Source: a virus
Direction: 5' to 3' (one strand)
Length of the DNA stretch: 64,000 bases
Virus record (IMG/VR): IMGVR_UViG_3300036845_000721
Location: 67,445 to 131,444 of that record
In this document: piece by piece, positions 1-64,000 of the stretch
Numbering within the stretch: position 1 is the stretch's first letter
How the letters are laid out: each line of letters starts with the position of its first letter
Program-made: the position numbers and the translations under genes
Notes under the pieces: generated by a model
The model's input: only the letters and a program-made list of their open reading frames with translations
Databases searched by the model: none
Told to the model about the DNA's origin: nothing

Positions 1-583
1 CGGCCGTGTGCTCCAGGCCGTCTGCGGTCTCGTTCGCGGCCTCGGTCACGGCCTCCCAGCCGAGGAAGCCGCAGCAGTCGGCCCGCTCGCTGCCGTGCTC
101 GTCGGTGACCGTGTACGCGTACGTCTCGCCGTTCAGCCAGAAGCCGTAGGTCTCCACCTCGGCCTCGATCATCCGCTGGGCCTGGGCGAGCTGTTCCGCT
201 GAGCCGTCCCAGTCCGTGCCCTGGCAGTCGGCCCAGATTTCCGGGGTGATGTAGGCCAGGCCCAGCTGCCCGGAATCCCACGGGTCGCGGAACGGGTTGC
301 CGCCGCCCACCGGGGCCACGCTCAGCGCCAGGCCGCTGTGATCGATCATGAAGACGGCCATGACGTACAGCGCGCCCTGCCGGGTCAGGAAGTCTGCTAT
401 CTCGCTCCAGCCGCCGAAGTCGTCCGGGCTTACGTCCGGGTCGTTCGGCAGCGTGTACCGGCGGTGGAACAGGGCCAGCGCGCAGCCGGGGCTGGCGTCC
501 TCGTGCGGGTTGCCGGCGTCCGGGTCGTGCTCGATGTCAACGGTGAATCCGTTGCGCTCGTAGCTTTCCAGGGTGGTGGTCAT
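1..583 (-). CDS. Hypothetical phage protein, runs off the window start (MTTTLESYERNGFTVDIEHDPD...WDSGQLGLAYI...EVETYGFWLNGETY)
   Basis: Translated by hand. ATG at 583, RBS (AGGAG) at about 592-598, open to position 1 with high-GC codon usage. Not in the ORF track. Confidence 0.8.
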   Translation of the reverse strand, partial: MTTTLESYERNGFTVDIEHDPDAGNPHEDASPGCALALFHRRYTLPNDPDVSPDDFGGWSEIADFLTRQGALYVMAVFMIDHSGLALSVAPVGGGNPFRDPWDSGQLGLAYITPEIWADCQGTDWDGSAEQLAQAQRMIEAEVETYGFWLNGETYAYTVTDEHGSERADCCGFLGWEAVTEAANETADGLEHTA

Positions 584-605
584 CGGTTCTGTCTCCTGTT
601 TCTGT

Positions 606-932
606 TCAGCGGCCCGTGCGGCGGCGCTGCCTGCGCAGCGCCCACGAGACGGTAAGGACGATCGCGCCGGGGATCAGCAGCCCGGCCGGGAAGGGCCAGA
701 GCAGCAGCAGTACCAGCCCGAGACCCAGGCTGATCTCGGTGTAGGCCAGCACCAGGCCGGTCACGGCGAGCGGGCTGGTGCGCCGGCCCGCATCCCGGGC
801 GGCGTAGTTGGACAGGTGCCCGAACAGCAGCCCGAACGGGAAGACGAACAGGCCGCCGAGCAGCGCGCACACGGCCAGCGCGTCATTGCGCGCCTCGGCC
901 GGCTCTGGGCGGACGGGGGAGATCTGGTTCAT
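606..932 (-). CDS. DUF4190-like two-TM membrane protein
   Basis: N-x-LAVCALL...FGLLFGH...LAVTGLVLAY pattern. Preceded by the GATCAGGAGACA RBS and an operator. Confidence 0.6.
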   Translation of the reverse strand: MNQISPVRPEPAEARNDALAVCALLGGLFVFPFGLLFGHLSNYAARDAGRRTSPLAVTGLVLAYTEISLGLGLVLLLLWPFPAGLLIPGAIVLTVSWALRRQRRRTGR

Positions 933-984
933 GGTGAGGGTGTCTCCTGATCGTTGAAGGTTGCCGAGTGCAGGATTGCACTCG

Positions 985-2061
985 CTAGCTGGCGGGCCAG
1001 GTTCCGAACACGGCCGGGTCCGGCTCCGGGCCGTCCCCGTCCGGGCTCTCGTCCGGGACGCGGGCTAGCGGCTCGCCCAGCTCGTCCACTTCATGCAGTA
1101 CCCGGCAGGACCGGGCCTTGGCCTTGTCCCCGATCACGACCAGGGTCCGGCGGTCCACCGCGCAGGCCAGGAACCGGGTCGCGCCGCCGTCGTAGCTGCG
1201 GGCGCCGGCCACCGTCGGGCTGAAGTGCAGGCCGCCGCCGCAGTGCTCGCCCGGCTCGTAGTCCTCCGCCGTGACCGTGGCCCCGATCCGGTACTCGGTC
1301 CCGTGGTAGGACAGCAGGCCATCGCGCACCGCCTTGAACATGACCACTTCGCCGTGCGCGGTGGCCAGCCCGTTGTCCCTGATCCACCGGTATCGTTCGG
1401 TGGCCTGGTGCAGCCAGGCGCGGCGCTCGGCCTCGGCGGCGTCCCGGCGGGCTTGCCGGGCTGCCTCCCGCTGACGCCTGATCTCCTCGGGATCGTTCAG
1501 CCGGCGCAGGCCGGCCGGGTTGATGACCTCGCCGTCGCCGTCCACCCTGATCCCGTCGGCGAACATGACCGGCATCTGTTTGGACCCGTAGTCCCGCTGC
1601 CCGGTGCCGTTGCAGTGATAGCACTCGGCCCAGCGCGACAGCGTGATCTTCGGCGGGAAAATCTGCCGGTGCCAGTAGCCGTCGTTATCGTCCCATCCGT
1701 GCTCGTAATACTCGCGGTAGCCGGGCTGAACGACCCGGCCGGCGCCGCTGCATATGCGGCACGTGCGCAGCTTCGGCGGCGTCCGCGGGTCGTTCTTGGT
1801 CCACACCGCCCAGATGCCGCGCTCGCTGTAGACGCGGGCCGGGCCGTAGCCGTTGATCCGCTGCTTGGTCGTGGTCGTTTCCCAGCCGCCCGTGCTCAGC
1901 GTGAACGTGCCGTCCGGGTGGATCGTCACGACGTCGGTGTAGTGGTAGCGGATCGCGTAGCCGTTGCCGCGCGGGTACAGGTAGGTGTTATTGCCCAGCC
2001 GCCGCCGGCCGCTGCGGGAGCGGCGCATCAGCGCCTCGGCCTCGCTGAACGTGATTGTCAT
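985..2061 (-). CDS. Multidomain hypothetical protein with a DnaJ-type Zn-finger pair (CRICSGAG, CYHCNGTG) and a C-terminal C-GGGLHF domain
   Basis: ORF track, CxxCxGxG motifs, conserved RBS motif upstream. Confidence 0.75.
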   Translation of the reverse strand: MTITFSEAEALMRRSRSGRRRLGNNTYLYPRGNGYAIRYHYTDVVTIHPDGTFTLSTGGWETTTTKQRINGYGPARVYSERGIWAVWTKNDPRTPPKLRTCRICSGAGRVVQPGYREYYEHGWDDNDGYWHRQIFPPKITLSRWAECYHCNGTGQRDYGSKQMPVMFADGIRVDGDGEVINPAGLRRLNDPEEIRRQREAARQARRDAAEAERRAWLHQATERYRWIRDNGLATAHGEVVMFKAVRDGLLSYHGTEYRIGATVTAEDYEPGEHCGGGLHFSPTVAGARSYDGGATRFLACAVDRRTLVVIGDKAKARSCRVLHEVDELGEPLARVPDESPDGDGPEPDPAVFGTWPAS

Positions 2062-2100
2062 CGGTGTCTCCTGATCTTGATTTTCCGGTCAGCCGGAAAG

Positions 2101-2619
2101 TTACCGGTCGGTCTCGGTTTCGCGGCGCACGATGATCCGCCCGGTGTAGCAGCGGTCGCCGTGCCGGACGTGGCGCAGGCCGGTGCCCAGCGAATCCGGA
2201 TGCAGTTCCATGTGGTGCTCAACGCACAGGAAGGTCACCGTCTCGCCCGGGCCGGTCCTGCGGGCGCGCACGGCTGCCTGGCGGTCGATGAGCACGACGC
2301 CGCTGCCGTCCCGCCAGCCGCGCGGGCGGGCGTGCGGGCCGGCGTTCGGCCCGTGATGGTGGGTGCTGCTGCCGAGCCGGTGATGTTCTCCGGCGTGCTC
2401 GCGGGACAGCTCGTTATCGGACCGGCCGAGCAGCCGGATACGCGGGTGCAGTAGCCGGACGTGCTCGCGGATGCCTGGCTGCTTCACCTGGATGACGATG
2501 TGCGGGTGCGGCGGGTCATTGTGGACGTAGACCAGCGTTGCCGAGTCGGCCGTCTGCTCGATGATCTTGTAGTCATCGGTGCTCATGAGCAGCCAGATAG
2601 CCCGCTCCAGATCGGTCAT
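2101..2619 (-). CDS. Hypothetical protein
   Basis: ORF with upstream GGAGG, tightly packed between neighbours. Confidence 0.55.
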   Translation of the reverse strand: MTDLERAIWLLMSTDDYKIIEQTADSATLVYVHNDPPHPHIVIQVKQPGIREHVRLLHPRIRLLGRSDNELSREHAGEHHRLGSSTHHHGPNAGPHARPRGWRDGSGVVLIDRQAAVRARRTGPGETVTFLCVEHHMELHPDSLGTGLRHVRHGDRCYTGRIIVRRETETDR

Positions 2620-2622
2620 GGC

Positions 2623-3017
2623 TCAGCCCTCCTGCCCGTGCACCCAGTCCGGCAGAATCCACACAGGCCGGTGATCGCCGGTCTTGCGCAGCTGACGGGC
2701 GTCGTCCTCGGTTACCGCGTCGTCCGGCAGCGCCTCCCACACCGGCTCGGTTTCGTGGCCGGCCGTGATGACGGTCGGGACGGCCAGGCCGGCGCCGTAC
2801 ACGTGGAGCGTCCTGCTGAGCACGTCGGCAGTGTCGTAGTCCAGCGAGACGACCAGGATGCCGTCCCGCACGTAGGCGTACACCTGCACGCCGGCGATCT
2901 CGATGCACGGCGGCGCGTACGTCCCGTTGTTGTCCGCCGCGCTCACGGCCGGGTGGAAGACCGCGCCGGCGTTGACGAGACGGTCGCTGACGCCCAGGGC
3001 GTCCTTGGAAAACTCAT
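2623..3017 (-). CDS. Hypothetical protein
   Basis: ATG at 3017 with AGGAG upstream, typical composition. Confidence 0.7.
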
Positions 3018-3024
3018 TCACGGG

Positions 3025-3357
3025 TTATCTCTCCTGTTCTGCGGCCCGCGCGCAGCCGGGGCAGATGACCCGGCGGCCGTGGCCGTCATAGCTCTCGCGG
3101 ATCTCGGTACCGTCCAGCGGCAGGCCGCACAGCAGCACCGACGCGAAGTCATGGGCGTAGTGGATGAAGTCACCGAACCTGGTCCGCAGCAGGCAGCCGC
3201 GCCAGGCCGGGACCGGCGGCGCGGGCGATTCGGTGACGGCGTGGCCGCGCGAGCGGCCGGTGTCGAAGTGGGTCTGCCGGGCCTCGCAGCGGCGCTCGCG
3301 CGCCCGGTCCCGGGCCGGCCGCATCCGCCGGACTTTGTCTTGCGGTCGCATGGTCAC
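3025..3357 (-). CDS. Hypothetical protein with Cys pairs (LCG...CPGC)
   Basis: ORF coupled to the upstream gene by a 4-bp overlap. Confidence 0.6.
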   Translation of the reverse strand: MTMRPQDKVRRMRPARDRARERRCEARQTHFDTGRSRGHAVTESPAPPVPAWRGCLLRTRFGDFIHYAHDFASVLLCGLPLDGTEIRESYDGHGRRVICPGCARAAEQER

Positions 3358-3686
3358 AGGTTCCTGAATCCGACGAACCAGCCGTTGCCGGAGTCGTCGG
3401 TGCCGTGCGTGTCCTCGCGGTCGCAGTAGGCCACGGCATCGTCTCGCGTGACGTAGCCGAGATGCGCGTTCGCGTCCGCGAGACGTTCACGGAACAGCAC
3501 CAGCTCCACGCTGGTCTCGTCCGTGTCACATGCGTCCACGAGATCGGGCAGCTCGGGCAGCGCGCGGATCAGCCGCAGTTCCCCGGTCGGCACCTCCGTG
3601 ATCGCTTCCTTCTCGCCCCGTTCGATAGCGCCGGACACGTGGTACCTCAGCGCTGCATGCGGATCGCTGAATGAGGGCATGGTCAT
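3354..3686 (-). CDS. Hypothetical protein
   Basis: ORF with the GATCAGGAGA motif immediately upstream. Confidence 0.7.
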   Translation of the reverse strand: MTMPSFSDPHAALRYHVSGAIERGEKEAITEVPTGELRLIRALPELPDLVDACDTDETSVELVLFRERLADANAHLGYVTRDDAVAYCDREDTHGTDDSGNGWFVGFRNL

Positions 3687-3698
3687 GTCTCCTGATCT

Positions 3699-4265
3699 TC
3701 AGTAGGTGTCGCGCATCAGCCGGGCCAGCTTGTCGCCGGCGGTGATCAGCCGGGCCGCCGTCAGTAGCGGCTTGCCTGGCGTGTCGCGGTGCGCGGCTTC
3801 GGCGGCGTCTTCCCATTCCGCGAGCGCGGTCTCCCGCGCGGCAGCGGCGGCGGCACGCTCGTTTTCCTCCAGCCGGGCGCACAGCACCATGTGCCGCACG
3901 TGCCCCCGGCCCTGGAACCACTTGACGATGATGTGCTGGCAGTGGCAGCCCATGTTCCGCTCGAACTGGATGTCGCTGCGCAGCGAGCCGCGCCGCCGCC
4001 ACCGGCACACCGCGACCGGGCCGACGCCGCGTCGCCACGACGATCCGCCCAGCCAGTTGCCGTTGTCCCAGTCCGGTCCTTTGACGCCGGCCGCGTTGTG
4101 CCAGAACAGCCCGTTCCAGCCCAGCACCCAGCCGAACCGGAACCGGCTGGACCACGGGGTCAGGTGGAACGACGTGCCGCGCAGGTACCTGATGTGCGGC
4201 CGGCGCGGCGGGTCGGCTTCCGCCGGCCTGCCGATGCCGATAGCGCCTGGCAGCCAGTGGCTCAT
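3699..4265 (-). CDS. Hypothetical protein (start re-called at MSHWLPG)
   Basis: ATGA overlap with the upstream gene stop and a GGAGG upstream. Confidence 0.55.
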   Translation of the reverse strand: MSHWLPGAIGIGRPAEADPPRRPHIRYLRGTSFHLTPWSSRFRFGWVLGWNGLFWHNAAGVKGPDWDNGNWLGGSSWRRGVGPVAVCRWRRRGSLRSDIQFERNMGCHCQHIIVKWFQGRGHVRHMVLCARLEENERAAAAAARETALAEWEDAAEAAHRDTPGKPLLTAARLITAGDKLARLMRDTY

Positions 4266-4654
4266 GATGCGTCCCTCCGGTCCGCGTGGCAGCCGGTCTG
4301 GCCGCAGCCCGCGCAGTAGCCGTCCTCGCCGATCTCGGTCAGGTCGTCGGTGTCCACGACGTGCTCGCGGTCGTCGCCGACCATCACCGCGCGGACGTAG
4401 CCGGAGCGCGGGACCAGCTCCGGCTCGCTGTAGAGGTAGCAGTCCGGGTCGTGGCACTCCGGGTCGTTCTCGTCGCAGATGTCGTAGACGTGCGCCGGGT
4501 TGCCGCAGGCCAGCTCCCACGACTCCTGGGTCCACTCCATGTCCCAGCCGTGCAGCCAGAACGCCACGCCGCGCATCCCGGCCACGGTGTACCGCGCCTC
4601 GAAGTCGATGCCGTTCTCGGTCCCGGTCACAGCCGGGCCGCTGTACCTGGTCAT
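4262..4654 (-). CDS. Hypothetical acidic Cys-containing protein (start MTRYSG)
   Basis: ATGA coupling with the upstream gene and a GGAGG upstream. Confidence 0.7.
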   Translation of the reverse strand: MTRYSGPAVTGTENGIDFEARYTVAGMRGVAFWLHGWDMEWTQESWELACGNPAHVYDICDENDPECHDPDCYLYSEPELVPRSGYVRAVMVGDDREHVVDTDDLTEIGEDGYCAGCGQTGCHADRRDAS

Positions 4655-5313
4655 GACGCCTCCATGTCGTTGGTTCCGGTCGGCTGGGTGATGATGACCT
4701 TGTCCAGCCGGCCCAGCTCGGCGCGCAGGTCCTGGATCGCCGCGCAGCGCGAGCAGGTCAGCATGTCCTGGAACGGGACGGCGTGACCGGGGCACATGCT
4801 GAACGTGCAGTCCATGGCCAGCAGGGTGTCGATGGCGAGCTGGAGCGCGTGCCGCGCGATGCCCGGGTGGTCTTCGTCCTTGCTGCGCGGCGGGAGCGCG
4901 TCCAGCTCACGGCGGCGAAGGCGGATGTGTTCCATGACATCGGCCAGCTCACGGCGGGCGTCGGCGGGAACGGCGTCCAGCTCGCGCCGGGCGCTGGATA
5001 TCTCACTGCGCAGCCCGTCCAGCTCACGCCGGGCGGCGGCGGCCCGCGCGCTCCGGGACGGGGCCGCGCTCGCGGCCGGTGCCCAGTGCGGCCCGTCCGG
5101 CGTGTCGGTGACGGTGCCCAGGAACGTGCCCGGGTGATGGCCGGAGCTGCCCCCGGTCATCCAGACCGCGACCCGGTCCCGGCCCTTGTCATCCTCGCCG
5201 ATGCACACTCTCACGCCGGCGTGCCAGCCGCGCGTGTGCGCCTCGCAGCCGGCCTTCATCCCGGCCCCGTAGTTCTTGCCGCGCCGGTTGTCGTAGTCGT
5301 GATAGAACCTCAT
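4651..5313 (-). CDS. Hypothetical protein with a coiled coil and C-x4-C...CSRC
   Basis: ORF with conserved RBS motif and operator B upstream. Confidence 0.7.
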   Translation of the reverse strand: MRFYHDYDNRRGKNYGAGMKAGCEAHTRGWHAGVRVCIGEDDKGRDRVAVWMTGGSSGHHPGTFLGTVTDTPDGPHWAPAASAAPSRSARAAAARRELDGLRSEISSARRELDAVPADARRELADVMEHIRLRRRELDALPPRSKDEDHPGIARHALQLAIDTLLAMDCTFSMCPGHAVPFQDMLTCSRCAAIQDLRAELGRLDKVIITQPTGTNDMEAS

Positions 5314-5368
5314 GATCGTTCTCCTGATCCTTGGTCGGTCAGTATGATTTTCCGGTCAGCCGGAATGT

Positions 5369-5773
5369 TCAGGCGTCCGCGGTCTCCCACAGGTACGCGT
5401 CGTACTCGCCGCCCAGGAACTCGCGCAGCTTCCTGGTCTGCTCGCACACGGCGCGGTACAGGCTTACGGAATCCCCGGTGTCTGTGCCGTACTCGCGTGC
5501 CCAGTCCGCGTAGTCGCGGGAGTTGTCCAGGCTGGCCGCGTCGGCGGTCGTGCACGCCAGCACGTCATAGGCGTCCGGGATGCGCCCGTTGTGACCCGGT
5601 CCCATGTAGAACGGCAGCTTGAGGTCGCGCTTGCCGGGCCGGGACAGCGTGAGGTCCCACCAGTCCCCGTCACGCCGGTCGCTGCCGGCGATGACGGCCG
5701 GCGGCCGGTTCCGGCGCTTGGCGGCGGTGACGCCGATGTGGTCCGCGCGGATGCGCTCGGTGAGCGTTGTCAT
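5369..5773 (-). CDS. Hypothetical phage protein
   Basis: ORF with GAGGAGG RBS. Confidence 0.75.
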   Translation of the reverse strand: MTTLTERIRADHIGVTAAKRRNRPPAVIAGSDRRDGDWWDLTLSRPGKRDLKLPFYMGPGHNGRIPDAYDVLACTTADAASLDNSRDYADWAREYGTDTGDSVSLYRAVCEQTRKLREFLGGEYDAYLWETADA

Positions 5774-5784
5774 GGCGTGCCTCC

Positions 5785-6102
5785 TCAGTGCCGGTGCGTG
5801 ACGGTGATCGTTGCGGTGCCCTCACCAGGGAAGTCCGGTGAGCCGGGGTCGGCGTCGCGGGCGTCGCAGCGCTCGCCGATCACCCGCGCGTCCGGTAGCT
5901 CCAGCTCGTACTCGCCGCCCATGTCGTAGCGCGGCACGTCCGGCGCTGACGGCGCGCCGTTCAGCAGGTCTCGTTCGCGCTGGCGGACGTTGATGACGGG
6001 ATGCTCGCGCCATTCGCCGGCGTCGTAGACGGTGACCGTCATGCCGTTGGACAGCTCCACGGTCACCGACGGCAGTTCGACGGTGCGCAGTTGCAGTTTC
6101 AT
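5785..6102 (-). CDS. Hypothetical protein
   Basis: ORF with conserved RBS motif. Confidence 0.7.
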   Translation of the reverse strand: MKLQLRTVELPSVTVELSNGMTVTVYDAGEWREHPVINVRQRERDLLNGAPSAPDVPRYDMGGEYELELPDARVIGERCDARDADPGSPDFPGEGTATITVTHRH

Positions 6103-6192
6103 GATCGTTCTCCTGATCCTGTTCGGTCAGTATGGTTGGGCGGGTGCCGGCGCGCGGGCCTGGATGCGGTCCGCGCGCCGGCGTAGTCGGGG

Positions 6193-6327
6193 CTACCAGC
6201 CGTTGCCGGCGATGACCAGCTTGGCCTGGACGACTGGGTCCTGGTACGCCTCCACCGCCGGCCGGTGCACGACCGGCGGCTGCGGCGCAGGGTCCGGACC
6301 GTCCAGGACTATGGTGCTCGCGTTCAT
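6193..6327 (-). CDS. Small hypothetical protein (44 aa, MNASTIVLDG...)
   Basis: Translated by hand, exact GATCAGGAGACA motif upstream. Confidence 0.5.
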   Translation of the reverse strand: MNASTIVLDGPDPAPQPPVVHRPAVEAYQDPVVQAKLVIAGNGW

Positions 6328-6364
6328 CTGTCTCCTGATCTGGTGATGCGGTGCCGGCGGCCGG

Positions 6365-6877
6365 TCAGCCGCCGGAGGTCACTGTGTGCGTGTAGGTCCG
6401 GGTGCCGGCCTTCGACACGGCCCATTTGCGGACGTCCTGCCACCAGCGCGGGTAGCTGCGCTCGTCCCGGTAGACGTTCTCGGTGTAGTGCGCGCCGGTC
6501 TTGCTGCGGCTGGTGATGCGCTCCCACTTCTGGTAGTCGTGGCCGCAGGCGTACTTGTGCACCCAGGTCTGCCGGACCGTGCCGGCTGACGACACCGAGT
6601 AGCTGTAGCTGTTCGTCGTCGTGCACGCGGTCGTGCGCGCGGCGGTCAGCACGGCCGCTGTAACGTGCGACGGGGCCGGCTGCGAGTGCGCGGGCGGCCC
6701 CGACGGCTGCCCGGACAGCAGCGCCATCGTCAGCATGCCGGCCGCTGCGGCGACCGCCAGCACGGCCAGCGCGAGCAGGACGGCGCGGCGCGGGAACGGT
6801 GCTGGCCTGGCGCGGCGGCCGGTGTTGCGGAGCGCGATCGCGTACGAGGGCGATCCGGTGTGACGGTTTGCGGACAT
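6365..6877 (-). CDS. Membrane-anchored or secreted protein
   Basis: Basic N-terminus, hydrophobic TM, Pro-rich linker; RBS motif and operator B upstream. Confidence 0.7.
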   Translation of the reverse strand: MSANRHTGSPSYAIALRNTGRRARPAPFPRRAVLLALAVLAVAAAAGMLTMALLSGQPSGPPAHSQPAPSHVTAAVLTAARTTACTTTNSYSYSVSSAGTVRQTWVHKYACGHDYQKWERITSRSKTGAHYTENVYRDERSYPRWWQDVRKWAVSKAGTRTYTHTVTSGG

Positions 6878-6931
6878 GAATCCTGTCTCCTGATCTGTTG
6901 TTGATCTTCCGGTCGGTCGGAAAGTCTCGGG

Positions 6932-7306
6932 TCAGGCCGGCGTGAGCGCCGTCCAGGCGGTGAGCTGCATGTTCTCGCGCATCTCGTAGTACCTCGGCTT
7001 GCGCGGGTCCGGGTCCTCGTCCCACAGCCGGCGCAGGACTGCGCGCTGCGCGTCGGTCAGCGTCAGGTCACCGCGCTTGAACACTGACCGGCCGTTGCTG
7101 TCCTGCCAGTTCGCGTACGCGTCCCGCACCGGGAGCATCATCCCGCGCCGCTGCGCGTTGTAATCGGCCCACGCGGCGGCGAAGGCGCCGGCGAACGCGG
7201 TCTCGCCGTCGGTCGCGCCGGCCGGCGTGGCGGCGGGCGTGCCGGTGCTGTCCTGGCTGGCCCAGGCGTAGCCCAGCGCGAGCCACCTGGCCTCATCGGG
7301 TGCCAT
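6932..7306 (-). CDS. Hypothetical protein
   Basis: ORF with GGAGG upstream. Confidence 0.7.
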   Translation of the reverse strand: MAPDEARWLALGYAWASQDSTGTPAATPAGATDGETAFAGAFAAAWADYNAQRRGMMLPVRDAYANWQDSNGRSVFKRGDLTLTDAQRAVLRRLWDEDPDPRKPRYYEMRENMQLTAWTALTPA

Positions 7307-7309
7307 GGC

Positions 7310-7702
7310 TCAGACCTCCGCCCCGGTCAGCGCGGCCAGCTCGGACAGCGCCGCGTCCACGGTGATGCCGTGCATGATGGCGCGGGTGAGGATGTCGTAC
7401 ACCTCGTCGGACTCCCAGGCCCGCCCGTAGATCAGCGTGAACGAGTCCGAGATGAGGTTGACCTGGCCGCGGATGTACTCGGCGTTGGGCTCGCCCGGCT
7501 CGGTCAGGTCCCGCGCCGCTTCCAGCACGCGGCGCAGGCTCGCCTGCTCGTGCTCGCCGTACGGTTTCCGGGCGCGCACCGCTGCGGTCAGCAACGCCAG
7601 GGCGTCATGCTCGTGGGCGCGCCCTGCCAGGGCCTCGTCAGCCAGGTGGAGCGCGATAGCCAGCGGGATGACGGGAGTCGCGGGCGGCTGGTTAACGGTC
7701 AC
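7310..7702 (-). CDS. Hypothetical protein ending LAALTGAEV
   Basis: GTG start with GGAGG upstream. Confidence 0.7.
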   Translation of the reverse strand: MTVNQPPATPVIPLAIALHLADEALAGRAHEHDALALLTAAVRARKPYGEHEQASLRRVLEAARDLTEPGEPNAEYIRGQVNLISDSFTLIYGRAWESDEVYDILTRAIMHGITVDAALSELAALTGAEV

Positions 7703-7706
7703 TGGC

Positions 7707-8093
7707 CTAGACCTCCGCCCCGGTCAGCGCGGCCAGCACGTTGCGGCGGCGCAGGATCTCCGGGTCGGTCCCGGCCGGCAGCTCGTCCGTGAGGCCGGCG
7801 GTCCGGTAGGCCTTGATCGCCGCCTCCGCCAGCTCCGCGTCCGGTCCGGTCATCGCCCCGAAGTAGAGCCGGCGGTGCGACTCGTCCGGGATGTAGGTGC
7901 CGTCGCCGGGCTCCCCCGCCCACAGCTGGACGATGTCGTTGTAGCCGTGGTAGTCGCCGGCGGCCATGGACAGGTGCTCGTACATCGCGGCCACGCCCTG
8001 CCGGAACTCGGCCAGCTTCGGATCGGAGGCGGCCAGGTACCGGTTCGCCGCCGCGCGGATCTCGCTGACTCGCATGGTTTTTCTCATGATCAT
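7707..8093 (-). CDS. Hypothetical protein ending LAALTGAEV
   Basis: Start re-called at the ATG after the RBS motif and operator A. Confidence 0.7.
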   Translation of the reverse strand: MIMRKTMRVSEIRAAANRYLAASDPKLAEFRQGVAAMYEHLSMAAGDYHGYNDIVQLWAGEPGDGTYIPDESHRRLYFGAMTGPDAELAEAAIKAYRTAGLTDELPAGTDPEILRRRNVLAALTGAEV

Positions 8094-8288
8094 TTTCTCC
8101 TGATCTTCGGTGCGGAGTGCAGGATTGCACTCGGATGTGAACCGGCAGCCGGCCGGGGAAACCGCACGCACCCGGTCACCCGGGTCCGTTCCATACCCGC
8201 CAGCGGCGGGAGCGGCTGCCTTACGCGGGCCTGCGGACGGAACCTGACCGTGCCGCTCACCCCTGTCCCGGCCGGCTGCCGGAGTCTG

Positions 8289-9005
8289 TTACTCGGTCGT
8301 CAGCCGGTAGCCGTCCGGCTGGATGGCAGCGAGCCGCCGCCACTCGGCTTCGCCGTGGACCAGGAAAGCGTCGGTCAGCTCTCCGTCGGTGTCGCGGACG
8401 TAAGCCATGGCCGGGTAAGTAGTCGGCACATCGCTCTCGTTGCTGTCGTCGGTGTCCGGGCGGTCGCAGCTCCAGAAACCCAGCTCCCCGCCGGCGTCCC
8501 ACGACGATTCACAGCCGGCCAGCTCGCAGTCGGCGCAGACCAGGTCGGTGCCGTCCGCGCTGATCACCGTCTCCCCGCAGCACGGGCAGTCGTAGTAGCC
8601 CGGCTCGCGGAATGGCACCCGGCGGAACACGATCGCCCAGCCGGCCGCTTCCTCGGAGTCGTCCAGCGTCTCCACCGTGACCGCCGCGTACAGGCCGGGC
8701 CGGCGGACGATGTCCTCGGCGAGATGCCCGCCGATGTACTCCGACGCGTGCATGATCGCCGGCGCGAAGTTGCCCTGCTGCCCGCTGTAGCCGTCGGTGA
8801 ACGTTCCCCAGCCCGCGGCCTCGATGCCCGCGACCCACGCGTCATAGTCGGCCTGGAGGATCTGCCCGTCCGCGTCGGTGCCGATCACCGACTCCGGCGC
8901 GTGCACATCCGCCGGCCCGTCGCTCACGCGGCCTCTGGCGTCCACTGAGATCACGTGATCGAAATCCATCTCGGCGCTGAGCCAGTCAGCGTGACCGATT
9001 CCCAT
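8289..9005 (-). CDS. Acidic hypothetical protein with CPCC/CxxC Zn ribbon (start MGIGHADW)
   Basis: Start re-called downstream of operator B; coding-like composition. Confidence 0.7.
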   Translation of the reverse strand: MGIGHADWLSAEMDFDHVISVDARGRVSDGPADVHAPESVIGTDADGQILQADYDAWVAGIEAAGWGTFTDGYSGQQGNFAPAIMHASEYIGGHLAEDIVRRPGLYAAVTVETLDDSEEAAGWAIVFRRVPFREPGYYDCPCCGETVISADGTDLVCADCELAGCESSWDAGGELGFWSCDRPDTDDSNESDVPTTYPAMAYVRDTDGELTDAFLVHGEAEWRRLAAIQPDGYRLTTE

Positions 9006-9046
9006 GGTCGTTTTTCCCTTCTCGATATTCCGGTTAACCGGAAAGT

Positions 9047-9415
9047 TCAGGCCAGGATGCTGACGCAGTCCAGGCAGGTGATGGCGCGGCGGTGCAGCGC
9101 GGCGCGCCCGCCCTCGTCGCTGGATACGCCCGTCGCCCGGCCGCAGACCGGCGGCTCGCGCCACAGCGGCCGGTCGTCGTGCAGGGTGTCCAGGTCGATG
9201 GCGTGCACGGTGCCGTCGTCGTGCTCCACGCCGACGTAGCCGCGCGGCGTGAGCATGACGGCTGCGAGCCGGCTCATCCGCTCGCCCTCGGCGTGCAGGT
9301 ACGCGGCCAGCTCCAGGATGCCGGCGTGGTCGGCCGGCGTGATCCGGGGATCGGCGGCGCACGCGGCGCACGTCTCTACGGGGTCGGTGTGGAATCCGGG
9401 TTCGGGCCTGCTCAT
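9047..9415 (-). CDS. Hypothetical protein with CxxC motifs
   Basis: ATGA coupling with the upstream gene. Confidence 0.7.
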   Translation of the reverse strand: MSRPEPGFHTDPVETCAACAADPRITPADHAGILELAAYLHAEGERMSRLAAVMLTPRGYVGVEHDDGTVHAIDLDTLHDDRPLWREPPVCGRATGVSSDEGGRAALHRRAITCLDCVSILA

Positions 9416-9969
9416 GACACGCCTGCCGCGTACAGGCCGGCGCCGTCGGCTTCCATGCGCGCGATGTCAGCCTCGTCCGTGCTGGCCGGCTCCGGCTGGA
9501 ACCAGAACACGACCGCGTCCCGCGACCCGCCGAGGTTGCTTCCGCAGACGTCGCACGCGGACCAGGTGAACGTCAGCTGCTCGCACTCGCAGTCGCCGCC
9601 ACGGTCGGACTCGGTCTCCAGCTCGTGGCCGCGCGCCACGGTCAGCCGGGCGCCGGCCGGGATCTCCCAGTGCGCCGCCTCCATCGCGTCGGCGTAGCTG
9701 CCCGCGAGCACTTCCACCGTGCCCCGGACCATCGACCCGCGCACGCGGTGCGGGACCAGGTAGGTCACGGTCCAGTTGGACCGGCAGTCGTGGCCCTCGC
9801 GGAACATGCCCAGCGTGACCTCGCAGCCCTCGGTGTAGTGCGCGATCCGCGCCTGCCACTCGGTTATCTCGGCTGGCGTCCAGTCCGCCGGCGCGTCGCC
9901 GTTGGCCAGCAGGAACAGGCAGTCGGTGCAGCACCAGCCGCTGAACGTCTGGTCTCGGTTCATGGTCAT
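9412..9969 (-). CDS. Cys-rich hypothetical protein (CCTDC...FTWSACDVCGS)
   Basis: ORF with RBS motif and operator A upstream. Confidence 0.75.
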   Translation of the reverse strand: MTMNRDQTFSGWCCTDCLFLLANGDAPADWTPAEITEWQARIAHYTEGCEVTLGMFREGHDCRSNWTVTYLVPHRVRGSMVRGTVEVLAGSYADAMEAAHWEIPAGARLTVARGHELETESDRGGDCECEQLTFTWSACDVCGSNLGGSRDAVVFWFQPEPASTDEADIARMEADGAGLYAAGVS

Positions 9970-10022
9970 GATCGTTTGTCTCCTGATCGTGGTCGTCAGT
10001 GTTCCGGAGTGCAGGATTGCAC

Positions 10023-10613
10023 TCAGCCGGGGTAGGGGTCGCGGAGAACAGCCTGGATGTGCGGCGGGAGCAGCCCGATGACGATGTTGGCGGCGTCGGT
10101 TCCGGTCAGCCCGGACTCGCCCTCAAGCAGCAGATCCAGTGATGCGCTGTAGCCGGCGTTGCGCAGCCGCGTTTCGAGAGTGACCGGCTGCCAGTCACCT
10201 TGCAGCGTCTCGCCGTCCGGGTTTTCCGCGTACTCGAACCGGGTCAGGTCCACCGCGTACAGCATGTTGTCGTACTCGGGGCACTCCAGCGCGACGTTCG
10301 CGTCCGCGACGTGCTGCTCCGTCAGCTCGCCGAACCATGCCCACAGCTCGCCGTCATCGTTGTTGGCCGCCTGCCAGACGTGCTCGGCGCGGGCGAACCA
10401 GCGCAGCGGCGGCACCATCGCGTTGGACGTCACCCACGCGATCGGGTCATCGCCCGACGTGCGCGCGGCCACGATGATCTGGTCGGCCACGTCCTGCGCG
10501 AGACGCCGGACCGTGCCGCGCCCCACGGTGACGGGCAGCTCGATCGCGTCGCCGTAACGACCGCCGGGAACGCCTATCGCGCCGTTCCGCGTGGTCGTGT
10601 ATGCCTCGGTCAT
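10023..10613 (-). CDS. Hypothetical protein
   Basis: ORF with AGGAGAACGATC upstream. Confidence 0.75.
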   Translation of the reverse strand: MTEAYTTTRNGAIGVPGGRYGDAIELPVTVGRGTVRRLAQDVADQIIVAARTSGDDPIAWVTSNAMVPPLRWFARAEHVWQAANNDDGELWAWFGELTEQHVADANVALECPEYDNMLYAVDLTRFEYAENPDGETLQGDWQPVTLETRLRNAGYSASLDLLLEGESGLTGTDAANIVIGLLPPHIQAVLRDPYPG

Positions 10614-10632
10614 GATCGTTCTCCTATTCCGC

Positions 10633-10767
10633 CTAGCCGCGCGGGTCGCGGTCTAGCTGGCTGATAATCTCGCGCTCGTCTCGCTCGGCACACTGCCGGC
10701 GGGAGATACCCGGATCGCACGTGCACGGCTGGTCCGCGCTGTCCGGCCGGTAGCTGGGGGTTTGCAT
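10633..10767 (-). CDS. Small hypothetical protein (44 aa, MQTPSYRP...)
   Basis: Translated by hand, GGAGG RBS overlapping operator B. Confidence 0.45.
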   Translation of the reverse strand: MQTPSYRPDSADQPCTCDPGISRRQCAERDEREIISQLDRDPRG

Positions 10768-10793
10768 GATCGATCCTCCGATCGGTCGGAATG

Positions 10794-11039
10794 TCAGTGA
10801 ACGTAGGCACCGCGATCGGTGCAGGTGAACGTGTCGCCGTCGGGCAGCGTCACCGAATCGCCCGGCTGCAATGCCGCGTGCCAGGTGCCGGTGATCACGG
10901 TGCCGGTATAGACCGGCTGGCTCGCCTGGCAGGTGACCGCCGGCGCGTAGTGGTGCGTCAGCCGCAGCGCCGCCACTTCGGCCTGGACCAGCAGCGCGAA
11001 CGCCAGCAGAATCCAGCCGGTTCGCTCCCGCCAGCCCAT
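10794..11039 (-). CDS. Small secreted or membrane protein
   Basis: Signal/TM segment, TGATG coupling. Confidence 0.6.
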   Translation of the reverse strand: MGWRERTGWILLAFALLVQAEVAALRLTHHYAPAVTCQASQPVYTGTVITGTWHAALQPGDSVTLPDGDTFTCTDRGAYVH

Positions 11040-11215
11040 CAGGCCGCTTCCTTGCGCCACGCCGCGCGCTCGGCCGCGGACGGGGAGTCCGGCCTGCCAG
11101 GCCGGTGTGGTGGCCTGGTCAGGTCGATCTTGGGCTGGTGATCGAACATCGCCTCGAACAGCGCTTGCGCGGCCAGCGCGCCGGCTGTCGGGGTGTCTTG
11201 CTCGCGGGTGGTCAT
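11039..11215 (-). CDS. Small hypothetical protein (58 aa, MTTREQD...)
   Basis: Translated by hand, RBS motif and operator A upstream. Confidence 0.55.
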   Translation of the reverse strand: MTTREQDTPTAGALAAQALFEAMFDHQPKIDLTRPPHRPGRPDSPSAAERAAWRKEAA

Positions 11216-11261
11216 GATCGTGTCTCCTGATCGTGATGCGGAGTGCAGGACTGCACTCGGG

Positions 11262-11504
11262 TTACGGGCAGGCCCGGTCCATGCCGGGCAGGTGCGACTG
11301 CCAGTGCCCGTGGATGTGGCGGACGTAGGTCTCGCACACCGTCATCTGGCGCGGCAGGCCGTGGATGAACGACTGCACCAGCGCCACGGTGCCGGCGCGG
11401 TCCAGCCCGATGCGGAACTGGTAGTAGCTGACCAGCGCGGCGCGGAGGTTCCGCTGGTGCGCGAACATGCACAGCAGGTGATTGATGAGATGGGCCATGG
11501 TCAT
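11262..11504 (-). CDS. Small hypothetical protein
   Basis: Start at 11504 following operator B and GGAG. Confidence 0.5.
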   Translation of the reverse strand: MTMAHLINHLLCMFAHQRNLRAALVSYYQFRIGLDRAGTVALVQSFIHGLPRQMTVCETYVRHIHGHWQSHLPGMDRACP

Positions 11505-11671
11505 TTCTCCGATCGGTCGGAAATCAGGTCCCGTATCCACGGGAACTGCCGGATGAACTCGCGCCATTCGGGGGACTTATCCCGCCAGGCCGGCCAGCAT
11601 GACGCGCAGATGTTGCCGCTGGCTGCCTCGTAGACGTGGCCGCATAGCCGGCACGCACGCTTGGATTTCAC
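11501..11671 (-). CDS. Small Zn-ribbon protein (CRLC...CASC)
   Basis: GTG start, four Cys, coupled stop. Confidence 0.5.
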   Translation of the reverse strand: MKSKRACRLCGHVYEAASGNICASCWPAWRDKSPEWREFIRQFPWIRDLISDRSEK

Positions 11672-11747
11672 TGGGTCACCCCCGTCTGGGATAGGTCCTG
11701 CGCGGCCCGCAGCGCCACGGAGAGGCGCGAACACGGGCCAGCGGGTG

Positions 11748-11921
11748 TTACCAGGTAGGCCGGCTCTCGGCGCGCCGTACGGCCAGCTCTGCGCGGATCG
11801 CGCGGACGGCCGGCGGTGACGCGAGCCGCAAGTCCAGCCCGCGGAGTACGTCGGTGCGGACATCGTCCAGCCGGATCGCCGTCCACACGGGCCGCGATTC
11901 CTGGCGCATGGTTGCGTACAT
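11748..11921 (-). CDS. Small hypothetical protein (57 aa, MYATMRQ...)
   Basis: Translated by hand, exact RBS motif upstream. Confidence 0.55.
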   Translation of the reverse strand: MYATMRQESRPVWTAIRLDDVRTDVLRGLDLRLASPPAVRAIRAELAVRRAESRPTW

Positions 11922-12038
11922 GGTTGCTGTCTCCTGATCGTGTTAGTTCCGTCAGTGTCGTGTTTCTGGGCGATTGCCGCAGCGCGCCGCCGGAGTGCAG
12001 AACTGCACTCGGCCGCGCGCCACGGGTGACGTCCAGCT

Positions 12039-12680
12039 TCAGCTGACGGCCGCCAGCTCGCCAAGGGCACCGTCGCGCGAGGCACGCTGGCGGCGCGGGC
12101 GCTTGACGGCCGCCTTGATCTGCGCGTCCATCTCGGCCCTGATCTTGGCGACCTTGGCCTCGGCCGCGGTCACCTCGCCCTGGAGGCGCAGCAGGTTGGC
12201 CTCGGCCTTGGCCAGCTGCGTCGGCAGGTCATCCTCGCCGGCGCCGTCCGCGTCGTCCGCGCCGTCGCCGTCGCCCTCGCCGTCGCCCTCGCCGGCCGGC
12301 TTGCGGGACTGCACGATCGCACGCGCGGCGGCCGTGGTCATCGCTTCCTGCACCAGCTCGAACCGGTCATCCTCACGGCCGAGGATCTGGTGCACCGTCC
12401 AGGATGCGACGCCGCGCTGGTCTGCCGGGTACTGCTCGGCGACCTTGCGGAAGTCGTACAGGGACTTGCCGGGGACGTCCAGGTCAGCGGCGAACCGCTC
12501 GATCGTGCTGGCACCGTAGGTCGTGGCGACCTTGAGCGCCAGGTCACCGAGGACCCAGTTGAACTTGTACTGCGACGCGATGGCGGCGCGGCCCTGCCGG
12601 ACGGCGGTGTTGTACCGGGCCGGGCTGTCTTCCACGGCCACGACGGTCTTGACGGGGGTCTTACCGGACTTGCTTGCCAT
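12039..12680 (-). CDS. Putative DNA-binding protein (HTH-like core FAADLDVPGKSLYDFRKVA, acidic linker, C-terminal coiled coil)
   Basis: Start re-called at MASKSG after the RBS motif; function is inferred. Confidence 0.6.
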   Translation of the reverse strand: MASKSGKTPVKTVVAVEDSPARYNTAVRQGRAAIASQYKFNWVLGDLALKVATTYGASTIERFAADLDVPGKSLYDFRKVAEQYPADQRGVASWTVHQILGREDDRFELVQEAMTTAAARAIVQSRKPAGEGDGEGDGDGADDADGAGEDDLPTQLAKAEANLLRLQGEVTAAEAKVAKIRAEMDAQIKAAVKRPRRQRASRDGALGELAAVS

Positions 12681-12820
12681 GATGTCTGTCTCCTGATCAG
12701 TTACCTGGCGGGTTGCCGAGTGCAGAACTGCACTCGGCGGTGCCGTCGTCTCGCGGCACTCACGGGCCGGCAATGTTCCGGTCGATCGGAGCATCGCCGG
12801 CCCGTCAGCGGGCGGGAACG

Positions 12821-13123
12821 TTACCGGCCGGCCGTCCAGTCGGTGTCGGTGTAGGCGCAGAAGTCGGACGGCACTGCGGCCCGGTCGGCTAGCCGTCGCA
12901 GGATGCGCGCGGCGTGGCGCGGCTCAGTCGCTGCGATGCGCGCGGCATAGGCACGCTGCGCGGTCTCGGTGTCCGGGCGCGGAGGGATGTGCAGCCGCGC
13001 GCAGTCCAGCGCGCCGGCGCCGCTGTGCGGCATGCCGTGGTCGGGGCTGTCGCAGCACTGGCGGACGTAGGCGAACGGCCGCTCGGCCGGCTCAGCTTTG
13101 GGCTGGCGGTGCGTGTCACTCAT
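12821..13123 (-). CDS. Hypothetical protein
   Basis: ORF with variant RBS motif and operator A upstream. Confidence 0.6.
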   Translation of the reverse strand: MSDTHRQPKAEPAERPFAYVRQCCDSPDHGMPHSGAGALDCARLHIPPRPDTETAQRAYAARIAATEPRHAARILRRLADRAAVPSDFCAYTDTDWTAGR

Positions 13124-13169
13124 GATCATGTCTCCCGATCTTGCGGCGGAGTGCAGAACTGCACTCCGG

Positions 13170-13328
13170 TCAGCTAGCGGTTAGGGTGTCTGCGGCGACG
13201 TCGAACAGCGTCCGGGTACCGGGCACGATAAGCGGACCGGTCGGTACGTCACCCGCGATCACCCGCGCGCCCGTGCGCTCATACAGGCAGCGTCCGCACA
13301 TCTGCGTGCGCGTGCAGTTGCAGGTCAT
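13170..13328 (-). CDS. Small Cys-rich protein (CNC...CGRC)
   Basis: ATGA coupling. Confidence 0.5.
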   Translation of the reverse strand: MTCNCTRTQMCGRCLYERTGARVIAGDVPTGPLIVPGTRTLFDVAADTLTAS

Positions 13329-13528
13329 GACCGGCCACTCCGCTCGATGATCGCGGCCCATCCGGCCAGCGATCGGTCGCTGTCGCGGTCGGCCGCGATG
13401 CCGGCGGCGGGCAGGCTGGTCTCGCCTAGCACAGCACCGCATCGCGGGCAGGCGGACAGTGCCAGGTCGGGGGACGTGAATCCGCATCCGTCGCAGATCA
13501 CGATGGGTTTGCGGGTAGTGCGTGCCAT
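13325..13528 (-). CDS. Zn-ribbon protein (CDGC...CPRC)
   Basis: Two CxxC pairs, operator A upstream. Confidence 0.6.
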   Translation of the reverse strand: MARTTRKPIVICDGCGFTSPDLALSACPRCGAVLGETSLPAAGIAADRDSDRSLAGWAAIIERSGRS

Positions 13529-13567
13529 GATCGTGCCTCTCAGTTGGAGTGCAGGATTGCACTCGGG

Positions 13568-14071
13568 TCAGTTGTCGCCTAGCCATACCGGCTGGCGGCG
13601 GACGATTGCGACCGCGCCAAGCCCGTGCAGGACCGAACGATCGGCCATGGCCGGCCGCCGCAATCCCTCGGATTCGCCGGCCAGCCGTTGCCGTACCTCC
13701 ATGCCGGCCACAGCGCGAACGCCGGTCGCTACCCGCGCGATGCGCGGTGCGGACACGTGCGTGAGCGATTCGCTGGCATACTCGGCCGATTCGGCGCGCC
13801 GGCGGACACCTCCGCCACCCATCCGCGCGGTGCCCATTGTGTTGCCGCGCGCCGTGCGGGTAACCGCGCGGCCGTCACGGTCAGTTTGGGTGACCGTGCG
13901 GCGCGGTGCGCCGGCTACCCGCCGGCCGGCCGTCGGATCGGTCCGCGCGTTGCTGCCCGTGCGGCCGGCCGTGCCGTACGTGCCCGACCGCAGTGCCGGC
14001 GGAGGTGACTTAGGCGACAGTGCAGCGCGCGACACGGTGCCTAGCTTGGCTTGCTTGTGTCGTGATCCCAT
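13568..14071 (-). CDS. Basic Arg/Gly/Ala-rich hypothetical protein
   Basis: Start at MGSRHK downstream of operator B; low complexity. Confidence 0.45.
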   Translation of the reverse strand: MGSRHKQAKLGTVSRAALSPKSPPPALRSGTYGTAGRTGSNARTDPTAGRRVAGAPRRTVTQTDRDGRAVTRTARGNTMGTARMGGGGVRRRAESAEYASESLTHVSAPRIARVATGVRAVAGMEVRQRLAGESEGLRRPAMADRSVLHGLGAVAIVRRQPVWLGDN

Positions 14072-14189
14072 GGCGGGAATCTCCGATCGGTCGGAATGTC
14101 GGTGCCCCGTTAGGCACTCACTGACCAGCCCGCGCGGGGATGCTACGGGCTGGACAGTCAATGAACGGTGCGGGATCGGTGCGGGTAGC

Positions 14190-14756
14190 TCACGCGACCT
14201 TCAGGCCGGCCGCGTTGCGGCTGCGCAGGATCGATCCGATGTACGCGGAGATGTCTTCCAGCTGCCCGCTGGTCAGCGCGTCCAGCTCACGGTGCAGGAC
14301 CGCGATGCGCGCGGCATCGGCCGGCTTGACGGTGGTCACGTTGTCCGTGCCGCCGGCAGGCTTGGCGGCAGGCTTGGCGGCCGGCGCGCGCTTGACGGTT
14401 TTGCCGGCCTTCTCGGCATCGGTCTTGACGGTCCGCACACTGGCCTTGACCACTTGCGCAACCTCGCCGTATTCCATGCCGGCTTCCCTGAACAGCTCCA
14501 CCAGGAACGTACGCGCGGCGGTATCGGGCTTGAATCCGTCCGAGTGCAGTTCTGCACTCACGTACTCTGACCAGGTCTCGTAACCCATGAGGTAGTGAAC
14601 CTGCTGGGCGTACGCGGTAACGATCATCGCGCCGAGCGTTTCGATCGCGTTGCCGGCGGTCGTGATCTGCGCATTGATTGCCGCAGTCACGCGCGGACCG
14701 TATTCCTCATTGTTCGCGTAGCGGAAGTTGTGCGGGTAGGTCGTGGTCTCACTCAT
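14190..14756 (-). CDS. HTH DNA-binding protein, first gene of the leftward operon and candidate operator-binding regulator
   Basis: MGYETWSEY...EAGMEYGEVAQVVKASVRTVKTD HTH pattern; Lys/Ala/Pro-rich linker. Confidence 0.65.
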   Translation of the reverse strand: MSETTTYPHNFRYANNEEYGPRVTAAINAQITTAGNAIETLGAMIVTAYAQQVHYLMGYETWSEYVSAELHSDGFKPDTAARTFLVELFREAGMEYGEVAQVVKASVRTVKTDAEKAGKTVKRAPAAKPAAKPAGGTDNVTTVKPADAARIAVLHRELDALTSGQLEDISAYIGSILRSRNAAGLKVA

Positions 14757-15454
14757 GATGACTCCCATGGTTTGGGGGGTTCCAAGTGCAGATTTGCACT
14801 TGGCGCGCGGGCCAGCCGGAGTCTGATTCCGTTGCCTACGTCCATAGGTCGCGCGGTTACGTTAGGCAATCCGCCATACCGCCGCTAGGCGATACCGATT
14901 GCAGCCCGTAGCCTGTATGCGACTGTCGCGTATCCATTGGCTGGCCCAATTGCTTAGGGGACACGCGCGGCGGTTTGCTAATCCGTCCGCATGCCGTGAC
15001 CTCATATCGCACTACGCGCGATAGCGGAGGATTTCACCAGGTAACCGATAGGGGACGACCGGGTCGTGGCAAAGAGGCATGCGCGCATTCCGCACCCTTG
15101 CAATGCTCGCCAGTCACGCTAACGGCTTGGTGTCGTCACTCTGGAGTTTTCAAGTTGCGGTGCCGGCTGGTGGCCGGCTTGCTCTCACCCTCCGGGCGGA
15201 GGGCTTGCCCGTAGCCTAATGGCAATTTGGCAATATGGCAACCTGGTAAGCCGAAAACAGGCCTTATTTCATGATCAACATGCCCTCTGACCTGGCATTA
15301 TAACAGGTTGATAACGGTCTTGAGACTAGGGGCAGAATGTCCGATATGTCCGGTTTAACGAGTGCAGATCTGCACTCGGAGATGCCTTATCGGAGCCATC
15401 CTCCGGTTAAGTTTTCGCTGGTCACAGCATCGCGCTTTTACCAGGTAGCCGGCT

Positions 15455-15600
15455 CCCACGGTCGGAGGTGGCCCACGGTCGGAGGTGGCCCACGGTCGGA
15501 GGTGGCCCACGGTCGGAGGTGGCCCACGGTCGGAGGTGGCCCACGGTCGGAGGTGGCCCACGGTCGGAGGTGGCCCACGGTCGGAGGTGGCCCACGGTCG
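15455..15600. repeat. Tandem array of 17-bp unit CCCACGGTCGGAGGTGG, 8 full copies plus a 10-nt partial
   Basis: Units start at 15455, 15472, 15489, 15506, 15523, 15540, 15557, 15574, 15591. Confidence 0.95.
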
Positions 15601-15625
15601 TTAGCATGGCTCACAGCTGCCCGGT

Positions 15626-15704
15626 AACTATCTTCCACGGCATGCACTTGGCATAGGGTGGCTTACCGTGGGATGGAACTATCTTCCACGGCATGCACTT
15701 GGCA
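15626..15704. repeat. 28-bp direct repeat AACTATCTTCCACGGCATGCACTTGGCA x2
   Basis: Copies at 15626-15653 and 15677-15704. Confidence 0.9.
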
Positions 15705-16189
15705 GGTAACTCGTTAGCAGCAGAGCGCAGAAATCGAACACAGATCCGCCACATTTTTGTTCGATTTTTTGGTGCGCACCTCCCAGGATGCCCGCTTCAC
15801 GCGATTCTCCCCCCGAACACGATTACCCAAAGGGCGAGGTCATCGAACGATTTGTCGAAATATGGCTTTGACCTGCAAGGGAATAAAGAAATGCCTGGTG
15901 GCGCTATACCTGGTCACGCGTCGCCAATGCCGTGAACTGTCCGGCAGGCAGGCAACGGTCGGAGACCATTTTCGAGTAGATGTTCGATAGGGTTGGCTGG
16001 AACGACCAGAAACGGCCGGAGACCGCCGCCGGCGCCGCACCCGGAGATAGCTTCCGCGGAATGGATCCCGCGTGACCGCGAGGGGTGTAAGTATGTTCCG
16101 CGGAATGCACGTGGCAGCGGTTCGTGCCCGGATCGTTCACACTCGCAACGACTCTGTGACCGGGACCCGTGACTGTGACGTCGCTTTTC

Positions 16190-16306
16190 AGTGTGACTTT
16201 GTGATCGTCGCAGGCAGCGGCCCGGGTGTGACCGGGGTGTGATTTTGAGGCCCGGACCCCGGATCACACCTCGGATCACACTCCCGGTCACACCCCGATC
16301 ACACCC
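16190..16306. repeat. Clustered GTGTGA / TCACAC repeats in inverted arrangement
   Basis: GTGTGA at about 16191, 16226, 16237; TCACAC at about 16264, 16276, 16288, 16299. Confidence 0.7.
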
Positions 16307-16328
16307 CCTGACCTGGGGTTTCCCCGCC

Positions 16329-17476
16329 GGAACAGAATAGGTGTCATAATGGTTATGTGGCAACGAGGCAACCAGCAGGCAAGCGCGAACAGCTGGGCAG
16401 CAGGCTGTGTGCTGGGGACGGCTGCCTAGCTCGGGTACCTTACGCAGGCCGGGGAAGGCCTCGGTACTGCGATGCGTGCCGTCGGGAAAAACTCCGGGAG
16501 CAATGGAACCGATCAGGGCGCGATAGATATGCTCGCGGGTACAGGAAACCGAGGCAGAGTCGCTTGTGCAGCGGCGGCTGCGGGCGCCGGGTTAACTACC
16601 GGCCGGAGCGGGGTTCGCGAGAGCAGCCGGTATGTCGGGATTGCCGTAAAAGGGCTCGTCAGCACGTCTGCGAGCAGTGCGGAGCGCCCTTCGAGGCGTT
16701 CGGTAAGCCGCGCCCCGGGAAGTCTCACAAGTTCTGTTCGGATTGCCGTGCTGTTGCTCGCCGACGGCGAGGAAATAGCCGGTCTTCATCCAAGGTGTCA
16801 TCGCGGGCCAGGAAGCTGCGGCATACTCTGACCTGGGATTTCGTAACGGATGAGCAGATCTTCGAGCGTGATGAGGGGGTCTGCCGGGTGCCGGAATGCG
16901 ACCTGGGGCCGATCCGGTTTAACTTGAAATGCCCGCACCCGCTTAGTCCGACGATCGATCACATCATCCCGCTGAGCAGAGGCGGAACGGACACCGCACC
17001 GAATAAGCGCTCTGCGCACTGGCTCTGCAATGTCCGGCGCGGGAACCGGATGCACCCAGATGACTTGCAAGTACTCTCTCCCGAGCTGGCCCCGCTAGGG
17101 CTGTTGCCTGAGCGGAGGCAGCCAAAGCCGCCGGAGTGGTGCGCGAAATGCGGAAAATCCCAGGTCAAGCGTTCAGGAGCTGTTTGCACGAGCTGCGCGT
17201 CAGCCACCCGGGCCGAGCGGCAGGACAGGATTCTGGCATGTCGCGGGGCTGGGATGAAGTGGGCAGATATAGCCGTCCGGTTCGGGCTGAGCAGCGCCGG
17301 CGCAGCGTACAACGTCGCATACGGCCTGGGAGTTCACCGCTGTAGGTATTGCGGGTACCTGGTACCACCCCGTCATGCCTGCGTCACACCCTCCGTCACA
17401 CCTGCGTCACACCCCTGGCCTGCGGTTTCCCTGCCGGGAACAGAATCGGTGTCATAATGGTTATGTGGCAACGAGG
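16329..17476 (+). mobile_element. HNH endonuclease cassette bounded by a 40-bp near-perfect direct repeat
   Basis: GGAACAGAAT(A/C)GGTGTCATAATGGTTATGTGGCAACGAGG at 16329-16368 and 17437-17476, 39/40 identical. Confidence 0.65.
16357..17457 (+). CDS. HNH endonuclease with multiple Zn-finger (CxxC) modules
   Basis: TIDHIIPLSRGG...N..SAHWLCNVRRGN HNH motif; many CxxC pairs. Confidence 0.85.
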   Translation: MATRQPAGKREQLGSRLCAGDGCLARVPYAGRGRPRYCDACRREKLREQWNRSGRDRYARGYRKPRQSRLCSGGCGRRVNYRPERGSREQPVCRDCRKRARQHVCEQCGAPFEAFGKPRPGKSHKFCSDCRAVARRRRGNSRSSSKVSSRARKLRHTLTWDFVTDEQIFERDEGVCRVPECDLGPIRFNLKCPHPLSPTIDHIIPLSRGGTDTAPNKRSAHWLCNVRRGNRMHPDDLQVLSPELAPLGLLPERRQPKPPEWCAKCGKSQVKRSGAVCTSCASATRAERQDRILACRGAGMKWADIAVRFGLSSAGAAYNVAYGLGVHRCRYCGYLVPPRHACVTPSVTPASHPWPAVSLPGTESVS

Positions 17477-17499
17477 TAATCGGCAGGGAGGAGAGACCG

Positions 17500-17709
17500 A
17501 TGGCGAACAAGGCAGGAGTCAAGGGCGAGCTCGTCGTGGACGAGCGCGGCCGGGCCAGCCTGGCGAGGGTGCGGTCCCGGAACGACATCACCCGGTACGA
17601 GGTGGAGGAGTTCCCGGGCGGGGTCCTGGTGCTCATCCCGATCGTGAGCGTGCGCGAGTCCGACCTGCCCGCGGACGTGCGCGCCAAGCTGCGCAAGGAA
17701 GACCGCTGA
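17500..17709 (+). CDS. AbrB/SpoVT-like small DNA-binding protein
   Basis: VVDERGRASL...Y.VEE..GGVLVLIP swapped-hairpin pattern; GGAG RBS. Confidence 0.55.
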   Translation: MANKAGVKGELVVDERGRASLARVRSRNDITRYEVEEFPGGVLVLIPIVSVRESDLPADVRAKLRKEDR

Positions 17710-17734
17710 GCTGGGGAAACGCGGGCGTGACAGG

Positions 17735-18025
17735 ATGGTGCCCATGACCCGCATGGACGTCACCATCCACGACACCGACAGCACCACGGAGATCGCGCGG
17801 AAGCTGAGCGAGGCGCTGAACTGGGCGCACGAGCTCCGCGGCGCGGCCATGGTCTGGTACCGCGGCGAGCAGGTCGCCATGATCGTGCCGCCGAACGCCG
17901 GGCTGGCCTGGGCGCATGCCGAGGAGGCCGCCCGGCTGAGCGATATCGCGACCGCGGCGTCCGGGATCGCGCCATCCGGGATGCCCGCCCAGTCCCTGCC
18001 CAGGCTGCGGCCGGACCGCTTCTGA
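17735..18025 (+). CDS. Hypothetical protein
   Basis: ORF with coding-like composition. Confidence 0.6.
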   Translation: MVPMTRMDVTIHDTDSTTEIARKLSEALNWAHELRGAAMVWYRGEQVAMIVPPNAGLAWAHAEEAARLSDIATAASGIAPSGMPAQSLPRLRPDRF

Positions 18026-18158
18026 GCTGCGCTGCCAGCCGCTGCCGCTCGCCCGCCGCGCGGCGCTGAGCAGGCACTTCCGGTAATCCGCCGCGGAGCC
18101 AGGCCCTGGCCCGTTACGATGGTCCGGCCGGGGATCGCCCGGCGGCTCGGAGGAAACC

Positions 18159-18473
18159 GTGACCACCCTCGCAACGGAGGTGCGCCGCGGCATGCACCGG
18201 CACAGTGACGAGGCCGTGGCTGCCGTCGTGCTCCATGCGCTCCTGGGACTGCGCACTGACCCGGCTGATGACCCGGCCTGGACGGCGGTGCCGCCGGAGG
18301 TCCGGGCCGTGCTGACCGAGCGGGTCAGGCAGATCCGGGCCGGCGTGCTGCCGCGTGAGCAGTACGAGAACATGGCCGGCCCCGGTGACCCCCCGTACAG
18401 CGACCTGCCGGTGACCCGGCGCGATGAGGATCAGCTGGAATGGCTGGTGACCCAGGCGCTGACCGGGGACTGA
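18159..18473 (+). CDS. Hypothetical protein
   Basis: GTG start with GGAGG RBS. Confidence 0.65.
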   Translation: MTTLATEVRRGMHRHSDEAVAAVVLHALLGLRTDPADDPAWTAVPPEVRAVLTERVRQIRAGVLPREQYENMAGPGDPPYSDLPVTRRDEDQLEWLVTQALTGD

Positions 18474-18655
18474 CCCGGGCCATCGCCGCGCTGCGGGCGG
18501 CCGGGTTCCCGGTCACTGACCCGGGTGATGACCCGCCGGATCCCTGCTGCCGGAACTGCGGGTGCAGCCTGCCGGTTCACGAGCGCCACGGCGCCAGCCG
18601 GTGCGCGAACCGGCGCCGCTGCCGCTGCCCGGGCTGGCGGGCGCCGCGGGAATGA
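18440..18655 (+). CDS. Small Cys-rich hypothetical protein
   Basis: CCRNCGC...C...CRCPG; start uncertain. Confidence 0.35.
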   Translation: MAGDPGADRGLTRAIAALRAAGFPVTDPGDDPPDPCCRNCGCSLPVHERHGASRCANRRRCRCPGWRAPRE

Positions 18656-18811
18656 CCCGGAACCGGGTCGCGGAATACCGCAGCCGGCGGTGATGTTGGG
18701 CACGTCAAGCATTCAGCGTGATACTCTGAGCGTCACGCTACGAAGGCCGGTCCCGCGGTACCGGAACCGGCCTCCTGAACCGGATCGACCGAGCTAGGCG
18801 GTGACCGGCAC

Positions 18812-19825
18812 GTGAAGCAGCATACGATCAACCCCGGCTCCGGCACGAGGGCGCCCGGCGATATTGCCGTGGCCGTGCTGCTGGCCCTCGGCGCCGTCTT
18901 CGAGCGCCGTCCCCGCACCCACCGCGCGTGGATCGCGGCCGTTCCGATCGTCGCCGTCAACTACGTCGCGTTCCGCGCCCAGCTGCGGTACTGGGAAACC
19001 TACCTCAGCCATAGCGACGCCCTGCTGGTGTCCGCCGCGCTCGAATCGATCGCGATCTACCTGGCCTGGCAGGCGCACGTCGCCCAGCTCGCCGACGACT
19101 CCGCGCTCCGGCTGCGGCTCGCCGCCTACGGCATGGCCGCGGGCATCGGCGCGCTGAACTACAGCCACTACATGCACCCGGGCTGGCGGCCCACCCCCGC
19201 CGCCGTCGTGTTCGGCGGCATGTCCGCTATCTCGCCTTGGCTGTGGTCCATCCACTCCCGCCGCGAGTCCCGCGACGCGCTGAAGGCGACCGGCCAGATC
19301 GATCCGCACGCCGTCCGGCTCGGCGCCACCCGCTGGATCTGGCACCTGTACCGGTGCTTCCGGGTCATGTGGGCCGCCAGCTGGATCGGCGAGACCCGGC
19401 CGGCCGAGGCCATCAAGCTGATCCAGGAGGACCGGATCCTTACCGCCAGCGGGGCTGGTGATGTTCTTACCGCGGACATCGAGAGCCGTCAGCCGGATCA
19501 CGGCCCGGTTCGCGAGCCGGTTCCCGGCACCGCCCGCCCGGCGGCGCTTCCCCGGCCGGCCCGGGCCACGATGCCGGGTCACGGGGGCAAGTCGAACCTG
19601 GCGGCGGTCCGGGTCGCTGAGCTGAAGGCGGTCACCGAGCAGGAACTGGCCGTGGCGCTGGCTGCCGTGCCCGTGCTGCCCAGCGTCCGGTCGCTGGCTG
19701 ATCACGAGAAGCTGGCCGGGCACGGATCGGAGTCCAGCCGGCGCCGGGCGGCGAGGCGGGTGCTGGCAGCGGTCAGCGCGCAGCGCAACGGAGGATCCCC
19801 TCATGACAGCGTCGACAGGGCCTAG
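18812..19825 (+). CDS. DUF2637-like multi-TM protein (Spd-like, as in actinomycete conjugative elements)
   Basis: Four TM segments (AVNYVAF, ALESIAIYL, GIGALNYSH, MSAISPWLW) and a C-terminal HTH-like tail; located upstream of TraB. Confidence 0.55.
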   Translation: MKQHTINPGSGTRAPGDIAVAVLLALGAVFERRPRTHRAWIAAVPIVAVNYVAFRAQLRYWETYLSHSDALLVSAALESIAIYLAWQAHVAQLADDSALRLRLAAYGMAAGIGALNYSHYMHPGWRPTPAAVVFGGMSAISPWLWSIHSRRESRDALKATGQIDPHAVRLGATRWIWHLYRCFRVMWAASWIGETRPAEAIKLIQEDRILTASGAGDVLTADIESRQPDHGPVREPVPGTARPAALPRPARATMPGHGGKSNLAAVRVAELKAVTEQELAVALAAVPVLPSVRSLADHEKLAGHGSESSRRRAARRVLAAVSAQRNGGSPHDSVDRA

Positions 19826-21764
19826 CGGTCCCGCCGCCCCGGGCGGCCATGTCCGCTGGCGGCGCCGGCTGCTGATCGGGCTGGCCGTCGCGACCGGCAT
19901 CGTCATGTTCGCCCGCACGGCCGGGCTCCGGACGGCGGAGATCACCGGAGGCGGTCTCGCGGTCGCCGGCCTGGTCGGCCTGTACCTGTGGCGCGGCCCG
20001 AAGCTGCACAAGCACCTGCGGGGGCTGCGCGGCGGGGGTCACAGCAGGACCGGCAGCCTCAACTGGCCCGGCCAGCGCGGCAAGGGACTGCCCAGCATCC
20101 GGTCGCCGGGGCACAGGCGCTTGGGCGGTTCCCGGGCGGGTATGCGCGCTGGTAGCCGGCACCGTCCGGCTATGGCTCCGTTCCGCCGCGCGGGCGGTGC
20201 CGGCCCCAGAGCAGGGTCACGCCATCGCAGGGGTCTCGGCAGGGTCTTCGGCTCTGCCGGTGCGCGGCGCCGTCCCGGCGGCCCGTCGCTGTCCGGCCGC
20301 CGGGGCGGCACAGGCCGTGGCCTGACGGGCCGGCGCAGCACTGGCCGTAGTCTGACGGGCCGGCGCAGCACTGGTCGTGGCCTGACGGGCCGGCGCAGGC
20401 TTGCCGGGAGTTCCGGGACGTCCCGCCGGGGTTCCGGGGCAGCTCGCCGGCGTTCCGCCAGCCGCTTCTCACCGTCTCGCCGGCGATCCGGGGCTTTCCG
20501 CGGGTCTCGCCGGGTTTCCGGTGGTTCCCGCGGAGGATCGCGGGGTTCCGGACGGACAAGGCCGGGATCGCGCGGTGCCGGATCACGCCGTCGCAGCCTG
20601 TTTCACCCCTTCAGCGGGCGCCGTCGCCCCGTCAGCGGCTCGCGCGGTCGCGGCGGCGCCCGGCCTGCGGGCCGCCGTATCCGCATTCTCGGGCTGTTCA
20701 GCCGCCGTCCGGCTGGCAGCAGCGGGCCGCGGGCGCGCCGGTCTCCCGCCCGGCCGCCCGGCCGCGTGCGCCGGGCCTGGCAGCGGCTGGGCGCCGCCCG
20801 TGCTGCGCGCGGTCCCGGCCCGGCCCGCTACGCGTGGTGGCGGCTGCGCGGAAGCCCCGGGACGCCCGGCAGCCGCGGCTCCCGGCGCCGCGCGCTGCGC
20901 AACCGCCGCAAGGCCTGGCGCCGCCGGCTCAAGGCGAACCCGGCGCTTGCCCGGCGCCGGCCCTGGTACGCGCCATGGCGCATGCAGCCGGGCGGGAAGC
21001 CCGCGCTGCGGCACCGGCTCAGCCGGCGGGTCCGCACCTGGCGCCGGCGGCACCGGCTGTACGCGCCGCGCAACCGGCAGGGCCGCCGGCTCACCTGGCG
21101 GGACCGGATCGCGCGCAGGTGGCACATCTGGCGCGGTCACCCGGGCTCCGGCGCCATCCTGCTGGGCGGCCGGCCCCGGCTGAGCCGCCGGGTCGCTGCC
21201 CGGGCACGCCGGATCGCCAGCCCGCGGCGCTGGCGCTGGCTGCGCAGGCACCGTCAGGCTCCGCCCCGGCAGATGCCGGCCTGGACCGGCGCGGCCGGGC
21301 AGCGGATCAACCACCACCGCCAGTACCGGTGGCTGCGCGGCGGCACTCCGGTCCGGCCGCAGCCGCAGCCGCAGCCGCGCCGGCAGCGCGGCGCCCAGCC
21401 CGCAGGCAACGGCAGCAGCCGCAGTAACGGGTCCGGTCCCGTCCCGGGAGCCGGCCAGACACGAGGAGGAGCAATGGACACAGGCGCGATGGCAGAGTCG
21501 ATCCGGGAGCAGGGCAACCACGAGTTTGTCGACCCGCAGGACGTGCACGACACCCTGACCGGGATGCACGAGATCGTGGCGGCAATGCACGACGCCCTGC
21601 AGGTGATGGCCCAGCACCTGGCCGAGTCCGGCGTGCACCCGGCGTACGCCGAGGCGACGGCCGAGGCGGCGAATCAGATGACCGGGATCGCCGACGGCCT
21701 GCAGTCCGTCACCCAGGGCGGCGTGATGCAGGGTCCGGGCGGCGGCGGCGGAGGCAGCGGCTGA
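19803..21764 (+). CDS. Long Arg/Gly-rich membrane-anchored protein with an acidic helical C-terminal domain (possibly a separate gene from the ATG at about 21474)
   Basis: Two N-terminal TMs, GLTGRRSTGR repeats, internal GAGGAG-ATG; similar architecture to accessory genes before traB is an inference. Confidence 0.5.
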   Translation: MTASTGPSGPAAPGGHVRWRRRLLIGLAVATGIVMFARTAGLRTAEITGGGLAVAGLVGLYLWRGPKLHKHLRGLRGGGHSRTGSLNWPGQRGKGLPSIRSPGHRRLGGSRAGMRAGSRHRPAMAPFRRAGGAGPRAGSRHRRGLGRVFGSAGARRRPGGPSLSGRRGGTGRGLTGRRSTGRSLTGRRSTGRGLTGRRRLAGSSGTSRRGSGAARRRSASRFSPSRRRSGAFRGSRRVSGGSRGGSRGSGRTRPGSRGAGSRRRSLFHPFSGRRRPVSGSRGRGGARPAGRRIRILGLFSRRPAGSSGPRARRSPARPPGRVRRAWQRLGAARAARGPGPARYAWWRLRGSPGTPGSRGSRRRALRNRRKAWRRRLKANPALARRRPWYAPWRMQPGGKPALRHRLSRRVRTWRRRHRLYAPRNRQGRRLTWRDRIARRWHIWRGHPGSGAILLGGRPRLSRRVAARARRIASPRRWRWLRRHRQAPPRQMPAWTGAAGQRINHHRQYRWLRGGTPVRPQPQPQPRRQRGAQPAGNGSSRSNGSGPVPGAGQTRGGAMDTGAMAESIREQGNHEFVDPQDVHDTLTGMHEIVAAMHDALQVMAQHLAESGVHPAYAEATAEAANQMTGIADGLQSVTQGGVMQGPGGGGGGSG

Positions 21765-21768
21765 CCGC

Positions 21769-22107
21769 ATGACGGATGCCCGGGACCCGCTGTTCGTCCC
21801 GGCCGCCAGGTGCGGTCGCGGGACGATCGACGGCGCCGTCTGGCGGCCCGGTGACCCGGTCAAGCACCTCGGGCCGCCGGGGCACCTGGGCATCCGCCTG
21901 TGGTCGAAGCTGTTCAGCACCCGGTGCGGTCTCGGCCCGCAGCCGGAGCCGGGGTACGGCCGGTGGCAGCCGCAGGAGCACGACGGGTTCCGTGAGGATG
22001 ACGACTACTGGTGCCCGCCCTGCCTGGACCAGGCGGGCATCAGCTACGAGCTATGGCCTGACGATGAGCCGGAGGGAGGCGGCAGTGAGCAGCGACCAGG
22101 ACCGTGA
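21769..22107 (+). CDS. Hypothetical Cys/Trp-containing protein
   Basis: ORF between coupled genes. Confidence 0.55.
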   Translation: MTDARDPLFVPAARCGRGTIDGAVWRPGDPVKHLGPPGHLGIRLWSKLFSTRCGLGPQPEPGYGRWQPQEHDGFREDDDYWCPPCLDQAGISYELWPDDEPEGGGSEQRPGP

Positions 22108-24175
22108 CGGCCGGGAGACCCCGCCGCGTGACGCCGGCGGCCGGTGGACCCCGTCCGGGCGCGATGACGGCTGGCGGCAGGAGGACAGGCCGGAACAGCC
22201 GGAGCGCCCGCATGCCCCGTCGCTGGCCCGGCACTGCGGGGAGAGCTCGCTGGTAGCCGTGCTGTCGGTGCTGCTGGCGGCCTACCTGCTCCCGGCCTCG
22301 GTGCCGATGTGGATGCCGTTGTCGGCGCTCATCGCGGTCACCACGGTCACCTGGTACGTGACCTTCCAGATGACCCGGTCGCGGCACCTGTCCGGCTACA
22401 TGCTCGCCTGGGGCCTGCTGATCACCGGCTGGTTCACCCTCGCCCGGACCGACGGCGTGCACGAGCAGGTCATCGCCCTGCTGTTCATCCCGGCGATCGT
22501 GCTGGCGTTCCTGGGCGTGCCCGCCATTAGCCGCTACCGGGAAGTGCTCGCCGCCGGGGACCAGGCCGCGCGGGACAAGGCCGGCACCGCGATCCTGCGG
22601 CACTGGGAGCAGGTCCTGGAGGCGCACGGGGCGCACGGCGCTAAGGTGCTGGACGTGGTGCGGCACGACGGCAGCCTGGAGATCCGCGGCCGTCTCCCCC
22701 GCGCCGTCCCGGGCCGGACCACGATGACCTTCGCCCAGCTGCAGGCGCTCGGCCCGGAGATCGCGGTGAGCGAGCGCCGCAACGAGGACGGGATCTACTT
22801 CTCCAAGCCCGAGGACGGGTCCGCCGCCGACTTCGTGCTGCACGTCCGGGACCGGCGGTCCGGGCAGCGGGCACCGGTCCACCTGCCGGTCCGGCACGTT
22901 CCGCTGTCCGTCAACCGGTCGTTCGGGGTGGGCGTGCTGGACAGCGGCCGGGAGTACGGCACGCTGCTGCGCGAGAAGCACATCCAGATCATCGGCGTTA
23001 CCCGGGTCGGCAAGAGCAACCTGATCAACGTGTTCATTGACCGGATCGGCGGGATGATCGACGCGCTGATCTGGATGATCGATATGAAGGGCGGGAGGAC
23101 CAGCCGCCCGTGGATCGTGCCGTGGCTGCAGGGGCTCACGCCGCGCCCGGTTATCGACTGGATGGCCACCACCCGCGAGGAAACCAAGATCATGCTGGAC
23201 ACCGCGCTGCTGGCGGTGCAGACCCGGGCCGGGTACCCGGGGTTCGAGAAGATCATCCCGTCCCGTGACACTCCGGCGATCATCCTGATCTGCGACGACG
23301 TCGGCCGCTGTTTCGGGCACGGCGTCCGGGAAGGCGGCATCAGCAACTACGGCATGTCCCAGCTCGGCGCGCAGTTCACCGAGCTGGCCGGGTCTGAGGC
23401 CGGGGTGCTGATCGGGGCCGGCCAGCGGGCCAACGTGGAGCTGTGGGGCGGCACCGCGATGAAGTCCCAGTCCGAGCTGCGGTTCGGGCTGCGGGCCACG
23501 TCGTCGGCGGACGGCGCGCAGGTTTTCCCGGATAACGCGCAGGCGGCCCGGATGGTCGCCGGGCTGCGGGACAAGGGCGACTGCCTGGTCAAGGACGGCC
23601 CGGACATCAGCCCGGTCGTGCACCTGTACCGGGTCGGCGACGCGGACCGGATCACCAAGCGGGCGCTGTGGGCCGGCGACTACCGCCCGGAACCCGAGCG
23701 GCGGCTGATCGAGGCGATGGGCAGCGCGTATTCCGAGCGCTGGGACCGGTCCGCGAGCCTGCTGGACGAGTGGCGGCGGACGGCCGGCATCCCGGAGCCG
23801 ACGGAGCCTGGCGGGCCGGATGACGACGGCGACGGCGATGATTCCGATCCGGATGACTGGGACGCGAAGCGTTTCGAGCGCGAGTTCGGCCGGATTGTCG
23901 CGCAGGTGCCGGACGCGGAGGCGCCGGCCGACCCGCGCCGGAAGGTGATGTGGCGGATCCTGCGCGACGCCGGCTGGGCGGGCCTGAGCGTCAAGTCCAT
24001 CGTCATCCGGCTGGACACCGCGGGGGCGATGACCCGGCGGGACGTCGTGCACCACTGGCTCAAGGAAGACGAGCAGAAGGGCTGGGTGCGCCGCGGGAAG
24101 CGCGGTACCCAGCCGGTGTGGATCTGGTCCGGGCACGGCGATGCGGACTACATACTGGACGCCGAGGCGATGTAG
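22085..24175 (+). CDS. traB: TraB/FtsK-SpoIIIE-family DNA translocase
   Basis: N-terminal TMs, Walker A-like GVTRVGKS, IDMKGG, Walker B-like LICDD, QRA motif, C-terminal winged-helix-like region; start re-called at GTG 22085 with GGAGG. Confidence 0.75.
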   Translation: MSSDQDRDGRETPPRDAGGRWTPSGRDDGWRQEDRPEQPERPHAPSLARHCGESSLVAVLSVLLAAYLLPASVPMWMPLSALIAVTTVTWYVTFQMTRSRHLSGYMLAWGLLITGWFTLARTDGVHEQVIALLFIPAIVLAFLGVPAISRYREVLAAGDQAARDKAGTAILRHWEQVLEAHGAHGAKVLDVVRHDGSLEIRGRLPRAVPGRTTMTFAQLQALGPEIAVSERRNEDGIYFSKPEDGSAADFVLHVRDRRSGQRAPVHLPVRHVPLSVNRSFGVGVLDSGREYGTLLREKHIQIIGVTRVGKSNLINVFIDRIGGMIDALIWMIDMKGGRTSRPWIVPWLQGLTPRPVIDWMATTREETKIMLDTALLAVQTRAGYPGFEKIIPSRDTPAIILICDDVGRCFGHGVREGGISNYGMSQLGAQFTELAGSEAGVLIGAGQRANVELWGGTAMKSQSELRFGLRATSSADGAQVFPDNAQAARMVAGLRDKGDCLVKDGPDISPVVHLYRVGDADRITKRALWAGDYRPEPERRLIEAMGSAYSERWDRSASLLDEWRRTAGIPEPTEPGGPDDDGDGDDSDPDDWDAKRFEREFGRIVAQVPDAEAPADPRRKVMWRILRDAGWAGLSVKSIVIRLDTAGAMTRRDVVHHWLKEDEQKGWVRRGKRGTQPVWIWSGHGDADYILDAEAM

Positions 24176-24217
24176 CATGTATGCAGGTTGCTGTACGCAA
24201 AGAGCAGGAGACAGGCT

Positions 24218-24511
24218 ATGTTCCGGGTAACTCAGATCGACCTGGACGAGGGCGAGGAAATCTCCGTCCTGTACGCGGTCGCCGACTCCGCGACGGCAGA
24301 GGTCATCCGGCCGTTCACGGACCCGGCCGGCTTCGACTGCCGGACGGGCACCCTGTCGGACGGCACGGTCAGGATCCGGCTGACCATCGGCGCGGCTCAC
24401 GACATCCTGGAGGTGACCGGCAAGATCCCGGGCGATAACCCGCACTGGCCGCTCACCACGATCGTGAACAACAGCCTGTTCGGCATAATCAGCTCACTGG
24501 AAGGCTGGTGA
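24218..24511 (+). CDS. Hypothetical protein
   Basis: AGGAGACAGG RBS before the ATG at 24218. Confidence 0.65.
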   Translation: MFRVTQIDLDEGEEISVLYAVADSATAEVIRPFTDPAGFDCRTGTLSDGTVRIRLTIGAAHDILEVTGKIPGDNPHWPLTTIVNNSLFGIISSLEGW

Positions 24512-24514
24512 CTC

Positions 24515-24901
24515 GTGGAACTTCCCGGCAGGGTGCAGATCGAGGTGCTGGCCGCGGGCGCCGTCGCCATCGGCGGCCTCGCCCTGTTCCGCGGTATCGC
24601 CCGGTCGGCCGCAGCGCACGCCGGCGAGATCATGACCGTCGCGCGGGACGCTGCCACCGCCGTCATCGCCGCGGCCGGGCTGGCGGTCCTGCTGCTGACG
24701 GCCCGCACGGTTGCCCGGCAGGAAGGCCGGCACTGCGAGCCGCCGGCCCCGCAGCCCGCGCAGTACCCGCGGCCCCCGCGCCAGGCGCACCGGCCGGGCG
24801 AGGTCGTGCACACCTACACGCTGTACCCGCCCGCAGCTGAGCCCGCGCCCGTCATGGAGTCCCTGGACGACGAGGCCCTGGCCGAGACCTGGAGGCAGTG
24901 A
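24515..24901 (+). CDS. Two-TM membrane protein with Pro-rich tail (Spd-like)
   Basis: Hydrophobic segments. Confidence 0.55.
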   Translation: MELPGRVQIEVLAAGAVAIGGLALFRGIARSAAAHAGEIMTVARDAATAVIAAAGLAVLLLTARTVARQEGRHCEPPAPQPAQYPRPPRQAHRPGEVVHTYTLYPPAAEPAPVMESLDDEALAETWRQ

Positions 24902-25134
24902 TGGTGCCGGACGATCCGGACCGGCAGGCGCTGGGCTACGCTCACGCCGAGCTGGCTGCCCGGATAACGGGCCGGGGCTGGGGTTCAGGCGGGGAGCAGC
25001 CGCCCCGGATGACAGTCGTCGTGCCGGAGTGCTCCCCGGCGCTGGCCGACCCGGCTTGCCGGGAGCAGCTGGGAGACCTGGTGCTGCTCGGCCGGGCCGA
25101 GAACATCGTCGTTGTGCTGGGAGGGGTGCCATGA
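24898..25134 (+). CDS. Hypothetical protein
   Basis: GTGA/ATG coupling. Confidence 0.5.
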   Translation: MMVPDDPDRQALGYAHAELAARITGRGWGSGGEQPPRMTVVVPECSPALADPACREQLGDLVLLGRAENIVVVLGGVP

Positions 25135-25484
25135 CGCCGTACGCCGTGTCCCTCATCGCCGTCCTCGCGGTCGCCTGGGCGTACCACGGGATCACCGAGC
25201 ATCACTGGCACCGGGCGCTGCTGCGGATCGCGGAGCCGCGCACCGTCGTGCCCCCGGTCCGGCACGAGACCCGCTGGCACGCCATGAGCCACGCTGCCCG
25301 GCTCGCGGTCGACCTGGGCCTGGCCGTGGCGGCGGTGGCCCTCGGGACCGCCTGGAAGATGCAGCCGGCGATCACCATGGTCACGCTGATCGCCGCCGCC
25401 GTCATCGCTGTTACCGTGATCGCCGTCCGGAAGCTGTCGAAATCCCTCGGCGGCCGGCGCCCCGGGAACTGGGAAGGAAACTGA
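25131..25484 (+). CDS. Three-TM membrane protein
   Basis: ATG at 25131 with GGAGG; hydrophobic helices. Confidence 0.6.
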   Translation: MTPYAVSLIAVLAVAWAYHGITEHHWHRALLRIAEPRTVVPPVRHETRWHAMSHAARLAVDLGLAVAAVALGTAWKMQPAITMVTLIAAAVIAVTVIAVRKLSKSLGGRRPGNWEGN

Positions 25485-25485
25485 C

Positions 25486-25602
25486 ATGGATCTCGGAAGG
25501 ATCATCTTCTACGTCGTGGTGGCCTGGATCATTCTCTGGGCGCTCAACCACGGGGCGGAAGTAGCCAGCTTTTTCCACTCGTTCGTCAACTCCACCAAGT
25601 AG
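25486..25602 (+). CDS. 38-aa membrane peptide (MDLGRIIFYVVVAWIILWALNHG...)
   Basis: Translated by hand, GAAGGA RBS. Confidence 0.55.
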   Translation: MDLGRIIFYVVVAWIILWALNHGAEVASFFHSFVNSTK

Positions 25603-25611
25603 GAGACAGCC

Positions 25612-25920
25612 ATGCGGATCGGCACCCTGGCCGTGCTGGCCGCCGTCATCGCACTGGTGTCCCTGCTCGTGCATAACCCGCTGGGCGTTATCGGCGGCAT
25701 CGGGGTGCTTGGCTACCTGCTCTCGCTGCTTATCGCCCCCAAGGTCAAGTGCCGGTCCTGCAGCGGCTCCGGGGATCACGGTGACGCGGTGGGATCGTCC
25801 GGTATCCGCAGGTGCTGGACCTGCCATGGCCGCAAGGAATACGCCCGCCTCGGTACCCGGCTGCTCCGCCCGCAGGTGTACCAGGCGATCCAGTCCGGCC
25901 GCCATGGCAGGAACTGGTGA
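25612..25920 (+). CDS. Membrane protein with DnaJ-type Zn finger (CRSCSGSG...CWTCHGRK)
   Basis: Two TMs plus CxxCxGxG motifs. Confidence 0.7.
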   Translation: MRIGTLAVLAAVIALVSLLVHNPLGVIGGIGVLGYLLSLLIAPKVKCRSCSGSGDHGDAVGSSGIRRCWTCHGRKEYARLGTRLLRPQVYQAIQSGRHGRNW

Positions 25921-26147
25921 TGACTGTGCACGACATCACGCTGACGCTCAGCCGCGAGCTGACCGAAGACGAGATCGAGGCACTGTTCGAGGCCTGCGAC
26001 ACCGATCCGGGAATCGAGACCGGGCCGCTCGGGACAATCGTGGAACTCCGCCTGGAAGCCCCGGCGTTCCAGGAGGCCGCCGATCGCGCGATCCGGCAGG
26101 TAACCCGGGTAATCCCGCAAGGCTGGATGATCCGGCCGGCCGGATAG
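25920..26147 (+). CDS. Hypothetical protein
   Basis: TGATG coupling. Confidence 0.55.
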   Translation: MTVHDITLTLSRELTEDEIEALFEACDTDPGIETGPLGTIVELRLEAPAFQEAADRAIRQVTRVIPQGWMIRPAG

Positions 26148-26166
26148 ACAAGATCAGGAGACAGCC

Positions 26167-26466
26167 ATGCCAGAAAACGTCACTCACCGCGGGTTCGGCA
26201 TCTACGCGGAACTCACCGACACGCACGGCAGCGAGGTGCGCGTCCAGGAATCCAGCGCCGCGGACTCCGCCTGCGTCTGGATCTTCGCTGATCACGTCCC
26301 GGCAGACAGGTATCTCAGAGCCGATCAGGCAGCCGTGCTCTCCCAGGCCGGCTTTTCGAGCCTGCACGAGCTGGCCGCGTTCCTGACCCCCAGCCCGCAC
26401 CTGAACCTGGAGCAGGCCATCACGGTCCGCGACGCCCTGGACGCCTTCATCCGGGAGAACTCATGA
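26167..26466 (+). CDS. Hypothetical protein
   Basis: Exact GATCAGGAGACA motif upstream. Confidence 0.7.
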   Translation: MPENVTHRGFGIYAELTDTHGSEVRVQESSAADSACVWIFADHVPADRYLRADQAAVLSQAGFSSLHELAAFLTPSPHLNLEQAITVRDALDAFIRENS

Positions 26467-26705
26467 CCGGGGCTGGCGGCACGCGGCTACTGCACCTGAT
26501 CCGCACCGAGCCCGGCCCGGGGGTCGCGGAGCCGACGGGCACCGTCGCCGAGGCCGTCGTGTTCAGTGACGGCACGGCGGTGCTGCACTGGCTGACCGAC
26601 CCGTGCGGGACCGAGTTCTACGCATCGGAAGACGCGATGCGCGGCGTCCGTGAGCGCAGCGGCCGATCGGCGTTTGCCGAGTCCGCGACCAGGGAGCATT
26701 CATGA
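26463..26705 (+). CDS. Hypothetical phage protein (VAEAVVFSDGTAVLHW)
   Basis: ATGA coupling. Confidence 0.7.
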   Translation: MTGAGGTRLLHLIRTEPGPGVAEPTGTVAEAVVFSDGTAVLHWLTDPCGTEFYASEDAMRGVRERSGRSAFAESATREHS

Positions 26706-27118
26706 CGGACATCAGCGACGCCCAGGTCCGCGAGATCCAGTGGGCCAGCTCGGACAGGGGCAAGGCGCAGCTGCGGGCCGCCTGGGCAGAGGCCGTCCGG
26801 CTCGGCCTGTACGACAAGGGCACGGTCGTGACCATGGCCGACGTCAGCGCGATGTTGTGGGCTGCCCGCGAGGCCGTTGCGCCGCCCGCCGGGATGGCCA
26901 CCGTGCTGTCCGGCTGCCAGTACTGCCACCGGATCATCGCCCGCGCGGGCGGCAGCGGCGACGGTGACGAGTGGCGGACCCTGCCGGACCGGGCGGCCGG
27001 GGGCCAGATCCTGTTCCCCGCCGCGGCGGTCGCCTGCGCTGCCAGCCCGGATGACCGGCATCACCCGCCGGACCCGGGCCGGAACTCCGGCGCGCTGCGG
27101 CATCTCGGGGAGATGTGA
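26702..27118 (+). CDS. Hypothetical protein with CQYC motif
   Basis: ATGA coupling. Confidence 0.65.
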   Translation: MTDISDAQVREIQWASSDRGKAQLRAAWAEAVRLGLYDKGTVVTMADVSAMLWAAREAVAPPAGMATVLSGCQYCHRIIARAGGSGDGDEWRTLPDRAAGGQILFPAAAVACAASPDDRHHPPDPGRNSGALRHLGEM

Positions 27119-27708
27119 TGCACGCCCGGCTGCAGGCGGCCAGCCGCACCGCTACCTTCGGGCCGTGCCTGGGCCTGCCGCTGTACGGCTGGACTGAGCT
27201 CGGCAAGCCTGCGCAGCTGGCCGGCCTCGGCGTGATGACCGCGGTTGCCGTGCTTGTCTGGCCGCTGCTCGTCGTCTCGGTGCTGTTCTTCGTGCCCGAG
27301 CTGCTGGCGCCGGCCGGGCTGGTGCCGCGTAGCTGGCGGATCCGCTACCGGCAGCGGCACGGCCGTGTCGGCGCCGCCAGCTCCTACATTCCCAAGCGGC
27401 TGCGCCGGGTGGTCTACTTCGCCGACGGGCACCGCTGCGCCGGCTGCGGAGCCCGCCGTGTCCGGCTGCAGATCGACCACATCCGGCCGTGGGCGGCCGG
27501 CGGCCGGACCACCCTGTGGAACTGCATGTCGCTGTGCGAGCCGTGCAACGGGATCAAGTGCAACTACAGCCGGGACCGTGACGGGTACGAGCACTACGCC
27601 GGGAACCGGTACTGGATCCGGGACGCCCGGCAGATCCTGCGCCGGGAGCGCCGCCACCGGCTGAACCCGGTGCGCTGGACCCGTGCGGCCTGGGCGCTGG
27701 GATCATGA
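27115..27708 (+). CDS. Membrane-anchored HNH endonuclease
   Basis: CAGC...IDHIRPWAAGGRTTLWN...LCEPCNGIK; N-terminal TMs. Confidence 0.8.
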   Translation: MMHARLQAASRTATFGPCLGLPLYGWTELGKPAQLAGLGVMTAVAVLVWPLLVVSVLFFVPELLAPAGLVPRSWRIRYRQRHGRVGAASSYIPKRLRRVVYFADGHRCAGCGARRVRLQIDHIRPWAAGGRTTLWNCMSLCEPCNGIKCNYSRDRDGYEHYAGNRYWIRDARQILRRERRHRLNPVRWTRAAWALGS

Positions 27709-28145
27709 CGGCGGCCGTTCCGGTCCCGCCGCTCAGCGGGAAGCTGCTCGGCGTGCAGGAGACGGCTGACCGGCTGGGCGTGCACGCGAACACCGTGCGG
27801 AACTGGGTCAGGGCCGGGCGGCTCCGCGCGGCCAGGCCATTGCCGGGGCTGAAGTTCGATCCGGCTGAGGTGGAGCGGGTCCTGCGGAGCATGGCCGGCC
27901 GGGACCTGGCCAGTATCCAGCGCGGTAACGCCACGGTCGGGATCCTGGTGGTGGTCCGGCTGCCGGACATGATGACGCCGGAAGACGCTGTTAACGAGGT
28001 CCGCCGCGGGATCGAGTTCGGAGAGCCGCGGGTGGGACTGCACTTCGTTGTCCCGGACGCCCGGGAACAGGAGGAATTATGGCTGAGCGGGTGCAGGTCT
28101 CGGTGCGGATGCACGGCCCGACGCACCGGGCCTGGAACGAGATAA
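27705..28145 (+). CDS. Excisionase/MerR-like HTH DNA-binding protein
   Basis: LLGVQETADRLGVHANTVRNWVRAGRL pattern. Confidence 0.75.
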   Translation: MTAAVPVPPLSGKLLGVQETADRLGVHANTVRNWVRAGRLRAARPLPGLKFDPAEVERVLRSMAGRDLASIQRGNATVGILVVVRLPDMMTPEDAVNEVRRGIEFGEPRVGLHFVVPDAREQEELWLSGCRSRCGCTARRTGPGTR

Positions 28146-28393
28146 CGGCGCTGAACGGCCGGATGTCCAAGGAAGACACCCTGGACCAGCTGCTGCGCCG
28201 CGGGCTGGCCGTGACGTACCGCGAGCTGGGCATCGAGCGCGACCCGGCGGAAACGGCCGCGGAGCTGCTGGCGGCCCTGGCCGAGGCCTGGGGCGCCGAG
28301 CTGTCGGACGACGAGCTCGCCGCGTTCGGGACCGTCCAGGCAGCACTGGCCCGTATCGTGCAGGTGCGCGCCCGGGACGCGGAAACGTCATGA
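28079..28393 (+). CDS. Putative ribbon-helix-helix protein
   Basis: N-terminal VQVSVRM strand followed by two helices; GGAGG RBS. Confidence 0.45.
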   Translation: MAERVQVSVRMHGPTHRAWNEITALNGRMSKEDTLDQLLRRGLAVTYRELGIERDPAETAAELLAALAEAWGAELSDDELAAFGTVQAALARIVQVRARDAETS

Positions 28394-28689
28394 GCTCAGG
28401 GAACCTGGACCAGGCGGGTGACGCGCTCACGGGCGCGTTCCACGCGGCGGATGCCCGCGAGCTGGGCAGCATAATCGAGTCCCTGCCGGAGCTCACCCGG
28501 GTGCTGCACGAGGGGCTGGTCACCCTGGACGGCGAGGTCACCGAACGGGCCGGCCCGGCCCTGGAGCAGACTGGCGCGGCGATCGCGGCGCTGGCCCAGC
28601 ATGCCGCCGCGCTGGCTGAGGCTGCCCAGGAGGCCGCGTCGTCCTGGCTGGAGGAGTCCGGCTGGTGGATGGCCGGCGGCGAGATCTGA
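28390..28689 (+). CDS. Ala-rich helical hypothetical protein
   Basis: ATGA coupling. Confidence 0.6.
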   Translation: MSSGNLDQAGDALTGAFHAADARELGSIIESLPELTRVLHEGLVTLDGEVTERAGPALEQTGAAIAALAQHAAALAEAAQEAASSWLEESGWWMAGGEI

Positions 28690-28766
28690 CAACTTGCAGG
28701 ACTGCTTGCGCTGAAACTTGTTATCCTGGTGCCGTCCCGTGTCCCGAGCGCGAAAGGCGCACGCTG

Positions 28767-29621
28767 ATGCCGCACCCGTCCCATGCTGACCCGTCAGTTC
28801 TTGACCCGCAGGTTTCGATGGAGCTGCGGCGGTTCCGGGAGAACCTGCCCCGGGAGGTGGCCTCGGGTGCCGTCGCCCGGGCGCTGGGCTGGTCGCCGTC
28901 CAAGATGTCCCGGATCGAGCAGGCCCGCACCCCGGTGCCGCGGACTGCGCTGGAGCAGCTGCTGGCGTACTACACAGCCAGGCACGCGATGCCCGCCAGG
29001 ACCGCGAAGGTGATCCGCGGCCTGTTCGAGGCGGCGGCAGACGGCAACCGCCGTCACCCGTATCTCGGGCCGGCCGTGGCGGCGCCCATGGTCCGGGAGT
29101 GGGCTCCGCTGCTGGTGCCCCGGCTGCTGCAGGTCCCGGAGTACGCCGAGGCGGTGCTGACCGAGCTGCAGCCCGTCACCCAGCTGCCGCCGTCCGGGAT
29201 CATCCCGGCCGTCCGGGCCGTTACCCGGTGGCAGCGCCAGCTCGCTGAGCACCCGCCGCAGCTGCTGCACGCGGTGCTCGATGAGTCCGTGCTGACCCGG
29301 GCGGCCGGCGGCCCGGAGGTGATGACCGCCCAGCTGGAGTACCTGGCGCAGCTGGGCGACGACGGGCCGGTCCAGGTCCGGGTGCTGCCGCTGGCCGCGG
29401 CCGGGCTGCCCCGGTGGATCTCCGGGTTCCGCTGCCTGCAGTACGCGGACCAGTCTCTCGCGACCCGGATCGAGACCGATGAGCTGGAAGGCACCGGGCA
29501 GCCCGCCAAGACCGACGACGGGCAGATGGAGTGGCGCCGTCAGCTATTGTTCCGGCAGCTGTGGAACGCGGCCGAGCCGGCCGGCCCGGTCATCGGCAAG
29601 GTACTGGCGGCCGGGACGTAA
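28767..29621 (+). CDS. XRE-family HTH regulator with DUF5753 domain (WhiJ-like)
   Basis: ELRRFR...LGWSPSKMSRIE, P.LLQ.PEYA, VLDESVL.R..GGPEVM..QL.YL motifs. Confidence 0.85.
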   Translation: MPHPSHADPSVLDPQVSMELRRFRENLPREVASGAVARALGWSPSKMSRIEQARTPVPRTALEQLLAYYTARHAMPARTAKVIRGLFEAAADGNRRHPYLGPAVAAPMVREWAPLLVPRLLQVPEYAEAVLTELQPVTQLPPSGIIPAVRAVTRWQRQLAEHPPQLLHAVLDESVLTRAAGGPEVMTAQLEYLAQLGDDGPVQVRVLPLAAAGLPRWISGFRCLQYADQSLATRIETDELEGTGQPAKTDDGQMEWRRQLLFRQLWNAAEPAGPVIGKVLAAGT

Positions 29622-29672
29622 GCTGGTCCCCGCGGCCTGCGCCGCTGGCCCCCGCTTGCGGCGCAGGCCGCT

Positions 29673-30476
29673 CTATGCCGCTGCCTCCCCGAGCTGCCGC
29701 CAGCAGGCGAGCTGCCGGGCGGTCCAGTAGCCGAGGTACGGCGGGATCGCTTCCTTGACCCGGTCCCGGGTGCTCATCCAGCCGATTTCCATCAGCGAGA
29801 AGACCGGTTCCTTGCGCTCGTGCCCGGCGGCCGACACGAACTTCCCGGGCGTCCAGTGCCCGGCCTTCGCGACCGGGACCGGGTGCGGCCAGCCGCAGTC
29901 CGGGCGACGGCGCACGATTCCTACCCGGTCGTACCCGGCCGGCGGGTTCCACGCCCAGGACGGCACTTCGTCTGTCCAGGGCGGAGGCATGGTGCGGCTT
30001 ACCCACGGCGGCGGGTGCAGCACGAGGCCGCCGCCCGCCTCCAGCAGCCGGTGCCGGTAACCGGGACGGCCGAACATCCACATGCACACGGTCACCGGGT
30101 CACGCAGCGCGGACCGGGCGCCTTCCACGTTCTCGATCACGAACGGGATGCCGAGCTCGTCGGCGAGCGGCTGGATCGGCTTGATCAGCCGCGCGTACTC
30201 CCCGGCCAGTCCCGGCCGGCAGTTCGACATGCCGCTGTAGCCCTGGCACGGCGGGTGCAGGGACGCGAAGGTGAACCGGGACAGGAACGAGACGTCTTGC
30301 AGGACGTCCAGGATGTCCGCGCAGATGAACTCGTGCGCCCCCGACCGCAGGTACCCGTCCCGGCAGGACGCGTCGGTGTCGACGCCGACGACGTAGTGTC
30401 CCGCCCGTACCAGGCCGGCCGCGCCGCCGCCTTCGCTACAGCAGCCGTCCAGCGTGACCTCGGTGAACCCGTCCAT
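29673..30476 (-). CDS. Orphan C5-cytosine DNA methyltransferase
   Basis: Motif I-like LDGCCSEGG, catalytic PPCQGYS, IENV, RHRLLE; no cognate restriction gene seen. Confidence 0.8.
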   Translation of the reverse strand: MDGFTEVTLDGCCSEGGGAAGLVRAGHYVVGVDTDASCRDGYLRSGAHEFICADILDVLQDVSFLSRFTFASLHPPCQGYSGMSNCRPGLAGEYARLIKPIQPLADELGIPFVIENVEGARSALRDPVTVCMWMFGRPGYRHRLLEAGGGLVLHPPPWVSRTMPPPWTDEVPSWAWNPPAGYDRVGIVRRRPDCGWPHPVPVAKAGHWTPGKFVSAAGHERKEPVFSLMEIGWMSTRDRVKEAIPPYLGYWTARQLACWRQLGEAAA

Positions 30477-30674
30477 GGCGTCTCCCGGCCTCTAAGCTAG
30501 CGGTATGGACAGCAGTGCCGATTCCCGGCACCCTTGCGGGATCTGCGGCTGCGACGGCAGCCTGCGCTACACGCCGCTGCCCCCCGGCACCGTGACGGGC
30601 GAGCCGAGAAGCTACGTGAAGGACTGCTGCGGCTGCCTGGTTTACACGACGGCACGGGACGAGGGCTGACCGGC

Positions 30675-31316
30675 TCACGGCGTGCCGTCCGGGTTCCCGC
30701 GGTCTCGCGGGTCGCGGAGCGTGAACCCGGAGTCGGCCAGCCCGCCTGTCAGGCTGTCCCGGGTGAATACTGCAGCGGTCCCGGTGCGCTCGGCGGCGGC
30801 GTCGGCGCTGAACGAGCCGGTCAGGACGGGCAGCACGACGGCCTCGGAGTTGTGCCACCGGCAGATGTCGCCCGCGGCCGGGCCGTACTGGAGGTAGAAC
30901 ACGCTGTCGGTTGCCCGGTTGTCGTCGCTGCAGATCAGTTCCAGGGTTCCCGGGTCGCTGCTGACCGCTGCCTCCTGCGCGCAGAACGCCTGCCACTGCG
31001 CGTCCGTTGCGGCCCATTCCCGGCGGCCGGCCAGGTAGATGCCGAAGCCCGTGAGCCGGTCATCGGGGTCGCGGCGGCCGGCCAGGACCTCTACGGTGAC
31101 GGCCAGGTCGCCGGGCTGCGGGGCGTTGATGCGGTCGCTGATCCGCCGGACGACCGGCGCGGGCTGGCCGACCAGGGTAGCGGTGCGCAGGTGCGCGGCC
31201 ATCGCGATCAGTGCCTCCCGGTGCGCGACGGCGCGCTCGTCCAGGGACAGCAGCCAGTCGTCCCGGTCTTCGCCGCGGATTCCCTCGTACGGCTGCGGCC
31301 AGCTCGCTCCGGTCAT
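30675..31316 (-). CDS. Hypothetical protein
   Basis: ORF with GGAG RBS. Confidence 0.65.
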   Translation of the reverse strand: MTGASWPQPYEGIRGEDRDDWLLSLDERAVAHREALIAMAAHLRTATLVGQPAPVVRRISDRINAPQPGDLAVTVEVLAGRRDPDDRLTGFGIYLAGRREWAATDAQWQAFCAQEAAVSSDPGTLELICSDDNRATDSVFYLQYGPAAGDICRWHNSEAVVLPVLTGSFSADAAAERTGTAAVFTRDSLTGGLADSGFTLRDPRDRGNPDGTP

Positions 31317-31540
31317 GGCGTTTGCTCCGTTGCCCGTTCGCTGCTGCGGATTGTCACGTCGCTGCCGTCGTCCTGGTGCTGCTGGACGTGGCTGGGGATG
31401 TCACCCAGGGCCAGTATCAGGGTCCGGCCCTTGTTGCGCGTGCAGCCGACGCACCAGGCCTCGCCGGGGTCCGGGTACGGGTCTGCGCGCCTGGCGATCC
31501 AGATGCGCAGCCGGGTCAGGGGTGAGTTCGGGTCACGCAT
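31313..31540 (-). CDS. Hypothetical protein with CVGC motif
   Basis: AGGAGAC RBS. Confidence 0.55.
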   Translation of the reverse strand: MRDPNSPLTRLRIWIARRADPYPDPGEAWCVGCTRNKGRTLILALGDIPSHVQQHQDDGSDVTIRSSERATEQTP

Positions 31541-31579
31541 CCGGTCTCCTATCGCTGTCTCTTAGAGTATTCTAGCCGT

Positions 31580-31834
31580 ATGCCTGAGTGCATTCACGAG
31601 ATCGAGATCGCCACCTGCGGCGACTGCACCCCGCCGCCCCGGACATGGCGTCCCGAGGACGGCTGGGGCGCCTGGGTCACCGCCAGGTACCACAGTTTCT
31701 GCGCCGGCTGCGACCGGCCGATCGAGCCCGGTGACCAGATCCGGTCCGACGGGGCCGCCGGCTGGCTGTGCGTCACCTGCGGCAGCGCCGCCGGCGGCCC
31801 GCACACCATCACCGTTGCCGGGGGCCTGCTGTGA
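31580..31834 (+). CDS. Small Zn-binding protein (CIH...CGDC...CAGC...CVTC)
   Basis: Cys pattern; divergent AT-richer intergenic region upstream. Confidence 0.65.
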   Translation: MPECIHEIEIATCGDCTPPPRTWRPEDGWGAWVTARYHSFCAGCDRPIEPGDQIRSDGAAGWLCVTCGSAAGGPHTITVAGGLL

Positions 31835-31998
31835 AGCGCCCCCCGCACGGCGGAGACGAGCAGGACGCGTTCACCGCCTGGCGGCACCTGCTGTACTGGC
31901 GGCCCGGGCAGCGTCAGGCGGTCAAGCGCCGCGCATCGCGCCGTACCCGCCGGCAGGCCCGGCAGGCGCTGCGATCCGGCCGCGGGGATGTGCTGTGA
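31831..31998 (+). CDS. Small basic protein (DEQDAFTAWR...)
   Basis: GTGA coupling. Confidence 0.55.
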   Translation: MKRPPHGGDEQDAFTAWRHLLYWRPGQRQAVKRRASRRTRRQARQALRSGRGDVL

Positions 31999-32210
31999 AG
32001 CCGCCTGAGCAGGCCGTCGCCTACCTGGCTGCCTCCGCCGTCGCCGGCGCCCTGCTGGACTCGTTCCTCCCGCCGGGCACGCGCTGGCTGGCCCTGGCCG
32101 TCGCCGTTGCTGCCGCGGTGCTGGCCGTCGTCTGGTATGTCCGGTACTGCTGCTCGCCGGCCGGCCAGGCCGAGCGGGTACTGCGGTCCGGCCGCGGAGA
32201 GGACCTGTGA
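31995..32210 (+). CDS. Small two-TM protein
   Basis: GTGA coupling, hydrophobic. Confidence 0.55.
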   Translation: MKPPEQAVAYLAASAVAGALLDSFLPPGTRWLALAVAVAAAVLAVVWYVRYCCSPAGQAERVLRSGRGEDL

Positions 32211-32422
32211 TGGCCCCGGATCCCCCGCACTGCCCGGGCTGCCGCGGGTACACCCCGCAGTGGGAGCACGAGTGCCCCGGGCTCGCGGTCACCCTGTACC
32301 AGCGCGTAGTCGGGAAACTGCCATGGCGGATGCGGCTGCGGGTGCTGGCCGGACGCCCGGTCGTCACCGGAGCCGGCGCGACCGCCTGGGGCGGCGGCGG
32401 AGGCGGCGGAGGCCAGCCATGA
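32207..32422 (+). CDS. Small hypothetical protein (CPGC...HEC)
   Basis: Coupled ORF. Confidence 0.5.
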   Translation: MMAPDPPHCPGCRGYTPQWEHECPGLAVTLYQRVVGKLPWRMRLRVLAGRPVVTGAGATAWGGGGGGGGQP

Positions 32423-32667
32423 CGGACAAGCCGATGTCAGCGCTGGCGTTCCTGCGCGCGTACACCCGGCAGGCCACCCGCAGGCAGCTCGCCGCGCTGT
32501 CGGCCGTCGCCGCGCTGGACGTGCTCATCCAGGTGTCGGCGGTAACTTCCGTTCACGGCATCGCCCGGATCTGCTGGGCGGTAGCGTTCGCGGCCACCTG
32601 GGGACTGGCCTGGTGGCTGCTCGGCTGGCCCCCGGCGCAGCGGTGGATCTGGGGCGGCCAGCCGTGA
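32419..32667 (+). CDS. Small two-TM protein
   Basis: ATGA coupling. Confidence 0.55.
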   Translation: MTDKPMSALAFLRAYTRQATRRQLAALSAVAALDVLIQVSAVTSVHGIARICWAVAFAATWGLAWWLLGWPPAQRWIWGGQP

Positions 32668-33215
32668 GCAGGGCATTTACCGGCTCCACCCCGGCGGGCG
32701 TGCTGGGCGAGGCGGTGATGTCCGACGACGGCGCCTACCGGTACGTGCTGAACCGGCGCTGGGACCGGGAGCGCCCGGTGCTGCCCTGGATCATGCTCAA
32801 CCCGTCGGTCGCGGACGAGAAGACCGATGACCCGACGATCGCCCGGTGCATGACGCGGGCGCTGCGGGCCGGGTACGGCGGCATCTGCGTGCTCAACCTG
32901 TTCGCGCTGCGCGCCACCGATCCCGCCGCCCTGCTCCGTCATCCCGACCCGGAAGGCCCGGAGAACGACAGCTGGCTGGACGGGCTGGCCGGCGACACCG
33001 GGCACGGCACGGCGCCGGTCGTGATCGCCTGGGGCGCCCTGGCCGCGTCGCGGCTGCGGGAACAGGCTTCCCGCGTGCTGGGCATCCTGATCCTGGGCGG
33101 CTGCCGGCTGGAGTGCCTGGGCGTTACCGGCGGCGGCTACCCGCGTCACCCGTGCCGTCTCGGCTACGATGTCCCGCTGCGGCCCTACTCCCGGCAGGCT
33201 GCTGACCGTGAGTAG
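32664..33215 (+). CDS. DUF1643 family protein
   Basis: S.DG.YRY.L.R.W...WIMLNPS.AD...DDPTI.RC...NLFALRAT signature. Confidence 0.85.
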   Translation: MSRAFTGSTPAGVLGEAVMSDDGAYRYVLNRRWDRERPVLPWIMLNPSVADEKTDDPTIARCMTRALRAGYGGICVLNLFALRATDPAALLRHPDPEGPENDSWLDGLAGDTGHGTAPVVIAWGALAASRLREQASRVLGILILGGCRLECLGVTGGGYPRHPCRLGYDVPLRPYSRQAADRE

Positions 33216-33224
33216 CCTGGTGCC

Positions 33225-33677
33225 GTGACCGGGCTCGCCGTCGTTAACGACATCTGGCTGCCGGACGGTACCGTGCTGCGCGGCGGTGACGCGATCGGCT
33301 ATCACGCGGAAAGGGACCTCCGGGCCACCCTCGCGGCCTGCGCGGCCGACCCGTCGGTGCGCTGGCGCGAGCTGGCCGGGCTCGGGAACGGCGGAGCCGG
33401 GGCATACTGGCAGGAATGGCATTGCGAGCCGCCGCCGCCCGGCCAGGGGTTCTGGGTGACCAGCCAGGACTGGGTAACTGACAAGGGCGGGCTCCCGGTG
33501 CGGCGCATCTACGAGATCGAGCTCGCTCATGCCCGCACGGGAAACAATCGCAGCGATAGACGAGACGCTGACCGGGATGGACCGTCTCGATCCGGCCCCG
33601 CCGCCGCAGCCGGAATCCCCTGGCCGTGCCCGGACGCCGCCGCCCCGGGCGTCACCGCACCGGAAGGGGCCGGTTGA
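33225..33677 (+). CDS. Hypothetical protein whose first ~25 aa resemble the TerL N-terminus
   Basis: MTGLAVVNDIWLPDGTVLRGGDAIG; the 3' part overlaps the next gene. Confidence 0.5.
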   Translation: MTGLAVVNDIWLPDGTVLRGGDAIGYHAERDLRATLAACAADPSVRWRELAGLGNGGAGAYWQEWHCEPPPPGQGFWVTSQDWVTDKGGLPVRRIYEIELAHARTGNNRSDRRDADRDGPSRSGPAAAAGIPWPCPDAAAPGVTAPEGAG

Positions 33678-33927
33678 GGCTGCCGTCGCCCGGGACCTGA
33701 AGGCGATGCCGGCCGCGCTGCGCGGCGGGGCGGTCGCCGCGACAGCGCTCAAGCTGGCCCGCGAGCTGGACACCTTGCCGATGACCCCCCGGGACGCGTC
33801 CGGGCATGCCCGCGAGCTGCGCATGCACATGACCCAGCTGGCCGAGATGGCGCCGGGCGAGCGGAAGGGCGACGTCACCGACGAGGTGCGGGCGCGGCGC
33901 GAGTCCCGGCTGGCCGACAGCGGGTAA
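33529..33927 (+). CDS. terS: Probable terminase small subunit
   Basis: A.TALKLARELD...ARELR..M..L...D..DEVRARRE.R pattern seen in actinophage TerS; 3.8 kb upstream of TerL. Confidence 0.55.
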   Translation: MPARETIAAIDETLTGMDRLDPAPPPQPESPGRARTPPPRASPHRKGPVEAAVARDLKAMPAALRGGAVAATALKLARELDTLPMTPRDASGHARELRMHMTQLAEMAPGERKGDVTDEVRARRESRLADSG

Positions 33928-33946
33928 CCCTGTCTCTTGCGGTATC

Positions 33947-34231
33947 ATGAACCGGACGGCTGAACAGACCCGGGACAGGAGACCGCCGATGACAGCAGGC
34001 AAGGGCATGGACAGGGACCAGCTGGTCCGGGCGGTAGCCGAGCTGATCGCCGGGCTCGCCGTGCCGGTCTCGATGGAGATGCCGCTCGGCCGGGCCGGGG
34101 TCGCCTGGACCGCGCTGCACAGTGACCTGGCCGTCTTCGGCTGGGCGACCGCGGAGGAGTACGAGACCGCGATCCGCGGGAAGCTGGGCCTGCCCGCCCT
34201 CGCCCCGGCCCCGGCGCAGGAGCCGGCATGA
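33947..34231 (+). CDS. Hypothetical protein
   Basis: ORF, start uncertain. Confidence 0.5.
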   Translation: MNRTAEQTRDRRPPMTAGKGMDRDQLVRAVAELIAGLAVPVSMEMPLGRAGVAWTALHSDLAVFGWATAEEYETAIRGKLGLPALAPAPAQEPA

Positions 34232-34449
34232 CCGCCGACGCCGGCGACTGGGACGAGGCCTTCGCCGCGATCGAGGCGGGGCTGCAGCGGGACCGGGCGG
34301 TGTGCAAGAACGGCGGCCATCAGATCCACAAGGCCCCGGACGGCGGCTGGGTCGGCGACGACGGCGACCCGGCCTGCATGGTGACCGCCGACGGCAGCCC
34401 GCACGAGCCCGTCACCATGCCGCGGCAGGGAAGATCGGGGGCACGGTAA
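34228..34449 (+). CDS. Small hypothetical protein
   Basis: ATGA coupling. Confidence 0.55.
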   Translation: MTADAGDWDEAFAAIEAGLQRDRAVCKNGGHQIHKAPDGGWVGDDGDPACMVTADGSPHEPVTMPRQGRSGAR

Positions 34450-35144
34450 TGGACATGAAGTTCGAGGTGCACCCGTACCAGGCGGGCCGGTGGGCTGATC
34501 CGGAGACGCCGGCGGAGGCGCGCCGCAGCAGTGCCCTGTTCCGGCAGGCGGGCCGCCGCTACGGTGAGGGCGCCCGCGACGTCGGCTTCTGGAAATCCAC
34601 CCTGGCGCTGCTGGAGGAGGAAACCGCCGCGCTCGCCCTGGACGGCCTGGTCGTCATCGAGGCCGGGTTCGCCGAGTGGGACCTGCGGATGGACCGCACC
34701 GGCCCGCTGGCCCGCGTGACCGAGTCCCATCCGGGTGCCGTCGTGTCGTTCACCTCCGGGCTGTACGGCCCGCTGCGCTACGCCACCGACGCCTACGAGC
34801 AGCGGTGGACCGGGACCCCGCCCGGCTGGCAGGCCAACGTCCGCGCGGTCGCGCTCACCCTGGGCGCGCTGCGCGCCATCGACCGGTGGGGCGTCGCCCG
34901 CAGCGGCCAGCAGTACGCCGGCTGGCTCGCGCTGCCCGAGGGCGGCCAGGGCTTCCCGTCCGCCGACGCCGCGCTGCGCTGGATGAAGGAAAACACCCCG
35001 CAGGGCTTCATCGGCGACACTGCCCGCGAGCTGTACCGGGCGCTGGCCAAGCGCTGGCACAAGGAAGGCAGCGAGCCGGATCAGGAGAACTGGGACCGGC
35101 TGCAGGCCGCCCGGCTGCTGCTCGAACAAGCGAAGGTGATCTGA
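34449..35144 (+). CDS. Hypothetical phage protein with a degenerate C-terminal J-domain-like helix pair
   Basis: WQANVRAVAL.L.ALRAIDRWGV...QQY.GW.ALP core; YRALAKRWHKEG tail lacks HPD. Confidence 0.6.
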   Translation: MDMKFEVHPYQAGRWADPETPAEARRSSALFRQAGRRYGEGARDVGFWKSTLALLEEETAALALDGLVVIEAGFAEWDLRMDRTGPLARVTESHPGAVVSFTSGLYGPLRYATDAYEQRWTGTPPGWQANVRAVALTLGALRAIDRWGVARSGQQYAGWLALPEGGQGFPSADAALRWMKENTPQGFIGDTARELYRALAKRWHKEGSEPDQENWDRLQAARLLLEQAKVI

Positions 35145-35698
35145 TGAGCCGTCCGCACGACGTCGTAGCGCGGCAGCTGGAGCGCAGCGGCCAGACGCTG
35201 ATGCTCGGCCTGGAGCCGCTGGACGACGGCGAGTTCTACAAGGTCAACGGCAACGGGTTCTCCGCCGCCTGGGTCACCGGGCACCTGGCCTGCGTCACCG
35301 ACCTGTTCAGTTCCTGGTTCGACCACGACCGCGGGCTGCTGGGCAGCCCCGGCTTCCATGCCGTGTTCAACGAGACGGGCGACGGCACCACGGCGGGCAC
35401 GGCCGGGCGGTGCGCGGAGGCGGAGGCCTGGTCGAAAGAGGTGCTGCTGGAGAGCTACCGCCGGGCCGTGATCCGGGCGCTGCGGGTACTGCGCCGCTTT
35501 GGCGAGTCGCAGTGGGACGCCCCCGGCCCGCCCGGCACGCCTGCCCTGCTGACCGGCGGCGGGGTCTGGGAGCACCTGGCCGTGCACACCTACTGGCACC
35601 TCGGCGAGCTGGCCGGCAGCATGCCCCGGTTCCGCGGCACCTATACCCTCGGCATCCTCCCGCACCATTTCTATCTCCCGCCCGGGGAGGCCGGATGA
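35144..35698 (+). CDS. DinB/YfiT-like protein
   Basis: S.AW..GHL...HTYWHLGEL metal-ligand His pattern; TGATG coupling. Confidence 0.7.
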   Translation: MSRPHDVVARQLERSGQTLMLGLEPLDDGEFYKVNGNGFSAAWVTGHLACVTDLFSSWFDHDRGLLGSPGFHAVFNETGDGTTAGTAGRCAEAEAWSKEVLLESYRRAVIRALRVLRRFGESQWDAPGPPGTPALLTGGGVWEHLAVHTYWHLGELAGSMPRFRGTYTLGILPHHFYLPPGEAG

Positions 35699-35976
35699 GC
35701 GCCCGCAGGATCGCCGTGACCGCCGCAGTTACCGTCGCGGTGACCGCCGCCGCCGCCGAGATCGTCACCCGGATCGTGCTGCGGCCATGGCCGGTCCCGG
35801 CGGAGATCGCGGCCGGCGTCGCCAGCCTGGAGGCCGACGGCTTCAAGTCCGCCGGATTCTGCCCGCGCCGCTGCCCGCACCGCGACCGGGTGCACGTGCA
35901 CATGCTCACCCCCGGCGGGAAGCCGATCACCGTCGGCCCGCAGTACCGGGACCCGGCACACGTGAGAATGCTCTGA
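35695..35976 (+). CDS. Small membrane-anchored protein
   Basis: ATGA coupling. Confidence 0.5.
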   Translation: MSARRIAVTAAVTVAVTAAAAEIVTRIVLRPWPVPAEIAAGVASLEADGFKSAGFCPRRCPHRDRVHVHMLTPGGKPITVGPQYRDPAHVRML

Positions 35977-36512
35977 TGAGCGCCGAGCCAGTGCCGGTCC
36001 CGACGCCCTGGGACGCGCCGTGGATCACCAGCTTCTCCGGCCGGTACGCGTGCCTGTCGAATTTCCACCCGTGCCCGGTGGTCTACGAGGGCGGCGTCTA
36101 CCCCGGCGGCGAGTGGGCGTTCCAGGCCGCCAAGACCTGCAGCCAGGCGATGCGGCAGCGGATCGCGATGATGAAAACCGGCGGCGAGGCCAAGGCGTAC
36201 GGCCGGGCGCTGCCGCTGCGCCCCGACTGGGAAACCGTCAAGTACGCCGTCATGCTGGACGTGTGCCGGGACAAGTTCGCCCGCAACCCGGGGCTGGGCT
36301 CCATCCTGGCCGCCACCGGGGACGCGGTGCTGGTGGAGGGCAACCGGTGGGGTGACGACATCTGGGGCGCGGTGCCCGTCGCGACCCGCCCGGCGGCGGT
36401 CGGGCTGCCGCTGTGGCAGCCGGAACCGGCCGATCCGCGCACCTGGCTCGCCGGGCACAACTGGCTCGGGCAGACCCTGATGACGGTCCGCCGCGGGCTG
36501 CAGGGACGGTGA
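35976..36512 (+). CDS. NADAR (YbiA-like) family protein
   Basis: LSNFHP...E.AFQAAK...AK..GR...R.DW...K..VM......KF.....L...L..TG...LVE.N.W.D..WG...N.LG..LM.VR. Confidence 0.9.
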   Translation: MSAEPVPVPTPWDAPWITSFSGRYACLSNFHPCPVVYEGGVYPGGEWAFQAAKTCSQAMRQRIAMMKTGGEAKAYGRALPLRPDWETVKYAVMLDVCRDKFARNPGLGSILAATGDAVLVEGNRWGDDIWGAVPVATRPAAVGLPLWQPEPADPRTWLAGHNWLGQTLMTVRRGLQGR

Positions 36513-36515
36513 CCG

Positions 36516-36683
36516 GTGCGCCGCTACCTGATCCGGGGCTGCGGCACGGCCCACGACGGGATCTGCTGGGCGGAGCGCTTCGCTCGCTGGTCGGCGCCGG
36601 GCGCGTGGCTGCCGCCCGAGTACCGGAGGGGCGGCTGGTACCGGCTGACCCCGGAAGGCCGGGTGCCGTTGCCATGTCATTGA
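36516..36683 (+). CDS. Small Trp-rich hypothetical protein (55 aa)
   Basis: Translated by hand, TGATG coupling to the next gene. Confidence 0.4.
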   Translation: MRRYLIRGCGTAHDGICWAERFARWSAPGAWLPPEYRRGGWYRLTPEGRVPLPCH

Positions 36684-36886
36684 TGCCAGACAGCGGGGTA
36701 CCGCCGGGCACGCAGGAGATCCGCGCCACCCACCCGGACTCGTTCCGCAGCGGGCAGTGGGCGACCCTGACCGGCATCGTGGAGGACCCGGAGACCGGCC
36801 GGGTGTGCTATGCGGTCCTGTTCCCCGACGGCACAGCAGACTTCTGGCTGGTGCGGGACAGGGAGCACGGGTATGAGTTCCGGTAA
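36683..36886 (+). CDS. Hypothetical phage protein (IRATHP..FRSGQWA...CY.V.FPDG)
   Basis: Coupled ORF. Confidence 0.6.
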   Translation: MPDSGVPPGTQEIRATHPDSFRSGQWATLTGIVEDPETGRVCYAVLFPDGTADFWLVRDREHGYEFR

Positions 36887-37033
36887 CGCCGGCCGGCGGC
36901 GGGATATAAAAGGCCGGCAGCCAGGCCCGGTGCCACTCCCCCGTTTCCCGGCATGCGGGCCGGCTGAGGCGGCAGGCCCGCGTGCAACCCCCCGGAGCGC
37001 CGGGCCTGCCGCTCCCGTAACCGAGGAGAGCAC

Positions 37034-37627
37034 GTGGTAAAGATCATCCTGACGGCCGGCATCGGGGTGCTCGTGGCCCGGGCCGCGTTCGGTCACGGCG
37101 GGCTGCGCGCGAACCTGGCCATCATCGCTCAGTACCGGCTGCAGCACCTGCTGGCCGGCCTGCTGGCTATCGCGGCCGTGGCCGGCACGGCGATCGGGCT
37201 GCACTTCGCGGCGCCGTCGGTCTTCGACAAGAACCCGGTCCTGTGGGTCATCGCGGAGATCTTCCATGCCGGCAGCGGCAACGGCCAGGGCAACCTGCTG
37301 TTCACCGGGGTGACGGCCTGGAAGTGGTACGCCGTCATCTTCCTGCCGGTGCTCGCCCTGGCCCTGCCGCGGCTCGCGCGGGCCGAGGAGGTGAAGTACC
37401 GGGCCGGGACCCGGGACTGGCGGCACGGCTGCCTGCGGAGCCTGCGCTTCGGCCTCGTGCACATGACCATGCTCATCCCGTTCGGCGCCTCGCTGGCGCT
37501 GACCTGGGGCGGCCTGCTGTTCACCTGGGCGTACTTCCGGGGCGGCACGGAGGCCAGCACGCTCTACCACGCCGTGTTCAATACCGTGCTCATCGCGGTA
37601 CTGCTCGCCGCGGTGCTCACCGCCTGA
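37034..37627 (+). CDS. CPBP (CAAX protease/Abi family) intramembrane metalloprotease
   Basis: EEVKYR, FGLVH and HAVFN motifs in a multi-TM protein. Confidence 0.8.
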   Translation: MVKIILTAGIGVLVARAAFGHGGLRANLAIIAQYRLQHLLAGLLAIAAVAGTAIGLHFAAPSVFDKNPVLWVIAEIFHAGSGNGQGNLLFTGVTAWKWYAVIFLPVLALALPRLARAEEVKYRAGTRDWRHGCLRSLRFGLVHMTMLIPFGASLALTWGGLLFTWAYFRGGTEASTLYHAVFNTVLIAVLLAAVLTA

Positions 37628-37736
37628 GCAGGCACCCTGCCGTTTCCCCGTGACACGGAGTTACGCTTAGGGGCAGCTAGCCCGCGGCCGTCACGGAGCC
37701 GGGACCCCGATCCCCCGGGAGGTCCCGGCTCCGGTC

Positions 37737-39425
37737 ATGACAGTGCTCGCCGTCGTTCCCGATGTCTGGCTGCCAGACGGCACCGTGCTGCGCGGCAGCG
37801 AAGCGCTCGGTACCCAGCACCCGCGATTCTGGACGGCGCCCGCCCGGCACCGGAACCCCGACCCCGGCTGCGCGGCCTGCGCGAACCCCGGCTACGCCAG
37901 CGGCTGCGGCGATTACCAGGCCGCCGACATGCTGGAGTGGGCGGCCGGGTTCGGCTACGACCTGGACCCGTGGCAGCGGTGGTGGCTGGGCGAGCTGTGC
38001 GGCACCAAGCCGGACGGCCACTGGGCCAGCTTCGAGAACTACCTCGTCATGAGCAGGCAGAACGGGAAAAACACCTGCCTGGAGGTGCGCGAGCTGGCCG
38101 GGCTGTTCCTGTTCGGCGAGTCGATGCTGATCCACACGGCGCACGAGTTCAAGGCCGCCGCCGAGCATTTCCGCCGGGTCCGCGACGCGGTCACCGGCTA
38201 CGACGAGCTGCGCCGCCGCCTGAAGTCGGTCACCACCAGCCACGGCGACGAGGCGATCGAGCTGCGCCCCGCCCCGACGCTCATCTTCGGGTCCGGCGGG
38301 AAGCGCATCCGCCGCAACGTCGCCGCCCGGCTGCGGTTCCTGGCCCGGTCCCGCGGATCCGGGCGCGCGTTCACCGCCGACCTGGTGGTCTACGACGAGG
38401 CGATGATCCTGTCTGATGAGGTGGTGGGGGCCTCGCTGCCGACCCTGTCGGCGGTGCCCAACCCGCAGGTCGTCTACACCGCGTCGGCCGGCTACAAGGA
38501 CAGCGTGCAGCTCGCGTCCGTGCGCCGCCGGGTGCTGCGCCGGGACCCGAAGCTGATGGGCGCCGAGTGGTCCGTTAACCCGCACCTGGACACCTGCCCG
38601 CGCGACGAGCTGCGCGGCCGGTCCGCCAACCGGTACATCGTGTGCCCGCTGCACGACGACCGGGACGACCCGCGGTCCTGGGCGAAGGCCAACCCGGCGC
38701 TCGGCACCCGGATCAGCGCCGAGCACGTCGCGCACGAGCTGGCCGCCATGTCCGGCCCGACATTCGACCGGGAACGCCTCGGCGTCGGCGACTGGCCCGG
38801 CGGCGACGAGTCCTGGGCGGTGCTGTCGGAGGAAGCCTGGGCCGCCTGCGCGATGACTGACCCCGGCGGCGCGGTGCGCCCGGTCGCGTTCGCGGTCGAC
38901 GTCGACCCGGACATGATCAGCGCCTGCATTTCCGCCGCCTGGTACCGGCCGGCTGCGGGCGGCGGGAAGGCGCGGCCGGTGCTGGAGATTCCCCGCGGCT
39001 GCCACCGGGAGGGCACCGCCTGGGTCATCCCGCGGCTGCTGGAGCTGCGCCGGTCCTGGCGCCCGTCCGCCGTCGTCATCCCCAAGAACGGGCCGGCTGC
39101 CGGGCTCGCCGACGGCGCGGAGAACGCCGGGCTGGACATCACCCGGGCCAGCTCGGCCGACGAGGCCGCCGCGTTCGCGCTGATGGTCACCGAGGTCCGG
39201 CGCGCCCCGGAAGACGGGCGGCTCATCCACCTCGGCCGCGAGCTGGCGCCCGGGCTGTGGAGCTCGGTCGCCTCCGCGGAAACCCGCGACGTCGGCGACG
39301 GCGGCCGGGCCTGGTCCCGCCGCGACAGCGCGTCCGACATCACCCCGGTCAGCTCCGCCACCCTCGCGCTGTGGGCGCTGAACGCCCGCCGCCGCAGCTA
39401 CGATCCGCTGAAATCTGTACGGTAA
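37737..39425 (+). CDS. terL: Terminase large subunit
   Basis: LDPWQ, Walker A SRQNGK, TAHEFK, Walker B VVYDEA, FDRERLG, nuclease FAVDV. Confidence 0.95.
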   Translation: MTVLAVVPDVWLPDGTVLRGSEALGTQHPRFWTAPARHRNPDPGCAACANPGYASGCGDYQAADMLEWAAGFGYDLDPWQRWWLGELCGTKPDGHWASFENYLVMSRQNGKNTCLEVRELAGLFLFGESMLIHTAHEFKAAAEHFRRVRDAVTGYDELRRRLKSVTTSHGDEAIELRPAPTLIFGSGGKRIRRNVAARLRFLARSRGSGRAFTADLVVYDEAMILSDEVVGASLPTLSAVPNPQVVYTASAGYKDSVQLASVRRRVLRRDPKLMGAEWSVNPHLDTCPRDELRGRSANRYIVCPLHDDRDDPRSWAKANPALGTRISAEHVAHELAAMSGPTFDRERLGVGDWPGGDESWAVLSEEAWAACAMTDPGGAVRPVAFAVDVDPDMISACISAAWYRPAAGGGKARPVLEIPRGCHREGTAWVIPRLLELRRSWRPSAVVIPKNGPAAGLADGAENAGLDITRASSADEAAAFALMVTEVRRAPEDGRLIHLGRELAPGLWSSVASAETRDVGDGGRAWSRRDSASDITPVSSATLALWALNARRRSYDPLKSVR

Positions 39426-39444
39426 CCGACGAAAGGGCAATGTC

Positions 39445-39729
39445 ATGAACGACATCATGAACAGGGGCACCGGGGACGAAGCCGGGACCGGGACGACTGA
39501 GCCGGCCGCTGCTGAGGAGCGGGAGCCGGCGGGCAAGCCGCAGAGCCAGATCGATGCCGAGGCCCCGCTGGAGGGGGAGGCCGCCGACGCCGCCGCCGCC
39601 GAGTACGCGTCCCGGGTGCCCGGGGAAGAAGGGCTGTCGGTGGAGCCCGCGGGGGAGCCCGGAGAAGACGGCCTCACGGAGCGCGAGCGCGCTGAGCGCG
39701 AGCCCGCTGAGCGCGAGCCCGCTGAGTGA
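39445..39729 (+). CDS. Acidic low-complexity protein with AEREP repeats
   Basis: GAAAGG RBS; composition. Confidence 0.55.
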   Translation: MNDIMNRGTGDEAGTGTTEPAAAEEREPAGKPQSQIDAEAPLEGEAADAAAAEYASRVPGEEGLSVEPAGEPGEDGLTERERAEREPAEREPAE

Positions 39730-39751
39730 CGCCGGCCGGACGGGAAAGGCC

Positions 39752-40372
39752 ATGGCACAGGCAGCAACTCCGGCGGCGCACCGCCATGAGGCCGTCCGGA
39801 GCCTGATGGCCACGCTGCAGCCGAATCCCCGGCTGGACGGCGTGGCCCTGGACATTGCCGTGCGTGCCTGGGAGTTCGCCGTCGCGATGTGCGGCCTGCT
39901 CAACGACGGTCCCGAGCTGGCAGCCGGGCTCCGCAAGCTGCGCGAGGCCAAGGACTGCCTGGTGATCCAGGGCCTGACTGACTCCGGCGCGATTCCCCCG
40001 CTGCCCGGTGAGTTATATGCGCCCGCGCCCGGTGCCTTGCGTGCACGCAAGTCTTATGTCGCGGCGCGGGCCGCACCCCTCGCGGAAAGAGGTAACGATA
40101 TGACAACGGCCATGGAGGACCGGCTGCACGTCGCCGAGCTCACCGGGCAGGCCCGTCGCGCGCCGGCCCCGGCCCGGGTGGCGGTCACGCTGATCGCCGG
40201 GTTCTTCTACGTGATCGGCTGGATCATCGGCGGCACCTGGCGCGGGCTCGCGTTCTGCGCCGTCGCCGCCCGGTACGGCTACTGGCAGGGCCTCGGCCTG
40301 GACGACGGGCAGATCGCCGCCCGGCTCGCCGCCAGGAACCCGCCCGCGCCCGCGCCCGAGCCGGCCCGGTAG
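39752..40372 (+). CDS. Hypothetical ORF (GPELAAGLRKLREAKDC domain) in frame with a downstream membrane protein starting at 40100
   Basis: GAAAGG RBS at the first start, GAGG RBS at the internal ATG; no stop between them. Confidence 0.5.
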   Translation: MAQAATPAAHRHEAVRSLMATLQPNPRLDGVALDIAVRAWEFAVAMCGLLNDGPELAAGLRKLREAKDCLVIQGLTDSGAIPPLPGELYAPAPGALRARKSYVAARAAPLAERGNDMTTAMEDRLHVAELTGQARRAPAPARVAVTLIAGFFYVIGWIIGGTWRGLAFCAVAARYGYWQGLGLDDGQIAARLAARNPPAPAPEPAR

Positions 40373-40374
40373 CC

Positions 40375-40581
40375 ATGCCGTACGAAATCCGCCCGGTGAC
40401 CAAGGCCGGCGTCAAGGTCGGCGAGAAGGTCTACAACACCGAGACCGGGCACGCGGCCAGCACCCGGCCGCTCGATCACGTCACCGCGGTCAAGCAGTTC
40501 CGGTTGCTGGAAGGGCTGGAGAACGGCTGGACGCCGACCGGCAAGCCGAGCGACCTGGACAGGAAAGACACGCCCGGGTGA
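40375..40581 (+). CDS. Small hypothetical protein
   Basis: ORF with coding-like composition. Confidence 0.6.
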   Translation: MPYEIRPVTKAGVKVGEKVYNTETGHAASTRPLDHVTAVKQFRLLEGLENGWTPTGKPSDLDRKDTPG

Positions 40582-40623
40582 GGGATACCTGGACGAGGGG
40601 CGCTAGCACGCGATAATGGCCTG

Positions 40624-40809
40624 GTGAAGCTGATCGTGGAGCTGGACGACGCCACCGACGCGGACCGGCTGACGAGGATCCTGGCGGCGCTGGCGGCGCA
40701 CCGGCCGTACGTCCGGGCCGGCCTGATTGTCGTCTCCGGCACCGACAGCGACGGCGACTGCGCCGCTGCCGGCACTGGCGGCGGCGGTCTCGGAACGGAG
40801 TGGTGGTAA
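40624..40809 (+). CDS. Small hypothetical protein
   Basis: ORF, TAATG coupling. Confidence 0.45.
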   Translation: MKLIVELDDATDADRLTRILAALAAHRPYVRAGLIVVSGTDSDGDCAAAGTGGGGLGTEWW

Positions 40810-40973
40810 TGCAGAGACTTGTCCTGGTGACGCACCCGTTCGATGACGGGGAGATGGTGCAGGCCGCGGTGGCCGCCATCCAGGCGGCGGGCAGCGTCAG
40901 CTACACCGACGCGTCCGGGGCCACGGTCAGCGTGACCGTCGGCGACGTCACGGTGGAGTCCGTCCCTGAATGA
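40809..40973 (+). CDS. Small hypothetical protein (54 aa, MQRLVLVTHPF...)
   Basis: Translated by hand. Confidence 0.5.
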   Translation: MQRLVLVTHPFDDGEMVQAAVAAIQAAGSVSYTDASGATVSVTVGDVTVESVPE

Positions 40974-40974
40974 G

Positions 40975-41280
40975 GTGACGGCGGCCCTGCTCGATGAGGG
41001 GGTGACGGCGGACGTCGCCGCCTCGGTGGCCGGCCGCCTGCCCGAGTACAAGCCGGACACCCTGCAGGCGCAGGTCATCCAGGCGGCCAGCGCGATGACG
41101 GAAATCGGCATCCCGTTCGCGATGCAGGTCCGGGTGTTCATGCGGGCGTTCGGCGTCGGCATCGGCGGCGGCGGCGGTGCCGGGTCGGGCGGGCCGGCGC
41201 CGGATCCGTGCCCGTGGTGCCGCGGCACCGGGTCGCACGGCGGCTTCTGTCCCGGTCCCGCGCTCGGCTACCTGCCGTGA
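40975..41280 (+). CDS. Hypothetical protein with CPWC...H..FC motif
   Basis: ORF. Confidence 0.5.
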   Translation: MTAALLDEGVTADVAASVAGRLPEYKPDTLQAQVIQAASAMTEIGIPFAMQVRVFMRAFGVGIGGGGGAGSGGPAPDPCPWCRGTGSHGGFCPGPALGYLP

Positions 41281-41483
41281 GCCGCCGGGTCGTCATCCCG
41301 CGGGCCGCGCTGGTGCCCGAGATCGAGTTCGCCATCGCCTACACCCGGGCCTGCAACCCGGACCGTGACTTGACCGGGGAGGAAGACCGCGGGCTGCTGG
41401 CCGCCGCGATCGTGGACCTGCTGTACGAGCGCGCCGCGGCCGGGCTGTCCGGCATGCGGATCACCGAGAAGGACCCGGCGTGA
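41277..41483 (+). CDS. Small hypothetical protein
   Basis: GTGA coupling. Confidence 0.5.
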   Translation: MSRRVVIPRAALVPEIEFAIAYTRACNPDRDLTGEEDRGLLAAAIVDLLYERAAAGLSGMRITEKDPA

Positions 41484-41495
41484 GGGAGGCCCCCC

Positions 41496-41999
41496 GTGAC
41501 AGGATTCACCGGCACCGTCCACGGTCCGCGCGGCCAGCGGCTGACCGTCACGCGTGACGTCACGGAGGTTTCCTACCTGACCGACCTGGACCGCAACTGG
41601 ACGTACACCGACCGGAACGGGCACCGGCACTACTGCGACTACGAGGCCGCGGACCACTACCCCACCCTGCTGGCCGTCTATGACGAGGACCACTGGTGCG
41701 CGGACTGCGGCGGCGATTACGCCCCGCTCGATCACTGGGAGTGCCGTCAGTGCGGTGAGCAGGTTACGCCCGGCATGACCGGTCCCGGCGTCCTCCGCGT
41801 GCCTGGCCTGGAGGAATGGACGCTGACCGAGACCCTGACCGGGGACGATGCCCGCCGCGCCATCGAGTCCGGCGACTGCGATTCCGTCACGGCCCGCGGC
41901 AGCCTGATCGAGGCGGTCCGCACCCGGTACCTGAGCCGTGAGGAGGGCCGGGAACTGCTCGCGGCCTGGTCCGGAATGGCAGCCGGCGACGGAAAGTGA
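41496..41999 (+). CDS. Hypothetical protein with CADC...CRQC Zn ribbon
   Basis: ORF; GGAGG suggests the start may be GTG 41517. Confidence 0.65.
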   Translation: MTGFTGTVHGPRGQRLTVTRDVTEVSYLTDLDRNWTYTDRNGHRHYCDYEAADHYPTLLAVYDEDHWCADCGGDYAPLDHWECRQCGEQVTPGMTGPGVLRVPGLEEWTLTETLTGDDARRAIESGDCDSVTARGSLIEAVRTRYLSREEGRELLAAWSGMAAGDGK

Positions 42000-42116
42000 T
42001 CAGGCCAGGCTGGCTCAGCTGCTGAACTCGGCGTAACGTGCTGTTTAGCCATTAGCCCGCGGCCGGAACGGAGCCGGGTCTCCGTCGTTTCCAGCCGCAG
42101 GGAGTGTCCCAGGTCC

Positions 42117-43676
42117 GTGGGACTGATTGAGCGTATCCAGGCGAGCCGCACCGAGCAGCGCGTCATCGGCGGTGTCCCCTGGCGGCCGTGGGACAGCCCG
42201 TACTGGAAGTTCGACACAGGCGGGCCGGTGCATCCCAGCCGGGCGATGTTCGGCACTGACCGGGCGCTCGGGCTGCCCGCGCTGTACTCCGGGGTCCGGC
42301 TGCTGGCCGAGTCGGCCGCGGCGCTGCCGCTCAAGCTCTACACCCGGGCGAACGACAATCGCACCCACCGGTACAACGGCCCGTCGATTTTCGACAAGCC
42401 GTCCGCGGACGGGACGATCTTCGACTGGATCTTCACCGCCATGACGTCGCTGCTACTGCAGGGCAACGCGTGGGGGTTCATCACCGGCAACGACGGCTAC
42501 GGCTACCCGACCGGCATCGAGTGGATCCCGCCGGAGGACGTGATCTGCGTCAATGACGAGATGCAGCCGTGGAACCCGATGCGGACCCGGATCTACGCTT
42601 ACGGGCGGCTGATAGACCGCAATGACCTGTTCCATGTCAAGGCGTTCAGCCTGGCCGGGCGCACCGAGGGCATCTCGGTGCTGCGCGCGTTCGCGGCGAC
42701 CATCATGGCCGGCCTGGAGGCCGAGCGGTACGGCACCGACTGGTACCTCGCGGGAGGTTTCCCGCCCGGCACGTTCCAGAACACCGAGATCGAGATCAAC
42801 GAGGAGCAGGCCGGCGAGATCCGGTCGATCCTGCTCGGCTCGCTGCGGCAGCGCGCCCCGCTGGTGTACGGCCGCGACTGGGACTACAAGCCGGTCGTGG
42901 TGCCGCCGTCCGAGGCGCAGTTCATCGAGGCGCTGCGGATGAACGCGACGATGGTCGCGTCGGTGCTGGGGCTGCCGCCGGACCGGATCGGCGGCACCCG
43001 GGGCGACTCGCTGACGTACAACACGGTGGAGCAGTCCACGCTGCAGGTGATCGAGGCGCTGCGGCCGTGGCTGGTGCGGCTGGAGACGGCGTTCTTCGAG
43101 CTGCTGCCGTCCAACCGGTACGTCCGGTTCAACAGTGATGCGCTATTGAAAACCGATCTCAAGACCAGGACCGAGATTTACCAGATCCAGCGGGACATCG
43201 GCATGCTCAGCATCGATGAGATCCGCGATATCGAGGACATGGAGCCGCTGCCCGGCGGCCAGGGGAACGAGAACATCCCGCTCGAAGTCATGGTCGCGAT
43301 GGCCCGCTCGATCCGCGGTATCCCGAAGACGATGCTGCCGGCCACCGTGCTGGAGATGGACCTGGCGGCCGACAAGCTGGAGGAGCTGGAAAAAGAGGGC
43401 CTGGCCCAGCCGGACATTCCCGGCCAGCCGGTGGTGCCCTCCTCGTCGCAGATGCTCGGGCAGGTCATCGGCTCTCAGCGGCACTACGGCGGCAGCCGCG
43501 AGGAGCGCGAGGACGCGGACCTTATCTGGAACTTCCTGCAGGCGCGGCGGGCGGCCCTGGCCGCGCAGGCACGGAAGCAGGCGGACGGGCCGGAGTTCGT
43601 CGGGGCGTGGATACCGTCCCGGCGTGATCTGGTCACGTCCGCGAACGGCAACGGTAACGGGCTCGGTGGTCACTGA
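42117..43676 (+). CDS. Phage portal protein, HK97 family, with long C-terminal extension
   Basis: ALGLPALYSGVRLLAE, LLQGNAW, G.S.L..., AQFIE......T.VASVLGLPP, TY..VEQ, R.EIY...L..DEIR..E motifs. Confidence 0.95.
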   Translation: MGLIERIQASRTEQRVIGGVPWRPWDSPYWKFDTGGPVHPSRAMFGTDRALGLPALYSGVRLLAESAAALPLKLYTRANDNRTHRYNGPSIFDKPSADGTIFDWIFTAMTSLLLQGNAWGFITGNDGYGYPTGIEWIPPEDVICVNDEMQPWNPMRTRIYAYGRLIDRNDLFHVKAFSLAGRTEGISVLRAFAATIMAGLEAERYGTDWYLAGGFPPGTFQNTEIEINEEQAGEIRSILLGSLRQRAPLVYGRDWDYKPVVVPPSEAQFIEALRMNATMVASVLGLPPDRIGGTRGDSLTYNTVEQSTLQVIEALRPWLVRLETAFFELLPSNRYVRFNSDALLKTDLKTRTEIYQIQRDIGMLSIDEIRDIEDMEPLPGGQGNENIPLEVMVAMARSIRGIPKTMLPATVLEMDLAADKLEELEKEGLAQPDIPGQPVVPSSSQMLGQVIGSQRHYGGSREEREDADLIWNFLQARRAALAAQARKQADGPEFVGAWIPSRRDLVTSANGNGNGLGGH

Positions 43677-43691
43677 TGAGAGGTCTGTTAA

Positions 43692-44717
43692 ATGAGTGAG
43701 CCCCGGGCCGCGCTGACATCAGCGGCCATCAACGATCTCCCTGATAGCGCATTCGCTCACATAGAGCCAGGGGGCACGAAGGACTCGTCGGGCAAGACGA
43801 CACCCAGGAGCAAGCGGCACTTTCCCGTGCATGACGAGGCACATACCAGGAATGCCCTGTCGCGGGCGCCGCAGAGCCCGTTCGGCAAGTCGGCGATGCC
43901 GAAGATCCTGGCCGCGGCCAAGAAATTCGGCATCAACGTGTCGGCCGACAACCGGGCCGCGTTCGGCTTCTCCGAGCCGGACGGCATCCCCGAGCGCCGG
44001 TTCACCCGGTTCCCGCCGGAAGTCCGCACCGAGAACGGCGAGGGGCCGCAGTACATCTACGGCTACGCCGCCGCGTTCGGCAAGCTGAGCCGCAAGCTGG
44101 GCGGTTTCGTGGAGCAGGTCGACCCGATCGCGTTCAACGAGGCCAAGACCGCCGGCTGGCCGGACGTGGTGTGCCGGTACAACCACCGTGACGACCAGCT
44201 GCTCGGCACTACCTACGCGCGCACGCTGCGGCTGGCCACCGACCAGACCGGGCTGGTGTACGAGGTGGAGCCGCCGAAGTCCCGCGGCGACGTGCTGGAG
44301 TACGTGCAGCGCGGCGACGTGCGGCACAGCTCGTTCGCGTTCCGGGTCTATCCCGGCGGCGACGAGTGGGGCGTGTCGGAGTTCAACTACCCGATGCGGA
44401 CCCTGCTGAGCGTGCAGCTGGTCGACGTCGCGCCCGTGCTCGATCCCGCCTACCCGGACGCCACCGCCGGCGCCCGCGCGCTCAACGGCGCGGTGCAGAG
44501 CCTCGCCGACTGGGTGCAGGCCGACGTGGAGGAAGTCCGGTCCCGGCTGACCGAGGGCCGCGGCATGGAGTTCTTCCGCCGGTTCCGCGACGTGGACGGC
44601 GGCAGGCCGAAGCCCGACCAGCGGCTCAAGCCGCCCAAGAAGCCGGTACTTACCGGTGCCCAGGCGCTGCTCACGCTGCAGGCCAACATGGAAGACCCGT
44701 ACGCCGACGAGGAGTAG
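43692..44717 (+). CDS. HK97-family prohead (capsid maturation) protease with an N-terminal extra domain
   Basis: GYAAAFG.LSR.LGGFVEQVDP.AF, YNH...LLG, SSFAFRV, L.DVAPV..PAY.DA. Confidence 0.93.
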   Translation: MSEPRAALTSAAINDLPDSAFAHIEPGGTKDSSGKTTPRSKRHFPVHDEAHTRNALSRAPQSPFGKSAMPKILAAAKKFGINVSADNRAAFGFSEPDGIPERRFTRFPPEVRTENGEGPQYIYGYAAAFGKLSRKLGGFVEQVDPIAFNEAKTAGWPDVVCRYNHRDDQLLGTTYARTLRLATDQTGLVYEVEPPKSRGDVLEYVQRGDVRHSSFAFRVYPGGDEWGVSEFNYPMRTLLSVQLVDVAPVLDPAYPDATAGARALNGAVQSLADWVQADVEEVRSRLTEGRGMEFFRRFRDVDGGRPKPDQRLKPPKKPVLTGAQALLTLQANMEDPYADEE

Positions 44718-44821
44718 TACCCCCGGAAACACAAGAAACGCAAGCGCGCTGCAGGCCGTAGCTGCAAACGGACGGAGCCAGTGCAGGTGCAGATGGCTGC
44801 AAATCGAAAGGAATCACGGAC

Positions 44822-46075
44822 ATGCCATCTGAAGTTGCCAAGAGGCTCCGCGACCGCCGCCTGAACGTGTGGGAGGAAGCGAAGGGCATCGCCGAGAAGG
44901 CTGCCGAGGAGAACCGCGCCCTGACCGAGGAGGAGCAGGGCCGCTGGGACGCCTACCAGGAGGAGATGGGCAAGCTGGACACGCGCATCCGCGCGGTCCT
45001 GGACACCGAGAAGCGCGCCAAGGAAGCCGACGACGCGTTCGACGCCCTCTCCGGCCGCAAGCCCGATCAGGGGCAGGCCGCCCGCACCGCCGGCGGCGGC
45101 CGGATGCTGGAGGATATCCGCAAGTGGGCGCGCGGTGAGGAGGGTTCCGGGCGGGTCATGGAAGTCCGTCGCGCCCCGGAGCTCGGCCCGATCAACTACC
45201 GGGTGCTGATGACCGGCGCCGGAAACGCATCTTCTATCGTGCCGATCGACTTCTACGACATGCTTATCGCACACCTGATCGAGGTGTCCGGGGTCATGCA
45301 GTGCGGTCCCACCGTGCTCAACACCGGAGGCGGCGAGACGCTGCAGGTCCCCAAGACCACCAGCCACTCCTCGGCCGCGTCGGCCGCCCAGGCCGGCTCG
45401 CTGCCGACCTCCGACCCGGGCTTCTCCACCCAGCCGCTGAGCGCTTTCAAGTACGGAGTGCTACTCCAGGTAGCGCGGGAGCTGATCGATGACACCGCCG
45501 TCGACCTGCTCGGCTACCTGGCCATGCAGGCCGGCCGGGCGCTCGGCAACGCGTTCGGCAACGACCTGGTCAACGGGACCGGGACCGGGCAGCCGTCCGG
45601 CCTGATCACCACCGCGACCGCGGGCGTGACCGGCTCGGTGACCGGCGTGTCCGGCGCCCCGTCCTATGCCAACCTGGTCGACCTGGAGTACAGCGTCATC
45701 GCGCCCTACCGCCAGTCGCGCAGCTGCTACTGGCTGGCCGCCGACAAGACCATCGGAGGCTTCCGCAAGATCACCGACACCGTGGGCCGCCCGATCTGGG
45801 AGCCGTCCGCGGTGCTGGGCAGCCCCGACCTGCTGCTCGGCAAGCCGCTGGTGGCTGACCCGTTCATGCCCGCCATGGCGACCAGCGCCAAGTCCATCCT
45901 GTTCGGCGACTTCAGCCAGTTCTTCGTGAGACTGGTGGGAGGCGTGCGGTTCGAGAGGTCGGACGACTTCGCTTTCGGTAGCGATTTGGTCACGTTCCGT
46001 GCCATCCTGCGCGGCGACGGCACGCTAGTCGACAGAACCGGCGCCATCCGGTACTACGCCGGCGCCGGAACCTGA
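44822..46075 (+). CDS. Major capsid protein, HK97 family
   Basis: N-terminal coiled-coil delta domain, L.VP, S.ELI.D, GTGTGQP.GL, LLGKP, FGDF, FRAI.R.DG. Confidence 0.95.
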   Translation: MPSEVAKRLRDRRLNVWEEAKGIAEKAAEENRALTEEEQGRWDAYQEEMGKLDTRIRAVLDTEKRAKEADDAFDALSGRKPDQGQAARTAGGGRMLEDIRKWARGEEGSGRVMEVRRAPELGPINYRVLMTGAGNASSIVPIDFYDMLIAHLIEVSGVMQCGPTVLNTGGGETLQVPKTTSHSSAASAAQAGSLPTSDPGFSTQPLSAFKYGVLLQVARELIDDTAVDLLGYLAMQAGRALGNAFGNDLVNGTGTGQPSGLITTATAGVTGSVTGVSGAPSYANLVDLEYSVIAPYRQSRSCYWLAADKTIGGFRKITDTVGRPIWEPSAVLGSPDLLLGKPLVADPFMPAMATSAKSILFGDFSQFFVRLVGGVRFERSDDFAFGSDLVTFRAILRGDGTLVDRTGAIRYYAGAGT

Positions 46076-46141
46076 CGGCAGTGGCCCCTCCCGCCGGGCG
46101 AGTGGCCGCGCGGCGGGAGGGGAACCAGGAGGGAGGCTAGC

Positions 46142-46753
46142 ATGCCTGATCGGACAGTCCGGGTCAGGATGACCGCCAGCCTGTCTGGCAGCAGCCCGGA
46201 CCGGGACTGGCGCGCTTTCCCGGCCGGCTCCGAACTGGATGTAGAGGACTGGGAAGCCGATGAGCTGGTGCGCGGCGCCCAGGTAGCGGTTGAGATTCCT
46301 GGCCGGCAAGCCGTCGCCGCCAGGGAAAAGGGCACGGGCGATGCTCTGGCTGAGCCCGAGCCCGTGGCGGAGGTCCCGGCTGAGACCGAGCCCGAGGCCG
46401 GGGCCTCCGTAACTGCCGGGACCCCGGAGGCCGAGATCTCGCCGGTCACCGAGGTGTCGCCGCTCGCGGAGACGGCCGGGACCGCCGCCGGGCAGCAGCT
46501 GCCGGGCACCCCGCCGCCCCCGGAGCCGGCGCAGGAGCCGCCCCCGGAGCCGGTTCAGGAACCGCCCCCGGAACTGGCTCAGGAACCGCCCCCGGCTCCG
46601 GCCGAAGCTGCACCGCTGCCTTCGAGGCCGCCGAGCCCGCACGCCAGCAAGCAGCACTGGATCGACTACGCGGTCACGCGCGGCGAGGACCCGGTCACCG
46701 CCGCGGCCATGGCCAAAGCGGACCTGATGAGCAAGTACGGAGGCCGGCTGTAA
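46142..46753 (+). CDS. Pro/Glu-rich protein with a conserved C-terminal helical motif (ASKQHWIDYAV...KADLM)
   Basis: GGAGG RBS; QEPPPE repeats. Confidence 0.65.
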   Translation: MPDRTVRVRMTASLSGSSPDRDWRAFPAGSELDVEDWEADELVRGAQVAVEIPGRQAVAAREKGTGDALAEPEPVAEVPAETEPEAGASVTAGTPEAEISPVTEVSPLAETAGTAAGQQLPGTPPPPEPAQEPPPEPVQEPPPELAQEPPPAPAEAAPLPSRPPSPHASKQHWIDYAVTRGEDPVTAAAMAKADLMSKYGGRL

Positions 46754-46833
46754 CCGCATCCGGCCTAGACTGAGGACAACTCAACCGCCCGCGGCCAGCA
46801 GGAGCCGGGCTTCGCAGGACAGGAGCCCAGCAA

Positions 46834-47391
46834 ATGGCTGACAACAGCAACTCGGTCGCCGGCTACACCCGGGACCAGGCCTCCCGCGGGGCGCCCGACC
46901 GGTCCGGCACCTCCGGCGGCGGCGACGTCACGAGCCTGCCCGGCCAGCTGCCGGGCGAGACCGATCACGGCATCTTCGGCGGCCCGCTGCCCACGTCGAC
47001 CGGCGCGCCCGGCTCGGCCGGCGGAGCCGCGCCAGCGGACCCGACCAACGAGGCCGGGCAGGAGACCGACAGCTTCACCGGCCTGTCTACCGACGACATC
47101 ACCGACACCGGGGCGCCGGGCACGACCGGGGCGCAGCACTCGGAGGGCACCGGATCGGACTCGGTCAGCTTCACCCGGCCCGGCAGCTTCCAGTCCGGTA
47201 CCTACGCCTCCGACACCGTCCGCGACAACATCGACGGTCCCGGCAACTGGACCGAGGCCAACGACTCCGGGTACGGGACCGGCGGCCCGCAGCTGCCCGG
47301 CATCAAGGGCAACGAGCCCGAAGCCGGGTCGTCCCGGTACCAGCCGGGCGGCGGCCGGGTGCTGCGCGGCGGCCGGGACGTCCGCGGATAG
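46834..47391 (+). CDS. Gly/Thr/Pro-rich acidic protein, paralog 1
   Basis: Shares several blocks with 47395..47964. Confidence 0.75.
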   Translation: MADNSNSVAGYTRDQASRGAPDRSGTSGGGDVTSLPGQLPGETDHGIFGGPLPTSTGAPGSAGGAAPADPTNEAGQETDSFTGLSTDDITDTGAPGTTGAQHSEGTGSDSVSFTRPGSFQSGTYASDTVRDNIDGPGNWTEANDSGYGTGGPQLPGIKGNEPEAGSSRYQPGGGRVLRGGRDVRG

Positions 47392-47394
47392 CCG

Positions 47395-47964
47395 GTGGCG
47401 AGCCAGGTCCCCGGCTACGGCCCCGCCCGCCGCGCCGGGGAGGACGAGACCGGCGCGTCTTCCGGCGTGCGCGAGCGCGATGACGTCACCAGCCTGCCCG
47501 GCCAGCTGCCCGGCGAGAACGACCACGGCATCTTCGGCGGCCCGCTGCCGGCCGGGACCGGCGCGCCGGGTTCCGAGCCGTCCCGCCGGACCGCCTCGCC
47601 GGCCGATGCGACCAACCTGCCCGGCCAGCTCGGCGAGGTGTTCACCGGGGTGCCGGTGTCGGATGCCGCCGGCTACTCCCCGTCGCTGAAGATCGGGACG
47701 CAGGGCGCGGTCCCCAGCACCGGCACCGGCCCGGACCCGGTCAGCTTCACCCGGCCCGGGTCCTACCTGTCCGGCACGTACGCGGCGGAGACCGTCCGCG
47801 GCGACATCGAGGGACCGGGCAACTGGACCGAGGCGAACGATTCCGGCTACGCGACGGGCGGCCCGCAGCTGCCCGGCATCCGGGGAAACGAGCCGGTGGC
47901 CGGCGGGGACCGCTACCAGCCGGGCGCCCCCGGCCGGATCCGGCACGGCACCGGCCGTAACTGA
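47395..47964 (+). CDS. Gly/Thr/Pro-rich acidic protein, paralog 2
   Basis: DVTSLPGQLPGE.DHGIFGGPLP and GPGNWTEANDSGY.TGGPQLPGI blocks. Confidence 0.7.
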   Translation: MASQVPGYGPARRAGEDETGASSGVRERDDVTSLPGQLPGENDHGIFGGPLPAGTGAPGSEPSRRTASPADATNLPGQLGEVFTGVPVSDAAGYSPSLKIGTQGAVPSTGTGPDPVSFTRPGSYLSGTYAAETVRGDIEGPGNWTEANDSGYATGGPQLPGIRGNEPVAGGDRYQPGAPGRIRHGTGRN

Positions 47965-47978
47965 ACAGGAGGAACCTG

Positions 47979-48413
47979 ATGCCTGACTGGGACAACCACG
48001 GTACTGTCCGGGACCTGTCCGAGCTCGCCGCCGACTCGATGTGGCTCACCAGCCAGTCGGCGGGCAACATGACGTCGTCCAGCAAGCAGGCAATGACCGC
48101 GCCCGGTTCGACGCCGGTCGACCCGCTGCCGGACCGGGTGCACCAGTCCGATCCGCAGGTCGTGCCGTCCGGCCCGCAGATCGAGGTCGGCACCAGCGGC
48201 AAGCCGCAGGCCCGGACCGACTCCGGCCCGGCGCCGCGGGCGGCCTGGGTCCCGACGGTGCCGGCCGAGCCGGACCGCCCGGAGCCGCGCCCGGACCCGC
48301 TGGCGGTAGCCGACCGCGAGCCTGACGAGCCCCACCCGGGTACCCAGATGCCTTTCAGCCACGGAACGTCCCGTGCCGCGGCCGGCCCCGCCGGGGTCAC
48401 CGCGGCCGGATAG
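47979..48413 (+). CDS. Pro-rich hypothetical protein
   Basis: AGGAGG RBS. Confidence 0.65.
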   Translation: MPDWDNHGTVRDLSELAADSMWLTSQSAGNMTSSSKQAMTAPGSTPVDPLPDRVHQSDPQVVPSGPQIEVGTSGKPQARTDSGPAPRAAWVPTVPAEPDRPEPRPDPLAVADREPDEPHPGTQMPFSHGTSRAAAGPAGVTAAG

Positions 48414-48426
48414 TGAGGAGACAGCA

Positions 48427-48603
48427 ATGCCCGATGCACCCAGCCCGATCACCAGCCCGCCCGAAGTACCCGGCCAGCCGTGGGACGCCACGTCCGAGAC
48501 CCCGGTCGCCGGGTGGAAGTCCGTCGATGACGTGGCCGGCACTGACGGCGACCACTTCGACGGCCTGCCCGACGCCGGCGAGGGCGGCTGGAAGCAGACC
48601 TGA
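48427..48603 (+). CDS. Small acidic Pro-rich protein (58 aa)
   Basis: GAGGAGACA RBS. Confidence 0.6.
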   Translation: MPDAPSPITSPPEVPGQPWDATSETPVAGWKSVDDVAGTDGDHFDGLPDAGEGGWKQT

Positions 48604-48605
48604 CT

Positions 48606-48803
48606 ATGAGCCAGCCCTGGCCGGACGGCACAGAGCCCGGTAACCCGGGCGGCCTGGATATGGGCACCGTCAAGGAACCCGGTACCGAGTGCGCCCGGGA
48701 ATGGCCTGATGGCCCGCCCGGCGCGGATTTCTACGACCCGCCGCCCGCGGGTGACGGCTCGGTCCGGGAGCCCGGCCGCCGCGAGCGCGGCGGAGGGAGG
48801 TAA
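48606..48803 (+). CDS. Small Pro/Gly-rich protein
   Basis: Tightly packed ORF. Confidence 0.5.
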   Translation: MSQPWPDGTEPGNPGGLDMGTVKEPGTECAREWPDGPPGADFYDPPPAGDGSVREPGRRERGGGR

Positions 48804-48808
48804 CGCCG

Positions 48809-48955
48809 ATGAGCGACATCGCCAAGCCGCACCCGCCGGGTAAGGAACTCGCGGTGCCCGGTACCGGCGGCACGTCCAAGCCGGCCGGGAAAGAGCTGGC
48901 CACCAACGCGAACGGCAACCTGGCGCACGATTACGGCAAGGACCTGGCCCAGTAG
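48809..48955 (+). CDS. 48-aa peptide with GKELA repeats and NANGNLAH motif
   Basis: Translated by hand, GGAGG RBS. Confidence 0.55.
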   Translation: MSDIAKPHPPGKELAVPGTGGTSKPAGKELATNANGNLAHDYGKDLAQ

Positions 48956-49377
48956 TGACGCTGCCGCAGCCTTACCCGCCCGGCCAGGAGATCGCCACCG
49001 TCGCCAACGGGGACCAGGCGCATGCCGGCAACGTGGTTCCCATCAGGGTCAAGCTGCCCGGCGAGGAGCTGTCCCGGGTCTGGCCGGACGGGACGCTGCC
49101 GGGGATGCCGGGCCAGCCGCCGACCGCATCGTTCACCTACACGCCGCCCAGTCCCGGCACGAACACGAACGTAACGTTCGACGGGACGGGCTCTACGGCC
49201 GCCCTCCCGTCGCAGCCGATCACCCGGTACGACTGGCTGTTCAACAACACGACCGGGGCCAGCGGGGTTACGGCGGCCTGGCGGACGCCGAACAAGAGCG
49301 GCAGCTACCCGGTCACGCTGACCGTCACCGCCAGCGATGACCAGCAGGGCAGCCAGACGCAGGTGATCACCTTCTAG
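48955..49377 (+). CDS. PKD (Ig-like) domain protein
   Basis: PPTASFT...VTFDG..S...I..Y.W.F...G.Y.VTLTVT PKD signature. Confidence 0.85.
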   Translation: MTLPQPYPPGQEIATVANGDQAHAGNVVPIRVKLPGEELSRVWPDGTLPGMPGQPPTASFTYTPPSPGTNTNVTFDGTGSTAALPSQPITRYDWLFNNTTGASGVTAAWRTPNKSGSYPVTLTVTASDDQQGSQTQVITF

Positions 49378-49399
49378 CGCGCGGAAGGGGTGCAGGGAA

Positions 49400-49654
49400 A
49401 TGAGCGGGGACCTGGCCAGCAACGCGAACGGCGACCTGGCCCACGAGGGTGCCGCGCCGCCCGGCAACGCCGACATGAGCCACGCCGGGAACGGCGACCT
49501 GGCCTACGACGGCGCCGCGGAGCCGGCCCCCGCGCCGCCGCCGGAGGAGCCGCCGCCGGACCCGGAAGTGCCGCCGGAGGAGCCGCCGCCGGATCCGGAA
49601 GTGCCGCCGGAGGAGCCGCCGCAGGTGTGGCCGGGTCCGGGCGAACCCGGATGA
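49400..49654 (+). CDS. Acidic Pro-rich peptide with NANGDLAH motifs and PPEEPPPDPEV repeats
   Basis: ORF with purine-rich RBS. Confidence 0.6.
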   Translation: MSGDLASNANGDLAHEGAAPPGNADMSHAGNGDLAYDGAAEPAPAPPPEEPPPDPEVPPEEPPPDPEVPPEEPPQVWPGPGEPG

Positions 49655-49675
49655 GAGAGAGAGAGAGAGAGAGAG
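49653..49675. repeat. (GA)11 microsatellite
   Basis: Read directly between the stop of 49400..49654 and the RBS of 49688. Confidence 0.9.
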
Positions 49676-49687
49676 GGAGATCATCAT

Positions 49688-49870
49688 ATGAGCACAGTCC
49701 TGGCATCAGGATTCGCCGTGCACGGCGCGCATGGCGTGCTGGTGCTGATCGCGCTGTTCGCCTTCGCGGTTGCCGCGGTGATCGCCTGGCTGGTCGATCC
49801 CCGGCAGGTCTGGGCGATCTTCGTCGCGGGCGGGCTGGCGATCTACATGCTCTCGCTGCTGTGGACGTAG
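49688..49870 (+). CDS. Small two-TM membrane protein
   Basis: Hydrophobic, GGGAG RBS. Confidence 0.6.
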   Translation: MSTVLASGFAVHGAHGVLVLIALFAFAVAAVIAWLVDPRQVWAIFVAGGLAIYMLSLLWT

Positions 49871-49879
49871 CGTGACAGC

Positions 49880-50587
49880 ATGGAAGATTCCGCGCGGGTG
49901 CTGGTCATCGTGCCGAGCCGGAACCGGTTTGACCGGCTGCAGTACATGCTGGGCGAGGCGCTGAGGCTGTCCGGCGGCGGCGCCGACTTCGCGGTCTGCA
50001 CCGACGACGATGACCCGGCCCCGTACGGGGACTTGGTATCGGACCGGGTGGCCTGGTTCCACGGCCGCCGGAAGTCCATGTGCGCCTGGACCAACTACGC
50101 CGCCGCCCACCCGCGCGCCTGCCGGTACGGCTACCTGGCCTCATTCGGCGACGATCACGTGCCGCGCACCCGCGGCTGGGACGGGGCACTGCCCGGCGCG
50201 ATCGAGGAGGCGGGCGGCACCGGCATCGCCTACGGCGACGACCTGCACCAGGGCGGGGACCTGCCCACCGCCCCGGTGATCTCCCGCGACATCACCGACG
50301 CGCTCGGCTGGATGTGCCTGCCCGGGCTGGCGTCCAAGTACTGCGACGACGCGTGGAAGATCCTCGGCGGCGGGGCCGGCTGCCTGCTGTACGAGCCGGA
50401 GGTCGTCATCGAGCACGTGCACCCGGACGCGGGCAAGGCCCCGCAGGACGCGGTCTACGTCGCCGGGAACGAGTCCTACCCCGATGACGGGCACGTGTTC
50501 CGGGCATGGACCCGGGCCGGGGCCGCCGCGGACACCGACCGGGTACGGCAGCTGATGGCCGCCCGCCGCCGGGGGGTGCCGGCATGA
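49880..50587 (+). CDS. GT2-like (GT-A fold) glycosyltransferase
   Basis: VIVPSR.R, FGDDH (DxD-like), YCDD..W..LG, IEH.HP. Confidence 0.7.
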   Translation: MEDSARVLVIVPSRNRFDRLQYMLGEALRLSGGGADFAVCTDDDDPAPYGDLVSDRVAWFHGRRKSMCAWTNYAAAHPRACRYGYLASFGDDHVPRTRGWDGALPGAIEEAGGTGIAYGDDLHQGGDLPTAPVISRDITDALGWMCLPGLASKYCDDAWKILGGGAGCLLYEPEVVIEHVHPDAGKAPQDAVYVAGNESYPDDGHVFRAWTRAGAAADTDRVRQLMAARRRGVPA

Positions 50588-51129
50588 CCCTGCAGGCGCA
50601 GCACACCGCCCGGGCGGGCACCCGGTCGGACATCAGCGGCCACCTGGACTTCCTGTACCGGGTCGCGAAGGGCCGCGCGGTGCTGGCCGAGCTCGGCGTC
50701 CGCGAGGGCAACTCCACCTGCGCCCTGCTGGCCGCGATCGAGGCAGCCGGCACCGGGCAGCTCTGGAGTGTCGACATCGCGCCGCCGGCCGTCCCGCAAT
50801 CCTGGCAGGACCTGCCGTACTGGCACTTCCTGCAGGCCGACGACCTGTCCCGCCCGGCCCGCGCGCACATCCCGGGGCAGCTGGACCTGCTGTTCATCGA
50901 CACCAGCCACAGCTACGATCACACCCTGGCCGAGCTGGCCGTCTACGCCCCGCGGGTCCGGCCCGGCGGCGTCATCTGCTGCCACGACACCTGCTGGGCG
51001 CCCGGCGACATCGAGCTGCGCGCCCCGGCCGGCCCGGTCGCCCAGGCGCTGGACACCTGGTGCAGGATGAAGCGGCTGGAGTGGGAGAACCGGCCCGGCA
51101 GCTACGGCATGGGGGTGATCTGGCTGTGA
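50584..51129 (+). CDS. Class I SAM-dependent methyltransferase (Methyltransf_24-like)
   Basis: ELGVREGNST, LWSVD, DLLFIDTSH.Y, GGVI..HD. Confidence 0.85.
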   Translation: MTLQAQHTARAGTRSDISGHLDFLYRVAKGRAVLAELGVREGNSTCALLAAIEAAGTGQLWSVDIAPPAVPQSWQDLPYWHFLQADDLSRPARAHIPGQLDLLFIDTSHSYDHTLAELAVYAPRVRPGGVICCHDTCWAPGDIELRAPAGPVAQALDTWCRMKRLEWENRPGSYGMGVIWL

Positions 51130-51341
51130 CGGCGGAACAGCTGGGCGACCGGCACAAGTACACCGCGGTCTGCGAAGGCTTCTGCCCGGACTGCCTGGTC
51201 CGGATGATCCCGCTGCGCTACGCCGGCGGCGGCGCGATCGCCGGGCTCTGCAGAGTGTGCCGGACCGGCTGGCGGGCGGTCACGGCCGGGCTGGAGCCGG
51301 GCTGGGACGTGCGCAGCTTCCCGTCGCGGAGCGCCCGGTGA
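51126..51341 (+). CDS. Small Cys-containing protein
   Basis: GTGA coupling. Confidence 0.45.
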   Translation: MTAEQLGDRHKYTAVCEGFCPDCLVRMIPLRYAGGGAIAGLCRVCRTGWRAVTAGLEPGWDVRSFPSRSAR

Positions 51342-51604
51342 GCGCGCGGTACTGGGTGCTGATCTCCGACGAGCTGCTGGCCCGCGGGATCGCGTGGCCG
51401 GACGGGCTGCGGTTCGCTTCCCCGCCGGTCCTGCCGTCCCAGGGAACCGACGTGATTACCGAGCCGCACGAGCTGCCGGGCATGACCTGGCGGCTGATCC
51501 AGGATGACGACGCGCCCGCCGAGCTGGAGGGCTGCCGGGTAGAGCTGGTCTTCCGGTCCGAGAGCGGCAGGCCCGTGCTGGCGGAACGGCGGGCAGCCTC
51601 GTGA
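51338..51604 (+). CDS. Hypothetical protein
   Basis: GTGA coupling. Confidence 0.5.
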   Translation: MSARYWVLISDELLARGIAWPDGLRFASPPVLPSQGTDVITEPHELPGMTWRLIQDDDAPAELEGCRVELVFRSESGRPVLAERRAAS

Positions 51605-52221
51605 CCGCCCGGCAGCCGCCGAAGGTGTCGGTGATCACCCCCACCTGGCAGCGGCACGAGCTGCTGACCGGCCGGTGCATCCCGAGCGTGCAGGCGCAGC
51701 TGCACCAGGCGGTGGAGCACATCGTGGTTTCCGACGGCCCGGACCCGGAGCTCAAGGGGATCCTGGCGCAGCCGCAGCCGCAGTCGCGGCGGCTGTGGTA
51801 TCACGAGCTGCCCGTGCACGACGAGGCGCCGCACTGGGGCGGCCCGGCCCGGACAGCCGGCATCGAGCTGGCCGCCGGGGAGTTCATCACCTACTGCGAC
51901 GACGACGACGCGCTGCGGCCGGAGCACTGCACGCTGCTGGCCGAAGCGCTCGATAACCACCCGGACGCCGGGTTCGCGGTGTCCCGGATGCTGTCCCACC
52001 AGCCGGGCGGCGAGCTGACAATCGGCACCGGGCCGCTGGCCGGCGGCGACGTCGGAACCCCGATGATCATGCACCGCCGGTCCGTGCTGGACACCGCCGG
52101 CTGGGGCGAGCCGGACCGGTTCGAGGACTGGAACCTGGTCTGGGCCTGGATCCGCGCCGGCATCGGCTATGTCCGGGTGCAGGCCGAGACCAGCGACGTC
52201 TGGCCGTCTATCTTCCGCTAG
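51601..52221 (+). CDS. GT2 family glycosyltransferase
   Basis: VSVITPT..R, EHIVVSDG, G..AR..GI..A.GEFITYCDDDD, EDW.L. Confidence 0.9.
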   Translation: MTARQPPKVSVITPTWQRHELLTGRCIPSVQAQLHQAVEHIVVSDGPDPELKGILAQPQPQSRRLWYHELPVHDEAPHWGGPARTAGIELAAGEFITYCDDDDALRPEHCTLLAEALDNHPDAGFAVSRMLSHQPGGELTIGTGPLAGGDVGTPMIMHRRSVLDTAGWGEPDRFEDWNLVWAWIRAGIGYVRVQAETSDVWPSIFR

Positions 52222-52230
52222 GAGACCGTC

Positions 52231-52500
52231 ATGACCATGCCGCCGCGCCCCGGCGAACTGCTGGCCGCTGTCGATGAGGCGAACACGCTGCTCGCGGCCG
52301 GCCCGGCCACGATGGTCACCGGGCGGAACGGGCCGCTGGGGCTGTTCACCATCCGCACCCCGACCACCACGCTGACCATCCAGCTGCCGCGGGCCGACAT
52401 CCTCGCCTGGGCCGGGCTGCTCAGAGAGCTCGGCGACTCGATGGAAGACCGCTCCCCGCTGCTGGTCGCCAGCCCGAACACCGTGCTGCTGCGGCCGTGA
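52231..52500 (+). CDS. Hypothetical protein
   Basis: AGGAG RBS. Confidence 0.6.
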   Translation: MTMPPRPGELLAAVDEANTLLAAGPATMVTGRNGPLGLFTIRTPTTTLTIQLPRADILAWAGLLRELGDSMEDRSPLLVASPNTVLLRP

Positions 52501-52649
52501 AGTACAAGGTGACACTGTACTGGGACGGGCCGGTGTTCCGCGGCGAGGGGGCCGTCGCGGTGGAGGCCGACAGCGAGGGCGACGCGGTGCGCGAGGCGCT
52601 GGCCTATGCCGGGCTGCCGAAGATCGGGGAGGTGACTCCGCAGCCGTGA
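52497..52649 (+). CDS. Small protein ending GEVTPQP
   Basis: Translated by hand, GTGA coupling. Confidence 0.55.
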   Translation: MKYKVTLYWDGPVFRGEGAVAVEADSEGDAVREALAYAGLPKIGEVTPQP

Positions 52650-52804
52650 GAGACGACCGCCAGGATGCCGCGTGCCTGCGTGGCGCAGCCCGGGTCCTGC
52701 GCGCCCGCGCACGGCGCGTCACGTTCGCGCTCCGGGTCATTATCCGTGTCCTGGAGCGGTCCGCGGACCGGATCGACGGCGGGGAGGTGACCCCGCAGCC
52801 GTGA
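52646..52804 (+). CDS. Small protein ending GEVTPQP
   Basis: Translated by hand, GTGA coupling. Confidence 0.5.
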   Translation: MRDDRQDAACLRGAARVLRARARRVTFALRVIIRVLERSADRIDGGEVTPQP

Positions 52805-53121
52805 ACGTGACGTGGTCGGTGAAGCCGGCTGCTGATTTCGGCACCGAGCCCGGTGAGCTGACCTTGCGGCCACTGAGCGGGTACCGGCCCGGCGACGGCC
52901 AGGTGGAAGTGCTGCGCGCCGACCGGGTCGTCTACATCGCCGACGAGATAATGAGCCTGATCCAGGACGGGGAGCTCCCGTGGGCGCAGCTGGTGCAGGA
53001 GAACCTGTGGGTCATCGGGTCGGTGCTGAAGATCCGCGGCCGGAACCGCCTGGTCATCTACGTGATCACCGGGCACTGCGGCCCGCGGGTCAGTGCTTAC
53101 CTTGCCGAGCAGCCGGACTAG
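52801..53121 (+). CDS. Hypothetical protein
   Basis: GTG start coupled to the previous stop. Confidence 0.55.
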   Translation: MNVTWSVKPAADFGTEPGELTLRPLSGYRPGDGQVEVLRADRVVYIADEIMSLIQDGELPWAQLVQENLWVIGSVLKIRGRNRLVIYVITGHCGPRVSAYLAEQPD

Positions 53122-53174
53122 GAAGGGTCAGCGGAAACGCTGGTGATCAGCACTGATGAAGATTTTCGCCGGGC

Positions 53175-54191
53175 ATGACGGCGGATCCGGGTGCGCTTTT
53201 TTACCGGATGCGCTTGCCGCTGGAGGAGCTGAACCGCCGGGACGGGTTCGAGGTCACGTTCGCCGACGCCGGCGATGGCGACGGGTCCCGCCCGCCTGCC
53301 GTTACCCTGCGCGACCTGGAAGGCTACGACGTGATCACGGCGCAGCGGTGGAACAAGCACACCGGGCTGGAGGTGTGGCGGCGCGCCGGCGGCCCGCTGG
53401 CCAGGCGGGTCTACGAGCTGGACGACGACCTGTGGAATATCACGCCGGAGAACTGGCAGGCCTACCAGCTGTATAACCGCCCGGACATCCGCGACGCGGT
53501 GGAGCACGCCGCCGAGACCGCCGACCTGGTGACCGTGTCGACGGAGCCGCTGGCGGAGGTGCTGCGCGAGTTCAACCCGAACGTGGCGGTGCTGCCGAAC
53601 TGCATCCCGGAATGGGTCACGAAGCTGCCCCGGAAGCAGCGCCGGCGCCCCCGGGTGGGCTGGCAGGGCGGCGCCAGCCACGGTATCGACATCGGCCAGG
53701 TGGCCGCCCCGGTGCGCCGGTTCCTGAAACGGTTCCCGGACTGGGACCTGCAGCTCAACGGGTCGGACTACCGGCCCACGGTCAAGGCCCCGGCAGGCCG
53801 GATGTTCTACGCGCCCTGGGTGCCGGTCTGGGAGAACCCGGAGAAGTACTACACCTCGGTCGACTTCGACATCGGGCTGTGCCCGCTGTACCCGACGAAG
53901 TTCTCCCGCGCCAAGTCCGCGATCAAGGCCCTGGAGTACGGCGCCCGCGGCATCCCGGTGATCGCGTCGGATATCGAGCCGTACGCCAGTGTCATCACGC
54001 ACGGCACGGACGGGTTCCTGGTGCGCCGGGACCATGAGTGGCTGAAGTACCTGTCCGAGCTCGCCGCCGACGAGCAGCTGCGGGAGAAGATGGGCGCCGC
54101 CGCCCGCGAGATGGCCCGGCGGCACCTGATCGGCGACGGCGCGGACGCCTGGGCCGCCGCCTACACCGGGCTGTTCACCCGGCCGCGGTAA
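53175..54191 (+). CDS. GT-B fold (GT4-like) glycosyltransferase
   Basis: FYRMRLP, YELDDDLW, ADLVTVSTEPL, VGWQG..SH..D, DIGLCPL...F...KS.IK.LEY.A.G.PVIAS. Confidence 0.85.
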   Translation: MTADPGALFYRMRLPLEELNRRDGFEVTFADAGDGDGSRPPAVTLRDLEGYDVITAQRWNKHTGLEVWRRAGGPLARRVYELDDDLWNITPENWQAYQLYNRPDIRDAVEHAAETADLVTVSTEPLAEVLREFNPNVAVLPNCIPEWVTKLPRKQRRRPRVGWQGGASHGIDIGQVAAPVRRFLKRFPDWDLQLNGSDYRPTVKAPAGRMFYAPWVPVWENPEKYYTSVDFDIGLCPLYPTKFSRAKSAIKALEYGARGIPVIASDIEPYASVITHGTDGFLVRRDHEWLKYLSELAADEQLREKMGAAAREMARRHLIGDGADAWAAAYTGLFTRPR

Positions 54192-54220
54192 ACTGAACCC
54201 GCAGGTGAGGAGGGTTTTTC

Positions 54221-54859
54221 ATGGGCGAGAACAGCGGCGGGTGGATGCAGGGCCTGTTCCGGACCGGGCCGGGCGGTGAGCTGCCGGCCGTCGCGGTGAC
54301 CCGGCTGCCCCCGGAGCTGGAACAGCAGCAGCGCCGGGCTGCCCCGCCGAAGCCGGAGCCGGCGCTGCCGTCCGAGCCCGGGTTCGGCGGCGCGCCCGGC
54401 GACCCGGATTTCGTTGCCGGGTCGGTGACCGGGTACCGGTGGTGGGCGACGACCGGGGACGGGGTGCTGCTCGGCATGCACGCTTCCTGGACGGACGGCG
54501 AGAACACCGCCCGCTGCCTGGCTGTCCAGCAGGGCGCGTCTCCCCAGGCGGGCAGGCATTCCGATGCCGAGGTGCCGGCCAGGGGCTGCGGCTGCGGGTT
54601 CTACGCCTGGTGGACGGTGCAGCCGCGGTACGCGACCGGGTCGCTGCTGCCGGTCCTCGGCGTGATCGAGGGCTACGGCCGGACCCGGACCGGGAGCAAG
54701 GGGTTCCGCTGCGCGAAGGCGCGGATCCTGGCGCTGTGCCCGTCCTGGGACGAGCCGGAGGCTGCCATGGCCGTCATCATGGCCTACCCCGCCGCCAGGG
54801 TGTACCGGCAGCCGGGCGCGATGCTGGCCGAGTTCCCGCCCGACCCGAACTACCCGTAG
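54221..54859 (+). CDS. Hypothetical phage protein (GYRWW...A.C...H..VP...CGCGFYA...GVIEG.G...G.KGFR)
   Basis: Cys/His pattern and coding-like composition. Confidence 0.7.
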   Translation: MGENSGGWMQGLFRTGPGGELPAVAVTRLPPELEQQQRRAAPPKPEPALPSEPGFGGAPGDPDFVAGSVTGYRWWATTGDGVLLGMHASWTDGENTARCLAVQQGASPQAGRHSDAEVPARGCGCGFYAWWTVQPRYATGSLLPVLGVIEGYGRTRTGSKGFRCAKARILALCPSWDEPEAAMAVIMAYPAARVYRQPGAMLAEFPPDPNYP

Positions 54860-55265
54860 ACGGCCGGAAAGGCCCCGGTTCCCGCGAGCGGTTGTACGGG
54901 AGCGGGGCCTTCCTGGATTGATCCGCCAGCTAAGCGGTTTCGGTTGTAGCGTCATGATACACGGCGGGTTACCGGATGGCTACACCTAGACACGGCCCGG
55001 CAGCGGAACGTATCCTGCCGATGGCCCTCGGTAATCCTGCCCGGGGCTAGACGGCCTCTTTGCATGGCGTACTCACCGGCCCGTGGGGCGTCATCGCGGT
55101 GATGCTTTCTGTTTTGCCAGCAGTACAGCACGACTCTTTCCTGCGCGGCGGCCCGGGGACGCACGGCCCCCCGGCCGCCGCGTGGCATTCCGGCCAGAGG
55201 GGAGCGGTCATGATCATCCACTGCTAGGCATTCCCAGACAGTAATCAGATGGTTACTATCGGTTC

Positions 55266-56045
55266 ATGAACGAGTCGACACAGTGGCTGAGTGACGCGGC
55301 GGTCGCGCCTGCCCTGCCCGCCTTGCTGTCCGGCCTGGTCCGTCAGCTGCGGGTGTACCTCAACTCCGGCTGGCCGGCTTTCGACCGGCTGGCCGCGATC
55401 CGCGAGGAGCTGGACGGCCTCGCGCCGCCGCCGCCGCCGGACCCGGATACCGGCGGCCCGGTCTACGGCCGGGACCTGATCGGGCAGCTGCTGGCGACGA
55501 GCACCAGCCCGGCCACCATGCTGTTCTCCGCGATCGCGGGCGCGCCGGTCAGCTTCGCGGTGTGGACGGACGGCTGCGTGCAGCTGACCGGCGAGCAGTG
55601 CAAAAGCCTGGACGCCGAGCCGGGCACCTGGGCGGAGCACCGCCGCGGCACCTTCAAGCTGGACGGCCGGGTGCTCGCCGACGTGACCTCGGACGTGATC
55701 ACGAGCCGGATGCCGTCCGCCGCGGTCGCCCGCCTGGAAGCGGGCACCCCGCTGGGCGCCGTGCTGGCCGCCATCGGCCGCCGTGAGCCGCTGTCGGTGC
55801 TGCCGTGGGGCGGCGGCCTGGTGTCGTCCGCGCGGATGTGGACTACGGGCCACGGGGGCAGGCGGCCGGAGCGGGTCGCGCTCGCCGAGGAGACCGTCCA
55901 CCCCTGGTTCTGCCAGCGGGTGCCGGACCCGGACGTGCTACTGCAGCGGACGGGCGGCGCCGAGGAAACGCAGGTAGCGGAACAGGTCCATGATCGCCTC
56001 GTTGCGGGACAGCCCGAACCCGCCGCGGCCGGCGTGCAGGTCTGA
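55266..56045 (+). CDS. Possible chorismate lyase/UTRA-fold protein
   Basis: S.T.L...G......R...L....L..A.S.....R.......L.AG.PLG..L pattern; weak. Confidence 0.35.
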   Translation: MNESTQWLSDAAVAPALPALLSGLVRQLRVYLNSGWPAFDRLAAIREELDGLAPPPPPDPDTGGPVYGRDLIGQLLATSTSPATMLFSAIAGAPVSFAVWTDGCVQLTGEQCKSLDAEPGTWAEHRRGTFKLDGRVLADVTSDVITSRMPSAAVARLEAGTPLGAVLAAIGRREPLSVLPWGGGLVSSARMWTTGHGGRRPERVALAEETVHPWFCQRVPDPDVLLQRTGGAEETQVAEQVHDRLVAGQPEPAAAGVQV

Positions 56046-56210
56046 TCCCTTCGTGGCGGCCACGTACAGCTTCGGTCCCCCGCCGCTGCGGGCCAGCCGG
56101 GCGGTCTCGATGTGCAGCCCGCCGATCACGACCGGCTCGAATACCCGGTCTGTCTGCAGCGGCAGCAGCGGGGTAACCACGGGCCGGGTGACGTCGTTGT
56201 CACCGTCCAT
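55938..56210 (-). CDS. Hypothetical protein
   Basis: Operator B palindrome at 56215 directly upstream; overlaps the 3' end of 55266..56045. Confidence 0.4.
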   Translation of the reverse strand: MDGDNDVTRPVVTPLLPLQTDRVFEPVVIGGLHIETARLARSGGGPKLYVAATKGSDLHAGRGGFGLSRNEAIMDLFRYLRFLGAARPLQ

Positions 56211-56540
56211 GATTTTCCGATCGATCGGAAGTCCTGCATCCGGGGACCCGGCCCGGGGTCACTCGGCAGTAACCCTGCTGGTGCTGGGGCCGCCGTCCCG
56301 TGTCCGGGACGTGCGGGCCGCCGGCCGGCTTCGCCCTGGGGCGCCCCGGCGGGTCCTCCGTCGTGCTGTCCCCCAATGCAACAGCCCGGGCGCCAGGTGC
56401 CGGGCGCACGACCCGGCGGCTGCTTCCCCTGCCCGGTGCCCTGGCAGGTGCTGTCATCGTAACGGGCCGCAGGCGGGACGTCACGCAGGGCCGCGGCGTG
56501 TCCCGGCCTGTTCCGCGCCCGGCCGGGGTAGGGTGGCCCG

Positions 56541-56855
56541 GTGCCCGTTAGCTGGAACGGCCGCCGCCCGGTCAAGGCCCCGCAGTGGAGTCTCCGGGGC
56601 CTGGGCGCGCTGTTCGCTCCCGCGGGCGCGGCCACGGCGCTGTGCTCCCCGGCGGTCCTGCGGCGGGACGCCGCCTGGTGGGAGGAGGCGGCGCGGACGG
56701 CCTGCAACCCGCGGCTGGCCGCCCTGGCGGCCGGGACGGCGGCGGAGTACCGCGCCGCGGCGGACCGGTACGAGGAATGGCTGCGCTGGCTGGGATCCGC
56801 GGCTGGACACCCGGCGCCCGCCACTGTTAGTCTCAGACCGATTACTGAGAGCTAG
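56541..56855 (+). CDS. Ala-rich helical hypothetical protein
   Basis: ORF. Confidence 0.4.
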   Translation: MPVSWNGRRPVKAPQWSLRGLGALFAPAGAATALCSPAVLRRDAAWWEEAARTACNPRLAALAAGTAAEYRAAADRYEEWLRWLGSAAGHPAPATVSLRPITES

Positions 56856-56867
56856 CTAGGAGCCTCG

Positions 56868-57512
56868 ATGACCGACACCCCGCTGCTCGAAACCCCGGTG
56901 AGCAGGCGCAGCCTCCTGCGCGGCGCGGTCGCGGGAGCGGGGGGCCTGACCCTCGCCAGCCTCGGCCTTGCGGTCACGGGCAAGACCGCCCGCGCGTCCA
57001 GCCTCTACTCGATCCAGGCCGACTGGGCCTGGTGCTCGCTCTGCTCCCAGGCGTATTACGCCACCGGGGCGTTCCGCGGCTCCGGGGACTGCCCGAAGCA
57101 GCCCGGCGACGGGCACGCCGCCCCCGGCTGGCACTACTCGATGGTCTACGGTCAGGGCACGACCGGCGGCCTGCCCGGCACCCCCGGTTACCAGAACGGC
57201 TGGCGCTGGTGCCAGTACTGCTACTCGCCCTACTGGCCCGGCACCAACGCGGGCGGCCAGTGCGTCGCCAGCCGCGGCAACGGCTCGCATTCTCCCGGCG
57301 CGTCGTTCAGCTACGCGATGCCGGTCGGGCTGCCCGGCGGCTACCAGGGCGGCTGGTCGCCCTGCGCCGCCTGCTCCACCCTGTACCACTCCGGCTCCGG
57401 CTCCGGCACCGACTGGGGCTACTGCTACGTCAACGCCAACCGCTTCGGCGGCAAGGTGAGCCACAGTCACAACGGCAGCTGGCCGTACGTGCTGATCGTC
57501 AACTCAACCTGA
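56868..57512 (+). CDS. Tat-secreted Cys/Trp-repeat protein
   Basis: SRRSLL twin-arginine signal; three Q.(D/G)W..C..C repeats; AGGAG RBS. Confidence 0.75.
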   Translation: MTDTPLLETPVSRRSLLRGAVAGAGGLTLASLGLAVTGKTARASSLYSIQADWAWCSLCSQAYYATGAFRGSGDCPKQPGDGHAAPGWHYSMVYGQGTTGGLPGTPGYQNGWRWCQYCYSPYWPGTNAGGQCVASRGNGSHSPGASFSYAMPVGLPGGYQGGWSPCAACSTLYHSGSGSGTDWGYCYVNANRFGGKVSHSHNGSWPYVLIVNST

Positions 57513-57734
57513 CCCGTGCAGGATCACGCCGTGCTCCCAGGCGGCCCGCCTGATCCGGCGGCGCATCACCGCGATCACCGCGTCCGCCTCCCAGGAGTCC
57601 AGCTGGTCCAGCTGCACCAGGTGCCCGCGAACCGACGGGTGGCCGATCAGGTGCCAGGCCTGCCGGACGTGCGCCGGGCTGTCCAGCGGCATCGCGTCCA
57701 GCCAGCCCGGCACGGTGACGCCGGCCCGGCCCAT
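57504..57734 (-). CDS. Small hypothetical protein
   Basis: ORF, start uncertain. Confidence 0.45.
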   Translation of the reverse strand: MGRAGVTVPGWLDAMPLDSPAHVRQAWHLIGHPSVRGHLVQLDQLDSWEADAVIAVMRRRIRRAAWEHGVILHGSG

Positions 57735-57738
57735 GATG

Positions 57739-57951
57739 TCACCGGCCCGCGGCCCGGCCGGCGATCCGCCGCATCGGGTGGTGCCGGCCGTACAGCCGGG
57801 TGACTTCCAGGTGGTCCGCGATGTCCGGTACCCCGGCCGCGATCCCGCAGGCCTTACCGATCGCCGCGGGCAGGCTGGCGGCCTGCACGCCGAACGTCAT
57901 GATGCCGCCGTTCGGGTAGGTGACGCGCGCCTGCCACTGCCGGGTCTTCAT
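57739..57951 (-). CDS. Small hypothetical protein (MKTRQWQARV...)
   Basis: GGAGG RBS. Confidence 0.55.
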   Translation of the reverse strand: MKTRQWQARVTYPNGGIMTFGVQAASLPAAIGKACGIAAGVPDIADHLEVTRLYGRHHPMRRIAGRAAGR

Positions 57952-58033
57952 GACCGTTCCCTCCGGGTACAGCAAGACCCCGGACGGTGTCGGCCATCCG
58001 GGGTCCTGCCGTGTCTCCTGCGTTGCCCTTCTC

Positions 58034-59674
58034 CTAGATGCTACCCCGCGCGTGGTCGGCGAGCAGGGCCGGCACGTCGGCATCGAAGCCCGAGACGTCC
58101 AGGCTTCCCGCGTCGTCCGGGTCCGCCAGCGCGAACCGCGTCGGGGTGGTCATGATGGTCTGCATCCGGGCATTGATGCCCATCCGCTGGCGGTAGTTCT
58201 CCAGCGCCTGGAAGACGTGGATACCGCGGTTGGCCTCGTAGTCGCTCCAGATCTGGAACGTGTCGACCTCGATCTTGTTGGTCGCGGCCCAGACCATCGG
58301 CAGCGAGCAGTCGGTGGCGCCGAACGGCAGCGCCGCCATGTAGCCCATCGCCTGGTCCAGCCGCATCTGCGGGGACAGCTGCAGCGGCATGAACCAGTCG
58401 CTGAAGCCGTAGCAGCCCCAGGCCGGCTCGGTGTTCATGACCACCAGCGACATCGCCGCGACGGCCTCCCGCGCGGTCAGGCCGTAGCCCGCCGCCGAGT
58501 AGGTCATCGACCCGGAGATGTCCAGCGCGATCATGGTCCGCTTGCCGGCCGGCTCGGTGGTCCGGAACGCGGCGTAGAAGCCGTCCGACAGCGCGCCGGT
58601 CACCTGCGGCACCGGGGTCCACGTCGTGGTGCCCTTCTCCGACCGGCCCGTGGCGTACACCTTGGCAGCGATCAGCATCCGCACCGGGTGCACCCGGCCC
58701 TTGCGCAGCAGGCTCGCGTCGGTCAGCCGCTCCGTCACGGCCCGCAGGTGCGAGCTCATCGGCGCGAGCACGCCGAGCCGGGTCAGCTTCGGCAGGTTCC
58801 GGATCAGCGCCGTGATCGGCATGCCGGCGTCGACCAGCGCCCGCATGACGTCCGCCTGCGAGGTGGCCTCGTCCGGCAGCGCCTCCCACGGCAGGCCCGG
58901 GTACTCCCCGAGCAGCGACACGTAGGCCTGCGCCTTGACGGCGGCGGTGCCGGAGCCGCGCTCGATCTCCCGGGCGCGCTCGTAGCCGGCCACCCACTTC
59001 GGCAGCGCGGTGTCGTTGCCCGGGTACCGGTCGCCGCCGGTCACCCAGCCGAACAGCCGGTCGTGGGCGGCCATCAGCGTGCCGTCGGCCGCCCGCGGCT
59101 TCGGGTGCGCCATCCGCAGCAGGTCAGCGTGCGCCCAGCCGTCCCGCTGCCGGTACTTGACCAGCTGGTAGGCCAGCTCGTCCGCGTCCTTGGTCAGGTA
59201 CCAGGACGCGACCGCCTGCCGGGCCAGCGTGCCCCAGCCGCCGAACTGCTCGGCGTACTTGGCGAACGTCTCCAGGTGCGAGCCGGTCCGCACGATCGCC
59301 GGGAGCGCCCGCGCGGCGGCCCGGCGCCCGTCGACATCACCGAGGTGCAGCGCGGCGGCCAGCGCGAGCAGCGCCGGACCCTGCTTCGGCGCCCGGCCCG
59401 CCACCGAGATCTCCTCCGCGAGCTCCACCAGCCGGGTCGCGTTCTCGCGCGCCGCAGCCAGGACAAGGCCGGCGTTGTCGGCCGTGGTGTCCTCGGCGGA
59501 CACGTAGTACGTGCCGAAGGTGCCCATGGTGAGGAACCGGCGCAGCCGCGTCTCGCTGCCGGCCAGGTGGGAGTAGCCGCCCGTGTTATTGAGCTCCTGC
59601 CGCGGGTCGGCCTGGCGGGTGACGGCCGTGGCCGCTCCGCGAACCCGGATCTGCTCCAGCGTGTCCTTCGTCAT
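58034..59674 (-). CDS. rsr: Ro60/TROVE-domain RNA-binding protein (Rsr) with C-terminal vWA domain
   Basis: N..GGY....RL.RFL..G, KY.QR.GW.H.DLLR.AHP, LPWEALP, ALIRNL.KL, vWA MIDAS DISGSM, G.TDCSLP; start re-called at MTKDTL with AGGAGG. Confidence 0.95.
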   Translation of the reverse strand: MTKDTLEQIRVRGAATAVTRQADPRQELNNTGGYSHLAGSETRLRRFLTMGTFGTYYVSAEDTTADNAGLVLAAARENATRLVELAEEISVAGRAPKQGPALLALAAALHLGDVDGRRAAARALPAIVRTGSHLETFAKYAEQFGGWGTLARQAVASWYLTKDADELAYQLVKYRQRDGWAHADLLRMAHPKPRAADGTLMAAHDRLFGWVTGGDRYPGNDTALPKWVAGYERAREIERGSGTAAVKAQAYVSLLGEYPGLPWEALPDEATSQADVMRALVDAGMPITALIRNLPKLTRLGVLAPMSSHLRAVTERLTDASLLRKGRVHPVRMLIAAKVYATGRSEKGTTTWTPVPQVTGALSDGFYAAFRTTEPAGKRTMIALDISGSMTYSAAGYGLTAREAVAAMSLVVMNTEPAWGCYGFSDWFMPLQLSPQMRLDQAMGYMAALPFGATDCSLPMVWAATNKIEVDTFQIWSDYEANRGIHVFQALENYRQRMGINARMQTIMTTPTRFALADPDDAGSLDVSGFDADVPALLADHARGSI

Positions 59675-59715
59675 GATGCACCTCCTAGCAGGTGAAACGG
59701 TGAAGGCAGAGCCCC

Positions 59716-59797
59716 GCGGGCGAAAAGCGGGAACCGGCGCGCTTTCGCGCAGATCCGTTGAATGGCCGGGTTGATAACCGACTCCCATCCGGCCCGC
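59716..59797 (-). ncRNA. Y RNA-like ncRNA 1 (short insert)
   Basis: 5' GCGGGC-C(bulge)-GGA...GGGAGUCGG-UUAUC pairs with 3' CCGGUUCCC...UUC-GCCCGC; immediately upstream of Ro60. Confidence 0.75.
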
Positions 59798-59818
59798 AGG
59801 GTCCTGTCTTCAGTTGAG

Positions 59819-59957
59819 CTGGCAGGCGAAGTGCGAAAACCGGTGTTGTACGCGCTCTATCCGGGCTGAGCTACCGGTCCCTTTCAGGACCAGGCGGGAT
59901 TTGAACCCGCGACCTCGCGCTCCCAAGGCGATAACCGACTCTCATCCGGCCTGCCAG
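59819..59957 (-). ncRNA. Y RNA-like ncRNA 2 (YrlA-type, circularly permuted tRNA domain)
   Basis: Same bulged-C stem; insert order is T arm (GCGGG UUCAAAU CCCGC), closed acceptor hairpin, D arm (AGCUCAGCCCGGAUAGAGC). Confidence 0.9.
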
Positions 59958-59964
59958 GGCTAGC

Positions 59965-60048
59965 CCGGCGGGCGAAAGCTGGTGACCGGAGCGCTATCGC
60001 GCCTGATTAGAAGTCAGGTGATAACCGATCACACGTCCGGCCCGCCGG
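59965..60048 (-). ncRNA. Y RNA-like ncRNA 3 (anticodon-like hairpin insert)
   Basis: Same stem; insert CCUGA-CUUCUAA-UCAGG plus GCG-GAUA-GCG tetraloop hairpin. Confidence 0.75.
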
Positions 60049-60058
60049 AAGAATGAGT

Positions 60059-60190
60059 GCTGGCGGGCGAAGAATGGGAACCGGAGTCTCCCCGGTGTTA
60101 AACGAGGAGTCCCTGCCATCAGGGAAGGCCCCGTGGTGGGGCCTGGAGGAATCGAACCTTCGGTAACCGACTCCCGGCCGGCCCGCCAGC
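60059..60190 (-). ncRNA. Y RNA-like ncRNA 4 (four-arm permuted tRNA-like insert)
   Basis: Same stem; T arm GAAGG-UUCGAUU-CCUCC, hairpin AGGCCCC/GGGGCCU, 6-bp hairpin UCCCUG-AUGG-CAGGGA, 7-bp hairpin. Confidence 0.8.
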
Positions 60191-60220
60191 ATCACGATCA
60201 TAGCGTGAGCATCACGTAGA

Positions 60221-60336
60221 GCTGGCAAGCGAAGTGCGGGAACCGGGAACCTCCTCGCGGAGGGTGAGGGTATCGAACCCTCATCTAGGACTTCCGCCCT
60301 ATTTACCGATAACCAACTCCCATCCGGCTCGCCAGC
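60221..60336 (-). ncRNA. Y RNA-like ncRNA 5 (T-arm-containing insert)
   Basis: Same stem; UAGGGC-GGAA-GUCCUA, UGAGGG-UUCGAUA-CCCUCA, CCUCC-GCGA-GGAGG. Confidence 0.8.
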
Positions 60337-60340
60337 CCGG

Positions 60341-60413
60341 TGGCCCCGGCGCGACTCGAACGCGCGCACGCCGCTTAGGAGGCGGCAGCTCTAGTCCGCT
60401 GAGCTACGGGGTC
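60341..60413 (-). tRNA. tRNA-Arg(CCT)
   Basis: Cloverleaf, anticodon arm GCCGC-CT CCT AA-GCGGC; one acceptor mismatch. Confidence 0.9.
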
Positions 60414-60417
60414 AAAG

Positions 60418-60491
60418 ACGCCGAGACGGGACTTGAACCCGTGTAACGCGCTTTGCAGGCGCGGGCCTGCGCCAGTCTCGGCCACTCGGCG
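60418..60491 (-). tRNA. tRNA-Cys(GCA)
   Basis: Cloverleaf, CT GCA AA loop, U73. Confidence 0.9.
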
Positions 60492-60492
60492 A

Positions 60493-60568
60493 TGGTGTCC
60501 CCGGCGCGACTCGAACGCGCGACGCACGGCTCCGGAGGCCGCAGCTCTGTCCACTGAGCTACGGGGAC
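60493..60568 (-). tRNA. tRNA-Arg(CCG)
   Basis: Cloverleaf, CT CCG GA loop, encoded CCA. Confidence 0.92.
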
Positions 60569-60574
60569 TTGGTC

Positions 60575-61216
60575 TCATGCAGCCAGCCGGCGCCGCGGGG
60601 TGCGGTTCCCGGTCTGGCGGAAGCCCGGCTCGTCGGTGGCCAGGTGCAGCAGCTGCGCGAGGTGCGCGTCGGGATCGGGCAGGCCGCCCGGCGGGTGACA
60701 GCACCAGGTCGCGGTCCGCGGGCCGCCGGGGCGCTCCAGCTCGTCTATGTTGCCGGCCTGGCCGTCGCGGCGGATCCGCCACCAGCCGCCCGCCGACCCT
60801 TGCAGCTCGAAGTACCCGCGCTCGGTGTACGACCGCGCCTCGTCCTCGGTCAGGACCGACAGCAGCAGCTCCCTGGCCCGCACAGACGCACGAGCACGGC
60901 GGTGACGATCGGCTTCCGCCTCGCGTGCCCAGGTGTCCAGCGTGGCCTGGTCCGGTGGCACTAGCCCCGGCGGCGAGCAGTTGTAGCCGGGCAGCCACGG
61001 CTCGCCGTCTGCGGTCGTGCCGTTGCGCGCCCAGACGGCACCGAAGCCGGCCATGGACGCGCCCGTGCAGGTGATGACCTCCGTCAGGTTACCGATCGAG
61101 CGGGTCAGCTCCACGGTGCTGCTGGTGATGCCGATCAGCGTCCACTGCGTGGCGGCCGAGCCCGTCGTGGTGCTCCCGACGTACAGCTGGGCCGGCCCGG
61201 ACAGCAGGACCGGCAC
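60575..61216 (-). CDS. Hypothetical phage protein (LLLSVLT...GYFELQG...WCCHP...LAQLLHL.TDE..F)
   Basis: ORF within the tRNA cluster, adjacent to 61219..61488. Confidence 0.65.
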   Translation of the reverse strand: MPVLLSGPAQLYVGSTTTGSAATQWTLIGITSSTVELTRSIGNLTEVITCTGASMAGFGAVWARNGTTADGEPWLPGYNCSPPGLVPPDQATLDTWAREAEADRHRRARASVRARELLLSVLTEDEARSYTERGYFELQGSAGGWWRIRRDGQAGNIDELERPGGPRTATWCCHPPGGLPDPDAHLAQLLHLATDEPGFRQTGNRTPRRRLAA

Positions 61217-61218
61217 GG

Positions 61219-61488
61219 TTAGCCGCCGCGGTTGGGGCGGTGCGCGACGATCTGCAGCGCGCCCGCGGCCGGGTCGAACTCACGGATCTCGGTGCGCTTG
61301 CGGCCCCGGTCCTCGATCTTGTAGGTGCCGTAGCCGGCCCGCCGCAGGTCGGCGAAGGCCTGCCGGGCGTTAGCCACGTCGTCGGGGTCCCCGGGATTCC
61401 AGGTGATCCGGAAGTCGCCGTCGTCGGAGGTCAGCTTGGAGATGCAGCCGAAGCCGGCCGGGACATCGGTCAGTACCTGCTCTGCCAT
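61219..61488 (-). CDS. Small protein ending in di-glycine (…RPNRGG)
   Basis: GD.RITW.P..PD.V..AR..F..L...GY...FDP.A pattern. Confidence 0.7.
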   Translation of the reverse strand: MAEQVLTDVPAGFGCISKLTSDDGDFRITWNPGDPDDVANARQAFADLRRAGYGTYKIEDRGRKRTEIREFDPAAGALQIVAHRPNRGG

Positions 61489-61508
61489 GGGAACATCATG
61501 CCACTGGG

Positions 61509-61588
61509 TGGCGGAGCCTGGTGTCGGGCCAGGTCTGCCGAGGCCACGGTTTTACAGACCGCTGGGCGTGCCGCCGCCCACCTCCGCC
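61509..61588 (-). tRNA. Atypical tRNA-Tyr(GTA)
   Basis: Perfect acceptor stem, CT GTA AA loop, long variable arm; T loop CCCGACA and D loop non-canonical. Confidence 0.65.
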
Positions 61589-61592
61589 GTTG

Positions 61593-61665
61593 AGGGTCGT
61601 ACGGGAATTGAACCCGTTAACACCTGGGTCACAGCCAGGTCCCGCTGCCGTTTGGGTTACGACCC
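61593..61665 (-). tRNA. tRNA-His(GTG)
   Basis: Cloverleaf, CCTGG-CT GTG AC-CCAGG. Confidence 0.85.
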
Positions 61666-61667
61666 GG

Positions 61668-61742
61668 TGGTCAGTGAGGGATTTGAACCCCCGCAAGCCC
61701 GCGGTGTGGGCGCGGTGCTCTCCCTGGCTGAGCTAACTGACC
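61668..61742 (-). tRNA. tRNA-Val(CAC), C33 variant
   Basis: Cloverleaf, CCGCG-CC CAC AC-CGCGG. Confidence 0.75.
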
Positions 61743-61750
61743 TTGCCAAG

Positions 61751-61823
61751 TGCGCCCGGGGAGACTCGAACTCCCGACCTGCCGATCCGTAGTCGGCTGC
61801 TCTGTCCGCTGGGCTACGGGCAC
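61751..61823 (-). tRNA. tRNA-Arg(ACG)
   Basis: Cloverleaf, CT ACG GA loop. Confidence 0.92.
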
Positions 61824-61834
61824 TTGTTCCTGCG

Positions 61835-61908
61835 TGGTCGCTGACGGACTCGAACCGCCGGCCTCCTGCGTGTCATGCAGGCGCTCTGCTCATCTGAGCT
61901 AAGCGACC
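61835..61908 (-). tRNA. tRNA-Val(GAC)
   Basis: Cloverleaf, CCTGC-AT GAC AC-GCAGG. Confidence 0.9.
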
Positions 61909-61911
61909 ATC

Positions 61912-61996
61912 GACCGCGAGTCCAGGCCTGGACGGCAGACTCGAACTGCCTTCGCGCCACGGGTGGCGCCAGGGCTCCTGCCCCGACCTCGCGGTC
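61912..61996 (-). ncRNA. Orphan tRNA-like structured RNA without an anticodon loop
   Basis: 8-bp closing stem GACCGCGA/TCGCGGTC enclosing four hairpins including a canonical T arm GGCAG-TTCGAGT-CTGCC. Confidence 0.6.
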
Positions 61997-61999
61997 TTG

Positions 62000-62074
62000 C
62001 GGTGACGACGAGATTTGAACTCGCGACGCCCGGATCGACAATCCAGTGCTCTGACCATGCTGAGCTACGTCACC
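62000..62074 (-). tRNA. tRNA-Asp(GTC)
   Basis: Cloverleaf, TT GTC GA loop, G73. Confidence 0.92.
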
Positions 62075-62086
62075 ATGTAACTTGCG

Positions 62087-62160
62087 CTCCCGCGACGGGA
62101 ATCGAACCTGTAACCATCGCCTTAACAGGGCGCCGCTCTGCCTGATTGAGCTACGCGGGA
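62087..62160 (-). tRNA. tRNA-Asn(GTT)
   Basis: Cloverleaf, CT GTT AA loop, G73. Confidence 0.9.
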
Positions 62161-62195
62161 TCGTTTGCCCGTCACCGGGCGGGTAGGGCAGGGTC

Positions 62196-62351
62196 ATGAT
62201 TATCCTCGGCCTGATCTTGCTGATCCTGGGCTTTGTCGCCAAGATTGCCATCCTGTGGACGATCGGCATCATCGTCCTGGTTGTCGGCCTGGTCCTGCTG
62301 CTTGTCGGCTCCGTCGGCCACCCGGTAGCCGGGCGGCGCTGGTACTGGTAG
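62196..62351 (+). CDS. DUF6131-like small membrane protein (51 aa)
   Basis: MIILGLILLILGFVAKIAILWTIGIIVLVVG...GRRWYW, translated by hand. Confidence 0.7.
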   Translation: MIILGLILLILGFVAKIAILWTIGIIVLVVGLVLLLVGSVGHPVAGRRWYW

Positions 62352-62422
62352 CGGGGGCAGGATTTGAACCTGCGGCCTCCAGGTTATGAGCCTGGCGCGC
62401 TGCCGAACTGCGCTACCCCGCG
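62346..62422 (-). tRNA. tRNA-Met(CAT), initiator-like
   Basis: C1 unpaired with U72, CT CAT AA loop, encoded CCA; anticodon stem has only two of the three initiator G-C pairs. Confidence 0.88.
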
Positions 62423-62445
62423 ATGCTGCCTATCATAACCGCTTG

Positions 62446-62520
62446 CGGTCCCGGCGGGCTTTGAACCCGCGTCGCTCGCTTGAAAGGCGAGTGTCCTGAT
62501 CCTGGCTAGACGAAGGGACC
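62446..62520 (-). tRNA. tRNA-Glu(TTC)
   Basis: Cloverleaf, CT TTC AA loop. Confidence 0.92.
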
Positions 62521-62654
62521 GGGAGGGGCGGCAGGCAAGGGTACCCGGATTTCGGATCTGCCTGCCGCCCCGGTGCCAGGTCCGCTGCATGGACCAGGAG
62601 GGATTTCGCCCTCTGCTTATCCCTATCCATCTTTCGCAGATCTGGTGCGGCCTG

Positions 62655-63308
62655 TCAGTACCGTGCGTACCAGCTGAACTCCTGCCTTATCAGGGCCGCG
62701 TACGGTTCCACGGTGGCGATAACTCCGTTGCTGGGCACGCCCGTCAGGATGATGACGCCGACCGCGCCGGCGTTGGTCGCGTCCTCGGTATCGCGGACGT
62801 TGACGTAATGGAAGTCGCCGTCCATGACCCACAGCTGGTTGAGCGCGGTCGTGATGCAGCCGTAGCCGCCCACGTTGCCGCTTTCCGTTGACGTATTGAA
62901 GCCGCCGTACGCGCAGTAGTTGCTGAGCACGTTGTAGGGCGACGCGACCAGCATGACGACCCAGGAGCCGAGGTACAGGCTGTCCCACGACCGCGAGTTA
63001 CCCGGGCCTTTCAGGGTGGAGGGCCACGGCCAGCTGTTGGTCACGTAGCCGATCCGGACCGCGGACCAGTCGTTATTCGGCTCGCCTATCGGTTCGCGCT
63101 GCCACATCTGCATGTTGGCGTTGTTCGCGCGTGTCCCGTCGGTGTCATTGAGGCAGTAGCCGACGTAGCTCGGCACGATGCACAGGTTGGACTGGTGGAC
63201 GACGGTCCCGGGCGGGGCTGCCGGGGCCGCTGTCTGCGCCTGGGCGGGGAGAGCGAATCCGGCCGCGATTGCCGCTGCCGCCAGGGGCAGGCTCAATACA
63301 CGGAGCAT
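62655..63308 (-). CDS. Secreted protein, possibly ricin-B/beta-trefoil lectin-like
   Basis: Signal peptide ending AQA; YCL.D......QMW...N..W and GC.....NQLW motifs; AGGAGAC RBS gives start 63308. Confidence 0.55.
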   Translation of the reverse strand: MLRVLSLPLAAAAIAAGFALPAQAQTAAPAAPPGTVVHQSNLCIVPSYVGYCLNDTDGTRANNANMQMWQREPIGEPNNDWSAVRIGYVTNSWPWPSTLKGPGNSRSWDSLYLGSWVVMLVASPYNVLSNYCAYGGFNTSTESGNVGGYGCITTALNQLWVMDGDFHYVNVRDTEDATNAGAVGVIILTGVPSNGVIATVEPYAALIRQEFSWYARY

Positions 63309-63397
63309 TCTCACTGCTGGTCTCCTAGCTAGTGCCGGTGAGTCTTCGTGCACTCACCGTACATCGCCGGATACTCAGCGTACATAGACGGATTGCG

Positions 63398-63472
63398 TGG
63401 TCCTGACGGGCTTTGAACCCGTGTCGCCGGCTTGAGAGGCCGGTGTCCTGAGCCTGACTAGACGACAGGACC
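63398..63472 (-). tRNA. tRNA-Glu(CTC)
   Basis: Cloverleaf, CT CTC AA loop. Confidence 0.92.
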
Positions 63473-63504
63473 ATCGTGAATACGTCACCTGACGTATGTT
63501 TCGG

Positions 63505-63578
63505 TGCGCCAGGCAGGGCTCGAACCCGCGACCCGCGGCTTAGAAGGCCGCCGCTCTGTCCAGCTGAGCTACTGGCGC
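63505..63578 (-). tRNA. tRNA-Arg(TCT)
   Basis: Cloverleaf, CT TCT AA loop. Confidence 0.92.
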
Positions 63579-63658
63579 CGGATTTATGTTGACTTACCGT
63601 AATTGCCCGTTTACATTCTGTCATATGGGCTGCGTTCTGTAACCGGAAGGATCACGCT

Positions 63659-63808
63659 ATGTCACCGAAGACCTGGCTCGCCGCCGTAGTCATCTCGGCC
63701 GCCACCCTCCTGAGCGGTTCCGCAGCCGTCGCCGTCGCATCGGCCGCTCCCGCCACGGTCGCTGCCGCCCCGGCCCACCACATCGCGCCGAACGACACCT
63801 GGACCTGA
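63659..63808 (+). CDS. 49-aa secreted peptide (signal sequence plus short tail ending HHIAPNDTWT)
   Basis: Translated by hand; GAAGGA RBS; upstream AT-richer promoter-like stretch. Confidence 0.55.
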   Translation: MSPKTWLAAVVISAATLLSGSAAVAVASAAPATVAAAPAHHIAPNDTWT

Positions 63809-63815
63809 ACCTGCG

Positions 63816-63888
63816 TGGGCCGCCAGGGACTCGAACCCTGAACACGAAGATTAAAAGTCAGCTGCTCTGCCTATTGAGCTAGCGGCCC
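63816..63888 (-). tRNA. tRNA-Lys(TTT) with a mismatched anticodon stem
   Basis: Cloverleaf; GCTGA-CT TTT AA-TCTTC gives two central mismatches. Confidence 0.8.
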
Positions 63889-63939
63889 GGGATGCGTATC
63901 TCCCGGACCCGTTTCGCGGTCGTGATCATGACTGCCTCC

Positions 63940-64000
63940 TGGTCGGCCGGCCGGGGGTTGAACCCGGAACCTGCGGTTTATAAGGCCGCTGCTCTCACCT
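63940..64000 (-). tRNA. tRNA-Ile(TAT), 5' end beyond the window
   Basis: CT TAT AA loop, T arm CCGGG-TTCAACC-CCCGG, encoded CCA. Confidence 0.75.

What the first reader, a model, noticed from the sequence alone, without database searches (positions are those of the whole stretch)
58034..60336. Phage Ro60 (Rsr) preceded by a tandem array of five Y-RNA-like ncRNAs
Seen: five units (59716-59797, 59819-59957, 59965-60048, 60059-60190, 60221-60336, minus strand) lie directly upstream of the Ro60 start. Each has the same bipartite stem: 5' GC(G/A)(G/A)GC-C-GGA-(U/C)G..GGUUA(U)C and 3' CCGGU..-NNNN-UUC-GC..GC. This folds into a terminal helix with a single bulged C, a GGA/UUC helix, an asymmetric loop and an upper helix of about 9 bp. 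Outer stem bases covary between copies (GCGGGC/GCCCGC, GCAGGC/GCCUGC, GCGAGC/GCUUGC). Established: Ro60 binds a bulged-C helix in Y RNAs; bacterial Rsr (Deinococcus, Salmonella) has one or two adjacent Y RNAs, and YrlA-type RNAs also occur in some mycobacteriophages. Inference: this element encodes one Ro60 scaffold with five interchangeable RNA adaptors, a constant handle plus variable payload. I am not aware of an array this large and diverse next to one Ro60 gene. It may be a modular RNP for recruiting, decoying or repairing against host RNA-targeting defences.
Basis: partly seen in the sequence, partly recalled or inferred. Interest (0 to 1): 0.92.

Follow-up and report, generated by a model that had tools for sequence, protein, structure and literature searches.

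The report
Phage Ro60 with five Y RNAs
An uncultured soil phage has, between its tRNA gene cluster and its Ro60 gene, five small RNA genes that share one Ro60-binding stem but carry different tRNA look-alike parts; related phages have two to nine such genes, and I found no paper that describes these arrays.

Summary
Five minus-strand units lie at the stated coordinates, directly upstream of a full-length TROVE+vWA Ro60 gene. They share a roughly 22-bp bipartite stem with a bulged C. A model of that stem matches only these five places in the 131-kb virus record.

Across 23 units from six related loci, 90% of stem cells pair (34-46% in slid controls). 13 of 22 pairs show compensatory changes.

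The inner modules differ, and four of the five types recur in relatives:
- U2: YrlA-type T and D arms
- U4, U5: T arm plus hairpins
- U3: an anticodon arm only
- U1: a minimal module

Contigs from independent soil samples bridge every unit junction.

The claim of exceptional size fails. Ro60 loci of related viral contigs carry 3, 4, 6 and 9 units. A GenBank Mycobacterium abscessus prophage carries five, and cultured actinophages mostly two. This scan has also noted similar arrays beside Ro60-like genes on other DNA.

I read this as one tRNA-Y RNA-Ro60 expression unit that gives five Ro60 particles with different tRNA-like faces. Ro60 binding and any defence-related role are untested. It is a new variant of a known kind, of moderately high interest.

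The parts
60339..60568 (-). tRNA-Arg(CCG), tRNA-Cys(GCA) and tRNA-Arg(CCU): the last three genes of the phage tRNA array, directly 5' of the Y RNA array
   Evidence: ARAGORN and Rfam tRNA matches. The same trio precedes the Y arrays in L003, L016, L021/L022 and L033.
60221..60336 (-). U5: Y-RNA-like unit. Handle plus a GGAA-loop hairpin, a T arm and a GNRA-loop hairpin; no D arm.
   Evidence: R1 104.7 bits; fold z -4.08; T arm found. Orthologs in L021 and L016, with 9 of 34 pairs compensatory. A co-occurring variant contig lacks exactly this unit.
60198..60210 (-). Conserved promoter-like motif ending in TATGA, about 10 nt before the first base of U4
   Evidence: Conserved at or near the start of the arrays in six genomes. 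Single exact copy in the window. The generic sigma-70 scan does not call it. A promoter role is inferred.
60059..60190 (-). U4: Y-RNA-like unit. Handle plus a T-arm-like element and three hairpins.
   Evidence: R1 124.3 bits; fold z -4.57. Orthologs in L003, L021, L016 and L023. In three of them the last hairpin has a 7-nt tRNA-Val-like loop.
59965..60048 (-). U3: Y-RNA-like unit whose module is a 5-bp/7-nt anticodon-arm copy (loop CUUCUAA, anticodon UCU) plus a 4-bp hairpin
   Evidence: R1 70.8-75.2 bits; fold z -4.56. Orthologs in L021, L016, L023 and L033, with only loop positions 34-35 varying and a compensatory stem change. The loop equals that of the phage's own tRNA-Arg(UCU). The 17-mer is the anticodon arm of real tRNA-Arg(UCU) genes elsewhere.
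59819..59957 (-). U2: YrlA-type Y RNA. Handle plus a V hairpin, T arm, acceptor-like hairpin and D arm.
   Evidence: Rfam YrlA RF02553 at 34.3 bits, E 2e-5, below the gathering score of 69. R1 118.4 bits. Orthologs in L003, L021 and L004, with 16 of 41 pairs compensatory.
59716..59797 (-). U1: minimal Y-RNA-like unit. Handle plus a short module with a GCGC/GAAA hairpin; nearest to Ro60.
   Evidence: R1 89.9 bits. Weak match to Rfam Deinococcus_Y_RNA (22.2 bits, E 0.35). Fold z only -1.35. Similar small units in L003, L021 and L023.
58034..59674 (-). Ro60 (Rsr) gene: 546 aa, AGGAGG ribosome-binding site 8 nt before the ATG, intact DxSxS MIDAS motif
   Evidence: Pfam TROVE and vWA_Ro60; PDB 2NVO, 1YVP and 9NEN; sequence read directly. 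Orthologs follow every related array on the same strand.
57969..58012 (-). 19-bp GC-rich hairpin 22 nt after the Ro60 stop: a possible terminator or 3' stabiliser
   Evidence: Fold -40.9 kcal/mol, z -5.26. It has no U tract, so the terminator scan does not call it. The role is inferred.

Best explanation
The stretch is one expression unit of a soil actinophage, on one strand: a tRNA array, then five Y RNA genes, then Ro60.

Each of the five RNAs (82-139 nt) pairs its two ends into the same handle. This is an outer helix of about 9 bp, a bulged C, the invariant 5' strand GCCGGA, and an upper helix of 9-10 bp capped by GGUUAYC. It is the type of handle that Ro60 grips in Deinococcus and animal Y RNAs.

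I infer that each RNA binds one phage Ro60 ring. That would give five particles that differ only in the module they display:
- a tRNA elbow (U2, YrlA type)
- T-arm-containing partial tRNA mimics (U4, U5)
- a bare anticodon arm (U3)
- a minimal module (U1)

By analogy with known Ro60/Y RNA particles, the modules would act as adaptors. They would tether Ro60 to, or compete for, proteins that recognise tRNA parts, such as a host exoribonuclease like PNPase. This would steer RNA surveillance or decay, probably of tRNAs, during infection.

Shown here: the genes, the handle, its covariation, the orthology and turnover of the modules, and the strict linkage to Ro60. Inferred: transcription, processing, Ro60 binding and the partners.
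For: - Ro60 identity.
- Handle: five matches and no others in 131 kb. 89.9% paired against 34-46% in slid controls, with 13 of 22 pairs compensatory over 23 units.
- Linkage: every related array lies directly upstream of a Ro60 ortholog on the same strand (39-64% identity where the full gene is held). This includes loci with no tRNAs nearby.
- Modules under selection: four of the five types recur as orthologs, with 5 of 28, 7 of 39, 9 of 34 and 16 of 41 pairs compensatory.
- Common partner: the 3' motif next to the bulge is uniform in all paralogs of a genome but differs between genomes. It is UUCGC in the window and L016, and CAYGCC in the other soil relatives. The module types are older than that split, so all the handles appear to track one shared partner.
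- GC content is 0.64-0.66 in the array against 0.70-0.78 in coding DNA. No protein-family match for overlapping ORFs.
- Precedents: Yrn2, tRNA-Asp and Yrn1 are made as one precursor in D. radiodurans, and YrlA mimics tRNA (PMC4201824). Thermus phage phiLo Ro60 binds two upstream Y-like RNAs and forms ternary complexes with host PNPase (PMC12135203).
Against: - No expression data exist for this phage or its close relatives.
- No unit reaches an Rfam gathering score. The best is YrlA at 34.3 against 69, for U2 only. The animal Y_RNA model gives nothing at E up to 10.
- The second and third pairs after the bulge are not conserved, so the handle is not identical to the crystallised Xenopus site.
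- U1 folds no better than shuffled sequence (z -1.35).
- The held part of the genome has no PNPase-independent repair genes (RtcB, RNA ligase, CCA enzyme), and the genes next to Ro60 have no known function. The context therefore says nothing about the pathway.
Confidence: 0.75

Rival explanations
1. Counter-defence decoys. The units are Ro60-stabilised sponges or sensors for host enzymes that attack or modify tRNA, such as anticodon nucleases. They would protect the phage's own tRNA supply. Arrays would change quickly because the host defences differ.
For: - U3 is a bare anticodon arm. In five phages only loop positions 34-35 vary (UC, CC, CU), while C32, U33, U36, A37 and A38 are fixed.
- Its sequence equals real tRNA-Arg(UCU) anticodon arms.
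- The arrays sit next to large tRNA arrays.
- Unit content turns over between close relatives, and a co-occurring variant lacks U5.
Against: - No defence or nuclease partner is identified.
- Arrays also occur in loci without tRNA genes (L023, L162, L216).
- Known Ro60/Y RNA functions (a PNPase tether, a gate on the Ro60 cavity) need no decoy role.
- Turnover alone does not show an arms race.
Confidence: 0.2
2. Mainly cis-acting. The units are a structured leader of the Ro60 mRNA, or processing signals of the tRNA operon. Ro60 would bind them to regulate its own synthesis, and they would not accumulate as free RNAs.
For: - U1 ends 41 nt before the Ro60 start, with no terminator between them.
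- Everything is on one strand.
- Arrays are always upstream of Ro60 in this clade.
Against: - Five to nine different conserved modules are far more than an operator needs.
- In Gordonia phage Forza the best unit lies downstream of Ro60, among the tRNAs.
- Characterised homologs accumulate as free RNAs bound to Ro60 (PMC4201824, PMC12135203).
- The region between U1 and the ribosome-binding site has no stable structure.
Confidence: 0.08
3. Decayed or rearranged tRNA genes, or repeats left by recombination in the tRNA cluster, with no link to Ro60.
For: - Units contain T arms, a D arm and an anticodon arm.
- tRNA finders and annotators call some of them tRNAs: tRNA-Pro in L003, tRNA-Arg in L004, tRNA-Thr in prophiGD43A-5, tRNA-Leu in Gordonia phages.
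Against: - The shared non-tRNA handle covaries.
- The linkage to Ro60 holds even where there are no tRNAs.
- Orthologous modules are nearly invariant while Ro60 has diverged to 50-64% identity.
Confidence: 0.02

Closest known systems
YrlA/YrlB Y RNAs of Salmonella, Mycobacterium smegmatis and mycobacteriophages (Rfam RF02553; Chen et al. 2014, PMC4201824)
   Same: They are encoded next to Ro60/Rsr. The ends pair into a Ro60-binding stem. One RNA per locus has a T arm, an acceptor-like hairpin and a D arm, and U2 has exactly this order. A second, simpler Y RNA is usual.
   Different: This locus has five units rather than one or two, and two module types I did not find described: an anticodon arm only, and a T arm without a D arm. 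The handle keeps both strands and a bulged C, which is more like Deinococcus and animal Y RNAs than the GNCGAA-type YrlA handle. No unit passes the Rfam threshold.
Deinococcus radiodurans Yrn1/Yrn2 with Rsr and PNPase (PMC4201824)
   Same: The handle is a bulged-C helix with both strands kept. U1 gives a weak match to this Rfam model. The Y RNAs there are co-transcribed with a tRNA. One Y RNA tethers Rsr to PNPase.
   Different: That locus has two Y RNAs (plus three unassigned small RNAs), is bacterial and responds to stress. No anticodon-arm module is known there.
Thermus phage phiLo Ro60 with Yrl1 and Yrl2 (PDB 9KOP, 9L5Y; PMC12135203)
   Same: It is a phage Ro60 with Y-like RNAs directly upstream. 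Binding has been shown, and ternary complexes form with host PNPase.
   Different: It has two RNAs with a CGAA-motif handle. No array or tRNA-part series is described, and the host lineage is unrelated.
Vertebrate Y RNAs (two to four per species for one Ro60; PMC4201824 introduction)
   Same: Several Y RNAs share one Ro60-binding bulged helix and differ in the loop module, which is thought to recruit different proteins.
   Different: The loop modules are not tRNA-like. The Rfam Y_RNA model does not match these units. These are separate eukaryotic genes rather than an operon.
Five-unit array of M. abscessus prophage prophiGD43A-5 (MW584167.1) and the 6- and 9-unit arrays in IMG/VR contigs (found here)
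   Same: The architecture is the same: tandem handle-sharing units directly upstream of a Ro60 ortholog.
   Different: The prophage handle has a bulged A, and four of its five units carry T arms. Its record annotates only one tRNA there, and its paper does not mention Ro or Y RNAs.

Membership tests
Ro60 / Rsr (TROVE + vWA ring protein) | TROVE (HEAT-repeat) domain followed by a Ro60-type vWA domain, over the full length | tested here: met
   PF05731 4.6e-34 and PF25045 1.4e-47. Aligns over residues 19-546 with Rsr 2NVO (6.7e-102) and with Xenopus Ro60 1YVP.
Ro60 / Rsr (TROVE + vWA ring protein) | MIDAS motif DxSxS in the vWA domain | tested here: met
   D-I-S-G-S can be read directly in the coding sequence near 58520.
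Y RNA (functional class: small RNAs bound by Ro60) | Encoded next to the Ro60 gene | tested here: met
   The array ends 41 nt before the Ro60 ATG. The same holds in 12 related loci.
Y RNA (functional class: small RNAs bound by Ro60) | 5' and 3' ends pair into a long stem with a bulged nucleotide and a conserved 5' strand | tested here: met
   GCCGGA (bulged C at its third base) is invariant in the 23 aligned soil-phage units apart from its last two bases, which differ in win_U4 (GGC) and L016_X3 (GGG). The Mycobacterium abscessus prophage L006 has a bulged A instead.
Y RNA (functional class: small RNAs bound by Ro60) | Length about 80-130 nt | tested here: met
   The predicted units are 82, 139, 84, 132 and 116 nt. 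The true ends are unknown.
Y RNA (functional class: small RNAs bound by Ro60) | Physically bound and stabilised by Ro60; accumulates as a discrete RNA | not testable with these tools
   This needs RNA sequencing, Northern blots and Ro60 pull-down or gel-shift assays.
YrlA (Rfam RF02553) | Score at or above the curated gathering threshold (69 bits) | tested here: not met
   U2 scores 34.3 bits (E 2e-5). No other unit matches. Related and cultured-phage units score 32-52 bits.
YrlA (Rfam RF02553) | tRNA-like domain: T arm, acceptor-like hairpin and D arm, in that order | tested here: met
   Met for U2 only. U4 and U5 have a T arm but no D arm. U3 and U1 have neither.
Metazoan Y_RNA (Rfam RF00019) | Match to the family model | tested here: not met
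   No match at E up to 10 over 59500-60700. The resemblance of the 5' strand to vertebrate Y RNAs is from memory only.

The most novel reading that the evidence does not exclude
The array is a fast-evolving cassette library of Ro60-tethered mimics of tRNA parts: elbow, T-arm half and anticodon arm. It would let one phage Ro60 ring intercept, sense or redirect several host enzymes that act on tRNA. The anticodon-arm unit would be a decoy or bait for enzymes that read the loop C32-U33-N-N-U36-A37-A38 of ANN-decoding tRNAs. Candidates are anticodon nucleases or the t6A37 machinery (the latter from my own knowledge, not tested). Together with the neighbouring tRNA array this would form a two-part system: spare tRNAs plus decoys.
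Probability: 0.2. Interest if true: 0.85.

Novelty: new variant of a known kind. Interest (0 to 1): 0.6.

Why it matters
Why bacterial and phage Y RNAs mimic tRNA has been an open question since 2014, and only one or two RNAs per locus have been studied.

These arrays split the tRNA mimic into separate, independently conserved parts on one common Ro60 handle. They come as a natural series of 2 to 9 units in phages, some of which can be grown on Mycobacterium smegmatis.

That makes the question testable module by module: which protein does each part recruit, and what happens to phage growth when a unit is removed?

There is also a practical point. tRNA finders and annotators mislabel several of these units as tRNAs, and current Rfam models miss them.

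Tried and rejected
- Rfam at gathering thresholds found only tRNAs in the window. With lax thresholds only U2 (YrlA) and U1 (Deinococcus_Y_RNA) gave sub-threshold matches, and the animal Y_RNA model gave none.
- The generic sigma-70 promoter and terminator scan found nothing useful in 57800-61600.
- Search for sequencing runs: no RNA holder listed. There is therefore no expression evidence either way.
- An exact-pattern scan of genome contigs for the whole U3 module found nothing, so no prophage or host was identified this way.
- RtcB, CCA-adding enzyme (PolyA_pol) and RNA ligase families were not found in the 131-kb record, which is only 62% complete.
- Ten genes downstream of Ro60 gave no Pfam or PHROG match except one DUF6582.
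- Coding potential of ORFs overlapping the array was rejected: no family match, lower GC, and indels among orthologs that are not multiples of three.
- The supplementary tables of Chen et al. 2014 and two Ro60/Y RNA reviews are not held. I could not check the largest number of YrlA-like genes per locus already tabulated there.
With filters off it was found.
Full report
**What is there**

The window is bases 67445-131444 of a 131,444-bp IMG/VR virus record that CheckV rates 62% complete. On the minus strand a run of 15 tRNA genes (60339-64000) ends with tRNA-Arg(CCG), tRNA-Cys(GCA) and tRNA-Arg(CCU).

Three bases after that last tRNA begins the first of five units: U5 60221-60336, U4 60059-60190, U3 59965-60048, U2 59819-59957 and U1 59716-59797.

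Forty-one bases after U1, behind an AGGAGG ribosome-binding site, a 546-aa gene starts at 59674 and stops at 58034-58036. Pfam calls it TROVE (4.6e-34) plus Ro60-type vWA (1.4e-47). It aligns end to end with D. radiodurans Rsr (2NVO, 6.7e-102) and Xenopus Ro60 (1YVP, 2.4e-96), and its DxSxS metal site is intact. A 19-bp hairpin follows the stop codon (57969-58012; -40.9 kcal/mol, z -5.26).

**Is the repeat real?**

Yes.
- The 5' strand motif occurs four times against 0.01 expected, always in the array.
- A covariance model built from the five stems (R1) matches five places in the whole record and nowhere else (E 9e-15 to 7e-26).
- The array has lower GC (0.64-0.66) than the flanking coding DNA (0.70-0.78).
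- ORFs overlapping the array match no protein family.
- Contigs from independent soil metagenomes bridge all four unit junctions, several without a single difference. The tandem arrangement is therefore not an assembly artefact.

**Relatives**

Searches with the Ro60 protein and with handle DNA patterns in viral and metagenome contigs recovered loci whose Ro60 is 39-64% identical where the full gene is held. All of them have tandem handle-bearing units directly upstream of Ro60 on the same strand.

| Locus | Units |
|---|---|
| L003 | 4 |
| L023 | 4 |
| L004/L005/L026 | 3 |
| L033 | 3 |
| L216, L191 | 3 each |
| L021 (190-kb contig) | 6 |
| L162 | 6 |
| L206 (122-kb contig) | 9 |

- L003, L016, L021 and L033 also share the tRNA trio Arg(CCG), Cys(GCA), Arg(CCU) just before the array.
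- L023, L162 and L216 have no tRNA nearby. The constant neighbour is therefore Ro60, not the tRNAs.
- With a broader model (R2, from 23 units), cultured actinophages show mostly two units: Bxz1, Sparky, Cashline and Phabba, with up to three in FuzzBuster.
- The GenBank Mycobacterium abscessus prophage prophiGD43A-5 shows five. Its record annotates only a tRNA-Thr there, and its paper does not mention Ro or Y RNAs.

Five units is therefore mid-range for this architecture, not a record.

**The handle**

On 23 units from six loci aligned to the model, 89.9% of cells form standard pairs, against 34-46% when the partners are slid by 1-3 columns. Thirteen of 22 pairs have changes on both sides, and none of 500 shuffles reaches any observed measure.

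- The outer helix (9 bp), the bulged C with the nearly invariant GCCGGA, and the upper helix capped by GGUUAYC are well supported.
- The second and third pairs after the bulge (GGA/UUC in this window) are not conserved. They fail to pair in 8 and 15 of the 23 units.
- The 3' motif next to the bulge is the same in every paralog of a genome but differs between genomes. It is UUCGC in the window (5 of 5) and L016 (3 of 3), CAYGCC in L003, L021, L023, L033 and L004, and CACACG in the mycobacterial prophage.
- The module types are shared across these genomes and so predate the split. The simplest reading is that all handles of a genome track one common partner, or are homogenised together. This fits one Ro60 binding them all.

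**The modules**

Four of the five types have orthologs in related phages and keep their predicted hairpins through compensatory changes.

- **U2** is YrlA-type: V hairpin, T arm, acceptor-like hairpin, D arm. 16 of 41 pairs are compensatory. Rfam YrlA gives 34.3 bits, below the gathering score of 69.
- **U4** has a T-arm-like element and three hairpins. In L003, L016 and L021 the last hairpin has a 7-nt loop of tRNA-Val type. The window copy has an 8-nt variant.
- **U5** has a hairpin, a T arm and a GNRA hairpin, with no D arm. 9 of 34 pairs are compensatory.
- **U3** is the most conserved type and is present in five phages. It is a 5-bp stem with a 7-nt loop, followed by a 4-bp hairpin.
  - The 30-nt module is invariant except for a compensatory U-A to A-U stem change and loop positions 34-35 (UC, CC, CC, CU, CC).
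  - The window loop equals that of the phage's own tRNA-Arg(UCU). The CC version equals its tRNA-Arg(CCU) loop.
  - The 17-nt arm is the anticodon arm of real tRNA-Arg(UCU) genes in distant bacteria, in 6 of 8 sampled matches.
- **U1** is a minimal unit with a GCGC/GAAA hairpin.

Unit content and order differ between relatives. L003 lacks the U3 and U5 types, and L016 has U4-U5-U3. A contig from the same soil sample as the window joins 60215 to 60340, which removes exactly U5.

**Expression signals (inferred)**

A motif ending in TATGA lies about 10 nt before the first unit of the arrays in L003, L016, L023 and L033. In the window it lies before U4, and in L021 before the second unit, W2. In the window a start about 7 nt after it would fall on the first base of U4. 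U5 lies upstream of the motif and would be made with the tRNAs.

No terminator separates U1 from Ro60. The precedent is D. radiodurans, where Yrn2, tRNA-Asp and Yrn1 come from one precursor (PMC4201824).

**How it most likely works**

The known facts are these. Y RNAs bind the outer surface of Ro60 through the bulged helix, and their other module tethers Ro60 to partners such as PNPase (PMC4201824). Phage phiLo Ro60 binds two upstream Y-like RNAs and forms ternary complexes with host PNPase (PMC12135203).

By analogy I propose five Ro60 particles that share the ring and differ in the tRNA-like face they present. These would act as adaptors to proteins that bind tRNA parts, or as competitors for them.

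A decoy or sensor role against tRNA-targeting host enzymes is attractive for U3, but nothing here tests it. The held part of the genome has no RtcB, RNA ligase or CCA enzyme, and the genes next to Ro60 have no known function.

**Novelty**

Phage Ro60 and phage YrlA-like RNAs have been known since 2003 and 2014. Two Y RNAs per locus is the described norm, and three abundant RNAs upstream of an Rsr-like gene were noted in a Listeria phage (PMC12282133).

I found no paper describing arrays of five to nine units, or an anticodon-arm-only Y RNA. I could not read the 2014 supplementary tables.

Notes from this scan report similar handle-sharing arrays beside Ro60-like (DUF2828) genes in other phages. 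I did not test those. The case here differs in having a canonical Ro60 and a canonical bulged-C handle.

My rating is a new variant of a known kind, with interest 0.6.

Noticed in passing
L016:998-1204: A 207-nt structured RNA (z -3.05) sits between the promoter-like motif and the first Y unit. Its ends pair into a handle-like stem with a bulged C, but with CCUGG instead of CCGGA. It contains a T-arm-like element. There is no Rfam match.
   Followed up: partly
window 60198-60210 (minus); also L003, L016, L021, L023, L033: A motif ending in TATGA is conserved about 10 nt upstream of a Y unit in six genomes. It looks like a phage promoter whose start would coincide with the first base of the Y RNA. 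The generic sigma-70 scan does not call it.
   Followed up: partly
window 60215-60340 (run X1, record 6): A contig from the same soil sample joins tRNA-Arg(CCU) directly to the promoter-like spacer, skipping exactly U5. It also carries 85 different letters in place of 59956-60144, that is U3 plus most of U4. It is a co-occurring relative with a shorter, different array. The flanks at the joints are short (30-44 nt).
   Followed up: partly
L006 1753-1831; L003 1023-1097; L004 2579-2653; Gordonia phages Boopy, BlueNGold and Mareelih: YrlA-type units are called tRNAs by ARAGORN or in GenBank records: tRNA-Thr(tgt), tRNA-Pro(ggg), tRNA-Arg(tct), tRNA-Leu. Rhodococcus phage Trina has a 209-nt 'tRNA-OTHER' pseudogene just upstream of its Ro gene.
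   Followed up: partly
window 57969-58012 (minus): A 19-bp GC-rich hairpin lies right after the Ro60 stop, with no U tract. The next gene's ribosome-binding site follows within 20 nt.
   Followed up: partly
window 57507-57734 (minus): A small protein two genes downstream of Ro60 matches DUF6582 (1.3e-6). Nine other downstream ORFs (51283-57951) have no Pfam or PHROG match.
   Followed up: no
L206:343-1683 (minus): Nine tandem handle-bearing units lie directly upstream of a Ro60 ortholog in a 122-kb viral contig. This is the largest array of this handle type that I saw. At least five of the units have T arms.
   Followed up: partly
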